Origin: Kiritimatiellia bacterium | Lineage (GTDB): Bacteria > Verrucomicrobiota > Kiritimatiellia > RFP12 > UBA1067 | Assembly (NCBI GenBank): GCA_045599445.1 | Contig: JAZRWB010000030.1 | Location: forward strand, 1 to 61,914 | DNA length: 61,914 bases | Reading direction: 5' to 3' | Shown: piece after piece, positions 1 to 61,914 of the stretch | Numbering within the stretch: the first letter of the stretch is position 1 | Layout of the letters: every line of letters begins with the position of its first letter | The notes under the pieces: model-generated | Told to the model about the DNA's origin: nothing | The model's input: the letters and a program-made list of their open reading frames with translations, nothing else | Databases searched by the model: none | Translations under genes and position numbers: made by a program

Positions 1-527
1 ACCCCCTCGTCGGACGCCTCGGGATGAATCCTCACGAACTTGCCGTTTGTCACGATTTCGCGGCGTCCGTCCTGCGATATGACCTCGAACCGGTCGCCGA
101 GATCTCTCTGCCGGACGGAGAATATCTGCGATCTCTCCGACCCCGTCTCGTTGATCGGACGAAGCCGCGCCAAGGCGGCGGAGAGTCCCTTCTTCGCCAT
201 CATCTGCACCTTGAGCTTGTTGACCTTCGGATCAAACGGCGAATTCGCCGCGGGGAATCCGCCCTCCAGCGTCACGCCAATCGCGAAGTCCTCGAAATCC
301 AGCCGGTTGCCGTTCGAGAGCTCCTCCTTGATGTACTCGCAAAGGCCATTCACGTACATCTCCGCAAGCGCGGGTTTCGATCCGATGAAACTGGCGAACC
401 GCCCGATAATCACGTCCTTCGTGAGCGTATTATTATGACGGATGCGTCCGATATGCTTCACCTTGCCCTCCAGCAACTTCGAATTGCTCGGCGTCGTGGC
501 ATACCCAATCGTACTTGCGTAAATCAT
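1..527 (-). CDS. HU/IHF-like DNA-binding protein, possibly with a C-terminal Ig-like (DUF4469-type) domain; 3' end runs off the window
   Basis: Absent from the ORF track because its stop is outside the window. Manual translation from ATG at 527: MIYASTIGYATTPSNSKLLEGKVKHIGRIRHNNTLTKDVIIGRFASFIGSKPALAEMYVNGLCEYIKEELSNGNRLDFEDFAIGVTLEGGF... AGGAG RBS at 533-537. The helix-helix-'EELSNGNRLDF'-beta pattern resembles HU-HIG family proteins (family call by recognition). Confidence 0.6.
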   Translation of the reverse strand, partial: MIYASTIGYATTPSNSKLLEGKVKHIGRIRHNNTLTKDVIIGRFASFIGSKPALAEMYVNGLCEYIKEELSNGNRLDFEDFAIGVTLEGGFPAANSPFDPKVNKLKVQMMAKKGLSAALARLRPINETGSERSQIFSVRQRDLGDRFEVISQDGRREIVTNGKFVRIHPEASDEG

Positions 528-552
528 AATCCCTCCTAGTATCGGCTAAACT

Positions 553-699
553 GTTATATAAGAGATTCTATCATGTTATATAGCGCTTGTCAATGCGTCA
601 TATACCGCCCACCAAACCGTAATATAACGCCCAACCAACTGTTATATAACGCTCAACCATCCGTTATATAACGCGCACACAACCGTTATATAACGTTTA
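553..699. repeat. Array of seven palindromic GTTATATAAC-like boxes with exact 22-bp period
   Basis: Cores start at 553 (GTTATATAAG), 575 (GTTATATAGC), 597 (GTCATATACC), 619 (GTAATATAAC), 641, 663 and 685 (GTTATATAAC). The last four full 22-bp units are similar direct repeats, e.g. ACCAACTGTTATATAACGCTCA and ACCATCCGTTATATAACGCGCA. Confidence 0.92.
565..593 (-). promoter_or_regulatory. Sigma70-type promoter of the HU-like gene
   Basis: Minus strand reads TTGACA-17 nt-TAGAAT with an extended -10 TG, 37 nt upstream of the ATG at 527. Confidence 0.8.
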
Positions 700-766
700 C
701 CCTACACCCTTGGCACTCTTCATCCGCACCTCGGCGGCAACCGAATCGTCACCCGTTTAGTAAGCC

Positions 767-868
767 TTACAGCTCACTTGATGCAGAAATCCACTCCTGC
801 GCTACGACGAAATCCACCGCCAACGCCTGCACCGGATCAAACTTATCTCTCTTTGGCAAGTAGCTCAT
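767..868 (-). pseudogene. 33-aa ORF, possible truncated N-terminus of a helicase-like gene
   Basis: MSYLPKRDKFDPVQALAVDFVVAQEWISASSEL* loosely resembles the Q-motif region before Walker A in SF1 helicases but stops there. Confidence 0.2.
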
Positions 869-907
869 ATCTTATTCACTTACAAATTAGGCGCCCCCTA
901 ATAAGAC

Positions 908-1639
908 TTAAAACAATTCATACTGCTTAGCAGTTCTTGAACGCTTAATCCGATCACTTCTTGCACCACTGTTTGTTTGCGCCAAATCAACAATCTCTTT
1001 TGGATGATACTTCAAAAACTCTTTCTTATTGGAAAGGGCATCATCCAGCACTCCATTTGCTTGCAACGACAGATAAAGCGCAACTGAATATGCCTGACAG
1101 TTCAATGATCTAACAGGATTAAATTCAATGTCTGTAAAACAGTTGTATTCTTTCAGTTGACAAATCAAATCAGAATTGCGGTGCAAAGCCCTGCAGTAAA
1201 TCCAGTCGTAAAACGCTCGCGTGGGATTCAATTCCCATCTTTCCTCTCCTGTCTGAAAGGCCACAAGCGGCAAACCCATTCCTTTAATTTTTGCTCGTAC
1301 CACAGAAGGATCTTCTCCATACAATTCAGGGAATGGCCCTATTTCACCAGCAAACACCTTGCTCGCCTGAAATACAGATTCTACGCAACAAAACCGTCCC
1401 TTTGACTCAACCCCTAAATTAAATGCACTCAATCGAACACCAATATCATACTTTGATTTACTAGATACTTCCAGAGGGATGAAATCCGGATTCTTCATAC
1501 AAATTGCAGCGTGCAACGCCAAAACGTTCTTCTGCTTCTGCACAAATGCAAATCCTGGATTCCACCGAAAAGGTGCTGAAGTCAAAACTGTTACGCCCAC
1601 GCCATTGACATTAGGGAGAAACACTGGACGAGTTACCAT
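908..1639 (-). CDS. darG1: NADAR-family antitoxin (DarG1; DNA ADP-ribosyl glycohydrolase)
   Basis: Motifs RPVF.P, W.PGF...QKQK, LEVSSKS, LSAFNL, VESVFQASKVF, FYDWIY and FTDIEFNP..S.NCQA match DarT1-associated NADAR proteins. Lies 12 bp downstream of darT1. Confidence 0.9.
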   Translation of the reverse strand: MVTRPVFLPNVNGVGVTVLTSAPFRWNPGFAFVQKQKNVLALHAAICMKNPDFIPLEVSSKSKYDIGVRLSAFNLGVESKGRFCCVESVFQASKVFAGEIGPFPELYGEDPSVVRAKIKGMGLPLVAFQTGEERWELNPTRAFYDWIYCRALHRNSDLICQLKEYNCFTDIEFNPVRSLNCQAYSVALYLSLQANGVLDDALSNKKEFLKYHPKEIVDLAQTNSGARSDRIKRSRTAKQYELF

Positions 1640-1651
1640 AAAGCCATCCTT

Positions 1652-2344
1652 TTACGACATGAAATCCTCATGACAAACACGCACTTGAGGCAACTTCATC
1701 TCTGGGTACTCAATTTGCAATGCTCTCGAAACCATCGCATGATGCTCTTCCGATTCCACAACAATCCCCTGTATGTACTTAACATTAATTTCATCAGGAA
1801 ACATAACTTCAGCCTGTCGATCCGTCGGACAATTATTAGGCACGCCCATCCGAGTTGAAACCCTCCGCCCATACATGTTCCCAACAACTACAGAATCTGC
1901 AAACATCGCCTTCAATGCATCTATACCAATCCCCGTGCCACAATTTCGCACATAAGAGGACGCAGCGTTACCAACGGTAAAGGACACCCCTTCCGCCGCT
2001 AATATCTCTGGCGAAATCTCCAAAATACACCAAATGTCACACTCCGTGAATTTCTTCTTAAAGCTCGTGAACAAATATTGATTAATCCGTTGTATGGATA
2101 AATTAATGCAATCCCGCCTGCCATCTAATCGAAGACCATCATTCCAACGGATATAATCCAATAAGAAAAAATCAGATTTACTTTGCGCAACCGTCTCTAT
2201 TTTTTGCTTTGCCCACAAAGCCCCCATCTCATACACACCAAGCAAATTACAAAACGGGGTGAAATGAACCAATCTTGTGATCCCGCGTTCTTTCACAAAC
2301 GCCTGTATTGCCGCGGCATCCGGCGAAAGCACAAACTCAGCCAT
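1652..2344 (-). CDS. darT1: DarT1-type ssDNA ADP-ribosyltransferase toxin (DUF4433)
   Basis: Motifs R.I..L.HFT...NL, ND..R.DG..D.I.LS, W.ILEI.P, NAAS and PTD.QAE (catalytic Glu) are typical of DarT1. Paired with a NADAR gene. Confidence 0.9.
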   Translation of the reverse strand: MAEFVLSPDAAAIQAFVKERGITRLVHFTPFCNLLGVYEMGALWAKQKIETVAQSKSDFFLLDYIRWNDGLRLDGRRDCINLSIQRINQYLFTSFKKKFTECDIWCILEISPEILAAEGVSFTVGNAASSYVRNCGTGIGIDALKAMFADSVVVGNMYGRRVSTRMGVPNNCPTDRQAEVMFPDEINVKYIQGIVVESEEHHAMVSRALQIEYPEMKLPQVRVCHEDFMS

Positions 2345-3716
2345 TTTCCAAGACCTCCGTCATCAGCGCTGAATCAATCTCCGCCAGCAATGGTGTCGGC
2401 GACATTCCGGGAACAATCGTCAAGGTCTCACAAGCCCTTGTCATCGCCACATAGATCAACTTACGCATTTTTGAAATCTCGTCCGGATCAAGCCCTTTTG
2501 TAGAAAAGACTTGATCATTCATGTCTAAAAGGTAAACGTGATCAAACTGCAACCCTTTGAGAGAATGATATGTGGACGCCGTCACACACGCTTTGCCAAA
2601 ATTGCAAACCTTGATTTTCCGTGCTGATGTGCGCACAGGCACCCCCGCTTTCTCAAAGAATTGCTCAACTTCGGCAACACGTTTGCGACTGTAAACGGCC
2701 ACAACGGTTTTATCATATGAACCAACGCCCTTAATGCGACGTATTACTTCCGCAAGACACCAAGAAGTCGATCCCTTCAACACAATCGGCTTAACTCCTT
2801 CTCTGCTCGAAGGGATCATCTCTGTAAAATCGGTATTGTCTTTCTCGTGGCGCATCAACGAATAAGCAGCCTCGGCAATTTGCCGAGTGTTCCGATAATT
2901 TCGCTTGAACTCAACACTTCGGCCAACGACTTTCAACCCCAAATCAGACCACGAAAACCCACTTTGGTAAATTTGCTGCGCGGAATCTGCAACAATTGTA
3001 ATGCTATTTGTTTCTTCGCTTACCAACTGACGAATCAACGATATCCGTGAGAAGGAGAAGTCTTGGGCTTCATCAATAACCACATGCGAAAATGGCCGGA
3101 CGAACCCTGGCTTTTCCACAATCGCCAGCGCATCCAAGACGCGATCGTCCCAGTCACGCATATGCGATTCAGCCAACTTGCAATTATATGCCTCAAACAA
3201 TTTCCAGAGCAATTCTCTGTCCGCCATCGTAACGCGATCTTCTGTTCCTCGGCCTGTCCGCTTAGTGTTCTTATATTGATCAAGGTTAGAAATACGACGC
3301 CCTTTCAGCCAACTAATTTCCGCACAGTAAAAATCATCATTCTTATTTGCAATCGCCTTATCTCTGACCCCACTAAACGTTATAGCCCTAGCATGCTCAC
3401 GAGCCCGTTTCAACACCCCATCATCGATAAAATCATCCCTTCCCAATTCAAGAAAACGAAAAATCCATCGGTCTAGCCCATGCACGGCTATCTGTTGCCC
3501 TCGGACCATTCCCTCAATCGCAGAGACGAGTTCGTTAGTATATGTAAATATGGCGACGTTGGTCGCTCGAAAAAGATCCGGGTGGTCGGCAAGCAGCATC
3601 TCTGCACGCTTGACGGATACGAGCGTTTTCCCCGAACCCGCGCCACCTTTTATGAGCACAGCCCCATGAATCGGCAGCGTCAATGCGATTTTCTGCTCGC
3701 CAGAAAGCTTTAACAA
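2337..3716 (-). CDS. UvrD/Rep-like SF1 DNA helicase
   Basis: GGAGSGKT (Walker A), FTYTNEL, IDEAQD (Walker B), ADSAQQIY, NYRNT, HSLKGLQFD and YVAMTRA. TTG start with AGGAGG upstream. Overlaps darT1 by 8 bp. Confidence 0.9.
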   Translation of the reverse strand: MLKLSGEQKIALTLPIHGAVLIKGGAGSGKTLVSVKRAEMLLADHPDLFRATNVAIFTYTNELVSAIEGMVRGQQIAVHGLDRWIFRFLELGRDDFIDDGVLKRAREHARAITFSGVRDKAIANKNDDFYCAEISWLKGRRISNLDQYKNTKRTGRGTEDRVTMADRELLWKLFEAYNCKLAESHMRDWDDRVLDALAIVEKPGFVRPFSHVVIDEAQDFSFSRISLIRQLVSEETNSITIVADSAQQIYQSGFSWSDLGLKVVGRSVEFKRNYRNTRQIAEAAYSLMRHEKDNTDFTEMIPSSREGVKPIVLKGSTSWCLAEVIRRIKGVGSYDKTVVAVYSRKRVAEVEQFFEKAGVPVRTSARKIKVCNFGKACVTASTYHSLKGLQFDHVYLLDMNDQVFSTKGLDPDEISKMRKLIYVAMTRACETLTIVPGMSPTPLLAEIDSALMTEVLENG

Positions 3717-3731
3717 CTCGCCTCCTTGAAC

Positions 3732-5762
3732 CTATTCGGCCTCCAACGATGGCAAGCCAAGTTTGTCAAAAAACATCTTATTCCTAAGCATCGCATCGTC
3801 AACTAATCTGTCATATGATATGACTTCAATATATGCGTTATACCCACTATGATACCCATAATATCCCATGCCATCCGGCGTCGGCTGCAAAGAAAACTGT
3901 CTTGCACATTTTTGAACCGAGGACAAGACATCACAAATAACATAGCAATACCCCAGCATATTTTCTGCTTTAGGTATCGGCCGACCATCCACAGTCTTCA
4001 CCTTCCCGCTCCGAATTTCCTCCAAATAATCAACTGCCTGCTGAATTGGATTTTCGCCTGAAGGATCAGCATCATTGCGCATCGGTCGCTTGAACTCCAC
4101 CACCGTTAGTGTTGAAAACGGAGGCGTCTTTCGTTCGGAAACAAACTCTGGCGGCAAATAATCAGAGACATTAAGCGCCAACAGATCAGGTTGTTTTGCC
4201 GATTGAGAATCCGTTATTGGCATCGACGAAAATGTTTTATCTGATCCTAAATAATTATGAAAAGCCAATCGTTCATCAATAACCCACAAATTGCATTCAT
4301 TAATGTGAAGCTGATCTGACGTATGTCCCATCGGCATTATAAGATTATGAATCAAGTCCTCTCGAACGTATTTCCCCGTAGGCTGCTTTTTTATTGCATA
4401 TTTCAATACAGCAAGTACTGCACGGCGATGCGCCACATATGCCGCGAGATCGGACTGTTTCACCTCAACCATCTTCGTAACATATTCTTCAATCTTACGC
4501 TTATACACCTCAGCAGACTCATCAACCTTTGGAGTCATGATCTCATGACCAGCTGTTATAAACTCCTGCTCCAAATCAATAAGCTCTTTGTGCAACAGCA
4601 GATGCAAATCTTTATTTGAAATATCAGGCGAAATCGGACGACCGCGTTTTTCTAGCCGCTTTATAACGGATTTATACTGAGGAGCATCTTTATCGACAAA
4701 ATCCTGTATCCGCTGCTTTGTTTTTGTAATGTTACAAGCTGTTTGACTTGCTAAATGGCGCTCTATCAACTTAAGTGCCGCATCGCGAATTTGTTGCAAC
4801 GTCACCTCGTGTTTGACACTAAACAATTCATCAGAGGATGAATCATCAAAATCAAATTCCGTCCTTTCGGCCCTTACATGTTCATCCAGATAGGGTGATG
4901 AAACATACCCTGTATAGAAAAACTTCCCAGTTTCATCATCCAACTCCCCAAACAACCCCGGAATTGCCCCGTCTAATTTCTCAGAAGACACCTGACGCGT
5001 CCCCGCGCAATAAGATAACGAATGATTTCGTGTAACTGATGATCTCACGCGGATATGAACCAATTCAAAATGTTCTTTCCCAACATCAAACTCTTCCGTC
5101 TTAGGATGTCCTACCATATATCCTTCAAACTCATCATCCAAATCAATTGTGCTATTCTTGTCGCCGATAAGAATCTTCGGAACGCTCCCGGGGCGCAGAA
5201 AATACCACAAACAATGCTCAAGCACTAATCGAGCAATAATATCTGCGCCTTTAGGACAATGCTTCCTATACTTAGCGCGAAATTCCGAAAGAAACACCTC
5301 GGATCCTGCTTGCGCATTTTTGTCCGCGGCACAATCTATTGGATCACTAACACCCCCTCGTTCAGTAAAATCAAATTGCCTACTAATCAATCCCTCCCTC
5401 CCTGAATATACACTTTTTATCTCAACTTTTTCAAAGGCCTTTAACCACAACAACCTACCTACACCACGGCAACCATCGGACGCCTTGAAAACCGAATCCA
5501 ACTCATTGAAAGAATTAAAGTTGTCCTCATTAAAACCAATTCCATTATCAGATATTCTAAATCCAATGATATCTCCCATTGCGTCATCTTCCTGGAGGAT
5601 AGGTTCTCTGATAATTTCTACTTTTATCCGCCCGTTATCCTTCCAATCGGGCATAGCCTCAACAGCCTGAATCGCATTCACAATTGCCTCGTACAGCGGC
5701 AACAAGGCATGTGAGTATGGTAATTTGGTATTTTTGAGCCTGCCAATTAAGTTTGATTTCAT
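3732..5762 (-). CDS. GHKL (MORC/HATPase_c-like) ATPase fused to a C-terminal PD-(D/E)XK-like nuclease
   Basis: N-box EAIVNAIQA, G1 DNGIGF, G2 GCRGVGR, G3 GSEV. C-terminal PDLL...VEFKRP...PIQQAVDY fits PD-EXK with a QxxxY motif. Confidence 0.8.
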   Translation of the reverse strand: MKSNLIGRLKNTKLPYSHALLPLYEAIVNAIQAVEAMPDWKDNGRIKVEIIREPILQEDDAMGDIIGFRISDNGIGFNEDNFNSFNELDSVFKASDGCRGVGRLLWLKAFEKVEIKSVYSGREGLISRQFDFTERGGVSDPIDCAADKNAQAGSEVFLSEFRAKYRKHCPKGADIIARLVLEHCLWYFLRPGSVPKILIGDKNSTIDLDDEFEGYMVGHPKTEEFDVGKEHFELVHIRVRSSVTRNHSLSYCAGTRQVSSEKLDGAIPGLFGELDDETGKFFYTGYVSSPYLDEHVRAERTEFDFDDSSSDELFSVKHEVTLQQIRDAALKLIERHLASQTACNITKTKQRIQDFVDKDAPQYKSVIKRLEKRGRPISPDISNKDLHLLLHKELIDLEQEFITAGHEIMTPKVDESAEVYKRKIEEYVTKMVEVKQSDLAAYVAHRRAVLAVLKYAIKKQPTGKYVREDLIHNLIMPMGHTSDQLHINECNLWVIDERLAFHNYLGSDKTFSSMPITDSQSAKQPDLLALNVSDYLPPEFVSERKTPPFSTLTVVEFKRPMRNDADPSGENPIQQAVDYLEEIRSGKVKTVDGRPIPKAENMLGYCYVICDVLSSVQKCARQFSLQPTPDGMGYYGYHSGYNAYIEVISYDRLVDDAMLRNKMFFDKLGLPSLEAE

Positions 5763-5812
5763 ATCTTTTTAACTTTCTTTCTGTTACTTGATCGTCCCAC
5801 TTGCAACCATAC

Positions 5813-6862
5813 TTACTTCACTATCAAACCAAACCTCTCGTCTACACGCTTAAAGCAAATTGCAGTTTCGCAAAGCCACTTAAACGCCGCCGGCCATTCG
5901 GTCTGGGGTGCGTTGATGTCAAATTCCTTCACGACCGAGAACGCGCCATCCATCTTGGCCATATTCCATTCAACCTTAGAGCCGACAAATTTCTCAATCT
6001 CCTCGCGGCGATCTTGAAACGCCTCAAAAACTTGCTTCGCCTTGCTAACATAGATGCCACAGAGGATATTCCCCTTCTTGGAGGTCACCCGCATGAACAC
6101 ATGATGAGTCGAGTGGTCAATTCCAAAATCGTAATAACAATACTTCCCCGGCTTGCGCAGATTAAACTCAGCCACAAACGCCTCATTCTTCTCCGCATAC
6201 TTGTTAAATGCCGTCCAGAAGGTTAAGATCGCCTTCTGTCGAGCAGACATTGACTTATCCGCACCCTTTTCATGCTTGTCATCATCCTCAAATGGTTTCT
6301 GCCTTTTCCAATCTTCGGTAATCTCACCATCCGAAAGAAGCCGCTGGACCTTCCTAAACACCTCCAACGCCTCCGCAGGACTGATGTTGAAAAACTCACG
6401 TTTAGGACTGATGCGCTTGGCATTAAAGTAATCGTGAATCAGCTCCTCAGTCTCAGAGAACTTGGATGTGCGTAGTGTCGCATAGATGTTAAACTCCTTT
6501 GGCAACGCCGTCGTAAAGAGCTGCTTTGCACGATCCTCAACCGCACCCTGCGTTTTACCGATTTTGACAATGTTCGGCTGAAAGCACGGATGCGTCAAAA
6601 TATAAACGAAACCCTCATTAGACTTTTTTCCTGTTTTGCCACCGCCCGACAATATAAAGTAACCATGCCCCGCCTTTGCAAAACGCGACTTCTCTCCCTG
6701 CTTCTTGATGTCCTCATATATTGATGCACCAACCGAATCCTTAGGCGTTGATCCTCCCGGTTGCCAAAATCCGCGTTCGGTTATTTCCGCCGTCAACTCA
6801 GCGCATTTCATCGGCCTCCTTGCCGACTTTAGTACCTCATATGCCGCATCTAGAATATTCAT
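5813..6862 (-). CDS. HARE-HTH + GIY-YIG (T5orf172) + DUF4268-like three-domain nuclease
   Basis: N-terminal DAAYEVLK...PM...EL...I...G..P..S..ASIY.DI...G..SRF (HARE-HTH). Central GFVYILT.P....VKIGKT...R...L...P..F...E..IH...R.....REFF (T5orf172). C-terminal FW..F...IE...G..VEW...W...F.WL (DUF4268-like). Confidence 0.8.
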   Translation of the reverse strand: MNILDAAYEVLKSARRPMKCAELTAEITERGFWQPGGSTPKDSVGASIYEDIKKQGEKSRFAKAGHGYFILSGGGKTGKKSNEGFVYILTHPCFQPNIVKIGKTQGAVEDRAKQLFTTALPKEFNIYATLRTSKFSETEELIHDYFNAKRISPKREFFNISPAEALEVFRKVQRLLSDGEITEDWKRQKPFEDDDKHEKGADKSMSARQKAILTFWTAFNKYAEKNEAFVAEFNLRKPGKYCYYDFGIDHSTHHVFMRVTSKKGNILCGIYVSKAKQVFEAFQDRREEIEKFVGSKVEWNMAKMDGAFSVVKEFDINAPQTEWPAAFKWLCETAICFKRVDERFGLIVK

Positions 6863-6873
6863 AGCTCCCCCTT

Positions 6874-6987
6874 TTACTCCATCGGTTTGATCATCGACTC
6901 GATGAATGCGATTTCTTCTCGAGTCAGCTTGTGCTTCTTGTACAGCTTCGCCTCATCCCACGGCTCGGAAAAATCCTGCATGGGGAC
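6874..6987 (-). pseudogene. 3' remnant of an Eco57I-type R-M methyltransferase gene
   Basis: Manual translation VPMQDFSEPWDEAKLYKKHKLTREEIAFIESMIKPME* is the characteristic C-terminal tail of Eco57I-domain R-M proteins. It ends 11 bp before the GIY-YIG gene and has no upstream gene body. Confidence 0.75.
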
Positions 6988-7025
6988 TTGCCGAACCCTC
7001 CATCTGTTATGCAACACCCCAACAT

Positions 7026-7853
7026 TCATCCCAACTTCCTCGTTATTAGCTTCTGCTTAATCTGATTGCCGATTATCAAATGATCCAGCACTTCAACCCC
7101 TATTGCCTTGCCGAGCTTCTTCATCACCTCTGTCAGTTGCCGATCCTGAACACTCGGAGTTGAATTCCCACTCGGATGATTGTGGGCAAGGATAATTGAC
7201 TTGGCGTCCAATTTAAGTGCGGCAGCAAACACATCACTCGGCTGGATGGAAGTTGTAGTTGGTTCGCCCAACGAAACAAGGATTGGTTCTGAAAGCGTAC
7301 GATTCTCCAAATCAATTGGCAACACGAAAAGCCCTTCGTTCTTTCCGGCAAGCGGAATCGCCATTTGAAAAATACGCACCGCATCTTCAGCGGTCGCCAC
7401 CTCTGTTCTAACGGTTCGCGCCAGATCATCTGCCATTGTCACTCGCCCCGCCAAAGTCTGAGGCAAATCCCACATACCCATATTTCCGCGGCAAGCGATC
7501 GGCTGATCAAAACAAGCAACCTCTGACAAATCCCACCGATAGCGATAGCCCTCATTCCACAATTCGGCCGCCGCGCTCTCACGACAGGAATAATCAACAC
7601 AGCCGACAATCTTGCCCGGCCAATCGGCGACATCGCTCCACGCCGGAATCATCGCGAACTGATCAGCTGGCAAAGCCCGCGACGCCCACTGAACAAAGTT
7701 CCCGAACTCTTCCTTGCAAAACGATTTGGAACATGACACCGCACATCGCCCTTTTACCGGCGACGGACACATACTACGATTCTCAGCCCGCTTGATTCCG
7801 AGCATGATGAGAATCGCATACGGACCCGTGCACGTAAAGGCGCTGGTAATCAT
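7026..7853 (-). CDS. ASCH-like domain fused to a RadC-like JAB domain
   Basis: N-terminal GPYA.LI..GIK..ENRS...GR..V..S and G.IVG.VD...P.ACRG.MG.W (ASCH). C-terminal E.L.VL...G......P.DVF..A....A..II.AHNHPSG...PS..D...T...G.EVLDHLII (RadC JAB). Confidence 0.8.
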   Translation of the reverse strand: MITSAFTCTGPYAILIMLGIKRAENRSMCPSPVKGRCAVSCSKSFCKEEFGNFVQWASRALPADQFAMIPAWSDVADWPGKIVGCVDYSCRESAAAELWNEGYRYRWDLSEVACFDQPIACRGNMGMWDLPQTLAGRVTMADDLARTVRTEVATAEDAVRIFQMAIPLAGKNEGLFVLPIDLENRTLSEPILVSLGEPTTTSIQPSDVFAAALKLDAKSIILAHNHPSGNSTPSVQDRQLTEVMKKLGKAIGVEVLDHLIIGNQIKQKLITRKLG

Positions 7854-8152
7854 TGAAACTCAACCATCATTTCAAGCGAAGGCTCGTCACCAGAAAAATC
7901 GAGATTGACGGTGCCATACAATTCGCCATCAAGCCACTTAGCGATATTTTCGCAGACAACTTGAATGTCCAACGCAGTCATCAGTTCTCCGAACACAAAT
8001 GACACTCCGGCAAGTTTGCGCCCGTCCTTGTTGTCCCATGCCTTCATTTCAATCAGCGTCAACGAATACTTCTTGCCAAAAACGCGATTGAACAACTTTC
8101 GCTTCTTCAACATCAATTTTTGAAGCTCCACTGTTCGCCGACACCTACTCAT
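7850..8152 (-). CDS. Hypothetical protein (100 aa)
   Basis: ATGA overlaps with both neighbours support a real gene. No motif recognised. Confidence 0.6.
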   Translation of the reverse strand: MSRCRRTVELQKLMLKKRKLFNRVFGKKYSLTLIEMKAWDNKDGRKLAGVSFVFGELMTALDIQVVCENIAKWLDGELYGTVNLDFSGDEPSLEMMVEFQ

Positions 8153-9150
8153 TCTCGTTCATTTTTAAATATTGCACTAAAGTTGTAACGCCATTGCAAG
8201 GCGAAACTCATTCCAATTTTACCTTCTAATGGTTTGTTCATAATGCGTTGCCATACAGATGCACTTGGTGAATGCCAATTTTCGTTCAATGTTCGTGTAA
8301 CCCAATTTTCAGCAGACAGTATAATGCCATCATGAGTCTTGATCGATTGCTGGACACGACACAGCATCTCCTCTGGAATTAACGGTTTGTTCTTCGCTGC
8401 ATATTGCGCATTCTTCCTTGCATAGTCTTTCCGAATGCGACACATCTCATATTCCGCCGGCTTCCTGCCGACCACCACATTCTGCAACAGCTCTATTATT
8501 CTGGCGGCCTCCCAATCACTCTGATTAACATATGCCAAAAAATGAATCGCACGTTTCAACATGCATTCATCATGTCGGACAATTAAAAACTCATGTTTGA
8601 GCGCTTCCGCAAGTGCGCACAAATTTCGATCTGCTATTTCCGATCCACGAAGATAACGTAAATCCTTAATTTGCAACCTCAACCCATGATTTGCGGCCGT
8701 CAGTTTCTTTGTCTTCTGGTAATCAGTCAATAAAATAAGCGCATCATTCTCATTTCCGACAAGGCGTTCATATGCCGAAAAATACGGTTCGCTCGTGCAG
8801 AAGTTCTCCGATGGAGATTTTACCCCCAGCTCAAGTTCTGGGATGTCCACACCTTTAGCCGGGTTGATGTGAAGTTGAATTGATGACTGCAGCACGTACT
8901 TCTCAATGACACATGCCAACAATTTTTCCACGACGCTTCCAATTGTCTTGCCATCTAAATTTGGAAGCGTTTTGTCGTTTGCCAATTGCGCAAACCAACT
9001 TGGCAATTCGCCAGTCGAGTCAATGCGCTGCAGAATTGGCTTAACATCCCCAAGCTCTTCGCCAGACAGAACCTTGTTGAGCCAAGTTTTTATAACATCC
9101 AACTTACTGGAAATCAGTGCGCGATATGCACTCATACACATCCTCCTCAA
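8149..9150 (-). CDS. Putative Type II restriction endonuclease
   Basis: Coupled by an ATGA overlap to a C5-MTase. G...EKLL...GVDIPELELGVKSPS resembles a PD-(D/E)XK core. Specificity unknown. Confidence 0.65.
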   Translation of the reverse strand: MRRMCMSAYRALISSKLDVIKTWLNKVLSGEELGDVKPILQRIDSTGELPSWFAQLANDKTLPNLDGKTIGSVVEKLLACVIEKYVLQSSIQLHINPAKGVDIPELELGVKSPSENFCTSEPYFSAYERLVGNENDALILLTDYQKTKKLTAANHGLRLQIKDLRYLRGSEIADRNLCALAEALKHEFLIVRHDECMLKRAIHFLAYVNQSDWEAARIIELLQNVVVGRKPAEYEMCRIRKDYARKNAQYAAKNKPLIPEEMLCRVQQSIKTHDGIILSAENWVTRTLNENWHSPSASVWQRIMNKPLEGKIGMSFALQWRYNFSAIFKNERE

Positions 9151-10982
9151 TTAAATAACGGAAGCTCGTTTGACTCAAAACGAATCGTTTGTTGCTTGAT
9201 TATCTTTTCTAACGCATACGCAACAATAGACGGCGGAACGGCATTACCATACAATCGATACTGTTCATACACGCTTACTGCCCGGCAATGATTATCAGGA
9301 AAACCTTGAAGTCGCGCATATTCAACATTTGTCAATCTCCTGAACTTTCCATCAATTCCATACCGCTCATAATGTCGACTTGATGAAGCCGTCAGCGTTG
9401 GCGACAGCCCATCTGTTCCAAAGATAGTGTATCCCATTCTTGCACCTCCAGACTGATTGTAGAGAATACGAACTCCATTGTAAAATTTATTTACAAATTG
9501 ACTTTTTTTGATTCGTTCCAATGTATCCGCTGTAAAATCGAATTCAGGCGGCACATCCTTCTGCAAAATATCATGCAGGATTCTTTCCCGTTGAATCCCG
9601 CGTAATGGCTGAAAATCATAAGTGACACACCTTCCATTGAGCGCCAAGCCCCACTGCTGGAACTTACCATTTGCCGATGATATGTCATTCCAAAATCTTA
9701 ATTGAGCAACATCCTCACGCTTCTTAATCGGCATTGCATTAATTTCCGCCTTGGTCACAAAATACGAATCCGTATCCTTCGCTTCGCGACTACCACATAT
9801 GATAACACGCAAACGCTGCTGCGGCAGTCCAAAAGCCGCGGCATTAAACACCCGCCACTCTATCTTGTACCCAAGTTCTGATAAAGCAAACAGAATTGTC
9901 CTAAAATTACGTCCATTGTCTAAAAACAACAAGCTGTTTACGTTCTCAAGAACAAAATAACGCGGAATGTTTTTCTTCAGGATCTTCACAATGGTTTCAA
10001 ACAAAGTGCCACGATAATCATCAATTCCCATCTTCTTCCCGGCACGAGAAAAAGGCTGACATGGGAATCCGCCGGTAAGAATGTCGTGCTGTGGTATCTG
10101 ATCAACTAAATTGTTTATATCTCCCAAAACGATAGAGTCTTCCCCAAAACGATCTCTATACACTTTGACTGCACTTTCGTTTATGTCATTCGCCCAAATT
10201 GTCTTAATGCCAAGAGCATCACACGCAAGACGAAAACCTCCAATACCCGCAAAAAGCTCTACCGCCGTCAAACTTCTTGAACCCCCGGTTGGTTCTTCAA
10301 GCTCGACTGCTTCATTGACAGACTGATTTGAACCAGAAAAAACAGCTGGAATTATTACAACACCTGAAAGTCCTGCAACCGTAGTTTCGATCATCTCACG
10401 TCGTGAAATTTTACTAACACACCTCTCTGTGGATGGTTCATCACCCGCTTCGCACACGCGCAATACCTCGGGTGGAAGCTTAGACAGCAACGGCGGCAGA
10501 TAATTCGCCAATAACGGATCCTTGCGATCAGGCGAAGACAAATAGTCGCGAAGCTTCTTTTGCACCGACTTCGATGTTGCGAAGTCCTGCAGACGGACGA
10601 TCACCTTCTCAGCAAGTCCTGAAGCGGGACTGTAAACCCTTGTCTTGCTCGTGGCGTAAAGAATGTAGTTACCCGTGCCATGTGGTTTTCCCTTCGCCGG
10701 ATAACCAAATTCGGACTTCAACTCTTTTCTTGTTTTGAATCCGACAAACTTCGCCCTAAGGCATACTGGCTCTTTTTTCGCATTGAAAAGCCAAATTTCA
10801 TTCACCCGCTTTGCAAACTCGGGTTCAATCTTGTCACCGTCACAAATCGGATAGTTGTAAAAACCGGGCCACTTCTCCAACTGGCCAGATTTGTACGTAC
10901 CGACAAGCACAACCTTCTTTGCTTTTGTCGCAACCTTTTTTGGTGCGACCTTGTGCTTCTTGGATTTCATTACCTTTGCCAT
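9147..10982 (-). CDS. DNA (cytosine-5)-methyltransferase with an extra N-terminal region of about 235 aa
   Basis: Motif I ELFAGIGG, IV GFPCQPFS, VI LENV, VIII PQQRLRV, IX ARLQGFP, X LYGNAV. Confidence 0.93.
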   Translation of the reverse strand: MAKVMKSKKHKVAPKKVATKAKKVVLVGTYKSGQLEKWPGFYNYPICDGDKIEPEFAKRVNEIWLFNAKKEPVCLRAKFVGFKTRKELKSEFGYPAKGKPHGTGNYILYATSKTRVYSPASGLAEKVIVRLQDFATSKSVQKKLRDYLSSPDRKDPLLANYLPPLLSKLPPEVLRVCEAGDEPSTERCVSKISRREMIETTVAGLSGVVIIPAVFSGSNQSVNEAVELEEPTGGSRSLTAVELFAGIGGFRLACDALGIKTIWANDINESAVKVYRDRFGEDSIVLGDINNLVDQIPQHDILTGGFPCQPFSRAGKKMGIDDYRGTLFETIVKILKKNIPRYFVLENVNSLLFLDNGRNFRTILFALSELGYKIEWRVFNAAAFGLPQQRLRVIICGSREAKDTDSYFVTKAEINAMPIKKREDVAQLRFWNDISSANGKFQQWGLALNGRCVTYDFQPLRGIQRERILHDILQKDVPPEFDFTADTLERIKKSQFVNKFYNGVRILYNQSGGARMGYTIFGTDGLSPTLTASSSRHYERYGIDGKFRRLTNVEYARLQGFPDNHCRAVSVYEQYRLYGNAVPPSIVAYALEKIIKQQTIRFESNELPLFN

Positions 10983-11004
10983 ACCAAACTTCGTCGATAG
11001 TTGT

Positions 11005-11013
11005 ATTATATCA
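11005..11013 (-). promoter_or_regulatory. Extended -10 element (TGATATAAT) upstream of the C5-MTase operon
   Basis: TGnTATAAT lies 22 nt before the ATG at 10982; the same motif recurs across the window. Confidence 0.6.
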
Positions 11014-11016
11014 AAT

Positions 11017-11172
11017 CTACGCTACATTCACACTCCAGCAATTCGCTTTGCACGGCGACTTGATGGTTGTTTCCCCGACCTTCAGGAGTCCCGCGTGATC
11101 GACCGATCCGGGAATCTAATACACGTAGATGAGAAAATACGAACACGGGGCGATGTAAGGATAGTCCGTCAT
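11017..11172 (-). pseudogene. 5' remnant of an Eco57I-type/Type IIG R-M gene with an in-frame stop
   Basis: MTDYPYIAPCSYFLIYVY*IPGSVDHAGLLKVGETTIK... (TAG at 11116-11118). LIYV..I....H.G.LK.GETT is the GIY-YIG-like N-terminus of large Eco57I-domain/helicase R-M proteins. Confidence 0.6.
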
Positions 11173-11316
11173 TTCTTCTCCTGTTCCTCAATCGGCTTAA
11201 ACTCAAACGGCGGCATAAAACATATTATATTTTGCACGCCCACATGTCGTAATTGTACCAAAATCCACCCTATCGCGGACGATATTTTATGCTTTTATAA
11301 CATTTTCGTTAGGATA

Positions 11317-11345
11317 TTGACAAGCGTCGGCAGCCTCAGGATAAT
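11317..11345 (+). promoter_or_regulatory. Plus-strand sigma70-like promoter pointing towards the fucO 3' end
   Basis: TTGACA-17 nt-GATAAT. Confidence 0.5.
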
Positions 11346-11432
11346 GGCAAAACTTCCCACCCGCCAGCTCATCAAATTTCGCCCTGTCAATTCATTCCCC
11401 ATAAAGGATATCTTCTGACAACGCGAGTAATT

Positions 11433-11486
11433 AGTTGGGGTGGGTAGTTGGAGTTGATGCTCCAACTATTCTCTCCAACTCTTTTA
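11433..11486. terminator. Long hairpin just downstream of fucO, probably a (bidirectional) terminator
   Basis: 21-nt arms AGTTGGGGTGGGTAGTTGGAG and CTCCAACTATTCTCTCCAACT around a 6-nt loop, followed by CTTTTA on the plus strand. Confidence 0.65.
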
Positions 11487-12632
11487 TATCAGCGAAAGGT
11501 AGAGCTTTTCGATCTCCTTCACCGTGAGATCGCGCGGATTGCCCGGGCGGCAAGCGTCGGCGTAGGCGCTCTTCGCGAGGAAGGCGACGTCCTCTTTCTT
11601 CAAGACGCCCTTCAGATTCTTCGGGATTCCGACGTCCTTCGAAAGCTTTTCCACCGCCTTGATCGCCGCCTCGCGCGCCTTGGCGAGCGGAAGCTTGTCG
11701 GCGTTCTTAACGCCCATCGCGAGCGCGATCGCGCGGTACTTCTCGCCCGTCTTCGGCGCGTTGAACTTCATCGCCGTCGGCAGGAGAATCGCACAGGCCT
11801 TGCCGTGCGGCATATCGTAAAGCGCGCTAAGCCCGTGCGCCATCGAGTGGTCGATGCCGAGGCCCACGTTGGAAAATCCCATGCCCGCGATGTACTGCCC
11901 GAGCGCCATGCCCGTGCGCCCTTCCATCTTGCCCGCGACCGCGTCCCGAAGCGAGCGCGAAATAAGGCGAATCGCCTCCAAGTGCATCATATCGGTCATC
12001 GGACACGCGGCCTTGGTGATAAGCCCTTCGATCGCGTGGGTCAGGGCGTCCATGCCGGTGAAGGCGGTAAGCCCCTTGGGCATCGTCGCCATCATTTCGG
12101 GATCGACGAAGGCGACGACCGGAATATCGTGCGGATCGACGCAGACGAACTTGCGCTTCTTCTCGACATCGGTGATGACGTAGTTGATCGTCACCTCGGC
12201 CGCGGTGCCCGCGGTCGTCGGGACGGCGAGAATCGGCAGGCACTTGTTCTTGGTCGGCGCGACGCCTTCAAGCGAACGGACGTCGGCGAACTTCGGATTG
12301 GTGAGGATAATGCCGACGCCCTTCGCCGTGTCCATCGAGCTGCCGCCGCCGATGGCGATAATCGAGTCGGCTTTCGCCGCCTTCGCCGCCTTGACGCCGT
12401 TCTTGACATTGGCGATGGTCGGGTTGGGCTTGATTTCGGAATAAATCGCGAACTTGATCTTCGCCTTTTTGAGAATGTCCGTTACCTTCTGGGTAACGCC
12501 GAACTTGATGAGATCGGGATCGGAGAATACGATCGGACGCTTGAGCCCGCGCGCGGCAAGTTCCGCGACAATCGACTTGACGGCGCCCGCGCCGTGATAG
12601 GAAGTTTCGTTGAGGATGATGCGGTTGACCAT
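11484..12632 (-). CDS. fucO: Lactaldehyde reductase (Fe-dependent alcohol dehydrogenase)
   Basis: NRIILNETSYHG start, IGGGSSMD, PTTAGTAAEVTINYVITD, DALTHAIEG, GMGFSNVGLG.HSMAH. Confidence 0.92.
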   Translation of the reverse strand: MVNRIILNETSYHGAGAVKSIVAELAARGLKRPIVFSDPDLIKFGVTQKVTDILKKAKIKFAIYSEIKPNPTIANVKNGVKAAKAAKADSIIAIGGGSSMDTAKGVGIILTNPKFADVRSLEGVAPTKNKCLPILAVPTTAGTAAEVTINYVITDVEKKRKFVCVDPHDIPVVAFVDPEMMATMPKGLTAFTGMDALTHAIEGLITKAACPMTDMMHLEAIRLISRSLRDAVAGKMEGRTGMALGQYIAGMGFSNVGLGIDHSMAHGLSALYDMPHGKACAILLPTAMKFNAPKTGEKYRAIALAMGVKNADKLPLAKAREAAIKAVEKLSKDVGIPKNLKGVLKKEDVAFLAKSAYADACRPGNPRDLTVKEIEKLYLSLI

Positions 12633-12645
12633 TTTTTACTCTCCT

Positions 12646-13464
12646 TTACTTGGAAGCGATTTTCATTTTGTAGCCGTTAAAGCGATGGGTGTTGTAAAGC
12701 GGAAGCTTCTTGTCGACGGGAAGCCCCAGCGCTTCGCGAATCGCGAGGAAATCCTTCACGCCCTTCGGCCCGACTTGCTGGAGCTTGCCGCCGTGGCCCG
12801 CCGCCAACAGCAGGACTTCGCAATACGCATCGGCGTTCTCCGCGAACCATTCCGCCTCTTCGATATCCCTGCCGCCGCAGACGATACCGTGGTTCTCCAT
12901 AAATATGACGTTCGAGGTTTTCGCGGCCCGAGCGACGAATCGGGCGACTTCCTTCGAGCCCGGCGTCGCGTAGGGCGCGAGCGGAATCTGATTGAAGAAG
13001 ATATCCGCTTCGGGATTGATGCCGCTCGGCGGAACCTCGCCCGCGAAGAGAAAGGCGTTGCAGTGCGGCGGGTGGCAGTGGATGCAGGCGTTCATTCCGC
13101 TTTCGCGCATCATCGCGATATGCACCTTGACTTCGCTGGTGCGCGGGCGATAGCCGCAAAGCTGCCCCGCGTCCATGTCCACGAGGCAAATGTCCTCGCG
13201 CTTCATGAAGCCCTTGGAGCACAAGGTCGGAGAGCAAAGAACGAGATCCTCCCCGACGCGCACCGAGAGGTTGCCGCCGTTACCGTCGGTATATCCGCGC
13301 GCGTAGATGCGCCGCCCCATTTCGCAAATCTGGTCCTTGACCTGGTTGATCGCGCTCGAGTTGAAGAACTTGTCGAGTTCCTTGCGCGTTTTCGGTTGCG
13401 GTCCCTTTCGCCAATCGTAGACGCGATTGACGAGCGGCGGGTTGATGTAGAGTTTCTTGTCCAT
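12646..13464 (-). CDS. Class II aldolase/adducin family (fuculose/rhamnulose-1-phosphate aldolase-like)
   Basis: GNGGNLSVR, PT..SKG, TSE..VH, HCHPPH, NHG. Sits between a sugar kinase and fucO. Confidence 0.85.
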   Translation of the reverse strand: MDKKLYINPPLVNRVYDWRKGPQPKTRKELDKFFNSSAINQVKDQICEMGRRIYARGYTDGNGGNLSVRVGEDLVLCSPTLCSKGFMKREDICLVDMDAGQLCGYRPRTSEVKVHIAMMRESGMNACIHCHPPHCNAFLFAGEVPPSGINPEADIFFNQIPLAPYATPGSKEVARFVARAAKTSNVIFMENHGIVCGGRDIEEAEWFAENADAYCEVLLLAAGHGGKLQQVGPKGVKDFLAIREALGLPVDKKLPLYNTHRFNGYKMKIASK

Positions 13465-13475
13465 ATTTTACCTCG

Positions 13476-14891
13476 TTAAATCGCCTTGCGGGCGGCGGCG
13501 AGATCCGCGAACTCCCCGCCGACGATCATTTGCACGATCAGGTTTCCGATCGCCGTGCCCTCGGTAGGACCCGCGAACACTTCGAGCCCCGTCGCCTCGG
13601 CGGTAAGCGCGTTAAGGTAGCGATCCTGGCTGCCGCCGCCCACGATGTTAATTGATGTGTAGGTCTTGCCGGTGACTTCGGAAAGATTGCGAATCGCGTC
13701 GGCATAGCATTCGGCGAGCGATTTGTAGACGCACTGCATAAGCTCGCCCACGGTTTGGGGCGCCTTGCCCTCCGCCGCCGCCGCTTTCAAAACTTCGGCG
13801 ATCATCGAAGAGGGATTTAGGAAGCGATTATCATTCACGTCGACCGTGACGTTGTAGGCGCTCGCGTCCCGCGCCGCCATTTCGAGATCGGCGAACGAAT
13901 ACTCCGCTCCCTTCTTCCAGTCAGAAAGTTCCTTAAGCGCGTCACGAGTATCGTCCAAATCCTTGCCCTCGACGTAGCTTACGCCATTAAGCTCGCGACG
14001 AATCGACTGAATCATCCAAAGCCCCATAATGTTCTTCAAGAAGCGATACCGCCCCCACGCTCCGCCCTCGTTGGTGAAGTTCGCGAGCATCGCGGCGTTC
14101 GTGGTAATCGCATTCGGCGACTCCACTCCGAGTAGCGACCACGTTCCGCTCGAAAGATAAACCGCCTTGTCGTCTCGCGCGGGAACGGCGAGATAGGCCG
14201 AGCCCGTGTCGTGAAGCGCCGGGAGAACGACTTTTACGCCCTTGTATTCGCCCGCAATCGCGCCGGGCATTTCAAGCTTCCCGAAAATCTTCGTCGGAAG
14301 TCCCAGCTTCTCGATAAGGTTCGTATCCCACGTCTTCTTCACCGCGTCCAAAAGCGACGTCGTCGAGGACTCGGTGTATTCGTGGACGATCTTTCCGGTA
14401 AGCGAATAGACGAGATACTCGGGGAGCATCATAAAATCATGCGCCTTCGCCAACTGCTCGGGGTGTTCCTTTTTGAGCGCCCAAAGCTGGTAGATGGTGT
14501 TGTAGGCGGCCTTTTGGATGCCCGTGCGCGAATAGAGCTTCTTGAAGGAAAGGACGTCCTTTTCGATCTCGGCGTCGGCATTGGCCGTACGCGGATCGCG
14601 ATAGGCGACCGCGTCCGAGCAAAGCTCGCCCTTTTCGTCCAAAAGGACGAAATCGACACCCCAAGTGTCGAGGCCAATCGATTCGACGGGGCCTTTTTCG
14701 AGCGCCGCGTCGATTCCGGCTTTAACCGACTTGACGAGCGCCGCCAAATCCCAGCAATCGTGACCGTTTTTCACGATCTGCGAATTGGTGAAACGATACA
14801 CCTCCTCGAGACGAATCTTGCCGTTCTCGACCGAGCCGAGAATGTGCCGACCCGAACTTGCGCCAATATCAATCGCCAAATACTTTTTCAT
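13476..14891 (-). CDS. rhaB: Rhamnulokinase/L-fuculokinase (FGGY family)
   Basis: LAIDIGASSGR, DTWGVD, AYRD.R, HDTGSA, SSGTWSLLG, NEGG, LKNIMGLW, GGGSQ, GPTEGTAIGN. Start set to the ATG at 14891. Confidence 0.88.
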   Translation of the reverse strand: MKKYLAIDIGASSGRHILGSVENGKIRLEEVYRFTNSQIVKNGHDCWDLAALVKSVKAGIDAALEKGPVESIGLDTWGVDFVLLDEKGELCSDAVAYRDPRTANADAEIEKDVLSFKKLYSRTGIQKAAYNTIYQLWALKKEHPEQLAKAHDFMMLPEYLVYSLTGKIVHEYTESSTTSLLDAVKKTWDTNLIEKLGLPTKIFGKLEMPGAIAGEYKGVKVVLPALHDTGSAYLAVPARDDKAVYLSSGTWSLLGVESPNAITTNAAMLANFTNEGGAWGRYRFLKNIMGLWMIQSIRRELNGVSYVEGKDLDDTRDALKELSDWKKGAEYSFADLEMAARDASAYNVTVDVNDNRFLNPSSMIAEVLKAAAAEGKAPQTVGELMQCVYKSLAECYADAIRNLSEVTGKTYTSINIVGGGSQDRYLNALTAEATGLEVFAGPTEGTAIGNLIVQMIVGGEFADLAAARKAI

Positions 14892-14900
14892 ACCGCTCAT

Positions 14901-14909
14901 ATTATATCA
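14901..14909 (-). promoter_or_regulatory. Extended -10 promoter (TGATATAAT), near-leaderless
   Basis: 9 nt before the ATG at 14891; no Shine-Dalgarno. Confidence 0.6.
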
Positions 14910-14911
14910 TA

Positions 14912-17596
14912 TCAATGGGCGTCCAGCCAATTGTCGCCGACGCCAATCCCTACTTCCAGGGGAACGCCGAAGTCGTACGCCGTCGTCATTTCCCTTTGGA
15001 CGATTTCCTTCACCTTTTCGACCTCGTCCTTCGGAACGTCGAAAACGAGTTCGTCGTGAATCTGCAAAACCATCTTCGCGCTCAAGCCCTCCGCCTTGAG
15101 CGCACGATCGACTCGCACCATCGCGAGCTTTATTAGATCGGCGGCGCTACCTTGGATCGGCGTATTGATTGCGTCGCGCTCCGCCGCTTGCCTTGCGGTC
15201 GCGTTCGCCGAATTGATGTCGCGCAAGGTGCGCCGGCGTCCGAGCACCGTCTCCGCGTAGCCCTTCGCACGCGCCCTTTCGATCGCCGAATTCATGAACG
15301 CGCGCACCTTCGGATAGAGTTTGAAATAAACGTCGATAAGCTCCGCCGCCTCCTTGCGCGGAATCTTGAGCCGCTCCGCGAGCCCGAAGGCGCTGATTCC
15401 GTAGATAATCCCGAAGTTGACCATCTTGCACTTGGAACGTTGCTCGGTCGTGACGAGCGGCGGCATCACCCCAAACACCCTACTCGCCGTGTCGCGATGG
15501 ATGTCCGCGCCGCTCGCGAACGCCTCGAGCATCGCCTCGTCGCCGCTCATCGCCGCCATCAGCCGAAGCTCGATTTGCGAATAGTCGGCGGAAAGGACGA
15601 CGTGACGATCGTCCCGCGCCACAAACGCCTTGCGAATCAGCTTGCCGCGGTCGGTGCGGACGGGAATGTTCTGCAAATTGGGATCGGCCGAGGTAAGTCG
15701 ACCGGTCTCGGCGAAATGCTGGGTATAGGTCGTATGCACCCTGCCCTCGCCGTCGATGAGCGTCGGGAGCTTGTCGACGTAAGTGGATTTCAGCTTCGCG
15801 CAAGCGCGGTATTCGAGAATCGCCGGAATGATCGGGTGAGCGCTCGCGAGCTTGGAAAGCGTCTTTTCGTCGGTAACGAACTGTCCGCGTGCGGTGCGCT
15901 TGCCGCCGGGGAGCGAGAGCTTCTCGAAAAGGAGCTCCCCGAGCTGCTTCGGCGAATCGGCGTTGAAGCCGGGCTCGGCATAGGAGCGGATGGTCTGCAA
16001 GTAGCCGAGAATTTCGCGATCGAGTTCGCGGGCGTATTCTTCGAGCGCGCCGACGTCGATTTTAACGCCCTCGCGCTCCATGTCGAGAAGCACTTTCACG
16101 AGCGGCTCCTCCGCTTCTTCGAGTGCGCGCAGAATCCCCGCGTTTTCGACGAGCGGACGAATGGCGTCTTCGAGCTGCAAGGTGACGTCGGCGTCCTCGG
16201 CGGCGTAGTCGCAAATCTCCTCCGGCGAAAGCGCGGCCATATTGAGCTGTTCCTTGCCGCGTTCCTTCTCGCCGATCAGTCGCTCGATGGGAATCGGGCG
16301 ATACTTCAAATAGCGTTCGGCGAGCGCGTCCATGCCGTGGCGCGACGCCGCGTCCAGGCAGTAGTGGGCGAGCATCGTGTCGTGCGGCGTAGTCGCAAAA
16401 CCGATGCCGTAGCGATGGAGCACGGCGCGGTCGAACTTCACGTTGTGGCCGATTAAGGTCTTTTCGGGATCGGCGAAAAGCGGCCGGAATACGTCGATGA
16501 ATTCGGCGACGACGTACCACGCCTTGCCCTTTTCGGTCGCAAACGAGAATCCGACGAGCTTGCACGAGTGGGCGTCCGTACCGGTCGTTTCCGTATCGAA
16601 GGCGATGCGCTTCGCCCGCATAAGTTCGGCGAGCAAGTCCTTCGCCTCGCCTTCGCTCGCGACGAGCCGATAGTCGTGGGGTGTAGTCGTAATGTCGGCG
16701 AGCTTTTCCTCGCTTTCGACCGTCGCCTCGGCGCCCAGCAATTCGCGCGCCAATCGCGAAAGCTCGAACTTCGCGCAGACCGCGGCGAGCTTTTCGCGAT
16801 CGATGCCGTCTCTGCGGTAGTCCTCCCAATTCGGCGTAAACGGAACGTCCGTGCGAATCGTCGTCAGGAATTTCGAGGTCTTCGCGTCCTCGCGACCGTT
16901 GAAAACCTTCTCGGCGAGCTTGCCTTTGAGCTTGCCGACGTTCTCCAAAATCCCCTCGACGTCGCCAAAGCGCGACAGGAGATCGGCGGCGGTTTTCTCG
17001 CCCACGCCCTTGATGCCGGGGATGTTGTCGGCGGTGTCGCCGGCGAGCGCGAGATAGTCGATCATCTGCTTCGGTTCGCGAAGATGCCAATGCTCGCAAA
17101 CCGCCTTTTCGTCGTAAATCGTCGCCTCGTCGCCAGCGTGGGCGGGGCGGTAGAGTTTTACGTTCGGGCGGACGAGTTGCGCCGCGTCCTTGTCGGGCGT
17201 CGCAAGATACACCTCGAAGCCCGCTTCCGCTCCTTTGACGGCGAGCGTGCCCATTACGTCGTCGGCCTCGAAGTCGTCGACCTTCACGACGGGAAGCTTC
17301 AGCGCCTCGGCGAGCTCGAAGGCGTAGGGAATCGAAGAAGCGAGATCCTCGGGCATTTTCTCGCGTTGCGCCTTGTAGGGCGGATAGGCGCGATGACGGA
17401 AGGTCGGTCCGCCGGGATCCATCGCAAGTACCGCGTATTCTGGACGCTCCTTCTTCAGAATCGACTCCAGCCCGCTCACCAGTCCCAGCAAGGCCGAGGT
17501 GTTGATGCCGCTTTTGGTTATGCGCGGATTTCTGAGGAACACGAAGTGTCCCTTGTAGAGAAACGGCATGAGGTCGATGATGAAAAGCTTACGCAT
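14912..17596 (-). CDS. polA: DNA polymerase I
   Basis: 5'-3' exonuclease (FEADD, GDTADNIPG..GVGEKTA), 3'-5' exonuclease (FDTETT, GHNVKFD, YAAEDAD), polymerase motifs ADYSQIELR, K..NFGIIYG, QIHDEL. Confidence 0.97.
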   Translation of the reverse strand: MRKLFIIDLMPFLYKGHFVFLRNPRITKSGINTSALLGLVSGLESILKKERPEYAVLAMDPGGPTFRHRAYPPYKAQREKMPEDLASSIPYAFELAEALKLPVVKVDDFEADDVMGTLAVKGAEAGFEVYLATPDKDAAQLVRPNVKLYRPAHAGDEATIYDEKAVCEHWHLREPKQMIDYLALAGDTADNIPGIKGVGEKTAADLLSRFGDVEGILENVGKLKGKLAEKVFNGREDAKTSKFLTTIRTDVPFTPNWEDYRRDGIDREKLAAVCAKFELSRLARELLGAEATVESEEKLADITTTPHDYRLVASEGEAKDLLAELMRAKRIAFDTETTGTDAHSCKLVGFSFATEKGKAWYVVAEFIDVFRPLFADPEKTLIGHNVKFDRAVLHRYGIGFATTPHDTMLAHYCLDAASRHGMDALAERYLKYRPIPIERLIGEKERGKEQLNMAALSPEEICDYAAEDADVTLQLEDAIRPLVENAGILRALEEAEEPLVKVLLDMEREGVKIDVGALEEYARELDREILGYLQTIRSYAEPGFNADSPKQLGELLFEKLSLPGGKRTARGQFVTDEKTLSKLASAHPIIPAILEYRACAKLKSTYVDKLPTLIDGEGRVHTTYTQHFAETGRLTSADPNLQNIPVRTDRGKLIRKAFVARDDRHVVLSADYSQIELRLMAAMSGDEAMLEAFASGADIHRDTASRVFGVMPPLVTTEQRSKCKMVNFGIIYGISAFGLAERLKIPRKEAAELIDVYFKLYPKVRAFMNSAIERARAKGYAETVLGRRRTLRDINSANATARQAAERDAINTPIQGSAADLIKLAMVRVDRALKAEGLSAKMVLQIHDELVFDVPKDEVEKVKEIVQREMTTAYDFGVPLEVGIGVGDNWLDAH

Positions 17597-18050
17597 ACTT
17601 TAGCGCCCACTTGCGCTTCAGGAACTTCGCCGCCTCCCGCTTCGCCGCCTTGAGGTCGTGCAGACGATAGTTTCCGCAACACTCCGCCTTCGCGCCGGGA
17701 ATTTCGCCCTTGAACGCGGCCTGATAACGGAAGGCGGCGCGCAGTAGCGCCGTAACCGCGCTCGGCCTCACCGCCTCGCGCGTGAAGGTAATGAAATAAA
17801 ACCCCGTAAGGCAGCCCATCGGTCCCCAATAGACGACATGGTCGCGAAACGCGGAGGATCTAAGATAAGTCGCGACCACGTGCTCAATGGTGTGCGCCGC
17901 CTTCACCGGCAGCGCCACCTCGCGATTCGGACGCTTCATCCGCACGTCGAAAGTCGTGATGTAGCCGCCCGCGACCTTGTCCCGTCGACTGACGTAGACT
18001 CCGGAATCGAGGCGAGTGTGATCGACTTGGAAAGACGCTATCAGTTCCAC
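17589..18050 (-). CDS. luxS: S-ribosylhomocysteine lyase
   Basis: SFQVDH, FDVRM..PN, HTIEH, GPMGCLTGFY, CGNY..H. Confidence 0.95.
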   Translation of the reverse strand: MELIASFQVDHTRLDSGVYVSRRDKVAGGYITTFDVRMKRPNREVALPVKAAHTIEHVVATYLRSSAFRDHVVYWGPMGCLTGFYFITFTREAVRPSAVTALLRAAFRYQAAFKGEIPGAKAECCGNYRLHDLKAAKREAAKFLKRKWALKYA

Positions 18051-21000
18051 GGTTTCGGCTCCTTGGGAGTGAGGTAGATTTTGGGATCCGGCCTAAACGA
18101 GGTATCGGACTGCGGTGCGACCTTTTCGAGCTCGGAGAGAAAGGAAAGCGTCACCCCGACGCGGAACTTCGCGCCGAGATCGACGTCGAGGACGCGTCCG
18201 TCAGGATAGTGAAGCTCGATGATTACCGGCAGCTTTCCGGGATTGCGCAAAATCGACTCGCGAATCGCATCGACCTTCTTCTTGATTTCGGGATCCTCGT
18301 AACGCATCTTGATCCGAAGCCCCTTCGAAACGAGCGGAAGCGCGTCTTCGAGCGGATACGCCTCCTTGATCGTGAAACTGAGGTCGCCGACTTGCGGATG
18401 TTCGCGATGAACATCTTCGCGCGCGTAGACGACTTTGTGGGCGAGTTCGCCGGAAACGAGAACGAGATTGTCGATTTTCGTCTCCAGCGTCGAGGCGTTT
18501 TCCCACACCTTCGCAAAGGCCGCGCCCTCGCCCCGACCCTTGCCGTCGTCCACCGCGAGAATCGCCCACTTCGGCGCGATGCTGCCGTCGGCGCGCGGCT
18601 TCGGCGTCTTCACGTAGCAGGCGTCGAGAATGCCGACCGCGCGGACGTCGAGTTTCTTCAGAAGAATCTTGTCGATGTTCTTCTTGAGGCGCGGCTTTTC
18701 CTTCGCCACCGCCTTGTCCAACGCGACCTTGTCGTTCCAGCCGACCTCGCCCTTCGCGCGCACGACCGCGCGAGCGAGCGCCTTGAGCGGCCAATCCTTC
18801 TCGTCCGATTCCTTGAGCAGCTCTTCAATCGAGTTTTCCTTGGGCTCGTCGGTTTTCTCCTCGGCTTCGCCGTCTTCCGGCGTTTCCTCCTTGGTCTCCT
18901 GCCGCCGTTCGATCATCGCCATCGAGAACGGTCGGTTCTCCGCGTCCTTCTTGTCCACGCGAACGACCGAAAGTTCGTTCAAAAGCTTGCGACACGCCGA
19001 AAGCGGATCGCCGGAAATGTAAACCCCCAGCATATCCCGCTCGTTCTTGAGATCCTCGGCCGGAGCGAACGCGGGGAAGTCGGCAAGCGAGCCGTCGTCG
19101 CATTTCGTCTCGGCGCCCTCCATGAGGTCGAAGAAGCTCGTTTGGGCGCTCATGCGCTCCTTCGCCCGTTCTTGCGCCGCCTTGAGGACGAAGTCGATGT
19201 TGTTGAAGAGCTTCGAGCGATTGGGCTCGAGCGTCGAGAACGCGCCGACGCGCGTCAGGTTTTCCAAAACGCGCCGATTGACGACGTTCAGCCCCGCAAG
19301 CCGCATCGTAAAATCCATAAAGCCCTTGTAAGGGCCGTTCGCCTCGCGCTCGGCGACGATTGCCTCCGCCGCCGCTCCGCCCACGCCCTTGATGCCGGCG
19401 AGCCCGTAGCGAATGCCCTTCGAATCGGCGGTGGGGACGAAGCGAGCGCCCGACTCGTTCACGTCGGGAAGGAGCAATTCAAGCCCGATTTCCTTCGCCT
19501 CGGCGACGAAGCCGGGGAGTTTGTCGAAGTTGCCGATTTCCGAGGATATCTGGGCGCACATGAATTCGGCGGGGTAGTGCGCCTTCAAATACCCGGTCTG
19601 ATAGGCTATCCAGGCGTAGCAAACGGCGTGGGATTTGTTGAAGGCGTACGACGCGAAGGCCTCCCAGTCGGTCCAGATCTTCTCGACGAGCTTCTTCGCC
19701 TCGGCCTCGTCCTTCCACTTCTCGACGCGGAACTCCGGATTTTTAAGACATCCTTCCTCGAACTTCGCCTTGAGCTCGTTCATGATGTCCATCAGCTTCT
19801 TGCCCATCGCCTTGCGGAGCTTGTCGGATTCGCCGCGAGTGAAGCCCGCGAGCAGTCGCGACAGCAACATCACCTGTTCCTGATAGACCGTAACCCCGTA
19901 GGTGTCCTTAAGGTACTTCTCCATCAACGGGTGGTCGTAGCTGATCGCCTCGTCACCCTGCTTGCGGGCGACGAAGTGCGGAATGTACTCCATCGGTCCC
20001 GGGCGATAAAGCGCGTTCATCGCGACGAGATCGGTAAGCCGCTCGGGTTGGAGCGCGATGAGCCACTTCTTCATCCCGTCGGATTCGAACTGAAACAATC
20101 CCGTCGTCTCCCCGCGTCCGAAAAGCTTGTAGGTCTCGGCGTCGTCGTCGGGGATCTTGTCGGGATCGAGCATTCCGTCCGCGCCCCAAAGCGCCTTCGG
20201 AACTCGCGGATTGTTCGCACCGAGAAGCGAGACGCATTCCTTCTCCACGGTCAGCGTCTTTAGTCCCAGAAAATCCATCTTCAAAAGCCCCACCGGCTCC
20301 ACGAAGTGTCCGTCGTACTGGGTGGTGAGCAGGCGATCCTTCTTTTCCTCCTCCGCGCCCTTCGCCTTCTTCGCGCCGCCCTTCTCCGGCGTCGGCATGA
20401 CCGGCAGCGTCTCGATCAGCGGGTCGCGCGAAATGATGATGCCGCAGGCGTGGACGCCCGGCTGACGGATGGATCCTTCGAGATGCAACGCCCGATCCAT
20501 GAGCTTGTGGACGACCGGATCCTCGCTTTCGATCGCCGCTTCCAAGTCCGGCGACTGCGCGCGAGCGGTCTTGAAGTCGATCTTCGGCGTCTCCGGCACG
20601 TAGGAGGCGAGCTTGTTGGTTTCGGACAGCGGATACTTCATTACCCGCCCTACGTCCTTAATGGCGCTTTTGGCGGCCATCTGCCCGAAGGTGACGATGT
20701 GGGCGACGTGATCGGCGCCGTATTTTTCGGTCACGTAATCGATTACGCTTTCACGCCCCGAGTCGTCGAAATCGACGTCGATATCGGGCATCGAAATGCG
20801 GTCGGGATTGAGGAAGCGCTCGAAGAGGAGATCGTATTTAAGCGGATCGACGTTGGTGATGCCGAGCGAATAGGCGACCGCGCTTCCCGCCGCGCTACCG
20901 CGACCCGGCCCCACCCATACGCCCATTTCCCGCGCCGCGCGGATGTAGTCCCAGACGATGAGGAAGTAACCGGGAAAGCCCATGCGATGGATGGTATCGA

Positions 21001-22051
21001 GCTCGAACTGGACGCGCTCGACCGTTTCCTTCGGAAGCTCCTCGCCCCAGCGCCGACGCGCGCCCTTCCAGACGAGATCGTCCAAATAGTCGTCTTCGCT
21101 CTTGAACTCCGGCGGAATCGGAACCTTCGGCATGATCGGCTTCGAGTCGAGTTCGTACTCCTCGATGCGGTCGGCGACTTCGCGGGTGTTGGTGATGAGC
21201 TCGGGATTCTCCTTGAACAACTCCTTCATCGCCGCTTCGTCCTTGAACCATTCCTCGCCGGTGTAGATCATCCGCTTGGGATCGTCCATCGTCGTACCGG
21301 TGGAGAGCGCCAAGAGCGCGTCGTGGGAATCGTCGTCGGTCTTTTCGAGGAAGTGAACGTCGTTGGTCGCGATAACCCGAATTCCCAGCTTCCGTCCTAT
21401 TTCCAGCGAACCTTTCAGTACTTTGAGCTGGCTTTCGTAAAGCTCGGCGAAGTCGCGTTGCGCCTCCAGCGGAATCTCGGGGCCGCTCTTCGTCGATTTG
21501 TGGAGCATCACCTCGAGCGAATAGTCGTCGCCGAAAAGCTCCTTGTACCACTTGGCGATTTTCTCCGCCTCTTCCATGTTCCCGCGCCGAATCGCGTCGG
21601 GAACTTCGCCGGCGACGCACGCCGCCGAACAATGAAGCCCTTCGTGGTATTTTACGAGCAAGTCGTGGTCGATTCGGGCGTTGTGGTAAAAGCCGTGGAT
21701 GTGCGCCTCGCTCATCAACTTCACCAGGTTGTGGTAGCCGACGAGGTTTTTCGCGTGCAGGCAAAGGTGATGGCGACGTTCGGTCTTTTCGCGACTCAGG
21801 TGGTCGCCCGTAGAAGTAACGTACGCCTCCACGCCGAGAATCGGCTTGATCGGCTGAACCGAAGAGAACTTCTTCTTCGTCGTGCGGCAGGCGTCGTAGA
21901 ACGCCTTGAGCGCGAAGAGATTGCCGTGGTCAGTAACCGCGATCGCGGGCATTCCCCGCTTGCGCGCCTCGAAGACGAGGGGGTTGATCTGACATTGCCC
22001 ATCCAGCAGGGAATAAGTCGTGTGCAGGTGCAGATGGACGAAGTCGGACAT
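18041..22051 (-). CDS. dnaE: DNA polymerase III alpha subunit
   Basis: FVHLHLHT.YSLLDG (PHP domain), GPGRGSAAGS, FERFLNPDRISMPDIDVDF, KMDFLGL, YAFNKSH. Confidence 0.97.
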   Translation of the reverse strand: MSDFVHLHLHTTYSLLDGQCQINPLVFEARKRGMPAIAVTDHGNLFALKAFYDACRTTKKKFSSVQPIKPILGVEAYVTSTGDHLSREKTERRHHLCLHAKNLVGYHNLVKLMSEAHIHGFYHNARIDHDLLVKYHEGLHCSAACVAGEVPDAIRRGNMEEAEKIAKWYKELFGDDYSLEVMLHKSTKSGPEIPLEAQRDFAELYESQLKVLKGSLEIGRKLGIRVIATNDVHFLEKTDDDSHDALLALSTGTTMDDPKRMIYTGEEWFKDEAAMKELFKENPELITNTREVADRIEEYELDSKPIMPKVPIPPEFKSEDDYLDDLVWKGARRRWGEELPKETVERVQFELDTIHRMGFPGYFLIVWDYIRAAREMGVWVGPGRGSAAGSAVAYSLGITNVDPLKYDLLFERFLNPDRISMPDIDVDFDDSGRESVIDYVTEKYGADHVAHIVTFGQMAAKSAIKDVGRVMKYPLSETNKLASYVPETPKIDFKTARAQSPDLEAAIESEDPVVHKLMDRALHLEGSIRQPGVHACGIIISRDPLIETLPVMPTPEKGGAKKAKGAEEEKKDRLLTTQYDGHFVEPVGLLKMDFLGLKTLTVEKECVSLLGANNPRVPKALWGADGMLDPDKIPDDDAETYKLFGRGETTGLFQFESDGMKKWLIALQPERLTDLVAMNALYRPGPMEYIPHFVARKQGDEAISYDHPLMEKYLKDTYGVTVYQEQVMLLSRLLAGFTRGESDKLRKAMGKKLMDIMNELKAKFEEGCLKNPEFRVEKWKDEAEAKKLVEKIWTDWEAFASYAFNKSHAVCYAWIAYQTGYLKAHYPAEFMCAQISSEIGNFDKLPGFVAEAKEIGLELLLPDVNESGARFVPTADSKGIRYGLAGIKGVGGAAAEAIVAEREANGPYKGFMDFTMRLAGLNVVNRRVLENLTRVGAFSTLEPNRSKLFNNIDFVLKAAQERAKERMSAQTSFFDLMEGAETKCDDGSLADFPAFAPAEDLKNERDMLGVYISGDPLSACRKLLNELSVVRVDKKDAENRPFSMAMIERRQETKEETPEDGEAEEKTDEPKENSIEELLKESDEKDWPLKALARAVVRAKGEVGWNDKVALDKAVAKEKPRLKKNIDKILLKKLDVRAVGILDACYVKTPKPRADGSIAPKWAILAVDDGKGRGEGAAFAKVWENASTLETKIDNLVLVSGELAHKVVYAREDVHREHPQVGDLSFTIKEAYPLEDALPLVSKGLRIKMRYEDPEIKKKVDAIRESILRNPGKLPVIIELHYPDGRVLDVDLGAKFRVGVTLSFLSELEKVAPQSDTSFRPDPKIYLTPKEPKPWN

Positions 22052-22060
22052 ATCGCCGCT

Positions 22061-23254
22061 TTAGAGGACTTTCTTCAGCCGCTCGATCGCCTCGAGAACG
22101 TTCGCGCGCGAATTGAAGGCGCTGATGCGAATATATCCCTCGCCCGCCTTGCCGAAACCGGCGCCGGGGGTGGTGACGACGTTCGCCTCGCCGAGCAGCT
22201 TGTCGAAGAACTTCCAGCTGTCCATCTTCACGTTGACCCAGATGTACGGCGAATCCACGCCGCCCGCCGCCTCGTAACCGAGCGAAACGAGCGCTTCGCG
22301 AACAAGCCGCGCATTTTCGAGATAGAAGTCGATCGTCGCGGTCGTCTCCTTGCGGCCCTCGGGCGAATAGATCGCCTCCGCGCCGCGCTGGGTTATGTAG
22401 GAGGCGCCGTTGAATTTAGTCGTCTGGCGACGCGTCCACATCGGCTTCAAGGGAACCGTCGAACCGTCGGCGTTGTAGGCGACGAGTTCCGACGGCACGA
22501 CCGTATATCCGCAGCGAATGCCGGTGAAGCCCGCGGTCTTGGAATAGCTGCGGAATTCGATTGCGCAGGTGCGCGCGCCCTTGCACTCGTAGATGGAATG
22601 CGGAATTCCCGGCGTGCGGATGAACGCTTCGTAGGCGGCGTCGAAGAGAATCAGGTGCTTGCCGGCGTTCGCCCAATCCACCCACTTCTGCAACTCGGCG
22701 AGCGTGGCGACCGCCCCGGTCGGATTATTGGGATAGCAAAGATAGACGACGTCGGCGTCGCATCCCTCGGGCCCCGGCACAAAGCCGTTTTCCGCCGTGC
22801 AGGGAAGTAGCGCGATATTTCCGCGCCCAGCCATCAAATTGGTATCGACGTAGACCGGATAGACCGGATCGCCGACCGCGATTTTGACGTCGTCCGCGAA
22901 AAGTTCCTGGATATTTCCGCAGTCGCACTTCGCGCCGTCCGAGACGAGGATTTCGTCGCTCTTGACGTCGATGCCGCGAGACTTGAAGTCGAACTCGGCG
23001 ATCTTGTCGCGTAAAAAGGCGTAGCCCTGCTCGGGTCCGTAGCCGTGGAACTCGCCCTTGCCGCCTTCGTCGTCCACCGCCTTGTGCATCGCCGCAATTA
23101 CGCTCGGCGCGAGCGGCTCGGTGACATCGCCGATTCCGAGGCGGATGATCTTCGACTCCGGATGCGCCGATTGATGCGCGCTTACGCGATGGGCGATCTC
23201 CGCGAAGAGATACGTGGGCTTGATTTTGGCGTAGTTTTCGTTTACATGCAGCAT
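22061..23254 (-). CDS. dapL: LL-diaminopimelate aminotransferase
   Basis: YLFAEI, LGIGDVT, GYGPEQGY, SDGAKCD, DPVYPVY, PNNPTG, DAAYE, SKTAGFTG.RCG. Start trimmed to MLHVNENY. Confidence 0.95.
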   Translation of the reverse strand: MLHVNENYAKIKPTYLFAEIAHRVSAHQSAHPESKIIRLGIGDVTEPLAPSVIAAMHKAVDDEGGKGEFHGYGPEQGYAFLRDKIAEFDFKSRGIDVKSDEILVSDGAKCDCGNIQELFADDVKIAVGDPVYPVYVDTNLMAGRGNIALLPCTAENGFVPGPEGCDADVVYLCYPNNPTGAVATLAELQKWVDWANAGKHLILFDAAYEAFIRTPGIPHSIYECKGARTCAIEFRSYSKTAGFTGIRCGYTVVPSELVAYNADGSTVPLKPMWTRRQTTKFNGASYITQRGAEAIYSPEGRKETTATIDFYLENARLVREALVSLGYEAAGGVDSPYIWVNVKMDSWKFFDKLLGEANVVTTPGAGFGKAGEGYIRISAFNSRANVLEAIERLKKVL

Positions 23255-23255
23255 C

Positions 23256-24851
23256 TTATTTCTCCTCCGTTGTCGAGGTCTCGACCTTGGTTTCTTCGCC
23301 TTCACCGGCCATCGCCTCGGATTCGTGATTGTGATTAAGCCGCGGCAAAAAGCCGGGAAGCGTCGCCAAGAGGACGAAGAACAAGGTCAACACCGCCAAC
23401 GACCTGAGCGGACAGTCTCCGAAGCCGTGAATAAACGTGGCCACCAGCGTCATGAGAATGCAAAACGCCGGCGCCGGCAAGACGAAAAGCTGCACCGGTT
23501 TGGGCGGCAGTTCCGACTTCTTGACGAAACGTATCTGCCGTACGAGTCGACGCCAAACCTTCCCCACGGGAATCATCAACATAATCACAATCGCGACCAA
23601 CGCGCCGAAGCCGACTACGCCGTGCTCCGCCAGGAACTGCAAATAGTCGTTGTGGACGTTGACGCCACCGACCATCTGCAGCTCCTTGCGAACATCCTCC
23701 GGCGTGCTGGTTTCCAACATCTTCGGAATGCACAAATGCTTGTAACCCCAACCGCCGCAACCGAAAAGGAAGTTGTCTCGCCAAATCGCCGTCGCCACCC
23801 GGACGTGATACTGTCCCTTCCCGGTGACACGAGTAAGCACCACGTCGGGGTTGAGCGTGTCGACCTCCCGCTGCATCCGCTCGGGAATCGAAATGGACGC
23901 GAAAAACACGACTAACGCGGCAATCGCAAGGCAAATGCCGCCTCGTCTTACCCGTTCAACCCGACGAAGCCGGTGGGTAAAGGAGAAGAACGAATGCAGG
24001 AAATAAACCACCAACAGCACATTCACCAAGATAATCGCCGCGCGCGAAAGCGTGTTCAACGCCGCGAAATAGAAAATCGCCGCCGGAATAAGATAGAGAT
24101 TCTTCATCCAAAACAGCTTGTGCGCGGACTTCTTGATCACATTGCCGCTGCGATGGCGATAAGTCTCGACCACTTCGTCGTGGCGCAGCCGCCACATCGC
24201 GACGGCCATTCCGAAGAGCGTGGTAAAATAATCTCCCGCCATATTCGGATACCAGAACGTGGAAAAGAACTCCGCCGTATCGCCGTTCTCCATCGGCGTC
24301 CAAAACACGCCCTCGGCGCCAGTGGCGATTTGCAAAAAGCCGAGAATCGCCAACGCAAAGCCGTTCCAGACGATTATCTCGACCATCAGCCGCTTGCCGG
24401 AGCCGGTAAGACAGTGGCGAGTGGCGATCATTGCCGATAGCGCAACGACGAACCACAAGAATACGTTGAGATGATTGGTTCGATCGAGGCAATACGGCAG
24501 GAACTTTATCGGCGGCTCGGGGTCGATTCCGGTTTGGACGATAAGCTCCCGGTAGCAGCTTTGGCAATAGCCGTTATTCGTAAAAGGGACTGCGAGCAAT
24601 AGCAAAAATCCCAACGCCGTCCACACCACCGGATCGCGCTTCATCGCGCTCCACGCCCTGGCTCGAGCCTCGTATGTCGACTCCCCCTCGTGCTTCTGCG
24701 GAAATATGAGTATGACTTCGAGCATGAAAATCATCGCCCACGGCACCACCCGCTCCAAAATCGGAGCTTGCATTCCGCCAAGCAACCACGCCATCAGCGA
24801 CGCCATCGTCGCCACGCATATTGCGGCCAGATTATTGCAGAGAAATTGCAT
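23256..24851 (-). CDS. O-antigen ligase-family membrane protein
   Basis: Multiple TM segments, F.YPN, LSRAA, FGCGGWGY, HNDYLQFLAEHG. Confidence 0.8.
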   Translation of the reverse strand: MQFLCNNLAAICVATMASLMAWLLGGMQAPILERVVPWAMIFMLEVILIFPQKHEGESTYEARARAWSAMKRDPVVWTALGFLLLLAVPFTNNGYCQSCYRELIVQTGIDPEPPIKFLPYCLDRTNHLNVFLWFVVALSAMIATRHCLTGSGKRLMVEIIVWNGFALAILGFLQIATGAEGVFWTPMENGDTAEFFSTFWYPNMAGDYFTTLFGMAVAMWRLRHDEVVETYRHRSGNVIKKSAHKLFWMKNLYLIPAAIFYFAALNTLSRAAIILVNVLLVVYFLHSFFSFTHRLRRVERVRRGGICLAIAALVVFFASISIPERMQREVDTLNPDVVLTRVTGKGQYHVRVATAIWRDNFLFGCGGWGYKHLCIPKMLETSTPEDVRKELQMVGGVNVHNDYLQFLAEHGVVGFGALVAIVIMLMIPVGKVWRRLVRQIRFVKKSELPPKPVQLFVLPAPAFCILMTLVATFIHGFGDCPLRSLAVLTLFFVLLATLPGFLPRLNHNHESEAMAGEGEETKVETSTTEEK

Positions 24852-25884
24852 ATTCGATTACCTTTCCTACGGCTTCTTCCTCTTTTACCTTGCACACAGA
24901 CTCTCCTTTGACATAAAGGAGAAATTCGCCATCGCCGCCGCAAAGCGCGATATCCGCGCCTTTCGCCTCGCCCGGCCCGTTGACCGCGCAGCCCATTACC
25001 GCGATTTTGGGAAGCGGACGCTTGAGCGCTCCGCCGGGGTCGAACGCCAGACGCTCGAGCGCTTCCTCGACTTGCGAGGCGATGCGTACGAGATCGACCT
25101 TGGTACGTCCGCAAGTAGGGCAACTGGTAATCGCCGGGCCCGCTTCGCGCATGCCGAGCGACCGCAAAATCTCCAATCCGACCTTGACCTCCTTCTCCGG
25201 CTTGCCGGTCAAGGAGACGCGAATGGTGTCGCCGATTCCATCCGAAAGCAATATCCCCAACGCCACCGAGCTGCGAACCGCGCCCGGAATGAGCGTTCCG
25301 GCTTCGGTTACTCCGAGATGCAAAGGGCAATCGGTCGCTTGGGCGAGCTCGCGATAGACTTCGATCGTCTTCAAGACGTTTGACGCCTTGGCGCTGATGA
25401 CGACATCGCGGAAGCCCTCGTCCTCCAGCAGCTTCAAGTGCTTTAACGCCGAGCTCGTAAGCGTCTCGCCTTTTTCGAGCGAACCGCCGTTCACCCCGAT
25501 TCTAATCACAATCCCCTTCGCCTTCGCCGCGCGCGCCACCGCCTGCACCCGATCGCGAGAGCCGATGTTGCCGGGATTGATCCGCAATCCGTCCGCTCCC
25601 GCCTCGATCGCCGCCAGCGCGCAACGATAGTCGAAGTGAACGTCGGCGACGATTGGAATCGGCGAGAGCTTCCTGACCTCGCCGAGCGTCTTCGCCGCCT
25701 CGACGTCGGGAACCGTCATACGAAAGACGTCGCACCCCGATTCCGCGCAACTCTTCAATTGCGCGACGAGCGCGGCCGCGTCGTGCGGATCGACGTTTGC
25801 CATCGTCTGCACGCTCACCGGGGCTCCGCCGCCGAGGGCGAGCTTACCGAGTTTCAGCGCTCGCGTTTCGTTCCGGGTGTGCAT
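24832..25884 (-). CDS. ispG: 4-hydroxy-3-methylbut-2-en-1-yl diphosphate synthase
   Basis: VSVQTM, ADVHFD, RINPGN, RIGVNGGSL, HLGVTEAG, SCPTCGR, AVMGCAVNGPGE. Confidence 0.96.
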   Translation of the reverse strand: MHTRNETRALKLGKLALGGGAPVSVQTMANVDPHDAAALVAQLKSCAESGCDVFRMTVPDVEAAKTLGEVRKLSPIPIVADVHFDYRCALAAIEAGADGLRINPGNIGSRDRVQAVARAAKAKGIVIRIGVNGGSLEKGETLTSSALKHLKLLEDEGFRDVVISAKASNVLKTIEVYRELAQATDCPLHLGVTEAGTLIPGAVRSSVALGILLSDGIGDTIRVSLTGKPEKEVKVGLEILRSLGMREAGPAITSCPTCGRTKVDLVRIASQVEEALERLAFDPGGALKRPLPKIAVMGCAVNGPGEAKGADIALCGGDGEFLLYVKGESVCKVKEEEAVGKVIEYAISLQ

Positions 25885-26971
25885 GGGAGTGGATTTTATA
25901 ACTGCGCCACGAATCGTGGCCGATCAAGTAAAGCATCGCCGCCAGCAAAAGCGCCATGAAAAAGAGCGAAGCGTACTTCACCACGGCATCGGGCACTCGC
26001 CGACGAAAGACGAGCGCGATTAGCGAAAAGAGGATAAGCCCGCCATCCAAAACCGGAATCGGCAAAAGGTTGAGAATCGCGAGGTTGACGTTCAAAAAGC
26101 GCAAAAATCCAAGTCCATCCCACGGACTGCGCCGCAAGGAGCCGTAAATCCCCTCGGCGATCAGCACCGGCCCGCCAAGCGCTCCCGCGGTCGCCTTCGC
26201 CTCGCTTGGAGTAACCAGTCCTTTGAGCACTCGGAAAATCGACCCCGCGTCCCACGCGAGCTGTTTAAGCGGATTGCGAGACGGCATCCACGCGACCGCG
26301 CCGGCGTGATTGGTGGTGGATACGGCCATCACGTACCACGCCCCGGTGACGTCGCTGCGCCGAGGCACGACCTCAAGCTCCATCAGTTCGCCCGCGCGCT
26401 CGACCGTGAATGGTGTCGATTTACCGCCGGTGATTTGCACCTCGGTCTGCATCTCCGTCCAAGTCACGATCTCGCGACCACCGACCTTGCGAACAATGTC
26501 GCCGCTCTTAATCCCCGCCTCCGCCGCAGGTCCGTTCTCCAAAACCTCGCCGATAATCGCCGGAATCTCGCCGAAACGCGCCGAGGGAACGAGCGCGAGC
26601 AAAACCGCCAGCACCGCCGCCAACACTAAATTCATGAGCGGGCCGGCGAACGCGACCGCAATTTCCTTCCACGCGGGAATCCTCGCCTTCGCTTTCGTCT
26701 CGCCCGCGCCTTCCAACGCCTTCGTGCCTTCGGGATCGACATCGGGAATCGAGACGTAACCGCCGAGCGGAATCAGGCTTATGCGATATTCGACGCCTTT
26801 CATCTTCTTTTTCCAAAGCGCCGGCCCGAAGCCGATGGAAAACGCCTCGACGCGCAACCCGAGCTTCAACGCGACGATGAAGTGGCCGAATTCATGAACC
26901 AAAATCGCGAGCGCGAAAAGCAGTACGCAAGCGACGATGTAAAGCGAAGTTACAATGATTTCCATACCCAC
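25844..26971 (-). CDS. rseP: RIP metalloprotease RseP with a PDZ domain
   Basis: HEFGH, FSIGFG, PLGGYV, AGPLMN, NLLPIPVLDGG. Conserved dxr-rseP-ispG order. Confidence 0.93.
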   Translation of the reverse strand: MGMEIIVTSLYIVACVLLFALAILVHEFGHFIVALKLGLRVEAFSIGFGPALWKKKMKGVEYRISLIPLGGYVSIPDVDPEGTKALEGAGETKAKARIPAWKEIAVAFAGPLMNLVLAAVLAVLLALVPSARFGEIPAIIGEVLENGPAAEAGIKSGDIVRKVGGREIVTWTEMQTEVQITGGKSTPFTVERAGELMELEVVPRRSDVTGAWYVMAVSTTNHAGAVAWMPSRNPLKQLAWDAGSIFRVLKGLVTPSEAKATAGALGGPVLIAEGIYGSLRRSPWDGLGFLRFLNVNLAILNLLPIPVLDGGLILFSLIALVFRRRVPDAVVKYASLFFMALLLAAMLYLIGHDSWRSYKIHSHAHPERNASAETR

Positions 26972-28005
26972 TCGTTCGCGGCGAACACCGCCTCCAGAGA
27001 ATCACATTTCATTTTCGGCGCCTTTTCAAGCGCCCGTTCCACAAGCTCGGCGATGCCCGTCCATTTGATCTCGCCACGCAAAAACCGCGCCACCGCGAGT
27101 TCGTCGGCGGCGGCGAGAACCGCACTAGCGCATCCACCCTCCGCCATCGCCGCCTTGACGAGCCGCAAGCAGGGAAAGCGACTTTCGTCGGGTTCGCGAA
27201 AGTTCAGCGCGCCGACTTTCGCCAAATTCAATTCTTCGCGCTCCGATTTCAAACGCCTCGGATACGAAAGCGCGTATTGAATCGCCACCCGCATATCCGG
27301 CGGCGAAAGTTGCGCCAGCGTCGCCCCGTCCTCGAAGGTAACGAGACTGTGCACAATCGACTCGGGGTGCACCACGACGTCGATACGCTCGACCGGAACG
27401 TCGAAAAGCCAACGCGCTTCGAGAATTTCAAAGCCCTTGTTCATCATCGTCGAGGAATCGATCGTCACTTTCGGGCCCATCTTCCAGCGCGGATGCGCAA
27501 GCGCCTGCTCCACGGTAACCGACGCGAGATCGGATGGCGAATCGAGAAATGGCCCGCCCGAAGCCGTCAAAATCAAGCGCTCGACCGCACCGCCGCCTTG
27601 CAGACACTGGAAAATCGCCGAATGTTCGCTGTCGACCGGCAAAAACTTCACGCCCCTCGCCTTCGCAAGCGCGGTTACGAACTCTCCCGCCATCACCATC
27701 ACTTCCTTGGTGGCAAGCGCGACGTCCATGCCCTTTTCGATGGCGAGAATCGTCGGCTTCAACCCCGACATCCCGACCGTGGCGACGAGACAGACGTCGG
27801 CGTCGTTCTCCTCGATTGCTCGAACGGCGGCGTCCTCGCCGACATAGGAAGCGGCTCCGAATTCCTTCGCCAGCGCCTCGCACTTTTCCTTCGACTTGAG
27901 CGCGGCCAAGGCGACGAGACTGAAGCTTTCGGGGTGCGAACGGACAACGTCGATCGCGTTCATGCCAATCGAGCCGGTCGCCCCCAAAATTATGATCTTA
28001 CGCAT
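26950..28005 (-). CDS. dxr: 1-deoxy-D-xylulose-5-phosphate reductoisomerase
   Basis: LGATGSIG, ALATKE, PVDSEHSAIFQ, LTASGGPF, HP.WKMG.K.TIDS, NKGFE. Start trimmed to MRKIII because the longer call overlaps the tRNA. Confidence 0.96.
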   Translation of the reverse strand: MRKIIILGATGSIGMNAIDVVRSHPESFSLVALAALKSKEKCEALAKEFGAASYVGEDAAVRAIEENDADVCLVATVGMSGLKPTILAIEKGMDVALATKEVMVMAGEFVTALAKARGVKFLPVDSEHSAIFQCLQGGGAVERLILTASGGPFLDSPSDLASVTVEQALAHPRWKMGPKVTIDSSTMMNKGFEILEARWLFDVPVERIDVVVHPESIVHSLVTFEDGATLAQLSPPDMRVAIQYALSYPRRLKSEREELNLAKVGALNFREPDESRFPCLRLVKAAMAEGGCASAVLAAADELAVARFLRGEIKWTGIAELVERALEKAPKMKCDSLEAVFAANEWVWKSL

Positions 28006-28021
28006 CTTCCTAACATCGCGT

Positions 28022-28030
28022 ATTATACCA
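28022..28030 (-). promoter_or_regulatory. Extended -10 promoter (TGGTATAAT) for dxr
   Basis: Lies between the tRNA 3' end and the dxr ATG, 16 nt upstream of the ATG. Confidence 0.6.
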
Positions 28031-28035
28031 AATTT

Positions 28036-28112
28036 TGGTGGGACCGGGGAGAATCGAACTCCCAACCTCAAGTTTAGGAAACTCGCGCTCTGTCCAGTTG
28101 AGCTACGATCCC
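28036..28112 (-). tRNA. tRNA-Arg (anticodon CCT)
   Basis: GGGATCGTAGCTCAACTGGACAGAGCGCGAGTTTCCTAAACTTGAGGTTGGGAGTTCGATTCTCCCCGGTCCCACCA: 77-nt cloverleaf with TTCGA T-loop and encoded CCA. Confidence 0.96.
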
Positions 28113-28117
28113 GAAAA

Positions 28118-30622
28118 TCACTTCTTGGCCTTGACGCCGATGTCGGAGAGCTTCATCGAGATGACTCTCGAAACGCCCTTTTCCTGCTGCGAAACGCCGT
28201 AGACGAGATCGCTGCCCGCAATCGTGTGCTGGTTGTGGGTAATGATCAGGAACTGCGATTGCGCGAGAAATTCCTTGAGCTGTTCGACGAAGCGACCGAT
28301 GTTCGCGTCGTCGAGCGCCGCGTCCAGCTCGTCCAACATGCAGAACGGCGCGGGCTTGATCATGAAAATCGAGAAAAGCAGCGCCACCGCGGTCATCGTG
28401 CGTTCGCCGCCCGAAAGCAGCGTCACCGACTGCGGACGCTTGCCCGGAGGACGGGCGATGATGTCGATTCCGCATTCGAGCGGGTCTTCCTCGTTCTCCA
28501 AGAGGACGAGTCGCGCCTCGCCGCCGCCGAAAAGCCGCGTGAACATCGCCTGGAAGTTCTTGTTCGCCTGCTCGAACGTCGTCTTGAACATGTCGCCAGA
28601 AGTCGAATTCAGGTTGTTGATGAGCTCCAGAAGCTGGGCCTTGGCGGCGAGCAAATCCTCTTCCTGCGCCTTCTCGCGAGCATAGCGTTCCTCGAGCTCC
28701 TGGCACTCCTCGATCGCGACCATGTTGACCGGTCCGAGCTCGGCGATCTCCGCCTGCAACCGTCCGACCGTGACCTCCAGCTCCTCCATCGGCGGCACCA
28801 CGCCCTTCTTCCACTCGGGATCCGGCTCGCGCATCACGGCATCGGCGAAAAGCCCGTATTCGTCCTGCAAATGCTCGTAGACGTTCTGACGGCGCATCGT
28901 CGCCTCGGTCGCCTGGACTTCGAGTTTGCCGCGGAAATCCTTCGCCTGATCGAGCGCGCCGCGCTTCTCCGCGACTTGCTGGTCGGCGGCGGTAATCCGC
29001 TCGAGCATCGCCGCGCGCTTGCCGCGCTCGTCGTTGATGAGATCGACGTAGCTCGACGCCTTCGCCTTCAATTCGTCGAGCTGCGCCATCAAATCGCCCG
29101 ATTCCTCGGTCAGCTTCGCGATCGACTCCTCGTAGCCCCTGACCATCGCCTCGCGACCTTCGATCGCGCGCTCCAGTTCTTCGCGCCGCTGACGGGCGAT
29201 TTCGTTCTGCTGGCCGACGAAGGAAAGCTCCTGTTCCATCTGGCTCGTCGTGATGCGCCGCTCGGTGAGCCGCTGGGAAAGCGTCATCGAATCCGCCTCC
29301 AGCTTGCGCAGCTCCTCTTCGACGCCGCCAATCTCCGCCATCAGTATCTCGCGTCGATCCGCGGTCGTAACCGAAGTTCCGGCCTTCCAAATTTCGGTCT
29401 TGCCGTCGCGCTCGACCTCGCTATCCTTGACGAGATGCCCGGTAAGCGTGGTATTGGCGACCTCGTTGCGCTTAACGGAAACCTCTTCGCGCTTCGCGTC
29501 GATCTTCGATTGGGCGTCGGCGAAAATCGCCTCGCTCTCGGCGAGCGCCAATTTGGCGGCGGCGAGCGAATCGGTCAAAAGCTTCGTCTTCTGCTCCAGC
29601 GACTCCGCCTGCATGCGAACTTCCTCGAGCGTGCGCCGCGACCCCTCCATCTCCGCGGAATCGCGCTGAACGAACGAGCGATATTCCTCGACCCGCGTCG
29701 CGTTCACCCCGATAACCTCGCGCGCACGGCCGTAGGCGCCCTCGGCGGCGGCCTGCTCGGAAGCGAGCGTCTGCAAGCGCTCTTCGAGCTCGTGAATCGC
29801 CGAATGCATCTCCTGGGCCTCGCGCTCCGCCGCCGTAACCGTCTCCTGTGCCTCGCCAATCGCCTTGTCGATTTCGTTGCGGTTTACCGCGTTCTGCTCG
29901 AGCTCCTGATCGAAGGCGTGGATTTTCTGTTTGGAAACGTAGATGTCGATTCCGCGCAACTGGTCGCGCAGCTCCTTGTACTTCTTCGCCTTTCCGACCT
30001 GACGCTGCAAGGAGCCGATTTGGCGCTTCATTTCCCGAAGGACGTCGGCTTCGCGCAAGAGGTTCTGTTCGGTCTGCTCGATCTTCCGAAGCGCTTCCTT
30101 GCGATCGGCCTTGAACTTCATGATTCCGGCCGCTTCCTCGAAGATGCCGCGCCGATCCTCGGGCTTGGACGAAAGAATCGCGTCGATCTGGCCCTGCGCC
30201 ATCACCGAGTAGGAGGAAGTTCCGATGCCGGTGTTCATGAAGAGGCGTTGCACGTCCTTCAACCGACAGGCCTGCTTGTTGATGAAGTACTCGCCCGAGC
30301 CGTCGCGATAGACGCGGCGGGTAATCGTCACTTCGTGATAGTCGGTTCCCAGTTCCTTTTCGCAATCGTCGAAGGTAATGGACACCTCCGCGAGACCGAG
30401 TGGCTTGCGCGTGTCCGTACCGTTGAATACGACATCGGCGAGCTTGGAACAACGTAGCGCGGTCGGGCGCTGTTCGCCGAGCACCCAGCGAATCGCGTCG
30501 GAAACGTTCGATTTTCCGCAGCCGTTGGGCCCGACGATGGCGATTAGACCGGGGTCGAAGCTGAGCCGCGTCTTGTCGGCGAAGCTCTTGAAGCCAGAAA
30601 TGTTAAGCTCTTTTAAATACAT
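28118..30622 (-). CDS. smc: Chromosome segregation protein SMC, unusually short (834 aa)
   Basis: GFKSFAD, GPNGCGKSN, DAIRWVLGE, QGQID, FEEAAGI; C-terminal GPVN..AIEE, LLSGGE, LDELDAALDDAN, ITH. No canonical hinge visible. Confidence 0.92.
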   Translation of the reverse strand: MYLKELNISGFKSFADKTRLSFDPGLIAIVGPNGCGKSNVSDAIRWVLGEQRPTALRCSKLADVVFNGTDTRKPLGLAEVSITFDDCEKELGTDYHEVTITRRVYRDGSGEYFINKQACRLKDVQRLFMNTGIGTSSYSVMAQGQIDAILSSKPEDRRGIFEEAAGIMKFKADRKEALRKIEQTEQNLLREADVLREMKRQIGSLQRQVGKAKKYKELRDQLRGIDIYVSKQKIHAFDQELEQNAVNRNEIDKAIGEAQETVTAAEREAQEMHSAIHELEERLQTLASEQAAAEGAYGRAREVIGVNATRVEEYRSFVQRDSAEMEGSRRTLEEVRMQAESLEQKTKLLTDSLAAAKLALAESEAIFADAQSKIDAKREEVSVKRNEVANTTLTGHLVKDSEVERDGKTEIWKAGTSVTTADRREILMAEIGGVEEELRKLEADSMTLSQRLTERRITTSQMEQELSFVGQQNEIARQRREELERAIEGREAMVRGYEESIAKLTEESGDLMAQLDELKAKASSYVDLINDERGKRAAMLERITAADQQVAEKRGALDQAKDFRGKLEVQATEATMRRQNVYEHLQDEYGLFADAVMREPDPEWKKGVVPPMEELEVTVGRLQAEIAELGPVNMVAIEECQELEERYAREKAQEEDLLAAKAQLLELINNLNSTSGDMFKTTFEQANKNFQAMFTRLFGGGEARLVLLENEEDPLECGIDIIARPPGKRPQSVTLLSGGERTMTAVALLFSIFMIKPAPFCMLDELDAALDDANIGRFVEQLKEFLAQSQFLIITHNQHTIAGSDLVYGVSQQEKGVSRVISMKLSDIGVKAKK

Positions 30623-31632
30623 TAGATCAAGTTACGCTTGACGAGCTGCTCCGCGATCTCCACCGCGTTAAGCGCCGCGCCACGGAGAAGCTGGTCGCCG
30701 GAAACGAACATTTCTAGACCCTTCTTGTCGTCGCGCGAGATATCCTGGCGAATGCGCCCCGCGAGAACGTCGTACTTCGCCGTCGCGTCGAGCGGCATCG
30801 GGTATCCGCCGTTAAGCGGATCGTCCACGACCTTCACGCCCTCGACACCGCGCAAAATCTCGCGCGCCTCCTCGGGGGTGATGTCGTTCTCGAACTCGAG
30901 ATTCAGCGATTCGGAGTGGGCGCGTGCGATCGGAACGCGCACGCAAGTGCAGGAGAGCATCAGCTCCGGAAGATGCAGCATCTTCCGCGCCTCGTTGCGC
31001 ATCTTCAATTCCTCTAGCGTATACCAGTTCGTCTCGTCGAACTTGTCGATGTGGGGAATCAAGTTGTACATGAGCTGGTGTTGAAACGCCTTTACCGTAA
31101 GCGGCTTACCCGCCGCATAGTCGTGAATCTGGTCTTCCAACTCGGCGAGACCGGGCGCGCCCGCGCCGGACGCGGCCTGATAGGTGGAGGCGACGAGTCG
31201 CTTCAAACCCTTCGCCTTGTGGAGCGGGGCGACCGCTTCGAGCATAATCGCCGTGGTGCAGTTCGGATTCGCGATCACGCCTTCGTTCCAGTCGAGATCC
31301 TCGGCGTTTACCTGCGGAACGACGAGCGGAACCTTAGGATCCTGACGAAAGGCTCGGGAATTGTCGATCATCTTCGCGCCCGACTTCACGACCGCGTCCT
31401 TGAGCGCGATCGCGACATCGGTCTTGCCGGCGAAAAGCACGATGTCGAGCCCCTTGAAGCTGTTTTCATCCGCCTTGAGCACATGGTAACTCTCGCCCAA
31501 AATCATCTCGTCACGCTCTCGCGAAGCGAACACCTGCACCTTGCCGCAAGGGAACTCCCGCTCCTTGAGCACCTTGATCATTTCGGTGCCAACGGCGCCA
31601 ACACCCACTAAACCTACGTTATATGTCTTCAT
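30622..31632 (-). CDS. asd: Aspartate-semialdehyde dehydrogenase
   Basis: IDNSRAFR, VPLVVP.VN, IANPNCTT, STYQAASGAG, TCVRVP..RAHSE. Confidence 0.95.
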   Translation of the reverse strand: MKTYNVGLVGVGAVGTEMIKVLKEREFPCGKVQVFASRERDEMILGESYHVLKADENSFKGLDIVLFAGKTDVAIALKDAVVKSGAKMIDNSRAFRQDPKVPLVVPQVNAEDLDWNEGVIANPNCTTAIMLEAVAPLHKAKGLKRLVASTYQAASGAGAPGLAELEDQIHDYAAGKPLTVKAFQHQLMYNLIPHIDKFDETNWYTLEELKMRNEARKMLHLPELMLSCTCVRVPIARAHSESLNLEFENDITPEEAREILRGVEGVKVVDDPLNGGYPMPLDATAKYDVLAGRIRQDISRDDKKGLEMFVSGDQLLRGAALNAVEIAEQLVKRNLI

Positions 31633-31640
31633 TAGGCGTT

Positions 31641-31649
31641 ATTATATCA
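31641..31649 (-). promoter_or_regulatory. Extended -10 promoter (TGATATAAT), leaderless asd
   Basis: 8 nt before the asd ATG; no Shine-Dalgarno. Confidence 0.62.
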
Positions 31650-32864
31650 TATTTTTCCGAAAATCAGCGAGGTATTGACTCCGCCGAAGGCGAAATTGTT
31701 GCTCATCGAGTATTCGGCGTCGATTTTCCGACCCTCGCCGACAATATAATCGAGCTCGGCGCATTCGGGATCGACGGTGTTGAGATTGAGCGTCGGGTGG
31801 AACCATCCTTCGTTCATCATCATTATCGTCATCGCCGCTTCGAGCGAACCGCAAGCGCCGAGCGTATGCCCGACGTAACTCTTCGTCGAAGATATCGCGA
31901 CCGCCCGATTGAAAGCCGCTCGCGTAGCCGTCGTTTCCGCGACATCTCCCGCCTTGGTCGCGGTTCCGTGGCCGTTGACGTAACCGATTGCGCTACCGTC
32001 CAAGCCCGCGCACTCGAGCGCCCCCCTGAGCGCCGCCGCCATCGTCTCCGCGTTCGGGTTGGTGACGTGAGTGCCGTCGGTATTCTCCGCGAATCCCTTG
32101 ACTTCCGCGTAAATCTTCGCGCCTCGCGCCTTCGCCCGCTCCATTTCCTCCAAAACGAGCGTGCAGGCGCCTTCGCCGATTACCAGGCCATCGCGATTCG
32201 CGTCGTAAGGCGCGGGAGTCGTGCGCGGCGAATCGTTCTTGAGCGAAGTCGCATAAAGCGTGTCGAAAATCGCCACTTGCGTCGGCGAGAACTCCTCCGC
32301 TCCGCCCACGATCATCACATCCTGCAATCCGTACTTGATAAGCTCGTAGCCGGAGCCGATGGCGAGCGAACCCGAAGTGCACGCCGTCCCCGTCGGCACC
32401 AGCCGTCCGTGCGTTTTGAAGTGAACCGAAAGATTGCACGCCGTGGTTTGGGGCATGAGCTTTATGTACGTTCCGCTCGTAACGTTCTTGAGCTCGTGAG
32501 TGTAAAGAAGCGAAAGGAAGTCGAGATGGGCGGGAATCGAACCCGAGCAACTGCCGTAGGCGACGCCGGTTCGACCGCTTTCGAGAGTCGCCGCGTCCAG
32601 CCCCGCCTCCGCCACCGCCTGTTCGGTGGCCGCGAGCGCATACATCGCGACCTCCCCCATCGAACGCACGGTCTTGCGCGTCCAATGCTCGGGTTTTAAG
32701 AAGTTGGCGCGCGCGCCGAGATGCGAATTAAGTCCTTTGTAGACATCGAGGTCGACGACGTGCTCGATGCAATTCTCGAACTTCTTGAGCCGAGCATAAG
32801 CGGAATCGATCGTCTGGCCGAGCGGCGAAACGATGCCCATTCCAGTTACGACGACTCGCCTCAT
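31647..32864 (-). CDS. Beta-ketoacyl-ACP synthase (FabF/FabB-like)
   Basis: RRVVVTGMG, TACTSG (catalytic Cys), GEGA, NGHGTAT, STKSYVGHTLGACG, NNFAFGG.N. Confidence 0.92.
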   Translation of the reverse strand: MRRVVVTGMGIVSPLGQTIDSAYARLKKFENCIEHVVDLDVYKGLNSHLGARANFLKPEHWTRKTVRSMGEVAMYALAATEQAVAEAGLDAATLESGRTGVAYGSCSGSIPAHLDFLSLLYTHELKNVTSGTYIKLMPQTTACNLSVHFKTHGRLVPTGTACTSGSLAIGSGYELIKYGLQDVMIVGGAEEFSPTQVAIFDTLYATSLKNDSPRTTPAPYDANRDGLVIGEGACTLVLEEMERAKARGAKIYAEVKGFAENTDGTHVTNPNAETMAAALRGALECAGLDGSAIGYVNGHGTATKAGDVAETTATRAAFNRAVAISSTKSYVGHTLGACGSLEAAMTIMMMNEGWFHPTLNLNTVDPECAELDYIVGEGRKIDAEYSMSNNFAFGGVNTSLIFGKI

Positions 32865-34558
32865 GCCGGCTTGTAGCTGTCCTTCAACGAGCAGGTGCGG
32901 TTAAAGACGAGCTTGCCGTCGGCGACGAAATATCCCGTGCGCTCAAACTGGAAATGATCGCCGCTTTTCGCTTCGCCGAGCGTCGGCTCGACGTAACCCT
33001 TGACCACCTTCAGCGAATCGGGATTAAGATATTTGAGGAAGTTGTCGCTGCCGTCCTTGAGCGGATCCTTTTCCGTAAAGAGCCGATCGTAAAGCCGAAC
33101 TTGAGCCTCGAGTCCGCTCGCGCAATCGACCCAATGGATCGTGCCCTTGACCTTGCGTCCGTCGGCGGCGTTGCCGCCCCACGACTGCTCGTCCCAGGTA
33201 CCGTGAATTTCGACGACCTTGCCGGAAGCGTCCTTCTCAAAACCGGTGCATTTGAAGATGCACGCTCCGCGCAACCGCACTTCCTGTCCGGGTGCCATGC
33301 GGAAGAACTTCTTTTCGGGTGTTTCCATGAAATCCGCGCGATCGATCCAAATCTCGCGCCCGAAGGGAATCTTCCTTACTCCCGCCGACTCGTCGAGCGG
33401 ATTGTTGGGAAGCTCCACCTCCTTCACGCCCTCGAAATTGTCGATTACGACTTTCACGGGGTCGAGAACCGCCATTCGCCGCATCGCCGTCCGATTGAGC
33501 TCTTCCCTGACGCACCACTCCAAAAGCGCGAGATCGCTCTCGGACTCGACCTTGGAGACTCCGATTCGGTCGCAGAACTCGCGAATCGCCCCCGGCGTGT
33601 AGCCGCGCCGACGCATGCCGCACACGGTCGGCATCCGCGGATCGTCCCATCCGTCCACCACCTTCTCGTTCACCATCTGCAACAGAAGACGCTTCGACAT
33701 TACCGTGTAGGTAAGGTTGAGCCGCGCGAACTCGCGCTGCTGAGTGCGGATCTTAACGCCGTTCCTGACCGGCAAGAGTCCCTGCTCGTCCATGCGATCG
33801 ACCACCCAGTCGTAGAGCGGACGATGCACCTCGAACTCCAGCGTGCACATCGAGTGGGTCACTCCCTCGAGCGCGTCCTCGATCGGATGCGCGAAGTCGT
33901 ACATCGGATATACGCACCACTTGTCGCCCAAATGGTAGTGCGAGACGTGCCGAATGCGATAAATGACCGGGTCGCGGAAGTGGATGTTGGGGCTCGCCAT
34001 GTCGATCTTCGCGCGAACGCACCACTCTCCGTCGGCGTATTTGCCGTCGCGCATTTCGTGGAAGAGCTTCAAGTTGCGCTCGGGATCGGTGTCGCGCGAG
34101 GGCGAGGGCGTGCCCGGCTTTTCGGGAACGCCGCGATACTTCTTCCACTCGTCTTGCGTCAAGTTGCAGCAATACGCTTGCCCGCGCCGAATCAGCTCCT
34201 CGGCGATTTTGAACATCACGTCGAACATGTTCGAGGCGTTGTAAAAACCCGCCTCGCCCGCGTCGCCCTCGCCCGACCACTGGAAGCCGAGCCAGTTGAT
34301 GTCCTTTTTGATGTTCTCGGCGTACTCGTCGGACTCCTTCGTCGGATTGGTGTCGTCGAGCCGGAGATGGCACTCGCCGCCGAAGAGCTTTGCCATTCCG
34401 AAGTCGACGCACACCGCCTTGGCGTGGCCGATGTGGATGTAGCCGTTCGGTTCCGGCGGGAAGCGCGTCACCACCTTGCCGCCGGTTTTGCCGCCCGCAA
34501 CGTCCTTTTCAATCCACTGCCGGAGAAAATGCCGGGATGTATCGGATTCTTCGTTCAT
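32861..34558 (-). CDS. glnS: Glutamine--tRNA ligase
   Basis: TRFPPEPNGYIHIGHAK, DDTNP.KE, YPMYDFAH, CTLEFE, VMSKR, GWDDPRMPT, FQFERTGYF. Confidence 0.97.
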   Translation of the reverse strand: MNEESDTSRHFLRQWIEKDVAGGKTGGKVVTRFPPEPNGYIHIGHAKAVCVDFGMAKLFGGECHLRLDDTNPTKESDEYAENIKKDINWLGFQWSGEGDAGEAGFYNASNMFDVMFKIAEELIRRGQAYCCNLTQDEWKKYRGVPEKPGTPSPSRDTDPERNLKLFHEMRDGKYADGEWCVRAKIDMASPNIHFRDPVIYRIRHVSHYHLGDKWCVYPMYDFAHPIEDALEGVTHSMCTLEFEVHRPLYDWVVDRMDEQGLLPVRNGVKIRTQQREFARLNLTYTVMSKRLLLQMVNEKVVDGWDDPRMPTVCGMRRRGYTPGAIREFCDRIGVSKVESESDLALLEWCVREELNRTAMRRMAVLDPVKVVIDNFEGVKEVELPNNPLDESAGVRKIPFGREIWIDRADFMETPEKKFFRMAPGQEVRLRGACIFKCTGFEKDASGKVVEIHGTWDEQSWGGNAADGRKVKGTIHWVDCASGLEAQVRLYDRLFTEKDPLKDGSDNFLKYLNPDSLKVVKGYVEPTLGEAKSGDHFQFERTGYFVADGKLVFNRTCSLKDSYKPA

Positions 34559-37500
34559 TTTATCGTCTCGATTTCCGCCATGCTGGCGTAGTCGTTTCCG
34601 TAATGGTTGTTGAGCGCGGTGAAGCGATAGTATTTCGCCTCGACCGGCTTTTCAAAGCGGATTTCCTGGGCTTTCTCGGTGTTGGCGAGCGCCGTGCTCG
34701 CGCACTTCGTCCAAGTCTTGCCGTCAATCGAAGTCTCGACGAAGCAATCCTTGACTCGGCCGTTCACGCCGCCGTTTCTGCGACCCCAGACCCGCAGACC
34801 CTTGATCGTCTCCTTTTTCGGAAGCTCGATCGCAACCGAATGCGGAAAGTTGCCCATCGTAACGCCGTACTGGGTGTGCCAAATGGTATCGAGATCGCCG
34901 TCGACGAGGTGCTCCGGCTCGCCCTCGCCCGGCTCGCGGCTCGAGCAGGTGAACACCTTCGCGCCCCCGACAAGCGTGCGCTCGGGAAGCTCGGGCAAGG
35001 CGCCCGCTTCCATCGTGCGCGGCGTAAGCACTCCGCCGGCGACGTTAAGCGTGAAGGCGAGATCGTAATCGCGGTCGGTGCGAATGATGTCGCGCTCCAT
35101 CGGCCCCGGCCCGCAGCTCGCTCCGCCCAACCCGCGCGTCGCCGCGTAGACGCCGACGTGGGTCTTGTCGGGCGCGGGCAATTCCGGCGGATGGACGTAT
35201 TCGATCAATTCACGGCTCGTATAGGGGTTGATCTCGAAGGCGAAGGGAGCGCCGAGCGTGCGCACGGAAATCGCGCCGACCTCGAAGCCGTACGTTTCCT
35301 CGCGATTGCCGCAATTCTCGTTGCGCGCGTAGGGGAAGTAGAAGTTGTTCGCGCAGTCCTCCCAAAGCCCGACGAACGCGCCCGACTTGCGGTCGGCGTA
35401 GTTCTCGAAAGGCCCGCGTCCAAACCACTTGACCTCGGCGTTCTGCTCGGCCATGATCCACGCGAAACCGATTCGCGCGAGATCGGTCTTCGGCCCAAGC
35501 GGACGAATCTTCGCGACGCAGGCGACGGAACCGTCGTCGCCGACCGTCCAACGCGAAGCGACCGCGAAACGAACCGGCCGCAGATTCTCTCCGAGATCGC
35601 GAATCGTAACCTCGGGAGAGCCGAATCCGTCCATCCGCTCGAACTTGGCGCCCTTCCACTCGACGAGCGTCGTAAAGAAACCGTTTTCGACTTTGGAGAT
35701 TTCCTTGAGCTCGGGCTCGAAATTGTTGAAGCCCTGTTCCATCCATTTGCAGCCCAAGCCGACCTCGTTTGACGAAGGCGCGCGGAAGGAATTGAGCTTG
35801 AAGCCGGCCTTCAGAAGTTCCTTGCCGCAGAACAGCCCGTTCTTCTTGATCGAGTACGGCATACCGCTCTTTTTGCAGAACTTTACCGTAAGCGCGCCGG
35901 TGTCGAAGGTAATGGACTTGTCGTCCTCGGAGACTTTCGCCTTGGACGATTTGAGCGATTCCTTCGCGCCCTCTACCGGCAAGTCGATCTGGTCGTCGGC
36001 GACGCACTCACCATTGCGGAAGAAGGAGACTCGCACCGCCCTGATCGCGCCCGCCTTCGCCGGAAGCGCCGGCATCGCGAAAGTCTTTTCGCCCCGTGCC
36101 GCCAAGTCAGCGATGTCGAACTCGCCCTTGCGAACGCTTTTCCCGTCGACGAACGCCTCCCACTTGCACTCCACGTCCTCGGAGCCGATGAAGAAGTTCT
36201 TGTTGCGGACGAGAATCTTTTTGAACCCGCCCGTCGCCGACGCCGTCCAGTTCTGATAGACGTGCTTGATCTCCCAATAACCCGGCTCGACCGTGCGATC
36301 CGAAAGGACGCACCCGTTCATCACGAACTGTCCGTCGTTCGGCTTGTCGCCGTGGTCGCCGCCGAAGGCGATGATGCGAACACCGTTCTTATCCATGTAA
36401 AGACCCTGATCGACCCAGTCCCAGATCGTCGCGCCCAGAATGACGTCCGACGACTCGATCGCGTCCTGATAATCCTTCAGGTTGCCCATCGCATTGCCCA
36501 TGTTGTGGGCGTATTCGGAAATGTAGAACGGCTTGGGCGAATTGAGCTGCGCGGCCTTGTTCCACGTCCACGGCACGGCCGGATATTGGCAGCCGTCCAT
36601 GTCCGCAACCGTCCAATCGCGCTCGTAATGAATCGGACGCACGGCGTCAAGCTTGCGGATGGCCGCGGTCGACGCGGCGAAATTCTCGCCGGGACCCGCC
36701 TCGTTGCCGAGCGACCAGATTACGACCGAAGGATGATTGTAATTGCGTTTCACCATCGAGACGTTGCGATCGACCGTCGCCTTTTCCCAGCTCGGCTGAT
36801 GCGAAAGCGACATCTCGCCGTAGCCGTAGCCGTGCGACTCGACGTTCGCCTCGTCGACGAGATAGATGCCGTTCACGTCGCAAAGGTAATACCAATAATC
36901 GTCCTGCGGATAGTGCGAGTTTCTGACGCAATTGCAGTTCGCTTCCTTGAGTTGCTTCACATCCTGCTCATGCCGCGACATCGGCACGAAATGACCGTAC
37001 ATCGGATCGGTCTCATGACGGTTCGCGCCTTTGAGCTTGATCTTCTGTCCGTTCAAATAGTAGCGCGTCACCCCGCTCGGCTCAACGCGCATTTCGCTGA
37101 CGCGGAAACCGAAAATCGTGGACACGAATTCCTTGCCATTGGAAAGGACGACCTTATAGCAGTTCGGCGCTTCCGCGCTCCACGGCTTCACGCCGGGAAC
37201 GAGAAAGGTCTTCTCGCTACTGCGAACGACGAGCTTGTCGCTCCAATCGTAGACGGACGCCGTAACCGACCCTTCCGCTTCGGAGTCGATCGTAAGCATC
37301 CAATCGCCGTCATACGTCCAGTCGACGGCCGGGACCGCCTCGAGGCGGAAGTCGCGGATGCGCGATTTCGGACGCGAGATGAGCCAAGTACGACGGAAAA
37401 TGCCCGAAAGACGGAACATATCCTGGTCTTCGAGATACGCACCGTCCGAATAGCGGTAAACCTCCAAGGCGACCGTGTTCGCGCCCGCCTTCACGTACTT

Positions 37501-38109
37501 CGTCACGTTGAATTCGGCGGGAGAGCGGCTGTCCTTGGAAAAGCCGACATACTCACCGTTCACCCAAAGATAGAAGAAGCTGTCAACACCGTCAAACTTA
37601 AGGAAAACATCGCCTTCCGCCATAAAATCCTTCGAAACGGTAAAATCACGACGATACGAACCGACGGGATTGCGCGCCTCGAAATTCGTGAAGTGCTTCG
37701 GCGGTGTGAGCATCACGCGCGAGCCGCCCGGCACATCCTTCTGGAAAGGATACTGCACGTTCGTGTAAAGCGCCGTTCCCCAGCCGCCCTTGCCGTTCGC
37801 ACCCATCGCCTGCCAGGAACAGGGAACGACGATCGAATCCCACTTCGAAACGTCGAAGCCCGGCTTGTAGAAGTCGACGGGACGACTCTCGGGATCCTTC
37901 GCCCAATTGAACTTCCACGCCGTATCCGAATCGAGCGAAGTCTGGCGCGCGGAAAACTCGGGCAGAATCTTCAGCGCCTCTTGCTCGGTCGCGAAGCTCG
38001 AAAACGCGGCCCTCGTCGGTTCCTTGCCTTCGGAAAGTTTCTGATTGTTTTGCCATTCGTCGCCCATCGGTGCGGACGCGAAAACCAATGCTAGAAGTAG
38101 GGTATTCAT
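34555..38109 (-). CDS. GH2 beta-galactosidase with signal peptide and C-terminal F5/8-type C (CBM32-like) domain
   Basis: YTNVQYPF, NPVGSYRR, FDGVDS, LEDQDMFRLSGIFR, GANRHE, NSHYP, WSLGNE, SEYAH.MGN. C-terminal DGD..T.WHT motif. Confidence 0.9.
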   Translation of the reverse strand: MNTLLLALVFASAPMGDEWQNNQKLSEGKEPTRAAFSSFATEQEALKILPEFSARQTSLDSDTAWKFNWAKDPESRPVDFYKPGFDVSKWDSIVVPCSWQAMGANGKGGWGTALYTNVQYPFQKDVPGGSRVMLTPPKHFTNFEARNPVGSYRRDFTVSKDFMAEGDVFLKFDGVDSFFYLWVNGEYVGFSKDSRSPAEFNVTKYVKAGANTVALEVYRYSDGAYLEDQDMFRLSGIFRRTWLISRPKSRIRDFRLEAVPAVDWTYDGDWMLTIDSEAEGSVTASVYDWSDKLVVRSSEKTFLVPGVKPWSAEAPNCYKVVLSNGKEFVSTIFGFRVSEMRVEPSGVTRYYLNGQKIKLKGANRHETDPMYGHFVPMSRHEQDVKQLKEANCNCVRNSHYPQDDYWYYLCDVNGIYLVDEANVESHGYGYGEMSLSHQPSWEKATVDRNVSMVKRNYNHPSVVIWSLGNEAGPGENFAASTAAIRKLDAVRPIHYERDWTVADMDGCQYPAVPWTWNKAAQLNSPKPFYISEYAHNMGNAMGNLKDYQDAIESSDVILGATIWDWVDQGLYMDKNGVRIIAFGGDHGDKPNDGQFVMNGCVLSDRTVEPGYWEIKHVYQNWTASATGGFKKILVRNKNFFIGSEDVECKWEAFVDGKSVRKGEFDIADLAARGEKTFAMPALPAKAGAIRAVRVSFFRNGECVADDQIDLPVEGAKESLKSSKAKVSEDDKSITFDTGALTVKFCKKSGMPYSIKKNGLFCGKELLKAGFKLNSFRAPSSNEVGLGCKWMEQGFNNFEPELKEISKVENGFFTTLVEWKGAKFERMDGFGSPEVTIRDLGENLRPVRFAVASRWTVGDDGSVACVAKIRPLGPKTDLARIGFAWIMAEQNAEVKWFGRGPFENYADRKSGAFVGLWEDCANNFYFPYARNENCGNREETYGFEVGAISVRTLGAPFAFEINPYTSRELIEYVHPPELPAPDKTHVGVYAATRGLGGASCGPGPMERDIIRTDRDYDLAFTLNVAGGVLTPRTMEAGALPELPERTLVGGAKVFTCSSREPGEGEPEHLVDGDLDTIWHTQYGVTMGNFPHSVAIELPKKETIKGLRVWGRRNGGVNGRVKDCFVETSIDGKTWTKCASTALANTEKAQEIRFEKPVEAKYYRFTALNNHYGNDYASMAEIETIK

Positions 38110-38118
38110 AAGTGGAGG

Positions 38119-38814
38119 TTATTTTACCAAATTCCGGTGCGATTTGGTATAGATTGTCGAGGCCTGACGGACGATGTCGACGAGCCCGCCTTTGCTCGCA
38201 AAGTAAATCGCCGAGAGCTGCGGATCGATCCAATCGGTGAATCCCGTCGCCTTTTCGATTGCCCGCATCTCCCGCTCGTCCATCTTAAGCTCCGCCCATG
38301 CCCCGCGCGCACTAACGTCCTCGACGATTTCCTTCCACTTCGCGCGATAAAACGGCGCGGAACGGTCGAGATCGGTGCCGATTTTGAGTTCAAAAAGCCA
38401 CGCCAATTCCCGGCAAATCTCGGGATCGCAAGGATTCAGCACGAGTCCCTCGTCGCGCAAGAGACGAATCGCCGCCTCCACCCAACGCCAGCGATCCTCG
38501 TCGCTCGTCATCATCACCGACACGTTGTAGGCGAGATTCCATGCCGCATACCCCCACACTTCGGGAGTGTGCGGCTCCATCGCCGTAAGCGCGCTCGCGA
38601 GTTGGACGAGCTCCGCGTAACGCCCTTCTTCCTGCAAGCGATCGGCGCGAAACCAGATTACCTCGGCGATAATCGACCTAAGCCCGCCAAGCGCCGCGTA
38701 AGCGCCCTCGGCCATCGCCGGAGCCGACCCGCACCGATACGACCGAAGCGCAAACTGGCCGAAAACCGCAAGCGCGACGAGCGCAAGGACGAAGATCCAC
38801 TTCAAAAACTTCAT
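38119..38814 (-). CDS. PVC-type hypothetical membrane-anchored helical-repeat protein (IRE-like)
   Basis: N-terminal hydrophobic helix from MKFLKW. LGG.R....IW.RA..LQ, VW...AWNLAYNVSV, RW.WV...I.LLRD.G..NP, EL.W.F..KIG. Confidence 0.65.
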   Translation of the reverse strand: MKFLKWIFVLALVALAVFGQFALRSYRCGSAPAMAEGAYAALGGLRSIIAEVIWFRADRLQEEGRYAELVQLASALTAMEPHTPEVWGYAAWNLAYNVSVMMTSDEDRWRWVEAAIRLLRDEGLVLNPCDPEICRELAWLFELKIGTDLDRSAPFYRAKWKEIVEDVSARGAWAELKMDEREMRAIEKATGFTDWIDPQLSAIYFASKGGLVDIVRQASTIYTKSHRNLVK

Positions 38815-39692
38815 TTGCCGGATATTATACCAGATTCGAGCCAATCGACGATTCCCCGCGCAATCGCCTCGGCGTTGCGCTTCCGCCGCTCGCCGTTCCA
38901 GCAATCGATCTCGCCCTCGGGAGTCGTCGCGAAATCGACTTCAATAAGACAACTCGGGATCTCCGGCGAGCGCGTAACCGCGTAGTTGGCGCGGATAACG
39001 CCGTTGTTCGGTATTTCCAGAGTTTCCGCCATTCTCCGATTGATTCGCTCGGCCAGTCGCGCGCCGAGATCGTTCCAGACGTAGACCGCGTGATAACGCA
39101 GCTTCCGAGGATCGCGGTCGATCGGCGGCGCGTTGTGGTGAATCGAGACGAAGGCCGCGGCCTTGCGTTCGTGGGCGACGCGAGCGCGCTCGTAAAGCTC
39201 GACTCCTGAATCGTCCTCGCGCGTCATTATAACCTCGATCCCCTTGTCGACCAATTCCTTGCGCACCGCCAGGGCCAGCAAAAGATTGAGATCCTTCTCC
39301 GGCAAGTTGTGCGGCGACAAGGTTCCCAAGTCCTTTTTCCCTCCGTGGCCCGGATCCAGTACGACTACTCGCTGGCAATTCGTGCACGGCTCGTCCGAAG
39401 CGTACTCCAGCTTGTTGTACAGCGGAACTTCCACCTCGCCCAAATTCGGCTTCTTCTCGGCCACCGTGAACGTACGCCTCATCCCGCCCACTTCAACGAC
39501 GTTGGTGCCATCGTGGCAATCGACGTACGCCACCCATCCGCCCATTGGATGAACCGCGACTTCCTCTCCGTTCACCGAAAGCGTCTTCGAGTCGGTGGCG
39601 CCAATCAGATAAAGGTGCTCGATATGATGAAAGCGCGCGCCTTCCTTGGGAAAGACAATATTGAGAAAGGCGAGGAGAACTGCGAGAATCAT
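38811..39692 (-). CDS. N-acetylmuramoyl-L-alanine amidase (Amidase_3)
   Basis: VVLDPGHGG, EK..NL, MTREDD, L.ER, FVSIHHNA, LIEV.F; signal peptide. Confidence 0.88.
   Translation of the reverse strand: MILAVLLAFLNIVFPKEGARFHHIEHLYLIGATDSKTLSVNGEEVAVHPMGGWVAYVDCHDGTNVVEVGGMRRTFTVAEKKPNLGEVEVPLYNKLEYASDEPCTNCQRVVVLDPGHGGKKDLGTLSPHNLPEKDLNLLLALAVRKELVDKGIEVIMTREDDSGVELYERARVAHERKAAAFVSIHHNAPPIDRDPRKLRYHAVYVWNDLGARLAERINRRMAETLEIPNNGVIRANYAVTRSPEIPSCLIEVDFATTPEGEIDCWNGERRKRNAEAIARGIVDWLESGIISGK
38824..38832 (-). promoter_or_regulatory. Extended -10 promoter (TGGTATAAT) inside the amidase 3' end
   Basis: 9 nt before the ATG at 38814. Confidence 0.55.
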
Positions 39693-40588
39693 CAGCTCGC
39701 GTTTAACATCGCCTCGATCGCCTTGCGCGCCTTGTCGGCGACGCGCTCGGGGACGGTTACCTCTACCTTAAGTTGCTTGAGCGAAGCGAGGACTTTTTCC
39801 AAGGTAATCTTCTTCATGCCCGCGCAAACAAGCTCGCCAATCGCGAAAAAGCGCTTTTCCGGATTCTCCTTCTTAAGACGATGGAGAATGCCCTTTTCCG
39901 TGCCGACGATAAAAGTCGACTTCGAAGATTCCGCGGCGTATTTGCACATCGCGCCCGTGGAAAGACACTCGTCGGCGGCTTCGCGTACCGCCTTGTCGCA
40001 CTCGGGATGGACGAGCACCGGCGCGTCCAAACCGACCTCGCGCCTCGCCTTGGCGATGTCGCCGAGTTCCAGGCGGGCGTGCACGGGGCAATACCCGCGC
40101 GTCAAAACGTACTTCTCGCCCAGGCAATGCGCGACGTGGCTTCCCAAATGCTGATCGGGTACGAAAATTATTTCCTCGCCTTTAAGCGACTTGAGAACTC
40201 GCTCGGCGTTGCCGCTCGTTACGCAAATGTCGCTTTCCGCCTTCACTTCGGCGGTGGAGTTTACGTAAGAGACGACCTTGGCGAGCGGATGAGCGCGCTT
40301 AAGTTCGCGAAGAGCATCCGCGTCGATCATTTCCGCCATTGGACAGCCGGCAGTTTCGTCGGGAATGAGAACGACCTTGTCGGGATTTAAGATCTTCGCG
40401 GTCTCGGCCATGAACCGAACACCGCAAAGCACGATTACCTTCGCGTCGATCTCCGTCGCCTTGCGCGCCAGCTCCAGCGAATCTCCCGTAAAATCCGCAA
40501 TATCCTGAACCTCGCCCGCACAATAATTGTGGGCGAGGATGATTGCGTTTTTCTCCGCCTTGAGAGCGGCTATCTCTTCGGGGAGCAT
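39692..40588 (-). CDS. nadA: Quinolinate synthase
   Basis: ILAHNY, GDSL.LA, CGVRFMAETAKIL.P, AGCPMA, YVNS.A.VKA, C.TS.NA, HPEC, C..MK. Confidence 0.95.
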   Translation of the reverse strand: MLPEEIAALKAEKNAIILAHNYCAGEVQDIADFTGDSLELARKATEIDAKVIVLCGVRFMAETAKILNPDKVVLIPDETAGCPMAEMIDADALRELKRAHPLAKVVSYVNSTAEVKAESDICVTSGNAERVLKSLKGEEIIFVPDQHLGSHVAHCLGEKYVLTRGYCPVHARLELGDIAKARREVGLDAPVLVHPECDKAVREAADECLSTGAMCKYAAESSKSTFIVGTEKGILHRLKKENPEKRFFAIGELVCAGMKKITLEKVLASLKQLKVEVTVPERVADKARKAIEAMLNAS

Positions 40589-40607
40589 TCCTCTCTTGGA
40601 GTTACCG

Positions 40608-42713
40608 TCAGTCGGCGCTCTGAGGACGGACTTTGCCTTCCTTGATGCGCTTCTCGACGACTTCCTGCGCGATGTTCTTCGGTACGGCCTCGTACTGCTT
40701 GAAGATCATCGTGAAGGAACCGCGGCCCTGCGTGACCGTGCGGATCGCGTTCGAGTAACCGAACATTTCGCCGAGCGGGACGGTCGCCTTGAGGAGCTTG
40801 ACGCCCGCGCGATCCTCCATGCCCTCGATGCGTCCGCGACGCTGGTTGATCGAGCCGTTCGCCGCGCCCATGTACTGTTCGGGAACGACGACTTCGACAT
40901 CCATCATCGGCTCCAAAAGCTGCGGTTTCGCCTTCAAAAACGCCTGCTTGAAGCACTGCATCGCGCAGGTGATGAACGCGAATTCGTTCGAGTCGACCTC
41001 GTGGTACGAACCGAAATACACCGTCGCCTTAACGTCCACGACCGGGAAGCCCGCCAAGGGGCCAGATTCGAGCGCCTTCCGAACGCCCTTCTCGACCGCC
41101 GGAATGTACTCCGTCGGAATGACGCCGCCCTTGACCTCGTTAACGAACTCGAAGCCCTTGCCCGGCTCCTGCGGAGCGAGCTTGAGGCAGACATGCGCGT
41201 ACTGACCGCGGCCGCCCGACTGCTTGACGTGCTTGTATTCGTTGTCGACCGGCATCGTAATCGTCTCGCGATACGCGACCTGCGGCGCGCCGACGTCGCA
41301 ATCGACGTTGAATTCGCGTTTCAGACGGTCCACGATGACTTCGAGGTAAAGCTCGCCCATGCCGGCAATGATCGTTTCGCTCGTCTCTTGGTCGAAGCTG
41401 ACGACGAAGGTCGGGTCTTCCATCGCGAGCGCGTGCAAGGCGACGCCGAGCTTTTCGTTGTCACCGCGCGATTTGGGCTTCACCGCAACCGAGATAACCG
41501 GCGCCGGGAAGTCGATGGATTCGAGAGTAATCGGATGGTCGGGATCGCAGAGGGTATCGCCCGTGCGGGTTTCCGTAAGCCCGACGCAAGCGACGATGTC
41601 GCCGGCGTGCGCCTCGTCGAGCGGCTCCTGCTTCGAAGCGTGCATGCGGAAAAGCCGCGAAATGCGCTGTTCCTTGTTGATCGTCGAATCGAGCATCTCC
41701 GCGCCAAGCTTCATCGTGCCCGAATAGACGCGCACGAACGTGATCTTGCCGCCGGACTTCGGATCGTTCATGATCTTGAACGCGAGGCCGCAGAACGGCT
41801 CGTCGTCGGAAACTTCGCGCTTCTCGTCGGGATTGTCCTGGGAAACCGCGGCTCCCGTGTCGAGCGGCGAAGGGAGATAGTCGCAAACCGCGTCCAAAAG
41901 CGGCTGAATGCCCTTGTCCTTGAACGCCGTGCCGCAGAAAGCGGGGGTAATCGTCCGCGCGAGCGTGCCCTTGCGGATCGCCTTCTTGATCTCGTCGTTC
42001 GTGAGCTCCTCGCCCGCGAAGAACTTCTCCATCAAGGCGTCGTCCTGCTCGGCGGCCGACTCGATCATCTTCTGGCGGTATTCCTTCGCCTTCTCGACGA
42101 GTTCCTCGGGGATGTCCTTCTCGATAACGGTCTTGCCGAGCGACTTCATATCGAAGTAGAGCGCTTTCATCTTCACGAGGTCAACGACACCATCGAAGGT
42201 CTCGGCCGCGCCAATCGGAATCACCATCGGAACGGGATTCGCGCCGAGCTGCTTCTTCATCTGATCCATGACGTTGTAGAAGTTGGCGCCGACGCGGTCC
42301 ATCTTGTTGACGAACGCGATCTTCGGAACCTTGTACTTCTCGCTCTGACGCCAAACCTGCTCGGACTGGGGCTGGACGCCGCCGACCGCGCAATACAAGG
42401 CGACCGCGCCGTCGAGAACGCGCAAAGAGCGCTCCACCTCGGCCGTGAAGTCCACGTGTCCGGGAGTATCGATCAGCGAGAGGCGGTAGTTCCCCCACTG
42501 GACGCAAGTCGCCGCGGACTGAATCGTAATGCCGCGCTCCTGCTCCTGAACCATGAAGTCCATCGTCGCCGCGCCGTCGTGCACTTCGCCGATCTTGTAG
42601 TTCTTGCCCGAATAGAAGAGAATACGTTCCGAGGTGGTCGTCTTGCCGCCATCGATGTGGGCCATGATGCCGAAGTTGCGAACTCGTTCGAGCGGAATGT
42701 CACGCTTAGCCAT
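40608..42713 (-). CDS. fusA: Elongation factor G (stand-alone copy)
   Basis: [65 protein letters not shown]. Confidence 0.95.
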
Positions 42714-42787
42714 TTTCTTTGTTCCTTCGTAGGTGCAAAAGTTCGCGTATTATCTCATATTCCGCCGAAGAATGTCAAGCTGGGGCG

Positions 42788-43414
42788 CTATTGATTGAGC
42801 AACGACAAGGCGGCGGAAGCTTCGGCTTCCTTGCGGGTGCGCGCGGTCGCAACCGCTTCGCCAAGACCCTCGACCTCGACCTTTACCGTAAAGCGCGGAT
42901 CGTGTGCCTTGCCCTCGGTCTTAATGAGCGTATAGACGGGATGGCGCGGCGGCGTCATCGCCTGCGCCTTGATTTGCAAGTCCCCTTTGGGGTTCGGAAT
43001 GGAAGGCGGCGGATTGAAGGACAAAATCGCCGTTCTCACCGCCTCAAGGCCTCCATCGAGATATATCGCGCCGATAACCGCCTCCACCGCATCCGCGAAT
43101 ACCTTCGAGTCGTCCGCGAGTGGTGCGGCGGAAGGCCCTTGCTTCAACATGCTCCTAAGCCCTTTGGCGAGCGCGACCTTGCAGAGCGCCGCCGTCGAGA
43201 CTCTCTCCGCGCGCGCAACCGTAAGTTCCCCTTCCCTCGCCTCAGAATTCGCCTTAAAAAGCTCCTCGCTGACCACCGCCTCCAACACCGCATCGCCCAA
43301 AAACTCCAACCGCTGATTGTCCTTCGCCTTGGGCGCGATCATCCGATAGGACGGCGTCGTAAGCGCCTCTTCGATCAGCGACTCGTTTTTGAACTCATAT
43401 CCGAAAACTCGCAT
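42788..43414 (-). CDS. rnc: Ribonuclease III
   Basis: QRLEFLGDAVL signature, ADAVEA.IGAIYLDGG, dsRBD NPKG.LQ...H.P.F...K.AE..AA. Confidence 0.93.
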   Translation of the reverse strand: MRVFGYEFKNESLIEEALTTPSYRMIAPKAKDNQRLEFLGDAVLEAVVSEELFKANSEAREGELTVARAERVSTAALCKVALAKGLRSMLKQGPSAAPLADDSKVFADAVEAVIGAIYLDGGLEAVRTAILSFNPPPSIPNPKGDLQIKAQAMTPPRHPVYTLIKTEGKAHDPRFTVKVEVEGLGEAVATARTRKEAEASAALSLLNQ

Positions 43415-44510
43415 AATGCTCCTTTCGCTCGTCCAACAATTTAAAGAACTTCTCCCGCGTAGTCGCGAGCGGCCGATCCTTGTTCCCGCTTATCCGACTC
43501 CAAAGCGTTTCGTCGCTCGCCGAAAGGAGAATTATCTCTCCGCTCGATTTCGCCTTCCTCGCCGATTCTTCATCCAAAAGCGTTCCGCCGCCCAATGCGA
43601 TTACCGTCGATTCGCTTAAAGGTTCATCTGCCAGCGAAAAAAGGACTTCCTTCTCGACGGCGCGAAAGCCCTTTTCGCCTTTCAACGCGAAAACATCGGA
43701 TATCGCCATTCCTTCGCGCCGCTCGATCTCCTTATCGAGATCGACGCACTTAAATTGGGTCGCGTCCGCAATCGTTTTCAAAAAGGTGGACTTCCCCGAG
43801 CCCGGCGGTCCGTAGAGATAAACACGCTTCGGCACAAGCGCATCGGCGAGCGAAGCGGCGCGCATCGCCTGGGCGACGAGCATCACCATCCCGTCCGCGG
43901 CCAGCTTTCCGCAAGCGCGCGCCTCGCTCACCAGTCGCGTCGGCGAAGGATTGTAGACGAGATCCACCACCGCCTCGCAAGCGGGATAATCGGCGACGTT
44001 AAAGCGAACGGCGTCGCCTTCGGGGAACATCCCCACGGGAGTCGCGTTCACCAGTAGCTCGGAATCCTTCGGCGCATCCTCGCCTCGCGCAATCAACCGC
44101 ACTTCTTTTGCAAGCGCGTCCTCGAGTACCGCTTTCGCGGTCATGGCCGCGCCACCCGCGCCGAATATCGAAACGCGCTTACCCTTCGCGGAAACGCCGA
44201 GCGAATCAAGGAGCGTCTTAAAGCCGAAGTAATCGGTGTTGTCGCCGACGAGCTCGCCGCGCTCATTTCGCCGCACGAAGTTGACGTTACCGAGGCGCTC
44301 GGCAATCGGCGAAAGCGACGCGCAACTTTCCGCCGCTTTCCGCTTATAGGGAATCGTCACGTTGAGAAAGGCGTAATCTCCCTCGCGCAAGAACGACTCG
44401 ACCTCTTCCGGTTCGCGCTCGTAAAGCCGATACTCGTAGTCACCGAAGAGCCGATGCACGATCGGCGAGAGGGAATGAGCGAGCTTTCTACCTAAAAGCC
44501 CCGCCTGCAT
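43395..44510 (-). CDS. aroE: Shikimate dehydrogenase-shikimate kinase fusion (AroE-AroK)
   Basis: HSLSP, NVTIPYK, NTDY.G, GAGG, NATPVGM, DLVYNP, G..MLV.QA; then GPPGSGKST, DLD..IE, GE..FR, LGGG, RPL. Start trimmed to MQAGLLG. Confidence 0.9.
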   Translation of the reverse strand: MQAGLLGRKLAHSLSPIVHRLFGDYEYRLYEREPEEVESFLREGDYAFLNVTIPYKRKAAESCASLSPIAERLGNVNFVRRNERGELVGDNTDYFGFKTLLDSLGVSAKGKRVSIFGAGGAAMTAKAVLEDALAKEVRLIARGEDAPKDSELLVNATPVGMFPEGDAVRFNVADYPACEAVVDLVYNPSPTRLVSEARACGKLAADGMVMLVAQAMRAASLADALVPKRVYLYGPPGSGKSTFLKTIADATQFKCVDLDKEIERREGMAISDVFALKGEKGFRAVEKEVLFSLADEPLSESTVIALGGGTLLDEESARKAKSSGEIILLSASDETLWSRISGNKDRPLATTREKFFKLLDERKEHYASFRI

Positions 44511-45436
44511 CAGCCGAAAATCTCCGTCGTCAGCACTACCGCCATCGCCGCCTCCGCTGCGACCGCCCCGCGAAAGGCAACGCAACGGTCGTGTCGACCC
44601 TTAATGGAAAGTTTTACCTCGCGCATCGTCTTCAAGTCGACCGAATTCTGCTCGAGCGCAATCGAAGGTGTGGGTTTAAACGCAAGGCGCGCGACAATCG
44701 GCGAGCCGACGGTAATTCCGCCCAAAAGCCCGCCGCACCGATTCGTCCTTAAGGCGACTTCGCCGTCCTTCACGCAAAACTCGTCGTTCGCCTCGCTACC
44801 CTTCATCGCGGCGAGCTTAAAACCGTCTCCGAACTCCACGCCCTTAACCGCCGGAATCGCGAAGAAGGCGGCGGCGAGCTTCGATTCCATTCCCGCCGCT
44901 CCTGCGTCGCCCAATCCCTTCGGCACTCCGCGCGCGACGACTTCGACGACACCGCCAATCGAATCGCCTTCCGGCACTTCGCCGCCAATCGTCACTTGAG
45001 AGGAAATCTCCACTCCGCGCGCCTTCAGAATCTGCAAGGCGATTCCGCCCGCAATGCACAAAGGCGCGGTCATCCGCCCCGACCATTTTCCGCCGCCCGA
45101 GGGAAGAGAGCCGGTTTTCAGATAGGCGGCGTAGTCGGCGTGACCGGGACGCGGAATCGTTTGCATTTCGGCGTAATCTGCCGGGCGGATGTTGGTATTT
45201 TTGATAACCGCGCGAATCGTCGAGCCGTCCGTAACGCCGTTTTCGAGTCCGCGCTCGAAAATCGGCTCGTCCGCCTCTTTGCGCGGAGTGGAAAGCCCGC
45301 CTTGGCCATTGCCGGGCGCGCGCCGCTTCAAGAACGCCCTAAGCTCGCCCAAGTCGACTCGAAAGCCCTTGGGAACGCCCTCGATTTCCACGCCGATTTC
45401 CGGCGCATGGGAAGCACCAAAAATACGAAGAGTCAC
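44510..45436 (-). CDS. aroC: Chorismate synthase
   Basis: FG.SH, RRAPG, TPRKE.D, RPGHADY, SGR.TA, IPAVKGVEFG.GF, N..GG.LGGI, FKPTPSI, GRHD.C. Confidence 0.94.
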   Translation of the reverse strand: MTLRIFGASHAPEIGVEIEGVPKGFRVDLGELRAFLKRRAPGNGQGGLSTPRKEADEPIFERGLENGVTDGSTIRAVIKNTNIRPADYAEMQTIPRPGHADYAAYLKTGSLPSGGGKWSGRMTAPLCIAGGIALQILKARGVEISSQVTIGGEVPEGDSIGGVVEVVARGVPKGLGDAGAAGMESKLAAAFFAIPAVKGVEFGDGFKLAAMKGSEANDEFCVKDGEVALRTNRCGGLLGGITVGSPIVARLAFKPTPSIALEQNSVDLKTMREVKLSIKGRHDRCVAFRGAVAAEAAMAVVLTTEIFG

Positions 45437-46440
45437 AGTTTGCTCCTTTCGAGACTATCGAAGTCGCGCCAAAACGCGGGATAGGACTTTTCGACGCATT
45501 CCGCGTTAAGAACGGTTATCGGACTTCTCCAGTAGTTCGCAAGAATAGCGCTTGCCATCGCTATCCGATGATCGCCGAAGGGATCGACCGCTTCGCCGCG
45601 CGAAATCGACGCGAGCATCGACGCGGTGGATTTCAGGCGATCGCTCTCCTTGTAGCGCAAGCGTTCGGTGCCGGTGAAAGCGACATCGCGCTTCTTCGCG
45701 AAAGCGTAGGCGGCGAGCACGGGATAGAGGTCGGGCGTCGCGTCGACGTCGAGCGTGCTCGCGCCCTCGTCGATGGCGGAAATGAGTTCGACGATTTTCC
45801 TGTCGCCTTGCAAAGAATCGCCTTTAAGCCCCTTCACCTTCACGCCCATCGCGAGGAAGAACGCGGCTTGCGACCAGTCGCCTTCGACCGCTTCGGTTTG
45901 GTGGAAGCGGTAGGTTTGGCGACCGCGCACCTTCCACGTATCGCCCGAGCGCGAAAACTCGATTCCCGAAGCGATTAAAACGCTTTCGGTGAGCGCGACG
46001 TAGGCGGCGCTTTTAAGTCCACCCTCGACGACGATCTCCGAATCCCAATCGGCGAGCGGAAGCGCCATTAAAAGTCCCGAGACGAATTGCGAGGAAACGC
46101 CGCCCGGCAAAACATAGCGCGACTTGCGCTCGAACGCGAGACGCGGACGCTCGGCAAGCCGCCCTTCAAGCCGAAACTCGCCGCGAAAACCCTTTACGCC
46201 CGCAATCGGCTCCAAAAGCCGCAAGGTCGTTCCACTCTCACCGCACGGCCAGACCGGATCGCCCGAAAGCATCGCCTTCAAAACGGCGCGAGTCGCGAAC
46301 GTATCCTTGGACTCGCCCCGAATCGCGGGCGGCTCGACGCCCGAAAGCGTGGAGGCGATGAGCACGCGATGGGCGAGCGACTTGGACGAGGGAATCGTTA
46401 CCTCGCCGACTCGCTTGCCCGGCTCGAGCGTTTTCGTCAT
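45433..46440 (-). CDS. aroA: 3-phosphoshikimate 1-carboxyvinyltransferase (short, 335 aa)
   Basis: PSSKS..HR, CGESGTTLR, RP, SSQF.SGLL, EGDWS, QGD, PDL.P, LR.KESDR, DHRIAM, V.KSYP.FW. Confidence 0.92.
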   Translation of the reverse strand: MTKTLEPGKRVGEVTIPSSKSLAHRVLIASTLSGVEPPAIRGESKDTFATRAVLKAMLSGDPVWPCGESGTTLRLLEPIAGVKGFRGEFRLEGRLAERPRLAFERKSRYVLPGGVSSQFVSGLLMALPLADWDSEIVVEGGLKSAAYVALTESVLIASGIEFSRSGDTWKVRGRQTYRFHQTEAVEGDWSQAAFFLAMGVKVKGLKGDSLQGDRKIVELISAIDEGASTLDVDATPDLYPVLAAYAFAKKRDVAFTGTERLRYKESDRLKSTASMLASISRGEAVDPFGDHRIAMASAILANYWRSPITVLNAECVEKSYPAFWRDFDSLERSKL

Positions 46441-47492
46441 CAGCGCGAAAGTTCCTTGGCCGCGCGACCTTCTGCGAGCAGCATTTCAAGCTTTTTGTCC
46501 GCGCCCTTGTCGAGCGCGACGCGGTACTCTTCAAGCCGTTTTACGAGCCGACCGAGAACGCGAGAAAGCGCCTTGGCGTTAAGCCGGAAAAGATTCGTCC
46601 ACATTTCGGGATCGACGGTGGCGACGCGGGTCATGTCCTGAAAACTGCCTGCGGAAAAACCCGCGTGCGAACGCGAAAGCTGATCGCGCACATACGCCGA
46701 GGAAACGACGTGGGCGAGCTGGCTCGTGTAGGCGATCATCTCGTCGTGGCGCTTTGGATCGACGACGGTAAAGCCGCCGAATCCGCAGACCGCGAGCGCG
46801 CGCTTAAGCGCCATCACCTTCGCGCGCTTCGTCCACGCATACGGCGTCAGGATCATCGACGCTTGAACGAACAGCGCGCCGTCGGAATTGGCGTAGCCGC
46901 TTCGTTCCTTGCCCGCCATCGGATGTCCGCCGATGTAAGTCCACTTCGCCTTCCTCGCGGTTTTCTCGAGCGCGGCGCAAATCGCGCCCTTCACTCCCGC
47001 AGCATCGGTAACGAGCGCCGAGGGCTTGAACGCGTCCTTGTGGGCGACAATCCACGGCGCGACGAGGCGCGGCGGCAAGGCGACGATCACAAGGTCGCAC
47101 TTCGAAATCAGGGAATCGTCCTTCAAATCGACGACTTCGCTTCCGGCGGCGCGAAACGCCTTCTCGAAAGATCCTCCGATAAGCCCCATTCCGCGAATCC
47201 CGACTACCTTCGGCGCTTTCGCTTTCGCGCCGACAATGAGGCGCGATTGACGAGCGCGCGAGCGCGCCATCAGCGACTTGAAGATCGCCTTCGCGTCATC
47301 TTGCAAATCCGCGCCGACGAGCGAGGCAACGCGCGACAACACCGCCTCTTCGCGCTTCGCGTCGAGCACTTTCACGCCGCTTTTCCGCTTGAGCGCGCCG
47401 ACTTCATCGGTAAGCGCAAAACGCCGCGCCAGCAAGGCGGCGAGCTTTTCGTCGATCAGGTCGATTTGGGAACGGAGACGAGCGAGGTTCAT
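46440..47492 (-). CDS. tyrA: Chorismate mutase-prephenate dehydrogenase fusion
   Basis: LR.QID.ID..L..LL..R (AroQ-class mutase); G.GLIGGS, D.AGVK, GGHPMAGKE.SG, HD...A..SQL.H, GSF.D.TRVA. Start trimmed to MNLARL. Confidence 0.9.
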   Translation of the reverse strand: MNLARLRSQIDLIDEKLAALLARRFALTDEVGALKRKSGVKVLDAKREEAVLSRVASLVGADLQDDAKAIFKSLMARSRARQSRLIVGAKAKAPKVVGIRGMGLIGGSFEKAFRAAGSEVVDLKDDSLISKCDLVIVALPPRLVAPWIVAHKDAFKPSALVTDAAGVKGAICAALEKTARKAKWTYIGGHPMAGKERSGYANSDGALFVQASMILTPYAWTKRAKVMALKRALAVCGFGGFTVVDPKRHDEMIAYTSQLAHVVSSAYVRDQLSRSHAGFSAGSFQDMTRVATVDPEMWTNLFRLNAKALSRVLGRLVKRLEEYRVALDKGADKKLEMLLAEGRAAKELSR

Positions 47493-48502
47493 GCGTGGCG
47501 CCAAGCGTAGGGACGAAGCGCGGAAAGCTTTTTCATCATCGCCGCGAACATTTCGGGCGTTTGCGATTGCGCGCCGTCGCACAATGCGCGCGGCGGATTG
47601 TTGTGGACTTCGACGATAAGGCCGTCCGCACCCATCGCCGTCGCGCCCATCGCGCACGGCTCGACGTATTGGGCGTAACCGGTCGCGTGACTCGGGTCGA
47701 TGACGACCGGCAGATGCGAAAGCCGCTTCAAGACGGGAATCACCGTAAGATCGATGGTGTTGCGCGTCGCGGTCTCGAAGGTACGGATGCCGCGTTCGCA
47801 AACGATCACGTTCGGATTGCCGCTCGCCATAATGTACTCGGCGCTCATCAAAAGCTCCTGCAAAGTGGCGCTCATGCCGCGCTTCAGGAGAATCGGCTTT
47901 TTCGAGCGCGCTCCGACTTCCTTCAGGAGGTCGAAGTTCTGCATATTGCGCGCGCCGATTTGGATTACGTCCACATCGTTAAATAGCGGCAGATGCTCGA
48001 TTGCCATAAGCTCGGTTACGATCGGCAAGCCCGTTTCCTTCTTCGCTTCGAGCAAGATTTCGAGTCCGCGCTTGCCCAATCCCTGAAAAGCGTAGGGCGA
48101 GGTGCGCGGCTTGAAGGCGCCACCGCGCAACATGTTCGCGCCCGCGGCCTTAACCACTTTCGCAATCGCGATCATCTGTTCCGGCGACTCGACGCTGCAC
48201 GGTCCCGCGATTACCTGGAAGTTTCCGCCGCCCAACTTCACGCCCGAACAGTCGACGACCGAATCGTCGGGATGGAATTTGCGGTTAGCCGCCTTGTAGG
48301 GCTCCTGAATGCGCTGGACGCTTTCAACCGCGTCAAGCGCCTGCACAAGTCCGACGTCGATCTTCGCGACGTCGCCGACGCACCCGATCAGCGTTTCGTG
48401 CTCGCCCGACGAGACGTGGGGCGTGATGTTGCGTTCCTTGAGAAACGCCATCAAATCGTCGACCGCAGTTTGAGCGACGTTTTTCTTCAGAATTATTATC
48501 AT
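47489..48502 (-). CDS. aroF: DAHP synthase (type I-beta with ACT-like N-terminus)
   Basis: IAGPCSVE, RGGAFKPRTSPYAFQG, QIGARNMQNF, LLKRG, CERGIRTFE, DPSH.TG, EVH. Start trimmed to MIIILKK. Confidence 0.95.
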   Translation of the reverse strand: MIIILKKNVAQTAVDDLMAFLKERNITPHVSSGEHETLIGCVGDVAKIDVGLVQALDAVESVQRIQEPYKAANRKFHPDDSVVDCSGVKLGGGNFQVIAGPCSVESPEQMIAIAKVVKAAGANMLRGGAFKPRTSPYAFQGLGKRGLEILLEAKKETGLPIVTELMAIEHLPLFNDVDVIQIGARNMQNFDLLKEVGARSKKPILLKRGMSATLQELLMSAEYIMASGNPNVIVCERGIRTFETATRNTIDLTVIPVLKRLSHLPVVIDPSHATGYAQYVEPCAMGATAMGADGLIVEVHNNPPRALCDGAQSQTPEMFAAMMKKLSALRPYAWRHA

Positions 48503-49419
48503 TTCAGCATCCTCTCCAATTCCGCAATCGGCGTCTCGACCATTTCGCACTCGCCGATGCGTTTCGGCACGATCAGCGTTACCTTGTCGAACGTGCGCTT
48601 CTTGTCCATCATAATCGCCTTCACGACTTCGGACGAATCCTTGCCATCGTCCGCGGCGAATCCGTAAGCGTCGAGAATCTCGCCGATTTCGGGAATGTCG
48701 CGCCCGACGATGCGCAGCCCCATCGCCACCGCCTCGCCGTGCGATAGCGTATAACCTGAAAGCTTCTCGAAGGCATGACCGAAAGTGTGGCCGAGATTAA
48801 GTAGCTTGCGCTTGCCGCGCTCGCGAAAATCCTCTTCCACGACGCGCGCTTTCAATTCCGCGCACCGCTCGATCGCGCGATGAAGCTTTTCGCCGGTCGG
48901 CCGGCTTTTCAATAGCGCGAAAAGCTCCGCATCGAAGAGAATCGCGGTCTTGATCATTTCGGCGAAACCGTTCTTCATTTCGCGCTCGGGCAAGGTTTCG
49001 AGAAACGCGTAATTGCGGATGATTTCCAGCGGAGCGTGGAACGCGCCGACCAAGTTCTTGCCCTCGGGAACGTCCACTCCGGTCTTGCCGCCAATCGAGG
49101 AATCGACCATCGCCAAGAGCGTCGTCGGCACTTGCACGAACCCGATTCCGCGCATATAGGTCGAGGCGGCGAATCCCGTAAGGTCTCCGACCACGCCGCC
49201 TCCGAGCGCGTAGGCGACGTCGCTCCGCGTCATGCCGAGCGCGGCGAACCCGCGCACGAGTTCGCAATAGGTTTCGAGCGTCTTGGACTTCTCGCCTGCG
49301 GGAAAGACGATGCGCTCGACGCGCTCGGCGCGGTCCGCAAGCGAGGAAACGAACTTGTCGCCGTGGAGTCGATCCACGTTCGAATCCGTAACTACGGTTA
49401 TTGAGCCGAGCTTCTTCAT
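48499..49419 (-). CDS. aroB: 3-dehydroquinate synthase
   Basis: GE.SK, LGGGVVGDL.GF.ASTYMRG, PTTLLAMVDSSIGGKTG, KNLVGAFH.P, LNLGHTFGHA.E, HGEAVA.G. Confidence 0.94.
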   Translation of the reverse strand: MKKLGSITVVTDSNVDRLHGDKFVSSLADRAERVERIVFPAGEKSKTLETYCELVRGFAALGMTRSDVAYALGGGVVGDLTGFAASTYMRGIGFVQVPTTLLAMVDSSIGGKTGVDVPEGKNLVGAFHAPLEIIRNYAFLETLPEREMKNGFAEMIKTAILFDAELFALLKSRPTGEKLHRAIERCAELKARVVEEDFRERGKRKLLNLGHTFGHAFEKLSGYTLSHGEAVAMGLRIVGRDIPEIGEILDAYGFAADDGKDSSEVVKAIMMDKKRTFDKVTLIVPKRIGECEMVETPIAELERMLK

Positions 49420-49420
49420 C

Positions 49421-50191
49421 TTACCAAGTCATTCTCGTCGGAACGCCGGACATGTGCATCGCCGACTTGATCTCCGCGATCGTCCAGTCTCCCGTATGGA
49501 TCATTCCCGCGATAATCGCCGCGTCCGCGTTCGCCTTCTTAAAAACGGTTACGAGATCTTCGGGCTTGCCCGCGCCGCCCGAGGCGACTACCGGCACTTC
49601 CACCGCGCTTGCGATGAGCGAAGTTATCGTAAGCTCGAAGCCCTCGCGCGTTCCGTCGGCATCGACCGAATTGACCACGATTTCGCCCGCGCCGAGATCC
49701 GCCGCCCGTTTCGCCCACTCCACCGCGTCCATTCCCGTCCACTCGCGAAAGCCGCGCGTAGTTATTTCGTAACCGCTTTTCGTCTTCGTTGACTTCGCGG
49801 GGTCCATCCCCAAAACGATGCATTGACGACCGAACGCCCTCGCGCCTTCGGCGATGATCTCGGGGTTCTTGACCGCAAGCGAATTCACGGAGACTTTCTC
49901 CGCGCCCGCGAGAATGACGCGCTCCATATCGGAAACGCTCGAAATTCCGCCGCCGACCGCGAAAGGAATGCGAATCGCCGACGCGACGGCGCGCACCATG
50001 CCGATGTCGATTGGACGACGCTCCGCGGAAGCGGTGATGTCATAGACGACGAGCTCGTCCGCACCGCCCTCGGAATACTTCACCGCCAGCTCGACGGGGT
50101 CTCCGAGATCGATGTTGTTTTTGAACTTCACGCCCTTGGTGACGCGACCGCTCCGAACGTCCAGGCAGGGAATGACTCTCTTTTTCAGCAT
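49421..50191 (-). CDS. hisF: Imidazole glycerol phosphate synthase cyclase subunit
   Basis: KRVIPCLDV, KGVKF, GDPVE, GADEL..YDITAS, VGGGI, GAGEI..NS.D.DGT, ASGGAG. Start trimmed to MLKKRV. Confidence 0.95.
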   Translation of the reverse strand: MLKKRVIPCLDVRSGRVTKGVKFKNNIDLGDPVELAVKYSEGGADELVVYDITASAERRPIDIGMVRAVASAIRIPFAVGGGISSVSDMERVILAGAEKVSVNSLAVKNPEIIAEGARAFGRQCIVLGMDPAKSTKTKSGYEITTRGFREWTGMDAVEWAKRAADLGAGEIVVNSVDADGTREGFELTITSLIASAVEVPVVASGGAGKPEDLVTVFKKANADAAIIAGMIHTGDWTIAEIKSAMHMSGVPTRMTW

Positions 50192-50745
50192 GCGAGCCAC
50201 TCCTTCAGAAATTCCAAACCGACGCGCCCCGACTTCTCGGGATGGAACTGCGTCGCCCAAAGCCGCCCCTTCTTCACGCTTGCCGTGAACTCCACTCCGG
50301 CGTAGGACGCCTTGCCGTCGGTGTAGGGGCAAAGCTCGGCGTAGTAACTGTGGACGAAGTAAAATTCCTTTTGTCCTACGTCGTTCCAGCCGATTTCGGG
50401 AACCTTGAAGCCGGCGACATTGGGGAAGCGACGAACCTTTCCGGGCACGATCCCCAGACACTCCACTCCGCCGTCCTCCTCGGTGCGGTCGAAGAGAATT
50501 TGCATCCCGAGGCAAATACCGAGAAAGGGTTTTTCGTTCGCCGACGCACGAACCGCCTCCACGAGCCCGAGCGCACGCAAATTCTCCATCGCGCTCGCCG
50601 CGGCGCCGACGCCCGGGAAGACGACTCTATCGGCGGTAATGACCGCCTTCGGGTCGGCGGTAATTGTCGTTTCGACTCCAAGCGCGTCGAAGGCGAGCTT
50701 GACGCTCGTCAAATTCCCCGCCTTGTAGTCCACTATCGCAATCAT
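50185..50745 (-). CDS. hisH: Imidazole glycerol phosphate synthase glutaminase subunit
   Basis: DY.AGNL.SV, FPGVG, GICLGMQ, YFVHSY, QFHPEKSG. Confidence 0.95.
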   Translation of the reverse strand: MIAIVDYKAGNLTSVKLAFDALGVETTITADPKAVITADRVVFPGVGAAASAMENLRALGLVEAVRASANEKPFLGICLGMQILFDRTEEDGGVECLGIVPGKVRRFPNVAGFKVPEIGWNDVGQKEFYFVHSYYAELCPYTDGKASYAGVEFTASVKKGRLWATQFHPEKSGRVGLEFLKEWLAC

Positions 50746-50752
50746 TGCCCAT

Positions 50753-50761
50753 ATTATACCA
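50753..50761 (-). promoter_or_regulatory. Extended -10 promoter (TGGTATAAT), leaderless hisH
   Basis: 7 nt before the hisH ATG. Confidence 0.65.
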
Positions 50762-50804
50762 TACTGAGCGCGCTACGAGATGAAAAGCCGCTTCGCGCGG
50801 CAAT

Positions 50805-51158
50805 CTACAAAGCGTCATTGACGCTAATCCATACCGCCGCAATACCGGCGAGGACGCTTACGGCGATATACACCGCGGCAATCAACCAATCGCCAGCGCG
50901 CAACATGGCGAGGCACTCGCCGGAAAAGGTGGAAAAGGTCGTAAATCCGCCGCAAAGCCCGACGGCGAGGAAAAGTCGCGCCTCTTCCGAAATAACGCCC
51001 TTGCCGGACAATGCGCCGACTAATCCAATGAGAAACGAGCCGAGCACATTCACCGCAAGCGTTCCCCACGGCCACCCGCGTCCGTTCATTATTAGCGCAA
51101 CAGCATACCGCAAGACGCTACCCGCGCCACCACCAAGAAATACCAGCAAGAATTTCAT
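50805..51158 (-). CDS. crcB: Fluoride efflux channel Fluc/CrcB
   Basis: GGG.G..LRY, PWGTLAVN.LGSF.IG, GLCGGFTTFSTFS.E. Confidence 0.94.
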   Translation of the reverse strand: MKFLLVFLGGGAGSVLRYAVALIMNGRGWPWGTLAVNVLGSFLIGLVGALSGKGVISEEARLFLAVGLCGGFTTFSTFSGECLAMLRAGDWLIAAVYIAVSVLAGIAAVWISVNDAL

Positions 51159-51204
51159 AAGCACCGTGAATTATCGAAGCGGAAAGTGTGCTTTTGCCCT
51201 CAGA

Positions 51205-51822
51205 CTATGCGAACTTGACGAACTTACGCACTGCTTCGCCAATCTTTGCCTTAATTTCCTCCCATTTCACTGGAACGAACATTTTGGGCATAGGATCGTC
51301 TTCCGCATCGTCAAAATACGTAAGACCACGAAGGGCGAACGAAATCTCCGAAACCGCAAACTTGCGTTTGTACAAATTAAACATCTCCAAAAGCGAATAA
51401 CGGTTCAGCAAAAACGCAATATCAATGAAGTCTTTTTTCTTTCCGCGATTGGCAACCGCGGAAAGTTTCATTGCGGCAATATCATCGCTTCCGGCAAGAA
51501 CGACCCCGCTTTCAGCAACCGGGCTCGAAATCCACGGATACTGATAATTGACCAAATCCACCTTGATATCATCGACGAGTAACGATTGAACCTCGCCACT
51601 TTCGACGCCTTCCACCCGGTGACCAAGTTCCGATAAGATTTTGCGAAATGACTGCTTACCGTCGAAATTACCAAATAAGTCAATATCCACCGAGGCACGA
51701 TGACCCATTTGCAACGCCAAAGCAGTTCCACCGACAAGCCGCATATCCTTCAATTCGGAATGCGCTTGCAGCGTTTTCAGTAAATCCAAGGTGCTTGTGA
51801 GGACTGTTTCGCAGTGTAGCAT
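51205..51822 (-). CDS. AbiEii/AbiGii-like nucleotidyltransferase toxin
   Basis: LVGGTALALQ.GHR.S.DIDLF, IAAMKL.A...RG.KKDF.D, L.YFDDAE.DPMP. Start trimmed to MLHCETV. Confidence 0.88.
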   Translation of the reverse strand: MLHCETVLTSTLDLLKTLQAHSELKDMRLVGGTALALQMGHRASVDIDLFGNFDGKQSFRKILSELGHRVEGVESGEVQSLLVDDIKVDLVNYQYPWISSPVAESGVVLAGSDDIAAMKLSAVANRGKKKDFIDIAFLLNRYSLLEMFNLYKRKFAVSEISFALRGLTYFDDAEDDPMPKMFVPVKWEEIKAKIGEAVRKFVKFA

Positions 51823-52061
51823 CGGAAGCTTTCCTTGGGAAGATTGGCAATACAAGCAATAAACGACAGCGCTTTCGGCTCCAAAGTTCGCAAATTCCTG
51901 GCAACCTCGACGATAACCTTCGCGCCATAATACTCGAAGGCAACCCGCAAATCCGCAAACGCCCCGCGCTCCAGTACGCGCTGAATCACATACTTTTTAT
52001 TGGCGTCGAAATCCAACTGTTCGGGATCGGCGTCCCAAAATAGATTAGGCGAATACCCCAT
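51777..52061 (-). CDS. DUF6922-like small partner/antitoxin protein
   Basis: S..LFWD.....LD...K.YVI.RVLERG...D......YYG; overlaps the toxin gene. Start trimmed to MGYSPN. Confidence 0.8.
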   Translation of the reverse strand: MGYSPNLFWDADPEQLDFDANKKYVIQRVLERGAFADLRVAFEYYGAKVIVEVARNLRTLEPKALSFIACIANLPKESFRCYTAKQSSQAPWIY

Positions 52062-52067
52062 ACCGAT

Positions 52068-52076
52068 ATTATACCA
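52068..52076 (-). promoter_or_regulatory. Extended -10 promoter (TGGTATAAT), leaderless TA operon
   Basis: 6 nt before the ATG at 52061. Confidence 0.65.
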
Positions 52077-52099
52077 ATTCCCATTCACTGCGGTCAATC

Positions 52100-52400
52100 C
52101 GCCGCTATCTGCGAAATAATAGCTCAAAGACCCTCGCGCGGACCCTTGCGGGCGGCTTCGCCGTTGCCTTCGGCAATCTACCCTCCAAAAGCTTCGCTTT
52201 CTGCGGCGCATCCCCAATTCCGGCGCAAACAAGAAACGCATCCGTGCGACGCACGGCACACGCGCCTCCATTAGGTACCCGAAACGACATATTCGTCCCT
52301 CCGCTCCGCACTGGGCGCTCGGCACTCGGCTTCGCCTCGGCTTTCCGCTCACTTACGTTCGCCCCTCAAAACAAGTTTTTCGGCGGCTACAACGCGCAAA
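52100..52400. other. Intergenic cluster of short hairpins (structured ssDNA or RNA element)
   Basis: CCCTTGCGGG 52143, CGGCTTCGCCG 52153, TTGCCTTCGGCAA 52164, AAAGCTTCGCTTT 52188, CCGTGCGACGCACGG 52242, GGCTTCGCC 52328, CGGCTTTCCG 52338, AAAACAAGTTTT 52368. Confidence 0.65.
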
Positions 52401-52466
52401 GGGATTCCCGAAGCGACTTGTCGACTTCTCGTTCCTCGCTGGGCAAAAGTTATCAACATTTTTCCA

Positions 52467-52940
52467 TCAATGGGGTCGGACCTTACTGCGACCTACCTTA
52501 GTCTGCGTCCTAACCTTTCTTCTCGGCATATCCACCGCTCTCCCATGCCGAATATCGTACTCGTCCGCCCTACTCTTAATCGCCCGACACATCGCGGCGA
52601 TTGCCACGCCGACGATAAGGATTACGCTTTCTATCGCCAGCGATAATAAGAAGATTCCCACGGTCGGCCGATCCGCCCTCAATACGATCAGCAAAACGGC
52701 ATTCAGCGCAAAGAGCAATAAAAGCACAATCTGAATCTTGTGGCTGTTCTGCTTCAGCCCGGCCATGCACTTATCGTCAAACTCCACCGCCGCCTCAAAA
52801 TTGCACGCCTTGCAAATCATCACCCACGCCGAATGTATGCCCTTAGCTATGAGTACTATCAGCTCGTAGATGATCCCGAAAAAGATCATCCACAGTATCC
52901 ACGATACTACCGAATCCCACGCTCCTTTGTCTTTACTCAT
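52467..52940 (-). CDS. Hypothetical membrane protein (about 3 TM)
   Basis: Three hydrophobic stretches and a basic C-terminal tail; ATG lies 10 bp after the helicase stop. Confidence 0.6.
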   Translation of the reverse strand: MSKDKGAWDSVVSWILWMIFFGIIYELIVLIAKGIHSAWVMICKACNFEAAVEFDDKCMAGLKQNSHKIQIVLLLLFALNAVLLIVLRADRPTVGIFLLSLAIESVILIVGVAIAAMCRAIKSRADEYDIRHGRAVDMPRRKVRTQTKVGRSKVRPH

Positions 52941-52950
52941 AAATCTTTTA

Positions 52951-55900
52951 TTACCGCGCCTCAATTGTCACCACAATCGACTCCGCATCAAGACGGCGTC
53001 TTACCAATGAAAGATAATCGTCACCACGAATCGCCTTCACATCTTGGAGTATATCGCTCAATTCCTCTACAGCATCGTCAATCGCCTTTACATTGTTATC
53101 TATCTGGGCAATTCTACGTACCGTATAAACTGGAATCGTGCCGTAGTTCTGTATATCATCAGCAACATCCATCGCAAACTTACGAAGCAACACCGAGAGC
53201 GACCCCTTATATTTGTTAAGAACATTAATCGCCAATACCGAATCGCCAATAGTTGACTTGGAAAGCTGCATCCCTTTGGGCTTATATTGTTTCAACGCCT
53301 CATACACCCCTTTGGGCTTACCCTCCTCTTGTGTTGCGTACTTCCAGAATTCTTCGCTAAAATCAACTCTCGGCTCATCCCATGTGCATTTTATATCCTT
53401 AAGCGCATCCTCAAGCGCAAGCTCTTCAATAGTTGCTTGATTTTTCCAATTCACTAGCGCAAAAAAGCCAGGGCCCTGACGTCTGAACATATATGTAGCA
53501 TGCGGGCTTCTTTCCATTGCCGTTTTGACATTGTTCGGAAACTTACCAATACGCTCAAGTATTTCCGGATGATTCTTTTCAAGCAACGCCTTACATTTTA
53601 AATACTCAATCTTGGCGGCAGTATACGCGCCCATTTCTTCATCTTCGCCAAACGATGTAACCTTGGAATACAAACCGGCTGGTGTCGGCTCTTCGTCCAC
53701 AGAGAAGATCTTCGCATCTTCACCAAGAATTTGATGAATCGCAAACATTTTGTTCTCGGCAATAGTCCGGTTTGCCACAATCGTCGATCCCTTAACCGTC
53801 GGGAAGAAATTGAAAATATATAACCTATCAAACACCTTCTTTCCAATTCGGTTGATACGCCCTACACGCTGAATTACTCGCGTTGGATTCCACGGAATAT
53901 CATAATTGATAACCAATCCTGCACGATTCAGGTTAAATCCTTCCGAAAGCTTATCAGTGGTAAGCAAGATGTCGTAGTCGTCATCTTGCGTTTCAAAAGA
54001 CGCATCGAAATTACTCTTTACCGAAAGCGCCATCTCCTTTCCAAAGTTATCGCCGGTAACCACCAGCGCCTTGTTTGGAAACGCTTTTTCCACCCACTTC
54101 CTAATATGCACAATCGTATCTCTAAAAGAAGAGAACACAATAACCTTACGCTTCGGAGAATTTCCCTCTATTGGTATGTCCTTGTGCGAATCCGAAAGCA
54201 CATCCTTTATGACCTTGACTAACCTTGACGCCTTAGGGTCTTTCGCCTCCAATTGCAACTCGTCAATCTCTCCAAGTATCTTATCCATCAATTCGATATC
54301 GGAAACAATATCCTCACGGAAGCCCTTGCCATCAAAATTCTTGTCATTTAGATTGTAGAAAATGGCATTTTTAACCTTGACGCCCTTTTTCACATACATC
54401 TCTTGCTGCTCTTTAATCGCAGAAAACATCTCGACCAGTGCGTCTTCATAATCATCAATATTGAGAATCTTTTCCATCGCCCTCCTACTATAAAGGAAGG
54501 TGCTCATTTTATCGATGAATTTAAGGGAAAGTTCGAGACTGCGCTTTACACTCTTTATGGACATCTTGAACGCGCCAAACGAGCTTTCAAAGCGTTGCAC
54601 CAACTTACTGCGCAACATATGATACAAGTTTTCCTGCGCTTCGTCAGTTCCCTCCTTGTCCTTTAAATATGCCTGCGGATGATAGATGGCGCCATAAAAC
54701 GCTCCTCCTGGCCCAAAATAATCCTTAATGACTTTGTCGTAAAATTTATCTTGTTCTGCCGAAAGCTCAAAGAACTGTTCTTTGGGATCTTGCACTTTCG
54801 CCAATGTCTTTATTTCGGTTTTGTAATCTGGATCGCTCATCAAATCCAAACGATTGCGTCGAATGACAATCTTCTCCATAATTTGGCGAATCTGTTTGGT
54901 CAATTTGCGCGAAGCTTCTGCCGCTCTCTTCTTTGCTTTTTCAACATCCCTACCACAATTGCAAGACAACGGATCAATACCGCATCCCTTTAACAATTTT
55001 CCTATTGCCCCATAATCAAGCTTGGCAATCGCTTTGTTAAGCTTGAGTATGTTTTCGTAGCGTTGCATGAAGAAGCGGAATCGCTCATCCAACTCGCCTC
55101 CGACGACAAATGGGCTTTGCTTGCCGGGAGAGAACAAGTGCAGTAGAGCAAGCAAATCACTTGGACGATTGTTAAACGGCGTAGCCGTTAGAAGCACCAC
55201 TTCCCGGCCAAAGCATATATTTGCCAATAGTCCGTAATCTTCGGTACGCTCGCTTCTGAAGTTATGAGCTTCATCGACAATCACCATGTCGAAATCTGGA
55301 TCCCTTTTAAGCTTCTCGGTTAATTCATCCAGCTTGCCTCGGCTCCACACCTCCCAATCGTGAAGCTTGAACTTATTAAGATATTCATACCATCCGCCAG
55401 CCGCACCGTTCGGTTCTCCCATCAAGCCTGGTGGGCAAACAATCAATCCGCGCTTGGAACGAATCGCTCCCAACAATCCACCTATAATCGACTTGCCCAA
55501 GCCAACGACATCGGCAATAATAACGCCTTTGTAGGCATCGAGCCTCGTCATCGCCTGCGCAACCGCATCAACTTGATACCGATACTTGATAAACCCGGCA
55601 TCGCGCAAAATACGCTCAACTTGCAATTCCTTGAGTTGCGCTCTTTGATACTCAAGGTAATTCTGCAAAACCATGTAGTATGCTTCAAATGGCGTAATTT
55701 CGGCAGCCACCGAGCACTCCATCAAAATCTTAATCAGTCGCTCGCGCGAATCGTCGTCAGCAGTAAGCGGGATTGCCGTCTCCCACAAATCATCAAAATA
55801 CTTTTGCGCTTCTTCTTGGCCAAAATCACCAATCTGCACGTTTAATTCATCACGAAGTGACAATCCTGGTTCGGAGAAATTACTCGATCCAGTTATCCAA

Positions 55901-56355
55901 TACTTCTTGTTGCCAACCTGACTCTCGTCCATCCCGAAGATATAGAGTTTGGCATGATTGGGATTGCGGGTTTTGCGGATATCCAGCCGCTTGCTCTTAA
56001 GCAAATCGACGAATATCTTAACTCGCTCGTGAAACGCTTGATTATCTACCGCCGGAGAACCCATAATTTTCTTCATCGACTCGTAAAAGCGCTCTTGCAC
56101 CGCCTCTTGCGAATCGCTACCGCCTTTTGCAATTATCTCAACCAATTGCCCGACGGCAAACTCCGCATCCATTCCAACAAGCACCCGCATCTTTAAGTTA
56201 GGACGGTCTCGCAAAGCCTCAGCTAAAACCTTAACGCCGGAGAAATAGAAAAACCCGACAAGCATATCCAACTGGTCGGCATGTGAAATCAGCTCCGTCA
56301 GCCGCTTCGCTAGCGTTGTTGAACCTTCCTTATTCTGATTGGTTATAAATGCCAT
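52951..56355 (-). CDS. PLD (HKD) nuclease-SNF2-like helicase fusion
   Basis: LVGFFYFSG, HAKLYIF...GSSNFS..GL...ELN (PLD); IIADVVGLGKS, VDEAHNFR, LLTATPFNN, RRNR, KVIVFS, LSEGFNL, NYDIPWNPTR.IQR.GRINRIG. Confidence 0.9.
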   Translation of the reverse strand: MAFITNQNKEGSTTLAKRLTELISHADQLDMLVGFFYFSGVKVLAEALRDRPNLKMRVLVGMDAEFAVGQLVEIIAKGGSDSQEAVQERFYESMKKIMGSPAVDNQAFHERVKIFVDLLKSKRLDIRKTRNPNHAKLYIFGMDESQVGNKKYWITGSSNFSEPGLSLRDELNVQIGDFGQEEAQKYFDDLWETAIPLTADDDSRERLIKILMECSVAAEITPFEAYYMVLQNYLEYQRAQLKELQVERILRDAGFIKYRYQVDAVAQAMTRLDAYKGVIIADVVGLGKSIIGGLLGAIRSKRGLIVCPPGLMGEPNGAAGGWYEYLNKFKLHDWEVWSRGKLDELTEKLKRDPDFDMVIVDEAHNFRSERTEDYGLLANICFGREVVLLTATPFNNRPSDLLALLHLFSPGKQSPFVVGGELDERFRFFMQRYENILKLNKAIAKLDYGAIGKLLKGCGIDPLSCNCGRDVEKAKKRAAEASRKLTKQIRQIMEKIVIRRNRLDLMSDPDYKTEIKTLAKVQDPKEQFFELSAEQDKFYDKVIKDYFGPGGAFYGAIYHPQAYLKDKEGTDEAQENLYHMLRSKLVQRFESSFGAFKMSIKSVKRSLELSLKFIDKMSTFLYSRRAMEKILNIDDYEDALVEMFSAIKEQQEMYVKKGVKVKNAIFYNLNDKNFDGKGFREDIVSDIELMDKILGEIDELQLEAKDPKASRLVKVIKDVLSDSHKDIPIEGNSPKRKVIVFSSFRDTIVHIRKWVEKAFPNKALVVTGDNFGKEMALSVKSNFDASFETQDDDYDILLTTDKLSEGFNLNRAGLVINYDIPWNPTRVIQRVGRINRIGKKVFDRLYIFNFFPTVKGSTIVANRTIAENKMFAIHQILGEDAKIFSVDEEPTPAGLYSKVTSFGEDEEMGAYTAAKIEYLKCKALLEKNHPEILERIGKFPNNVKTAMERSPHATYMFRRQGPGFFALVNWKNQATIEELALEDALKDIKCTWDEPRVDFSEEFWKYATQEEGKPKGVYEALKQYKPKGMQLSKSTIGDSVLAINVLNKYKGSLSVLLRKFAMDVADDIQNYGTIPVYTVRRIAQIDNNVKAIDDAVEELSDILQDVKAIRGDDYLSLVRRRLDAESIVVTIEAR

Positions 56356-56477
56356 AGTTTTATCTCCAGCAAATGACAGGCAAATAGAAAACCGCTTAAT
56401 TTATCCATATATTCGAATATTATACGCAATTATTGCATTTTCCCTGTAATCTCAGCAAATGGCGGGCAAATTAATCA

Positions 56478-57929
56478 TTATCCCCAATAAGGTATGTATT
56501 TCATGTATCGATTGCCCGCATCCTTGTCTAAAGGTTTAATTACATTTTGGGTAAGCGCTTCAGAAATAACACGCGAAACGCTCGCCGAAGAAGAAGGAGG
56601 CACCCCCAATCTCGTCCGAAACGACAAGTTCGTAAGATGTTCGCCAAGAATAAATTTTACACAAGCATGATAATAACACGCACGCACGCGATCTTCCATT
56701 GACCAATTCGCATAGGGTCGGTAGGCATACAGCAATACACGCGTTCCGGTCTCATAAACCTGCATTCTTGGTGGCGGCAAATTTTTCAACTCGCACCCAA
56801 CCACAATCTTATCCCATCCCGTCCCTAATTCTTCGCAAATCTTAAACTGCCGCATCAACGAAGCCAAATGCTCATTTCGCGATTTTGGCGTCGTGTCAAT
56901 AATCCGGTCAACATTTACAAGTGGAGCCCCTGGATTCGAAAACTCCAACCTGTCGGGAAAAATTTCCAAGAAAGGCGCGGCACCAACTTCCGTGAAATCC
57001 TGATGGATGAGCGCATTCGCCAAGGACTCACGAATCGGGATTTCAGGATAAGCAGATACCGGTGTTCGGACTCCATTCACAATCGGTTCGCTTCCTGGCG
57101 TCAAAGCCCCAATCAGTTTGATTGCATCTTCAAAGACATTCGCGTACCCACCGTCAAAATCATAGGACTTGGCGATCTCCAGCCGCATACGATCATTGTA
57201 TTTCACAATGCGAAGCGCCTTACGTCCAACGCCTTTAAAATCCGATAATCGTTTCGCAAATGTAATAGCACCAAGATTGGTAATAGAAAACAATCCGTTG
57301 TCCTGCTTCCTCACCAATTCATCGTCAATAAGATAGTGGAGAACTCCTTCGCGATCGGAAGGATAAGGTTGCTTTTTAAGATCAAAGTACTTTGCTGTAT
57401 CTAGCAACCCTACCACTTCATCCGTATTACAATCAAATTTTGCCACTCGAGCTTCATAATTCCCATCTCGCAGTTTACTCCACAAGCGACTGCTTAGTTC
57501 CCTAAATTCCTCAAGCTTTCTGGTAATGGAACCGATACGAATGTAATCAGTATGATGAAACGAGACTGGAAATCCCACAGCTGGCGTAATCATCACAATA
57601 CCAACTTTATGACCGTCAATCATCACCGACTCATAGCTGAAATCACCATTTCGTGAAAGCCGCTGCCGCAACCAGGCCTCCATTTCCTGCCCATTGTCCA
57701 CCTTGACCGTGGGAAAATCCTCCGTCACGCCCACAATTTCATGCGTTGCATCATCAATGCCCCAAATCAAATAGGATACCCGACGATCTTCCAACGCCGC
57801 AGCATTAGCCAAGCCGCTAATTCTCTCGCCCACCATTTCCCCGTCAAAATAATTTCGCTTAAACTCAACCCACGACGTTTCCTTCGGGAGGCGGACCAAT
57901 GACCGGATTAACTGTTCTAAATCTTCCAT
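56478..57929 (-). CDS. AlbA_2 (Schlafen-like) domain + HATPase_c_4 + HTH protein
   Basis: E..WVEFK, IS.LAN.A, LIWGIDD, YIR.GS; RE...NALIHQDF, DRLEFSNPG, SRN..LA..MR...ICEE.GTGWDK. Confidence 0.85.
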   Translation of the reverse strand: MEDLEQLIRSLVRLPKETSWVEFKRNYFDGEMVGERISGLANAAALEDRRVSYLIWGIDDATHEIVGVTEDFPTVKVDNGQEMEAWLRQRLSRNGDFSYESVMIDGHKVGIVMITPAVGFPVSFHHTDYIRIGSITRKLEEFRELSSRLWSKLRDGNYEARVAKFDCNTDEVVGLLDTAKYFDLKKQPYPSDREGVLHYLIDDELVRKQDNGLFSITNLGAITFAKRLSDFKGVGRKALRIVKYNDRMRLEIAKSYDFDGGYANVFEDAIKLIGALTPGSEPIVNGVRTPVSAYPEIPIRESLANALIHQDFTEVGAAPFLEIFPDRLEFSNPGAPLVNVDRIIDTTPKSRNEHLASLMRQFKICEELGTGWDKIVVGCELKNLPPPRMQVYETGTRVLLYAYRPYANWSMEDRVRACYYHACVKFILGEHLTNLSFRTRLGVPPSSSASVSRVISEALTQNVIKPLDKDAGNRYMKYIPYWG

Positions 57930-57947
57930 GCTTCAACCTCGCTTTAG

Positions 57948-57956
57948 ATTATATCA
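57948..57956 (-). promoter_or_regulatory. Extended -10 element (TGATATAAT) for the AlbA_2 gene
   Basis: 18 nt before the ATG at 57929, with GAGG RBS in between. Confidence 0.55.
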
Positions 57957-57971
57957 ATTTTTGCGGTCGCA

Positions 57972-60900
57972 TTACTCCAACTCCTCGTCATCTTCATCGG
58001 CCACAACTGCCGCAGCGGGGGCGCGGCGGGGACGCTCGGACTTCGGCGCGGTCGGCTTTTTCTCTTCCGCACCTTCCACCACCGCAATCTCTTCCTCCGT
58101 CAATCCATAGAGCTTGTAAACAAGCTGGTCTATGCGGGTTTCCAAAGACGAAGTGTCCGCTTCGCGGTTCTTTGCCTTGGAAGCAAGTATCTGGTCCACC
58201 AACTTGATAAATTGGAGCCGCTCCGCAGTCGATGTCTCGGGCAACGGCAAAGAAAGAAAGTCAGTCATGGTGACTTGCGGGAAGTCATCTTTAACAGAAC
58301 CAGAGACCCGTGAGGCGTACAAATGTGAATACAAACGGCTGTTTGCAATCGCAAGCAGAAACTTCAATTCCACATCATGTTTTTGGCGCAAAATATAAAG
58401 ATTCTTATTAGTCACAAATGCTTCATCCGTATAGCCCGTCATCAACCTATGCGCCCGACTCATCAACCGCCGAAGAAGAAGCCGTTCGCCTTCGTACCAC
58501 ACTTTCTCTTTAGGCCCCTCTTTAAATCCAACGCCAAATTTTATCCACTTCTTTTCCACCGACACTTCATACCGATAAACATCTCCGCTAAAATATGGAT
58601 AATTCACCGCTTGCGTTCTTTTATCTCCTATCAAATCCTTTGGCAACAAAACTCCACGCTTCGCCTCTACACAGGCACCGATAGTTCCTTTTATGCGCGA
58701 TAGACTACGCTCCAATCCAATCTGTTCTTTCGACAAAATGAACTTCTTGTCCACAACATCGTGCCACAGTTTTTGCTCTATGAGATCGCAAATCACGCCC
58801 TGCGCTTTGAATTTTTCCTTACATCCGAAACGCCGCGTCTTCACGTACGATAATCCCTCTGGATTTGCATTTTGGATACCAAATATTCCCGTATCAACAT
58901 AGGCACTTTGAAACATATCAAACGGAAGCTCAATCAAATTCAGCATCCGATATTTCAAACATTCATCGCGAAACGATTTATACGCTGGACCACCATGCCA
59001 CGACGAAGGTATGATGTACTGCATTACACCTTCCTTCTTTAATACCGAAAACGCATACAATCCAAACGCAACAAATGCATCTTTTGTATCACCAAACACA
59101 GGGAACTTTTCTTTGATGTGCTCGTTGCTCTCTTTCGTGAAAATCTTCCCATATGGCGGATTACCGATAACGACATCGAAGCCATCTTTAATATTAAACA
59201 TCCATTCGGGGTCGAAGAACTTCGAAGACGCATTCTGGTCATATGGATCCCAGCCAGCAACCATATCTGCATAGCGGGTCGCCGCAGAAACATTAGAACG
59301 GTCGGCCTTGGCCTGCTCCTTCTTGATTGTCTCCTCCGCCCAGGAGATTTCCGCGTCGATCTTGTCTCGCGCCGGAGCATTGCGATCCTTGCGGACTTTC
59401 TTCTTTTCAAATGTCGAGAAGAGGTCCGCCTGAACCGCAACTTCCTCCTCCACCCAATCTGGCTCGGCAACCTTTACGCGGCGCTTTTGGGCGTCCGCAA
59501 TCTGCTCTCGACATTTTTCAATTACATCTTCATTCGGCTTGGAAAGCGAATCTTTGACTGTCCTTCTAATCGCATCCCTAATTTCCGCATCCTTATTCTT
59601 GTACTTCTCCTTAGTTTGTGTTGAGCGAGCGCGAAATATCTTATGCCGATTGGCCTGAAGCTCTTCGCGCAATTCGGCTATATTACCTACCGATGCGTCC
59701 AATGCTCCAACCTCTGGAAGCGAAATGAGCGTATTCGCACACACGAATTTCGCCTCAAGGTTCGGAAGCGAGAGCAAGCCGAAGTTTTCCGCCTCAGGAT
59801 CGTAACTCGTGCGTAGCTGGTCGCAAAGTAGTGAAATAAAGAACCGCAACTTGGAGATTTGAGTCGCAATCGGCTGAATATCTACACCATAAATGCAATT
59901 CTCAATCAGATAAAGCTTTCGTTCATAATCCGGATAATGCTGCCCCTCTTTAAGCCGACTCTCCAACTCGGCAATTCGCTCTTCTCGCTCCGCCGTAGAT
60001 TCAGTTGGATCAATCAATGCCTTATCCGCTTTATACCTCGCTAACAATTGCTCGCGCATTGAAATGCATTGTGGATCAAGGCGCGACAATAACCGAACCA
60101 TGCAATGCAAAACTCCCATTGGAAACGCCCCCGAGCCACATGCTGGATCGAGAATCTTGCAATCGTAAAGCGCACCCAATAACTGCGCCTTTTCCTTACT
60201 TGAAAAATGCGTATCCGCGCCTTCTGCCGCCTTGGTGCGATCAAAAAGATCTTCCAAACGCTTATCATCCGCTGAGAGAACTTTGGTCTTCAAATAATTC
60301 TTAAGCGATTCATCGACCATATAGTCAACGATTTCTCGCGGAGTATAAAAGCTACCGGTTGCATTCCGTGCAGTCTCTTGGGTTTCGGGATTGTACGCTC
60401 CTAAGAGGTTCTCGAACACCTTACCCAACAATTCTGGATCGAGCGCAACATCCGAATCGTCTGCATTGTTTTCGTTAATCGTAAATTCGTACCGATTAAA
60501 CAAATTGACTATTCCGCTCTCCCCGAAGAAAAGCCCATTGGGCACAAATGCTTGACGCTTCTTAACGCTTGAAAACCCATCAAAGTAAAGTTTTCTGCCT
60601 CCGTCCTCCTCGCGCTCTACCTTGTCAAGGCAATCAAATAGCGCACAGTTCAAAAACGGCACCCTCTTCATCATCTCCAAGAACGCGCTTGGGTCTTTGA
60701 ACTGATCTTTGTACCGATAAACCGTGGATATGCTATAGTCATGCGATAGACCTATTGCCTTACCGCTTTCGTCCGCGCTGATATCAATCCACCTTCGAGT
60801 CAACTTTCCTTTCCCGATCTGCGGACAATTGAAAGTAGCAAAAAATAGATTCTGAAGGATACACCGATAGTATGTACCTTGTTCCATCGAATCCGGCTCG

Positions 60901-61736
60901 AACTTCTTTAAAATCTCGCCAACTTTCTTGCAATCAAATAGCTCATCTGGAACCAACTTGCGCTGACGAATGAACCAAGTAAACATGAGGCGCGTAATCA
61001 TACGAATAATCGCCTCATTGTTATATTTACGGTCGTCGGTTTTGTCCTCCAGATTATTCGGAAAGTGCACATTCGCTTCCGCCGACATCGCCCATGTGTA
61101 CCAATTAAACAGACTTTGATAAAATTCCTTGGTAAGTTGCTCAACCGAAAACACATCCTTAAGCTCGGCAAATGTACGAACTGGCGAAGCAAATCGACGC
61201 TTTACGATATTATTGGCGGCGGTTGGCTCAATATAAAAACTCTGACGTTTGGCATCGTTAAACTTGAACTTACGCTTCTCGACTCCACCAGACACTAATG
61301 ACAGCCTAAAATATCCGTCTTTATCATAAAAGAAAAAAAGCCCTTGCGATGGCAATCCGGAAAATCCTTTTGCGTCTTTGGCAACCGCATTTTGCAATAT
61401 CTTCTTGGCAAAATTAAACTGAACGAGTCTACTGGTACGTTCGGTCAAATCTCGCTTCATTTTGATAGCAACCGCCAAAAGCGGTTTATTGCTATCATCA
61501 GACTTATCAAGGGAAAGGCGCGTAACACATCCAACTATCTCTGCAGAAGCAAAATATTCCTGTTCATTCTTGTTACCGTTACATGGAATATCTTCTGCGC
61601 TTGCCGTATCAAAAGAGGAAAACTTTACACGTAGCCATTCCTTCGCACGGTTAACCGAAAACCGCGTGATCATATCAATCAGCAGTTTCTCGGATCCGTC
61701 AGATTCTGTCTTTTCTATTGCCCCTTTTTTCAACAT
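57972..61736 (-). CDS. Type IIG-like (Eco57I/TaqI-C) N6-adenine DNA methyltransferase with fused specificity domain
   Basis: FSVE.LTKEFY, PFLN..LF, DPELLGKVFENLL, GSFYTPREIV, ILDPACGSGAF, IYGVDIQ, FDVVIGNPPY, TaqI-C-like tail (LLAI.NS, ID.LVY.LYGLT.EEI). Confidence 0.92.
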   Translation of the reverse strand: MLKKGAIEKTESDGSEKLLIDMITRFSVNRAKEWLRVKFSSFDTASAEDIPCNGNKNEQEYFASAEIVGCVTRLSLDKSDDSNKPLLAVAIKMKRDLTERTSRLVQFNFAKKILQNAVAKDAKGFSGLPSQGLFFFYDKDGYFRLSLVSGGVEKRKFKFNDAKRQSFYIEPTAANNIVKRRFASPVRTFAELKDVFSVEQLTKEFYQSLFNWYTWAMSAEANVHFPNNLEDKTDDRKYNNEAIIRMITRLMFTWFIRQRKLVPDELFDCKKVGEILKKFEPDSMEQGTYYRCILQNLFFATFNCPQIGKGKLTRRWIDISADESGKAIGLSHDYSISTVYRYKDQFKDPSAFLEMMKRVPFLNCALFDCLDKVEREEDGGRKLYFDGFSSVKKRQAFVPNGLFFGESGIVNLFNRYEFTINENNADDSDVALDPELLGKVFENLLGAYNPETQETARNATGSFYTPREIVDYMVDESLKNYLKTKVLSADDKRLEDLFDRTKAAEGADTHFSSKEKAQLLGALYDCKILDPACGSGAFPMGVLHCMVRLLSRLDPQCISMREQLLARYKADKALIDPTESTAEREERIAELESRLKEGQHYPDYERKLYLIENCIYGVDIQPIATQISKLRFFISLLCDQLRTSYDPEAENFGLLSLPNLEAKFVCANTLISLPEVGALDASVGNIAELREELQANRHKIFRARSTQTKEKYKNKDAEIRDAIRRTVKDSLSKPNEDVIEKCREQIADAQKRRVKVAEPDWVEEEVAVQADLFSTFEKKKVRKDRNAPARDKIDAEISWAEETIKKEQAKADRSNVSAATRYADMVAGWDPYDQNASSKFFDPEWMFNIKDGFDVVIGNPPYGKIFTKESNEHIKEKFPVFGDTKDAFVAFGLYAFSVLKKEGVMQYIIPSSWHGGPAYKSFRDECLKYRMLNLIELPFDMFQSAYVDTGIFGIQNANPEGLSYVKTRRFGCKEKFKAQGVICDLIEQKLWHDVVDKKFILSKEQIGLERSLSRIKGTIGACVEAKRGVLLPKDLIGDKRTQAVNYPYFSGDVYRYEVSVEKKWIKFGVGFKEGPKEKVWYEGERLLLRRLMSRAHRLMTGYTDEAFVTNKNLYILRQKHDVELKFLLAIANSRLYSHLYASRVSGSVKDDFPQVTMTDFLSLPLPETSTAERLQFIKLVDQILASKAKNREADTSSLETRIDQLVYKLYGLTEEEIAVVEGAEEKKPTAPKSERPRRAPAAAVVADEDDEELE

Positions 61737-61890
61737 TAACAACCTTCAAGCGTATGTTTTGACGTTTGGCCTTAAATGAATGCGGTCAAGGGTGGGCTTT
61801 TCGCGGGACTTTTGCGAACCCGTAGGATCGACTCCCATCTACTTCGCCAGTTCTATGGCCTATGTGGCTCCCCTCGCGGAGAACGCATGT

Positions 61891-61899
61891 ATTATACCA
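61891..61899 (-). promoter_or_regulatory. Extended -10 element (TGGTATAAT) upstream of the Type IIG MTase
   Basis: Same motif as elsewhere in the window; it would give a leader of about 150 nt. Confidence 0.5.
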
Positions 61900-61914
61900 A
61901 AAAATCAGCCATCG

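Follow-up and report, generated by a model that had tools for sequence, protein, structure and literature searches.

A row of short palindromes spaced at exactly 22 bp lies across the promoter of an HU-HIG-type gene at one end of a 61,914-nucleotide stretch of DNA (hereafter the window, the whole stretch analysed), and it raises the question of what the palindromes do and which protein, if any, reads them. A sequence-only reading had taken them for an autoregulatory switch bound by a dimeric protein, perhaps the HU-like gene product itself, or else for an origin or partition relic. Judging from the window and its relatives, we favour, at slightly better than even confidence, the view that the seven boxes form a conserved cooperative repressor-operator array over a strong HU-HIG-type promoter.

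The box array and its promoter

The array (552–695) consists of seven 22-bp units, each made of a 10–12-bp palindromic box and a 10–12-bp spacer, the spacers being rich in A and C on the plus strand (in G and T on that of the gene), with the distal ones resembling one another. The GTTATATAAC-type cores start at 553, 575, 597, 619, 641, 663 and 685 and carry, in that order, 1, 1, 2, 1, 0, 0 and 0 mismatches to GTTATATAAC. Start-to-start distances between neighbouring boxes are 22 bp without exception. Sequence reading, a pattern search and TRF all bear out the seven palindromes and the period first described; TRF reports 596–695 with period 22, 4.5 copies, 83% matches, 0% indels and a score of 123, the only period-22 row among 34 over the window, and a repeat search places five copies in register at a spacing of 22. 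Matches to GTTATATAAC with at most two mismatches number 19 in the 61.9-kb window, against 8.85 ± 2.79 in 100 shuffles, none of which reached 19 (largest count 15). The 12 matches outside the array have two mismatches each, none with at most one mismatch occurring elsewhere in the window, and the array is therefore unique within these 61.9 kb. Its GC content of 39.5% (528–699) makes it richer in AT than any other stretch of the surrounding region, which is 60% GC. An Rfam search of positions 1–1200 gave one chance-level match only (E 0.91).

The promoter that the array was said to cover is there: a promoter scan predicts, on the minus strand, a sigma-70 promoter close to consensus, with matches at 11 of 12 hexamer positions. 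The −35 hexamer TTGACA (593–588) is separated by a 17-nt spacer from an extended −10 element (565–573), which comprises TG at 573–572, one base and the hexamer TAGAAT at 570–565; both hexamers are invariant in the window and in two homologous loci, L015 and L050, described below. A Shine-Dalgarno sequence, AGGAGGG (531–537, minus strand), read from the sequence, precedes the ATG at 527–525 by 3 nt. The 600-bp scan yields one promoter-like site where shuffles yield 1.0 ± 1.1, so that the call is based on how well the site matches and on its conservation.

Reckoned with +1 at ~558, the most distal box (box 7, 685–694), a perfect copy within a 12-bp palindrome at 684–695, is centred at about −131 from the predicted start. 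Box 6 (663–672), also perfect within a 12-bp palindrome (662–673), lies at about −109, and box 5 (641–650), a perfect 10-bp core, at about −87, such that all three distal copies are perfect, as first noted, and two of the three extend to 12-bp palindromes. Box 4 (619–628; about −65) has one mismatch, a variant common to all three genomes, and box 3 (597–606; about −43), with two mismatches and identical in the three genomes, stops 3 bp short of the −35 hexamer on its upstream side. Box 2 (575–584; one mismatch, about −21) falls inside the −35/−10 spacer and box 1 (553–562; one mismatch, about +1) sits over the predicted transcription start (~557–559), in agreement with the earlier placement of one copy in the spacer and one over the likely start. 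The boxes thus overlap or adjoin three parts of the core promoter, namely the start site, the spacer and the −35 hexamer, as expected of an operator. The earlier statement that proximal copies are degenerate where they overlap the promoter holds as a gradient from perfect distal to degenerate proximal boxes, but the boxes at 619 and 597 are degenerate without overlapping a hexamer.

Palindromic boxes of 10–12 bp fit a two-fold symmetric binder. We infer that dimers of a sequence-specific protein would bind first at the three perfect distal palindromes (−131, −109 and −87), and that contacts between dimers two helical turns apart would promote occupancy of the weaker boxes near −65, −43, −21 and +1, of which those at −43, −21 and +1 would be filled last. 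Because these last three boxes flank or overlap the −35 hexamer, the spacer and the start, their filling would exclude RNA polymerase, and the array may accordingly act as a concentration-dependent off-switch on an otherwise strong promoter. The binder may be the gene product itself, the product of a further module gene outside the window, or a factor of the host. One feature of the geometry sits less easily with such an operator. At 10.5 bp per turn, each 22-bp step amounts to two turns plus ~34 degrees, which adds up to ~206 degrees over the six intervals and makes a single flat contact face along the whole array impossible; the earlier description of boxes on one DNA face is hence valid for neighbouring boxes but not for the array as a whole.

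Homologous arrays in two other Kiritimatiellia genomes

Species-representative genomes were scanned with two perfect boxes 22 bp apart as the query, and 53 loci were returned. Two of them, L015 and L050, both from Kiritimatiellia MAGs, are homologous to the window. In blastn, L015 1948–2160 aligns with window 746–535 (88% identity, 213 bp), and L050 1971–2212 with window 724–483 (88% identity, 242 bp), while a second segment, L050 2200–2258, aligns with window 67–9 at 90% identity; no further match exists between the window and either locus. Homology thus takes in a conserved leader upstream of the distal box (696–746), common to L015 up to 746 and to L050 up to 724, beyond which the flanks are unrelated, and the flanking genes differ on both sides across all three loci.

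Seven units and identical −35 and −10 elements recur in all three copies of the array, and units 3 and 4 carry the same degenerate variants in all three genomes. Orthologous units are on average 0.89 identical (n = 21) and paralogous units 0.59 (n = 63), paralogous units 4–7 reaching 76%. Variable columns make up 5 of 70 in the box cores and 18 of 70 in the spacers (Fisher p = 0.005), and none of the 12 promoter hexamer positions varies, in a sample of three related, non-independent sequences; as these copies were found by requiring two perfect boxes, the preservation of the array is partly a matter of ascertainment. A neutral, drifting VNTR, whose changing copy number would have spoken against a functional element, was considered and rejected, given seven units in 3/3 copies, orthologous units that are 89% identical and cores conserved over spacers. 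From the same alignment, the array appears to be an old, fixed structure under constraint on its boxes, behaving as a selected protein-binding element and consistent in this with the original proposal of protein-binding sites. The three copies are, however, the only ones and are not independent, which tempers the operator reading.

These comparisons also bear on whether the array needs a dedicated binder at all, since its AT-rich composition might serve DNA mechanics or a general AT-preferring nucleoid protein, or simply reflect neutral tandem duplication. TpA steps are flexible, the array is the most AT-rich stretch of its surroundings, and the mutually similar spacers suggest an origin by tandem duplication. 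However, conservation is 3.6-fold better in the G/C-flanked palindrome cores than in the spacers, each of the seven units keeps its own identity in all three copies, the 22-bp register is exact with no indels, and a near-consensus promoter needs no upstream activating bend. We therefore consider it highly improbable that the array works without a protein of its own or is a neutral duplication.

The co-occurrence of array and gene is uneven. The window has both; L050 has the array with a gene remnant of codons 1–15 and 155–173 only, joined at a short microhomology; and L015 has the array alone, with nothing of the gene left past the start codon. To judge from L015 and L050, persistence of the array does not seem to require the gene. 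This weighs against the operator reading, since a switch that is purely autoregulatory would have no target left in either species-representative copy. The first ORF downstream has the same orientation as the promoter in both loci, an arrangement compatible, in these two cases only, with promoter capture or with recent decay.

The setting of the module is chromosomal. Among the 48 window ORFs scanned with Pfam, a chromosomal core of ~60% GC extends from 11.5 to 51 kb (PolA, DnaE, EF-G, SMC and aromatic amino-acid genes) and is flanked by two low-GC defence islands, one at 908–10982 (DarT with a NADAR antitoxin, a GajB-like helicase and a Dcm methylase) and the other at 51–61.9 kb (AbiEii, a PLD-SNF2 helicase and a type IIG-like enzyme). 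As the sequence-only reading had remarked, no Rep or ParA gene is visible, and the scan of the 48 ORFs likewise found no ParB, ParM, integrase or transposase domain. The HU-HIG-like gene has a GC content of 57.7%, close to the 59.6% of the host, whereas the adjacent island is at 45%. Array, promoter and gene probably constitute an old unit with host-like GC, located at unrelated chromosomal places in three genomes.

A module found at three unrelated chromosomal positions, with both flanks unrelated and with a low-GC defence island abutting it in the window, could also mark the end of a mobile element, where the boxes would be arm-type-like binding sites for a recombinase or transposase and the HU-like gene would encode an accessory factor, a role in integration that section 10 of PMC5499826 mentions for HU/IHF-type proteins. 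Several observations disagree with this account. On the upstream side, homology stops at different points (746 for L015, 724 for L050) and not at one sharp boundary; neither the window ORFs scanned nor the ORFs scanned within ~900 bp of the L015 and L050 arrays include an integrase or transposase; a comparison of 600–950 with the rest of the window for island-flanking repeats gave nothing above chance; the boxes are palindromic and centred on the promoter; and the GC content of the gene is that of the host, not that of the island. Recombinase sites are accordingly a very unlikely explanation.

The HU-HIG-type product and the question of autoregulation

The gene downstream of the array occupies 3–527 on the minus strand and runs off the window start after its first 175 codons; its 235-aa relatives have an HU-like domain and an Ig-like C-terminal domain. 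A word-indexed protein search found four relatives only, all of 235 aa and 73–88% identical, while an exhaustive profile search gave 176 clusters at E ≤1e-3, 11 of them at ≤1e-30, and in the protein atlas the look-alike clusters bear the same Pfam families. The ORF scores 25.3 bits against HU-DNA_bdg (PF14848), within an overall range of 20.2–25.4 bits that stays under the curated cut-off of 30, and DUF4469 (PF14734) is detected weakly, with E values of 0.026–0.085 in three of the four relatives, again short of the curated cut-off. Structure prediction places the protein more clearly. The AF2 model of one relative, P0001, built from a 35-sequence alignment with a pLDDT of 91.9, matches only four PDB chains at E ≤0.001, the four chains of 4FMR, over 241–245 columns; the best match (E 4.6e-13) covers 244 columns, the full length, at 16% identity. 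The overall TM-score is only 0.43, indicating that the domain orientation differs from that of 4FMR, a Bacteroides HU-HIG protein with a C-terminal Ig domain. The model predicts the fold that characterises the HU-HIG clade, i.e., an HU-like fold with an N-terminal hairpin followed by a C-terminal Ig-like domain as in 4FMR. The product is thus, by this model, of HU-HIG type at the level of fold and not a member by Pfam curated cut-offs. PADLOC has no model that fits the protein, and a peptide pattern derived from a 14-sequence alignment gave 39 matches among 185,579 species-representative genomes, none of which tblastn identified as a relative.

One candidate for the binder is this protein, which would bind the palindromes as a dimer, spread from the perfect boxes and shut its own promoter. 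No gene other than the HU-HIG-like one is known to accompany the array: array, promoter and gene start are common to the window and L050, the region around the start codon survives in L015, no other upstream gene is conserved in any of the three loci, and a portable operator needs a regulator nearby. The HU-like half is basic, with a pI of 9.3–9.8 in 8/8 relatives examined. The beta-arm segment, however, has a net charge of −1 to +1 and hence no net positive charge, and the reading of 10–12-bp palindromes is not known for HU-fold dimers. The boxes are well kept in L015 and L050 even though the gene is gone, and the DNA downstream of the gene lies outside the window, so that another regulator of the module is possible. 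Eight distantly related Bacteroidota HU-HIG genes, seven from plasmid-labelled records and one (L038) from the box-pair scan, have no repeat of at least three copies in their upstream 400 bp, one of them showing a two-copy 21-bp repeat. This 0/8 result counts against the operator reading in general as well as against autoregulation. That homologous genes lack phased arrays was one outcome that would have undermined the proposed element; it holds for all eight Bacteroidota genes, but the arrays of L015 and L050 have been kept.

Published views of the family point both ways. A figure legend of PMC5499826 describes 4FMR, the closest solved structure, as a homodimer, in line with a dimeric binder, whereas section 10 of the same 2017 article makes the case that clasp-mediated DNA binding by Ig-fused HU-HIG proteins is unlikely, as are sequence-specific transcription factors within the clade. 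HU-HIG proteins form a large, fast-evolving family for which the available parts of PMC5499826 and of bioRxiv 10.1101/2024.06.24.600358 report no demonstrated function or target, and a literature search with the term 'DUF4469' found nothing.

Self-regulation by the HU-like protein is therefore possible but disfavoured: we hold it to be unlikely as an explanation of the array, and likewise doubt that an Ig-fused HU-HIG-like protein recognises the seven palindromes by sequence and spreads along them cooperatively. The arm charge, the published argument, the absence of arrays in the eight Bacteroidota genes and the loss of the gene in L015 and L050 all speak against the product as binder, which the sequence-only reading had put forward. 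Were the protein nevertheless to prove the binder, the array would be the first cognate DNA site of the HU-HIG clade, contradicting the 2017 prediction, and array, promoter and gene would make up a self-contained, portable and self-limiting cassette beside a defence island. Together, array and 235-aa protein offer a concrete test of whether an Ig-fused HU-fold protein reads DNA sequence, and should the HU-HIG-like protein not be the binder, the array would serve as bait for the real regulator.

The same boxes elsewhere and comparison with known systems

The operator reading can also be set against the other 51 loci at which two perfect boxes occur 22 bp apart. Of the 186 ORFs selected near the box pairs, 182 were searched with Pfam, and four, L030 ORFs that duplicate those of L029, were left out. 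In 14 Bacillaceae loci, and in two more with the permease only, the boxes lie beside genes for an IclR regulator and an L-lactate permease; at six Paludibacter-type loci, they lie beside OmpR-type response-regulator or histidine-kinase genes; in three Psychrobacter loci (L004, L019 and L037), four perfect 22-bp units stand directly upstream of Rep_3 initiators and are true iterons; and the remainder of the 53 have scattered flanking genes. Given such IclR, Rep_3 and two-component neighbours, the expectation that phased boxes always precede HU-HIG or DUF4469 homologues was not borne out. In the six-frame ORFs of the 53 loci, the only match to the family profile is the L038 gene, a bona fide HU-HIG gene ~500 bp from its box pair; we treat this association as coincidental, the box pair belonging to the two-component group. 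The presence of the same box pair beside regulator or initiator genes indicates that phased boxes are protein-binding sites in other systems. At the same time, since the same 10-mer and 22-bp period recur in Rep_3 iterons, IclR-type operators and two-component promoters, the binder cannot be read off from the box; for genome scans, the lesson is that box sequence and phasing by themselves do not reveal function. A literature search for the 10-mer turned up, in titles and the opening lines of abstracts, nothing on a bacterial operator.

The Bacillaceae IclR/L-lactate-permease and Paludibacter-type two-component sites resemble the window in having two perfect 10-mers 22 bp apart. They differ from it in that they have two boxes only, unrelated flanking genes and no homology outside the boxes, and they are convergent uses of a simple AT-rich palindrome rather than relatives of the array.

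The Psychrobacter iterons come closer. A 22-bp period is typical of iterons, the array has at least three direct repeats at about this period (seven units at exactly 22 bp), and it shares with the Psychrobacter sites the identical 10-bp core, the 22-bp period and a position, with at least four units, directly upstream of a gene start. The array might thus be an iteron-type replication origin, or the relic of one, from an integrated plasmid-like element. The plasmid unit, however, is perfect over its whole 22 bp and its gene encodes Rep_3, whereas the units in the window share their cores only, being 59% identical on average, with proximal units that are degenerate and lie within a promoter whose gene does not encode Rep. 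None of the 48 window ORFs encodes a Rep protein, a helicase loader or another plasmid function by Pfam, and the surroundings (PolA, DnaE, EF-G and SMC) are chromosomal. No DnaA box with at most one mismatch to the consensus occurs in 1–1500, no AT-rich unwinding stretch lies beside the array (the flanks at 700–759 are 35–40% AT), and blastn of the array against plasmids and phages returned no match. Cumulative GC skew is monotonic across the window, with no inflection, and on this and the missing DnaA box we reject a chromosomal origin. The likeness to iterons that had been pointed out is accordingly real as to box and period, but membership is not established, and we assign an iteron origin only a small probability. 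A bolder idea, in which the array, chromosomal but sharing core and period with plasmid iterons, would sense invading replicons or serve them as a decoy, strikes us as extremely improbable.

Partition sites are the other plasmid system with which the array invites comparison. The parC sites of R1 and pSK41 and the omega sites of pSM19035 are tandem arrays of short repeats on or around the promoter of the adjacent operon, and their cooperative reading by small dimeric proteins gives graded repression from one array. The window array overlaps the promoter of its adjacent gene in the same manner and could on that ground be a centromere-like site of the ParR/parC or omega type that doubles as the operator of its own operon. 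Its units, however, are 22 bp long with a palindromic core, unlike the direct or inverted repeats of 7–11 bp in those systems. The gene served by the promoter is HU-HIG-like and chromosomal, not one for a ParM or ParA NTPase or a ribbon-helix-helix adaptor; neither a partition NTPase nor a ribbon-helix-helix gene is visible in the window, the scanned window ORFs hold no ParA, ParM or ParB domain, and tblastn of P0001 against phages and plasmids found no match. We judge a centromere to be very improbable. The lack of partner genes in the 48 ORFs, of a DnaA box and of a skew inflection leaves little of the alternative that the sequence-only reading had offered, an origin or partition relic.

The operator reading, in which a dimeric repressor would occupy the boxes cooperatively, places the array nearest to systems of a kind already known, namely phased operator or iteron-like arrays over promoters. 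As for the gene, it lacks a conserved operon partner, a solitary arrangement like that reported for the HU-HIG clade in the available part of Burroughs et al. 2017 (PMC5499826), where no cis-element is described for the clade; the setting of the window is apparently Kiritimatiellia and not Bacteroidota. New here is the link of a conserved palindromic array of seven units to an HU-HIG-type gene in what, to judge from the two homologous loci, is a Kiritimatiellia chromosome.

A gene remnant in a homologous array locus

L050, a Kiritimatiellia MAG locus homologous to the array in the window, carries a gene remnant (2168-2258) in which codons 1-15 are fused to codons 155-173, with a short microhomology at the junction. 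The end of the remnant lies at most 8 nt from the point matching the window start, where the HU-HIG-type gene of the window (3-527, minus strand) runs off. The window start may be a contig end that arose through variability in the Ig-like domain.

Gene content of the window beyond the array

Immediately upstream of the array, window positions 908-10982 form a defence island of low GC content (45%). It encodes a NADAR-type DarT1 antitoxin (908-1639) and DarT (1652-2344), a GajB-like UvrD helicase (2337-3716) together with a weakly matched GHKL-type ATPase (3732-5762), a HARE-HTH/T5orf172/DUF4268 protein (5813-6862), RadC (7026-7853), and a Dcm methylase (9147-10982) next to what may be a type II endonuclease (8149-9150). 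A second low-GC island occupies the opposite end of the window (51205-61742) and encodes AbiEii (51205-51855), DUF6922 (51777-52352) and a PLD and SNF2 helicase protein resembling DrmD (52951-56355); its two remaining products are a Schlafen/AlbA protein (56478-57929) and one that resembles type IIG restriction-methylases (57972-61742). Elsewhere in the window, an SMC-like ORF of only 834 aa (28118-30622) adjoins a tRNA-Arg(CCT) gene (28036-28112) and is overlapped on the same strand by two long ORFs (28074-29390 and 29472-30452).

Box pairs and related repeats beside other genes

Pairs of perfect boxes spaced 22 bp apart also occur beside regulatory genes. In 14 Bacillaceae genomes, the pair (2001-2032 in L006, L008-L010, L012, L014, L016, L018, L021, L032, L033, L040, L051 and L052) lies between the genes for an IclR-family regulator and an L-lactate permease, and is probably the operator of the adjoining regulator. 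In Paludibacter-type MAGs, the pair is found 5' of genes for OmpR-type response regulators and histidine kinases (2001-2032 in L027, L029, L030, L038, L039 and L044; also 3332-3363 in L029); its presence in several copies per genome before such genes suggests an autoregulated two-component-system family that uses this box. In a Limisphaerales MAG (L046), four abutting 11-bp units sharing one 11-mer (2001-2044) lie in the 40-bp gap from a WS/DGAT gene to a GNAT acetyltransferase gene, immediately before the ribosome-binding site of the latter.

Psychrobacter iterons with the same box

Three Psychrobacter contigs each carry four perfect 22-bp units immediately 5' of a Rep_3 initiator gene (L004, 56-131; L019, 2001-2076; L037, 2001-2076). 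These units have both the 10-bp core and the 22-bp period in common with the window array. They are textbook iterons, and share box and period with the window array by happenstance.

Follow-up and report, generated by a model that had tools for sequence, protein, structure and literature searches.

DarTG1, in which the toxin DarT1 is paired with the antitoxin NADAR, was reportedly described by LeRoux and co-workers in 2022. NADAR reverses guanine ADP-ribosylation. In E. coli C7 and in Geobacter lovleyi, DarT1 and NADAR work as a system of two genes (Schuller et al., 2023; PMC11543638). A three-gene relative, DarHTG (Liu-DS3), is in print in one paper (Nucleic Acids Res 2026; PMC13069673). It consists of DarH, a UvrD-like helicase without the 2B domain, followed by DarT and DarG3, and its defence needs both the DarT active site and the ATP-binding residues of DarH. 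The antidote is of the glycohydrolase type only; NADAR is mentioned neither in the main text of that paper or its preprint nor in the part of the supplement covered here. For proteins with a GHKL ATPase, Iyer, Abhiman and Aravind (2008; PMC2292703) described paraMORC3, which combines the ATPase with an S5-like domain and a C-terminal RecB-like nuclease. According to the same work, paraMORCs are linked with cytosine methylases and endonucleases, and nuclease-bearing paraMORC3 genes are often solitary. Tiamat (TmtA) is a defence protein with a GHL ATPase of the same superfamily and a DNase, whose gene is frequently a neighbour of SF1 or SF2 helicase genes; a nick-then-unwind model has been put forward for it, and it is placed in a different clade from the paraMORCs (preprint 10.64898/2026.09.30.754977). 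In addition, MutL loads UvrD, and other GHL defence ATPases have been suggested to follow a nick-then-helicase model (10.64898/2026.09.30.754977; PMC2292703).

The locus described here lies in a window of 61,914 nucleotides, the whole stretch analysed, from a Kiritimatiellia bacterium (contig JAZRWB010000030.1). The initial annotation had read four genes in it as an undescribed anti-phage system. These genes are indeed co-oriented open reading frames on the minus strand (Table 1), and their spacings are exactly those claimed, with a 15-nt gap between the GHKL gene and the helicase gene, an 8-nt overlap of the helicase gene with darT, and a 12-nt gap between darT and the NADAR gene. However, tight spacing is not peculiar to the four, since the whole run of nine genes from 10982 to 908 is closely packed and has a single orientation. 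No terminator-like site was found between the GHKL stop and the helicase start, so that, given the 15-nt gap, co-transcription of these two genes is likely. In an RNA-library run (X20), short contigs fall on darT (2014-2160) and on the helicase gene (3252-3442); the GHKL gene has none. Such contigs are uninformative on transcripts or their absence. Our preferred reading, which we consider quite probable, is that the three genes at 908-3716 make up an anti-phage toxin-antitoxin of the DarHTG type in which NADAR is the antidote, and that the GHKL gene and the HARE-HTH/T5orf172 gene are separate defence genes on one cassette. The three-gene core can no longer be called undescribed, because helicase-DarT-glycohydrolase was published in 2026 as DarHTG (PMC13069673). 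Since the published type carries a glycohydrolase and the main text does not mention NADAR, the window would hold a NADAR-antidote variant of it.

Table 1. Features of the locus (window positions) and the evidence for each
Feature	Position	Strand	Evidence
NADAR antitoxin, DarT1-associated type, 243 aa	908..1639	-	PF22397, 8bat match, invariant E87/K94/D170
DarT DNA ADP-ribosyltransferase toxin, 230 aa	1652..2344	-	PF14487, 8baq match, DarT tree
DarH-like UvrD-family SF1 helicase without 2B domain, 459 aa	2337..3716	-	Pfam, PcrA/UvrD alignment
15-nt spacer with AAGGAGG ribosome-binding site ahead of helicase start	3717..3731	-	sequence read directly
GHKL ATPase with S5-like middle domain and C-terminal PD-(D/E)xK motif, 676 aa, paraMORC3-like	3732..5762	-	motifs, predicted fold
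HARE-HTH, T5orf172 and DUF4268 protein, 349 aa	5813..6862	-	Pfam; PADLOC candidate families
Five-gene cassette	846..6903	.	found as one unit in contigs from other sequencing runs

The likeness to DarHTG lies in the architecture. In both, a UvrD-like helicase without 2B stands directly upstream of a DarT-family ADP-ribosyltransferase, which in the window has its catalytic Glu, and an enzyme that removes ADP-ribose follows. The two differ in this last enzyme, which is DarG3 of the ADP-ribosylglycohydrolase fold in DarHTG and a DarT1-type NADAR in the window. The helicase matches UvrD-helicase (1e-18) and UvrD_C (6e-16) in Pfam. Its residues 6-294 align with PcrA 14-306 and its residues 377-435 with UvrD 553-613, and about 82 residues in between occupy the place of about 247 in these references, which leaves no room for 2B. 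Walker A and a DEAQD motif are retained. The best PADLOC matches of the helicase are the GajB models of Gabija (5.3e-31), but no GajA (OLD/TOPRIM) gene adjoins it, its neighbours being the GHKL gene and darT. Its nearest database relatives have 59-68% identity; the closest helicase loci read (L081 and L082, 55-56% identity) both lack DarT. A plasmid search with the helicase gave 51 records, all at 31% identity or less, with DarT linked in neither of the two inspected. In contigs from three other runs, the start codon of the helicase gene is shifted by an insertion of 14 nt just within the beginning of the gene.

DarT matches PF14487 (1e-19), and its closest solved structure is that of E. coli C7 DarT1 (8baq, 1.7e-12). 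It retains the catalytic Glu of the QAE motif, aligned with the E152A position of that crystal, as well as the Asn and the Arg/Asp called essential for DarT1 (Schuller et al., 2023; PMC11543638). The Asn matching N104, which coordinates the base in DarT1, is retained, and the counterpart of M71 is Leu. DarT1 is guanine-specific, and the window's DarT would probably also modify guanine in single-stranded DNA. The antidote matches the NADAR-DarT1 family PF22397 (2.2e-65), its closest solved structure is Geobacter lovleyi NADAR (8bat, 2.7e-46), and a Pfam scan of this third gene found no ADP_ribosyl_GH match. Its E87, K94 and D170, invariant in 11 relatives, are equivalent to the catalytic E88, K95 and D171 of the published NADAR (Schuller et al., 2023; PMC11543638). 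The catalytic-looking motifs that the initial annotation had called intact are kept in DarT, NADAR and the helicase, and in the putative GHKL nuclease at the level of the motif.

The association of helicase and toxin was then read from 80 metagenome loci holding helicase relatives, 71 of which are assessable for a downstream DarT, the other nine being cut. DarT lies directly downstream on the same strand in 52 loci, and is missing in 19 despite at least 700 bases of room. The third gene of the 52 encodes an ADP-ribosylglycohydrolase in 35 loci and NADAR in 11, and is cut off in six; three members of the glycohydrolase cluster were scanned, and all three match PF03747. The helicases and DarTs of the 35 helicase-DarT-glycohydrolase loci are related to those of the window (26-37% identity for the helicase), and it is from these loci and from architecture, not from the Liu-DS3 sequences, that kinship with DarHTG was judged. 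E. coli genomes searched with the trio DNA of one locus (L099) gave no match. In a search of 401 genomes of the phylum, which was blind to the helicase, PF22397 was above cut-off in seven. Apart from the genome of the window there are six of these, and three of them carry helicase, DarT and NADAR in the order found here, one with the same 8-nt overlap. The helicase-DarT core is widespread. The coupling of the toxin to an SF1 helicase, put forward from the window alone, is therefore borne out by the linkage in 52/71 assessable loci and by the need for the helicase ATP site in DarHTG (PMC13069673). The order helicase-DarT-NADAR recurs across neighbourhoods, whereas the four-gene order with GHKL was found in no other surveyed locus. 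One protein with both UvrD and DarT domains (P0197) was considered as a fusion and set aside; it is a single sequence without the UvrD C-terminal domain and the DarT start, likely a product of deletion or assembly.

A quick tree of 66 DarT rows, with SH-aLRT support, without bootstrap and with E. coli C7 DarT1 left out, places 15 helicase-less DarT1 sequences in a single clade (SH-aLRT 97). The window's DarT is outside this clade, beside three other helicase and NADAR loci, and the helicase-linked DarTs appear in the tree as a group apart from classical two-gene DarT1. The type of antidote hydrolase changes at least five times across the tree, a pattern which indicates that the antidote has been swapped that often between the unrelated folds of NADAR and ADP-ribosylglycohydrolase.

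The GHKL protein has over 2000 full-length relatives. In a scan of about 186,000 species genomes, its family turned up in 463. Pfam gives only a sub-threshold HATPase_c match (E 0.006), and the ExxxN, DxGxG and GxxGxG motifs are invariant among the relatives. Its AlphaFold model (pLDDT 75) matches the ATPase and middle domains of Hsp90, GyrB and ParE, with about 400-440 columns in Foldseek against their N-terminal and middle domains. In the C-terminus, 20 sequences share D526, E556-x-K558 and Q575xxxY579 without exception, and this motif supports a putative PD-(D/E)xK nuclease. The model of the isolated C-terminal domain (pLDDT 57) is too poor for a fold search, and a profile of this part gave only chance-level BofC matches against PDB sequences. 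The nearest database relatives have 55-62% identity (closest are P0002 and P0003), and protein atlas entries are unnamed 'ATP-binding protein' clusters only. The GHKL motifs followed by an S5-like domain, a putative C-terminal RecB-like nuclease motif and a link to restriction-modification are shared with paraMORC3, to which the gene is assigned by architecture only, paraMORC3 being known from its description. The strong link of its relatives to type I operons, in which they lie between hsdS and hsdR, is an observation of this analysis. Tiamat is alike in joining a GHL ATPase to a DNase, but the window's protein has only a marginal LeoB match (E 0.0064) in the PADLOC library searched up to E 0.01.

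The four genes form part of a five-gene cassette that shows up as one unit in contigs from other runs. In another sequencing run (X3), a 6098-base contig spans 846-6903 of the window with 183 differences and carries all five genes, and the contigs of X1 and X4 also stop at 6905-6906. In the other sequencing runs, the flanks are far deeper in coverage than the cassette. X3 and X4 have almost no coverage of the restriction-modification region 8247-10416, and since depth there is about 0-1 against about 10 on the cassette, the cassette and the methylase-endonuclease region are not always together. The fifth gene, for the HARE-HTH/T5orf172 protein, matches the PADLOC candidate families PDC-S57 (1.9e-32) and PDC-S11 (2.6e-20), and is a candidate single-gene defence on the same cassette. 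Attachment-site-like direct repeats were looked for around the island, and none was convincing. A joint of 269 to 7340 in X4, skipping the whole cassette, was rejected as too weak, since its depth is 3.3 and one of its sides has only 21 letters.

How the helicase and the GHKL gene relate to the toxin-antitoxin pair can be explained in several ways. It is extremely unlikely that the locus holds a plain two-gene DarTG1 with the helicase as an unrelated neighbour. The DarT toxin does adjoin a NADAR-DarT1 antitoxin with catalytic residues kept, such pairs work by themselves in E. coli C7 and G. lovleyi (PMC11543638), and the helicase is in none of 33 viral-contig NADAR loci. However, the window has a conserved third gene that overlaps darT, the same succession is seen in most assessable loci, its DarT stands outside the helicase-less clade, and the published relative needs the helicase ATP site (PMC13069673). 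The opposite proposal, that of the initial annotation, makes all four genes one system, in which the GHKL protein would sense or nick foreign DNA, the helicase would load there (cf. MutL-UvrD), DarT would modify single-stranded DNA and NADAR would protect self. This too is unlikely, and the survey lends it no support, since GHKL relatives were seen in none of the 80 helicase loci, the six NADAR loci of the phylum or the 33 viral NADAR loci. It is favoured by the short gap with its ribosome-binding site and no terminator-like site, and by the four genes staying together at about 97% identity in contigs of three other runs, which are one lineage and not independent. One of 80 genome loci of GHKL relatives, L047, likewise unites DarT-NADAR with such a relative, wedged among housekeeping genes, but its gene order differs and the helicase is missing. 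The nick-then-helicase model for other GHL defence ATPases (10.64898/2026.09.30.754977; PMC2292703) also speaks for it. Against it, members of the family mostly accompany type I restriction genes (32/80 loci), SduA (6/80) or other defence genes. UvrD-like genes beside GHKL relatives are of a different helicase clade (L003, L069, L075) or Gabija GajB (L057), and the GHKL and trio gene sets share only the window's own genome in the 401-genome sample. In 51 viral loci with GHKL relatives, none of helicase, DarT and NADAR was found. A complex prediction for GHKL residues 166-676 with the helicase scored 0.00, the mark being 0.32; run without controls, it counts neither way.

A nuclease partner for the helicase is not far-fetched, since a gene for an Mrr-type nuclease lies directly upstream of it in 5/80 helicase loci, a recurrence that also counts for the four-gene system. 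Much as MutL passes nicked DNA on to UvrD, the GHKL-nuclease could be a working accessory that hands recognised or nicked DNA to DarH, so that ADP-ribosylation is aimed at foreign DNA, with Mrr-type nucleases as an interchangeable fourth part; we consider this improbable. It is very unlikely that the GHKL-nuclease works instead with other members of the island, either the adjacent HARE-HTH/T5orf172 gene or, at 8149-10982, the pair of cytosine methyltransferase and endonuclease genes. The island does have a C5 methylase and a type II endonuclease-like gene, as would fit the published link of paraMORCs to such enzymes (PMC2292703), and T5orf172 genes stand beside GHKL relatives in 3/80 loci (L010, L031, L048). 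However, the uneven depth of X3 and X4 separates the cassette from the methylase-endonuclease region, the pair is set off from the GHKL gene by two further genes, and nuclease-bearing paraMORC3 genes are often solitary (PMC2292703). The GHKL gene is probably an adjacent, separate defence module.

For the three-gene system of the DarHTG type with NADAR as antidote, the following scheme is proposed. In the uninfected cell, NADAR would strip ADP-ribose from DNA and so hold DarT in check. On infection, DarT would modify single-stranded DNA, probably at guanine, and phage replication would be blocked. DarH, with ATP on DNA, may expose or feed the single-stranded substrate to DarT; alternatively, it may detect intermediates of phage replication and then set DarT free. 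Both roles of DarH are inferred, as is the base specificity, and that defence needs the active site of DarT and the ATP site of DarH has been shown for the glycohydrolase type only (PMC13069673).

The NADAR type adds to what is in print on DarHTG. Because NADAR reverses guanine ADP-ribosylation, trios of this type would offer a handle on the base modified by helicase-linked DarTs and on what the helicase contributes. The highly conserved, unnamed GHKL-nuclease family inside type I restriction operons is a defence candidate in its own right.

The ORF listing places the GHKL ATPase-nuclease, helicase, DarT and NADAR genes in one row. GHKL and helicase are 15 nt apart, helicase and DarT overlap by 8 nt, and 12 nt separate DarT from NADAR, in exact agreement with the four co-oriented genes and spacings of the initial annotation. 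The sole Pfam match of the GHKL protein is a sub-threshold HATPase_c, and NCBIfam names none of the four genes over its cut-offs. Among PADLOC models, DarT had a match at 2.7e-9 and the helicase matched GajB-type and 'NERD+UvrD' models; none matched NADAR, and the GHKL protein matched LeoB only, marginally. The stretch with the four genes has a GC content of 0.41-0.51, against 0.59-0.63 on both sides. From 10982 to 908, nine tightly packed genes run in the same orientation, the other five being those for a C5 cytosine methylase, a type II endonuclease-like protein, a 100-aa ORF, a RadC-like protein and a HARE-HTH/T5orf172/DUF4268 protein. Since all nine are tightly packed, tight spacing is a trait of the island and not of the four genes.

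Positions of the four genes and of neighbouring features
Feature	Position	Strand	Description
GHKL gene	5762..3732	-	676 aa ORF
Helicase gene	3716..2337	-	459 aa ORF; Pfam UvrD-helicase 1e-18, UvrD_C 6e-16
DarT gene	2344..1652	-	230 aa ORF; Pfam PF14487, 1e-19
NADAR gene	1639..908	-	243 aa ORF; DarT1-associated NADAR family PF22397, 2e-65
HARE-HTH/T5orf172/DUF4268 gene	5813..6862	-	
RadC-like gene	7026-7853	-	JAB protein; N-terminal ~150 residues without domain assignment
Methylase and endonuclease-like genes	8149-10982	-	C5 cytosine methylase of 611 aa, extended at the N-terminus by ~238 residues; 4-nt overlap with type II endonuclease-like gene
Motif region	549-700		multiple TTATATAAC-like motif copies upstream of ORF 527..3

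The active sites of DarT, NADAR and the helicase are intact. DarT matched the structure of E. coli C7 DarT1 (8baq) at 1.7e-12 and has Glu, in its QAE motif, at the position that is Ala in the crystallised E152A mutant; the residue aligned to M71 is Leu. It also retains the Asn and the Arg/Asp found essential by Schuller et al. (PMC11543638). NADAR matched the G. lovleyi NADAR structure (8bat) at 2.7e-46, and E87, K94 and D170 (equivalents E88, K95 and D171) are invariant in 11 relatives. In the helicase, both Walker A, with Lys30, and DEAQD are retained. It aligns to PcrA 14-306 over residues 6-294 and to UvrD 553-613 over residues 377-435, so that about 82 residues replace about 247 that include the 2B domain, going by where we take this domain to lie within UvrD.

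A system of similar composition, DarHTG (Liu-DS3), has been reported (Nucleic Acids Res 2026; PMC13069673). According to that paper, it is arranged in the order DarH, DarT, DarG3; the helicase DarH is UvrD-like and lacks the 2B domain, and the antitoxin DarG3 resembles an ADP-ribosylglycohydrolase. The system guards E. coli against T4, T5, T7 and SSL_2009a, its glycohydrolase type needs the active sites of DarT and DarH, and it is reported as commonest in Thermodesulfobacteriota and Bacteroidota. The window has the same kind of helicase together with DarT, whereas its antidote is NADAR in place of DarG3. Helicase-DarT-NADAR is a variant of this described system and not a new kind. The word 'NADAR' has no occurrence in the main text of PMC13069673, its preprint and the covered part of one supplementary file, and the passages covered of the DarT1-NADAR papers (PMC11543638, PMC11125620) mention neither a helicase nor a GHKL partner. 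Thus, the helicase-DarT-NADAR form appears to be undescribed in the literature searched.

Twenty-six helicase relatives were aligned and metagenome contigs were scanned, giving 342 relatives, and 80 of their loci were retained. In 52 of these 80, the next gene downstream, in the same orientation, is DarT; it is absent in 19 despite at least 700 bases of sequence, and 9 are cut. The third gene after helicase-DarT belongs to one cluster in 35 loci (all three members scanned are ADP-ribosylglycohydrolases, PF03747), is NADAR in 11 and is cut off in 6. In six helicase-DarT-NADAR loci (L090, L094, L096, L097, L101 and L142), NADAR is encoded on the other strand and converges with darT, and in L128 it lies upstream of the helicase. 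A search with PF22397, which is independent of the helicase, agrees with the linkage. This family exceeded its cut-off in 7 of 401 sampled genomes of the window's phylum. Besides that of the window there are six such genomes: helicase-DarT-NADAR recurs in the same order in three, no helicase is detectable beside DarT-NADAR in a fourth, NADAR stands alone in a fifth, and the sixth is cut. L172, a locus of a same-order genome, has the same 8-nt overlap as the window; its NADAR (L172:3238-5049) carries a fused C-terminal extension, about 390 residues long and without a match in Pfam. Another of these trios (L173) is found within a type III CRISPR-Cas locus (RAMP), between a Card1-like CARF nuclease and cas1. 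On viral contigs, the helicase was beside NADAR in none of 33 loci; 18 of these have DarT, 9 break off where NADAR starts, and 6 have no DarT by tblastn.

A maximum-likelihood tree computed quickly for 66 DarTs, without bootstrap and with E. coli C7 DarT1 left out, from groups sampled by different routes and with five rows on long branches, unites 15 helicase-less DarTs in one clade (SH-aLRT 97). The window DarT falls outside this clade, beside those of L172, L087 and L088, all with helicase and NADAR. On the same tree, helicase-linked DarTs switch their hydrolase label at least five times.

Relatives of the GHKL protein number more than 2000, are of nearly equal length and about 47% identical, and occur in many phyla, mostly labelled 'ATP-binding protein'. 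In 20 aligned sequences, the ExxxN, DxGxG and GxxGxG motifs are invariant; ATPase residues of the GHKL protein are E25, N29 and D72. An AlphaFold model (pLDDT 75) matches Hsp90, GyrB and ParE in its ATPase and middle domains. The C-terminal third has D526, E556-x-K558 and Q575xxxY579 common to the 20 sequences, a pattern that we take to be RecB-like. This reading agrees with Iyer, Abhiman and Aravind (PMC2292703), whose paraMORC3, compared by description only, fits in GHKL architecture and in its restriction-linked or stand-alone context. When a single genome was scanned for each species, 463 relatives were found, and 80 loci were read. Type I restriction-modification genes lie within 5 kb in 32 of them, with hsdS directly upstream of GHKL in 21 of the 32, often with a 4-nt overlap, and hsdR then following in several; GHKL often stands between hsdS and hsdR with 4-nt overlaps on both sides (e.g., L008, L011, L016, L025). 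An SduA-like (Shedu) gene is directly upstream in 6 of the 80 loci, five of them overlapping by 4 nt, and other neighbours are T5orf172, AbiEii, PIN, RhuM, FRG, DUF3800 and Gabija genes. A UvrD-like gene adjoins GHKL in four of the 80: that of L057 is Gabija GajB, with GajA, and those of L003, L069 and L075 fall in another helicase clade, which has an N-terminal extension.

The locus is quite probably a NADAR-antidote variant of DarHTG, with the GHKL gene a separate, paraMORC3-like neighbour. The initial annotation had proposed one coupled system; its helicase-DarT part stands on the recurrence of that order, but GHKL adjoins DarT-NADAR in a single one of the 80 GHKL loci (L047) and reads as a neighbour. 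The 51 loci of GHKL relatives on viral contigs hold neither the helicase nor DarT nor NADAR, and in the phylum sample of 401 genomes GHKL relatives occur in 5 and NADAR-DarT1 in 7, overlapping in the window's own genome only. For GHKL working with helicase-DarT-NADAR as one system speaks the 15-nt gap, which holds a good ribosome-binding site; together with the lack of a terminator-like site between GHKL and helicase, this makes their co-transcription likely. L047 is a second juxtaposition, in the order DarT-NADAR-GHKL without a helicase, and lies between htpG and other housekeeping genes. An Mrr-type nuclease gene is directly upstream of the helicase in 5 of the 80 helicase loci, with gaps of -41 to 104 nt, and DarT is missing from L081 and L082, which at 55-56% identity are the closest of the readable helicase loci. 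These four points keep joint action of all four genes at a slim prospect.

The Mrr-type genes precede helicase-DarT-glycohydrolase trios (L085, L107, L119, L121 and L129), four of the five from one DarT lineage. Pfam was run on two of the five and shows HARE-HTH in one; tblastn suggests this domain in another three. The combination may be a four-gene sub-variant. L081 and L082 have a zinc-ribbon/transmembrane/coiled-coil gene instead of DarT and look like a different helicase-based system; PP2C and VWA genes precede their helicase.

Part of window 908-5900 was found in 20 public runs from 12 studies, and contigs of four runs were placed on window 1-13000. One 6098-base contig of run X3 equals window 846-6903 with 183 differences and spans NADAR, DarT, helicase, GHKL and the HARE-HTH/T5orf172 gene. 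Contigs of run X4 cover 1275-3759 and 3973-6906, and one of run X1 ends at 6905. Depth on the flanks (435-868 and 6511-8246) is many times that on the cassette, and the methylase-endonuclease region 8247-10416 is almost uncovered in X3 and X4, which hold the cassette. Thus, the five genes are a travelling unit apart from the restriction-modification pair, lying between widely shared flanks. Since its copies are about 97% identical, they are one lineage and do not count as independent evidence that the genes are functionally linked. In all three DNA runs, 14 nt are inserted immediately within the helicase start (3712-3716). This shifts the start codon and would make the helicase 463 aa long, like the 99% identical database protein P0121; the window version still has an in-frame start. 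Metagenome contigs reach a much greater depth over the RadC-like gene than over the cassette, as if this region were common to many elements. At 549-700, three 13-nt TTATATAAC-like copies, exact or near-exact, lie at 549, 637 and 681, with more seen by eye, and the best promoter-like site is 593-565. Depth there rises to 941 in X1, compared with about 10-20 on the cassette, as would fit an element that is multi-copy or widely shared; the contig end lies just past it.

The conserved gene order, intact active sites and clade membership are observed; how the DarHTG variant may act is inferred. In the uninfected cell, NADAR would reverse the DarT mark, and infection would shift the balance toward DarT. 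DarT would then mark single-stranded DNA, probably at guanine, because the antidote is of the guanine-ADP-ribose hydrolase type and the base-coordinating Asn of DarT1 is kept. DarH would either provide single-stranded DNA or sense phage DNA structures. The GHKL-nuclease family, very conserved and without a name, is a candidate for a defence gene.

Follow-up and report, generated by a model that had tools for sequence, protein, structure and literature searches.

The stretch of DNA analysed here (the window, 61,914 nucleotides from a Kiritimatiellia bacterium) encodes an SMC protein of 834 aa that we consider, at a probability of roughly 70%, to be the lineage's own working chromosomal Smc, a condensin ATPase in naturally minimised form. 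Canonical Smc measures ~1150–1200 aa and carries a hinge domain, whereas the 834-aa form carries a 31-residue beta tip and has arms that are ~110 residues per strand shorter.

The smc gene and its surroundings

The smc coding sequence (28118..30622; this and every other feature located below lies on the reverse strand) starts with ATG, encodes 834 aa and ends in a TGA stop, as read from the list of open reading frames, the translation and the TIGR02168 match. Its GC3 is 0.81, versus 0.64 for the antisense open reading frame. The gene is preceded by asd (30622..31632), encoding aspartate-semialdehyde dehydrogenase (Pfam Semialdhyde_dh and Semialdhyde_dhC), whose TAA stop has one base in common with the smc ATG (a TAATG junction, read from the sequence). 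A tRNA-Arg(CCT) (28036..28112; ARAGORN and sequence read) is located 5 bases downstream of the smc stop. With dxr, rseP, ispG, fabF and glnS also present, the surroundings of smc are those of a housekeeping operon. In 15 of 78 related loci asd directly adjoins smc as its upstream neighbour, and the asd-smc synteny is common to the 834-aa form and to a class of ~920-aa relatives. Defence-type islands were found at both ends of the window, more than 17 kb away from smc.

Identification as Smc

The 834-aa protein scores 810.3 bits on TIGR02168 (SMC_prok_B, NCBIfam; cutoff 567.35). The match is split into two stretches, the first of which places residues 2–393 on profile positions 1–393 of 1181, and Pfam SMC_N spans residues 2–818. 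The head of B. subtilis Smc (5xg3) aligns to residues 1–219 and 623–827 with an E value of 1e-127, and the Walker A, signature and Walker B motifs are visible in this alignment, showing that a split ABC-ATPase head is present. These two matches bear out the initial annotation, in which both head halves were described as canonical. The N-terminal half (residues 1–165; 30128..30622), placed by a gap-free alignment to residues 1–219 of the B. subtilis head, carries Walker A at 31–38, and 123 of its 165 columns are invariant in the 834-aa class (pN/pS 0.043). The C-terminal half (residues 626–834; 28121..28747), placed by the C-terminal part of the head alignment, carries the signature motif at 736–740 and Walker B at 760–767, with 155 of 209 columns invariant in the same class (pN/pS 0.097).

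Its closest relative among 1.84 billion representatives is an SMC of 1188 aa with a Pfam hinge (P0122; 67% identical). With the canonical Smc of Smc-ScpAB from B. subtilis it shares heads that are, by eye, ~55% identical, all three motifs, an intramolecular antiparallel coiled coil and a TIGR02168 score above cutoff, and it nests among full-length SMCs.

Other families with a similar layout were also considered. Rad50/SbcC has ABC heads and a long coiled coil that ends in a very small apex, and this apex dimerises in Rad50 through a CxxC zinc hook. The assignment was rejected because there is no such hook, the 834-aa protein being without any cysteine between residues 120 and 639, and because the NCBIfam Rad50 models reach 37–66 bits against cutoffs of 700–1087. 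MukB, MksB, JetC and RecN gave no match among the best 25 of 38 NCBIfam and the best 25 of 55 PADLOC matches. Two defence profiles of PADLOC were matched, mad3 (MADS) at 232 bits over residues 448–824 only and LmuB (Lamassu) at 87 bits. A defence SMC-like ATPase was rejected, as these scores are far below the 810 bits for Smc and the neighbours are asd, tRNA-Arg, dxr, rseP and ispG.

Absence of the hinge domain and the remaining tip

Instead of a hinge domain of about 150–170 aa, 31 residues separate the two arm helices in the AF2 model. As had been predicted in the initial annotation, Pfam SMC_hinge (PF06470) gave no match in the 834-aa protein at E≤1. Furthermore, a hinge HMM tuned to the clade and built from 104 full-length relatives, which detects full-length proteins at ~1e-49, gave no match in the 834-aa class. 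One public record names such proteins merely 'AAA family ATPase', a bare naming for which the missing hinge accounts.

The tip (residues 390–420; 29363..29455) was delimited by the lack of a hinge match, the AF2 strands, the invariant columns and the alignment to residues 643–667 of P0122. It is the sole break between the arm helices and coincides with a non-helical stretch of about 35 aa that had been placed at about 29365–29460. In the AF2 monomer a helix at 158–389 is followed by short strands at 401–405 and 408–412 and a second helix at 421–589; the model was made from a shallow alignment and the heads are poorly modelled, with pLDDT of 80–94 in the arm helices and 62–67 in the tip strands. 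Across 50 sequences 6 of the 31 tip columns are invariant and a further five are at least 90% conserved, in an alternating pattern, the conserved positions being G395, L397, V403, R405, G407, E410, W412, G415, T416, V418 and T420.

The tip had been said to resemble the last beta strands of a hinge. Against residues 643–667 of P0122 this likeness is clear, with a local alignment score of 42 that none of 2000 shuffles reached (mean 23.5, sd 3.6). It does not extend to five more distant full-length SMCs, for which 97 to 1759 of 2000 shuffles reached the score, and when the tip was compared by hhalign with the 104-sequence hinge profile, this hairpin was again selected, but without significance (P 0.025, probability 1.9%). 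The alignments thus indicate that the 31-residue tip descends from the last beta-hairpin of the hinge, with a similarity that is significant against the closest relative only. In canonical Smc this last hairpin lies at the dimer interface and bears dimer contacts. A homodimer prediction with two copies of residues 335–475 and a cropped alignment scored 0.23, compared to a mark of 0.42, and gave no answer either way.

Shortened coiled-coil arms

The N-terminal coiled-coil strand comprises residues 166–389 (29456..30127), as delimited by the AF2 helix at 158–389, anchors in P0001 and P0122, and the alignment; the C-terminal strand comprises residues 421–625 (28748..29362), as delimited by the AF2 helix at 421–589 and the anchor positions. 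The AF2 helices thus form a long intramolecular antiparallel coiled-coil arm. The N-terminal strand is collinear with the 1188-aa relative through residues 1–389 and then ends ~110 residues short, and the counterpart of residue 420 in that relative is residue 776. Compared to P0122, in which Pfam SMC_hinge is matched at 4.8e-15, a total of 354 residues are missing in frame: ~110 from the distal N-terminal strand (390–499), ~143 of the ~168 hinge residues, the retained part aligning to 643–667, and 108 from the distal C-terminal strand (668–775).

The loss from each strand (~110 and ~108 residues) is about one super-helical period of the coiled coil. Natural prokaryotic SMC arms have been reported to show modes at 238 and 341 aa and a super-helical period of ~99 aa, and engineered Smc arms of 253–267 aa were functional (PMC5344682). 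We estimate the present arm at ~230–235 aa, close to the 238 mode, with boundaries that do not come from the published pipeline (PMC5344682), and the estimated arms of the natural short classes (~230–260 aa) fall inside or near the workable engineered length regimes. Short arms of ~238 aa are, accordingly, an already known natural mode (PMC5344682).

Two strongly conserved patches face each other across the arm. The one on the N-terminal strand (residues 338–358; 29549..29611) contains the invariant positions Q338, S341, Q344, K345, L349, S352 and L353, and is kept in all length classes of relatives. Its counterpart on the C-terminal strand (residues 449–472; 29207..29278), defined by invariant columns, is kept in every length class, the 1188-aa relative included.

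Conservation of the short form

Proteins of the same length are common among close relatives. All of the best-scoring 120 protein clusters are 830–838 aa long and 79–99% identical, and PF06470 was found in none of them. Genomes were scanned with peptide patterns that are characteristic of the close relatives; of 270 matches the best 80 were retained, and 78 loci were analysed. A complete smc open reading frame was found in 67 of these, of which 34 encode 832–839 aa; the ~830–839-aa architecture is thus shared by 34 species-level genomes that were independently assembled. The 34 loci and the 120 clusters answer the proposal that SMC lengths be compared in related genomes, and do so with the same short form. 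All relatives of the 834-aa form in the scan were Kiritimatiellia-type loci. Two of the 78 loci (L031 and L072) have an interrupted smc, and one (L035) has an open reading frame of 1165 aa that is a fusion of smc and lpxB. None of the 78 clade loci has a full-hinge open reading frame of at least ~1150 aa.

Pooled pN/pS was 0.04–0.10 in the heads, 0.25–0.27 in the arms and 0.35 in the tip, with replacement changes rarer than silent ones in every segment. These ratios are rough, synonymous sites being near saturation (pS 0.27–0.87). Purifying selection keeps the short form in dozens of species. The gene is very probably functional in this form, since it is both conserved and constrained.

Stepwise reduction of hinge and arms

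The 67 complete loci fall into four length classes: ~1098 aa (23 loci), 917–921 aa (6), 885–889 aa (4) and 832–839 aa (34). Proteins of the ~1098-aa class have full-length arms and a hinge remnant of ~85 aa, in which the hinge HMM matched from position 63 or 68 to 142 at 1e-5 to 1e-7 and which AF2 modelled at a mean pLDDT of 59. In the ~920-, ~887- and 834-aa classes the arms are shortened too. In a gene tree obtained by a quick search and rooted on distant full-length SMCs the length classes are nested; the key nodes have SH-aLRT values of 100, 98 and 97, SH-aLRT being the single measure of support. The tree indicates that the hinge was reduced first, as in the ~1098-aa class, and that the arms were shortened later, within gut and rumen Kiritimatiellia.

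A single in-frame and roughly symmetric loss of about 350 aa had been suggested as the origin of the short form. The 354 missing residues are in frame and nearly symmetric, but they were not lost in one event, because the gene tree puts the reduction of the hinge before the shortening of the arms.

The reduced-hinge relatives (~1098, ~920 and ~887 aa, and P0237) are orthologues of the 834-aa form in which part of the hinge remains. They keep 55–100 hinge residues, whereas the 834-aa form is the most reduced. P0237, from another lineage, is 829 aa long and 40% identical, and it retains the first half of the hinge only (custom hinge HMM positions 1–99 at 6e-8; partial Pfam hinge match at 1e-4).

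Proposed function and alternative explanations

If the 834-aa protein is a working Smc, two hairpin molecules would be joined at the tip by retained beta-hairpins that pair across the dimer axis. Arms cut by about one super-helical period would leave the two heads facing each other correctly. Such a dimer, together with an assumed kleisin partner, would form a smaller ring with arms of about two thirds of the normal length, which would load on and move along DNA like ordinary Smc-ScpAB. This lineage could then do without the doughnut of the hinge and the surface with which it binds DNA. Neither scpA nor scpB was found among the 41 open reading frames scanned in the 62-kb window, or among 150 representative flank open reading frames of the related loci (348 of 130–340 aa from the 78 loci formed 298 groups, of which 165 passed a GC3 filter and 150 were scanned).

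The tip might alternatively have no part in dimerisation. The protein would then be a closed hairpin in which the tip is merely a tight turn needed for folding, and two copies would be joined solely by the ATP-engaged heads, the kleisin and side-by-side arm zipping, or else by a RecN-like bundle of coiled-coil tips. This is consistent with the small size of the tip (31 residues), its modest AF2 confidence and its somewhat greater variability relative to the arms (mean entropy 0.91 versus 0.73–0.81 bits, and the higher pN/pS given above); furthermore, the conserved patches on both arm strands, 30–50 residues from the tip, could carry arm-arm contacts. Six invariant columns and five that are at least 90% conserved, among them W412, E410, R405 and two glycines, nevertheless exceed what a simple turn needs, and it is the dimer-contacting part of the canonical Smc hinge that has been kept. 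We therefore regard a mere turn as unlikely. Less probable still is that the protein is a specialised paralogue, such as an SMC-like ATPase of defence or repair, and that the chromosome is served by a canonical Smc of full length encoded elsewhere in the genome. The mad3 and LmuB matches and the defence-type islands at the window ends would fit such a role, but the score on the Smc equivalog far exceeds those of the defence profiles, and smc is translationally coupled to asd among dxr, rseP, ispG, fabF and glnS, with the islands at a distance. On the tree the protein also falls among ordinary SMCs of full length, to which the intermediate classes link it, and a full-hinge open reading frame of full length is missing from the 78 clade loci, the 1165-aa frame of L035 being the lpxB fusion.

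The short form can hardly be put down to misassembly or to a single allele in decay. Metagenome assemblies of this gene are not error-free, as the interrupted frames of L031 and L072 and the fusion in L035 show. Against this, the architecture and the length recur in the 34 independently assembled genomes and in the best 120 protein clusters, and the reading frame of the gene described here is intact, with a GC3 of 0.81 and a pN/pS well below 1 in every segment.

Relation to known hinge-less and engineered SMCs

The mini-hinge, if functional, had been put forward as a novel minimal SMC dimer interface. Natural hinge-less SMCs are already in print: a clade from marine Actinomycetes, described in 2025, has heads and a coiled coil, with no hinge and no CxxC hook, and these proteins have been argued not to be paralogues (PMC12153180). 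By description, heads, coiled coil and the lack of both hinge and CxxC are shared with the 834-aa form. The marine clade belongs to another phylum and habitat, and the section on it presents neither intermediates nor an analysis of arm length (PMC12153180). The Kiritimatiellia protein therefore adds a new lineage and a new variant to the hinge-less SMCs without being a new kind, and its origin is likely independent of that of the marine actinomycete proteins. Clusters of 722–736 aa in the ESM Atlas, commonest in Actinomycetota, may be those hinge-less SMCs, which is a lead only. The hinge passages of a 2023 review mention no hinge-less natural Smc (PMC10512200).

The engineered Mini-Smc and Smc(Zh) proteins (Burmann et al. 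2017, PMC5344682) show that arms can be short in certain regimes and that the hinge can be replaced by a small dimeriser; B. subtilis Smc with its hinge swapped for the Rad50 zinc hook is called functional in the legend to Figure 5. They are laboratory-made and either keep the full hinge or borrow the Rad50 zinc hook (PMC5344682), whereas the 834-aa form has evolved, and its tip is the remnant of the hinge itself, without metal-binding cysteines. A literature search found nothing on Kiritimatiellota SMC, and among the papers listed for SMCs that lack a hinge the marine actinomycete study was the one of relevance.

Implications

The role of the SMC hinge beyond joining the arms is still argued, with DNA binding, a DNA entry gate and the bypass of obstacles among the proposals, and the reason for the tight conservation of arm length is an open question. 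Laboratory experiments have shown that Smc of B. subtilis can work with a foreign mini-dimeriser and that its arms are tolerated at certain lengths only (PMC5344682). Nature appears to have run both the hinge and the arm-length experiment in one conserved orthologous gene, with the intermediates alive in sister species.

It is possible, at somewhat less than even odds, that an entire clade of gut and rumen Kiritimatiellia has its chromosome run by an Smc in which the hinge was whittled stepwise to a 31-residue beta-hairpin dimer contact and the arms subsequently lost about one super-helical period. In that case the hinge channel, the DNA-binding surface and the role of the hinge as a gate for DNA or obstacles would be dispensable for a native condensin, and the proteins of 1188, ~1098, ~920, ~887 and 834 aa would be natural intermediates for testing, part by part, what the hinge and the distal arm contribute. 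Structural and genetic groups would have a putative minimal native dimer module, and natural arm lengths to set against the periodic rule. It also becomes possible to ask whether partners such as ScpAB or ParB were lost or altered along with the hinge. The conserved short Smc would thus be a natural experiment on the purpose of the hinge.

Identity and shape of the short SMC

The smc gene is an ORF of 834 aa with an ATG start, located at 28118–30622 (−). A Pfam scan placed SMC_N at residues 2–818 and gave no SMC_hinge match even at E ≤ 1, as the initial annotation had predicted. The protein scores 810.3 bits against TIGR02168, the NCBI Smc equivalog model (cutoff 567.35), in two stretches, the first aligning residues 2–393 with profile positions 1–393 of 1181. 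Residues 1–219 and 623–827 align to the head of B. subtilis Smc (construct 5xg3; E 1e-127), and the Walker A, signature and Walker B motifs are all present, so the description of both head halves as canonical is upheld. PADLOC profiles of SMC-like defence ATPases matched far more weakly than the Smc model (mad3, 232 bits, residues 448–824; LmuB, 87 bits). An antisense ORF of 853 aa (27896–30457) was rejected as a shadow ORF because it matches no Pfam family and its GC3 is 0.64 versus 0.81 for the sense frame.

An AlphaFold2 monomer based on an alignment of 50 sequences had a mean pLDDT of 68.9, with the heads poorly modelled because of the shallow alignment. The arms were predicted as helices at residues 158–389 and 421–589 (pLDDT 80–94). 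Between them lies the tip (residues 390–420, 29363–29455 (−)), the segment quoted in the initial annotation, where the model contains just two short strands, 401–405 and 408–412 (pLDDT 62–67). In the predicted structure there is no physical room for a hinge domain.

Recurrence and constraint

A word-indexed search of protein clusters returned at least 120 listed matches. All 120 listed clusters are 830–838 aa long and 79–99% identical, none carries PF06470, and one bears the name of Candidatus Colisoma equi (phylum Kiritimatiellota). A genome scan (best 80 of 270 matches) gave at least 78 loci, mostly titled as Kiritimatiellia or Kiritimatiellae MAGs, and 67 of these hold a complete smc ORF. 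The lengths fall at 832–839 aa (n = 34), 885–889 aa (n = 4), 917–921 aa (n = 6) and 1095–1110 aa (n = 23).

The other 11 loci were left out: eight are cut by contig ends, two are interrupted (L031 and L072) and one is fused (L035). In L031 and L072 the ORF stops after 146 and 460 aa while the tblastn match runs on past the stop, so both assemblies carry a frameshift or a stop within the gene. In L035 (10001–13495) smc runs to residue ~779 and continues in frame into LpxB (Pfam 1.2e-62), with loss of the end of the C-terminal head, probably through a deletion or an assembly join. Kiritimatiellia-type smc genes were also found in records titled Muribaculaceae, Barnesiella, Faecalibacterium, Anaerovoracaceae and Gemmiger (L027/L033, L051, L056, L059 and L062), which are probably mis-binned contigs; one such bin has two copies (L027 and L033).

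Column conservation was assessed for the 834-aa class using the 24 of 46 sequences left after dropping those more than 95% alike. Invariant columns make up 75% of the heads, 32–35% of the arms and 6 of the 31 tip positions. Pooled pN/pS from six pairs was 0.043 and 0.097 in the head halves, 0.268 and 0.249 in the arm strands and 0.346 in the tip; these values are rough, since synonymous sites are near saturation, and lie well below 1 in every segment. The 834-aa smc is very probably neither an artefact nor a decaying copy.

Stepwise reduction of hinge and arms

When 1.84 billion representatives were searched exhaustively, the best match was a protein of 1188 aa (P0122), 67% identical to the 834-aa SMC and with Pfam SMC_hinge at 525–630 (E 4.8e-15). 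In the class alignment, this full hinge is followed by a ~1098-aa class with full-length arms and a hinge remnant of ~85 aa, ~920- and ~887-aa classes with shortened arms and remnants of ~55–75 aa, and the 834-aa class with the shortest arms and the 31-residue tip. The Pfam hinge was found in no class below 1188 aa at E ≤ 0.01. A custom hinge HMM built from 104 full-length relatives matched full-length proteins at ~1e-49 (positions 1–198) and the ~1098-aa class at 1e-5 to 1e-7 (positions 63/68–142 only). Matches were marginal in the ~920- and ~887-aa classes (domain E ~0.05–0.9), and the 834-aa class gave no credible match.

The 834-aa SMC (P0001) and P0122 are collinear up to residue 389, and residue 420 of the former corresponds to 776 of the latter. 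Between these points the 834-aa form lacks ~110 residues from the distal N-terminal strand (P0122 390–499), ~143 of the hinge's ~168 residues and 108 from the distal C-terminal strand (P0122 668–775). The last hinge hairpin of P0122 (643–667) aligns locally with the tip, scoring 42; shuffled sequences averaged 23.5 (sd 3.6), and none of 2000 reached the observed score. Five more distant SMCs gave no significant match to the tip (97–1759 of 2000 shuffles matched the score); in two of them the best local match lies at a similar offset in the middle segment and is taken as the putative corresponding hairpin. In a profile comparison, hhalign placed the tip on the same hairpin (P 0.025, not significant). 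The proposed resemblance of the tip to the last hinge strands is thus borne out by way of the nearest relative.

A gene tree of 74 rows was inferred from the 821 columns common to all classes, excluding the variable middle (IQ-TREE LG+G4, quick search, SH-aLRT support). Its root was placed with five distant full-length SMCs, several of which sit on long branches. P0122 branches as the sister of the 68 reduced rows (support 100). Among these, the ~1098-aa class is a basal grade, and a 45-row clade (support 98) unites two ~920-aa lineages with an 834/~887-aa clade (support 97), and the ~887-aa form falls inside the 834-aa class (support 86). On this tree, hinge reduction followed by later arm shortening is the simplest reading, and the ~887-aa form may be either a retained state or a re-expansion. 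The initial annotation had suggested one in-frame, near-symmetric loss; the arm losses are indeed near-symmetric, but the tree favours steps.

Genomic context

Upstream, asd overlaps smc by one base (TAATG), with fabF and glnS also upstream, and tRNA-Arg(CCT) (28036–28112 (−)) lies 5 bases past the smc stop, followed by dxr, rseP and ispG. The mechanically picked dxr ORF (TTG at 28071) overlaps this tRNA, so the true start lies further downstream. Among the 78 loci, 15 have asd immediately before smc (13 of the 834-aa class, two of the ~920-aa class). No ~1098-aa locus has it there, but L074 carries glnS and fabF upstream. Scanning 41 ORFs of the window and 150 flank representatives of the related loci turned up neither scpA nor scpB.

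The window has two low-GC blocks, 1–11400 and 51500–61914 (GC 0.43–0.50 versus 0.58–0.61 in the core), with defence-type genes. The first encodes DarT with a NADAR antitoxin (908–2344), a UvrD-like helicase (2337–3716), a T5orf172/DUF4268 protein (5813–6862), RadC (7026–7853) and a C5 DNA methylase (9147–10982); the second a PLD-SNF2 helicase (52951–56355), a Schlafen/AlbA_2 protein (56478–57929) and an Eco57I/TaqI_C-type methylase (57972–61742). In an aromatic amino-acid cluster (44600–46440 and 48499–49419), the EPSP-synthase ORF is just 335 aa, matching its profile from about position 161, and the DHQ-synthase ORF is 306 aa. Adjoining plus-strand ORFs have no Pfam match, and the short ORFs may reflect frameshifts or wrong starts from mechanical ORF picking.

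Possible function without a hinge

The 834-aa SMC combines Smc heads, a shortened hairpin coiled coil and a conserved beta tip, all under constraint, and on sequence grounds the tip derives from the last hinge hairpin. We propose that two tips would pair across the dimer axis, that losing roughly one super-helical period would leave the arms in register, and that the dimer and kleisin could work as a smaller ring. The main rival for this mechanism is that the tip is a turn only, and that the heads, the kleisin and zipping of the arms keep the dimer together. Two near-invariant patches on opposite strands, residues 338–358 (29549–29611 (−)) and 449–472 (29207–29278 (−)), could hold the arms together in this way. 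All length classes retain both, the 1188-aa relative included; in the 834-aa form they lie just 30–50 residues from the tip, and they may be an arm–arm contact or a partner-binding site.

In the part of Burmann et al. 2017 (PMC5344682) considered here, natural prokaryotic arm lengths have modes at 238, 341 and 515 aa, the dominant period lies near that of the super-helix (~99 aa), and B. subtilis arms engineered to 253–267 aa are functional again. The arm of the 834-aa class is estimated at ~230–235 aa (canonical minus ~110 per strand), near the 238 mode, and the others are roughly ~245 aa (~887-aa class), ~256 aa (~920) and ~340–349 aa (~1098), all by our own boundaries and not those of that pipeline. 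As described there, the pipeline located head and hinge regions by alignment, so hinge-less proteins presumably fall outside its distribution. The Figure 5 legend calls an Smc with a Rad50 zinc hook for a hinge functional, so in at least one species Smc function tolerates a small apex dimeriser.

Within the literature searched, natural hinge-less SMCs are described once (PMC12153180). According to the part considered here, they make up an abundant clade attributed to marine Actinomycetes and lack a CxxC hook, and the case is made that they are not paralogues. No paper in the literature searched joins Kiritimatiellota and SMC. The ESM Atlas holds clusters of short SMC_N proteins (722–1018 aa), most commonly recorded from Spirochaetota, Pseudomonadota and Actinomycetota, with SMC_hinge not among the families shown (at most three per cluster); as further hinge-less cases these are leads only. 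The 150 best representatives include eight apparently whole SMC-like proteins of 829–988 aa from other lineages (P0237, P0155, P0230, P0232, P0235, P0242, P0247 and P0256). At E ≤ 0.01 Pfam places no hinge in seven of them, and P0237 (829 aa, 40% identical) has the first half only. Given the marine clade and these proteins, hinge reduction may be recurrent. To this the Kiritimatiellia clade adds a new lineage, the most reduced hinge remnant among those compared, and living intermediates.
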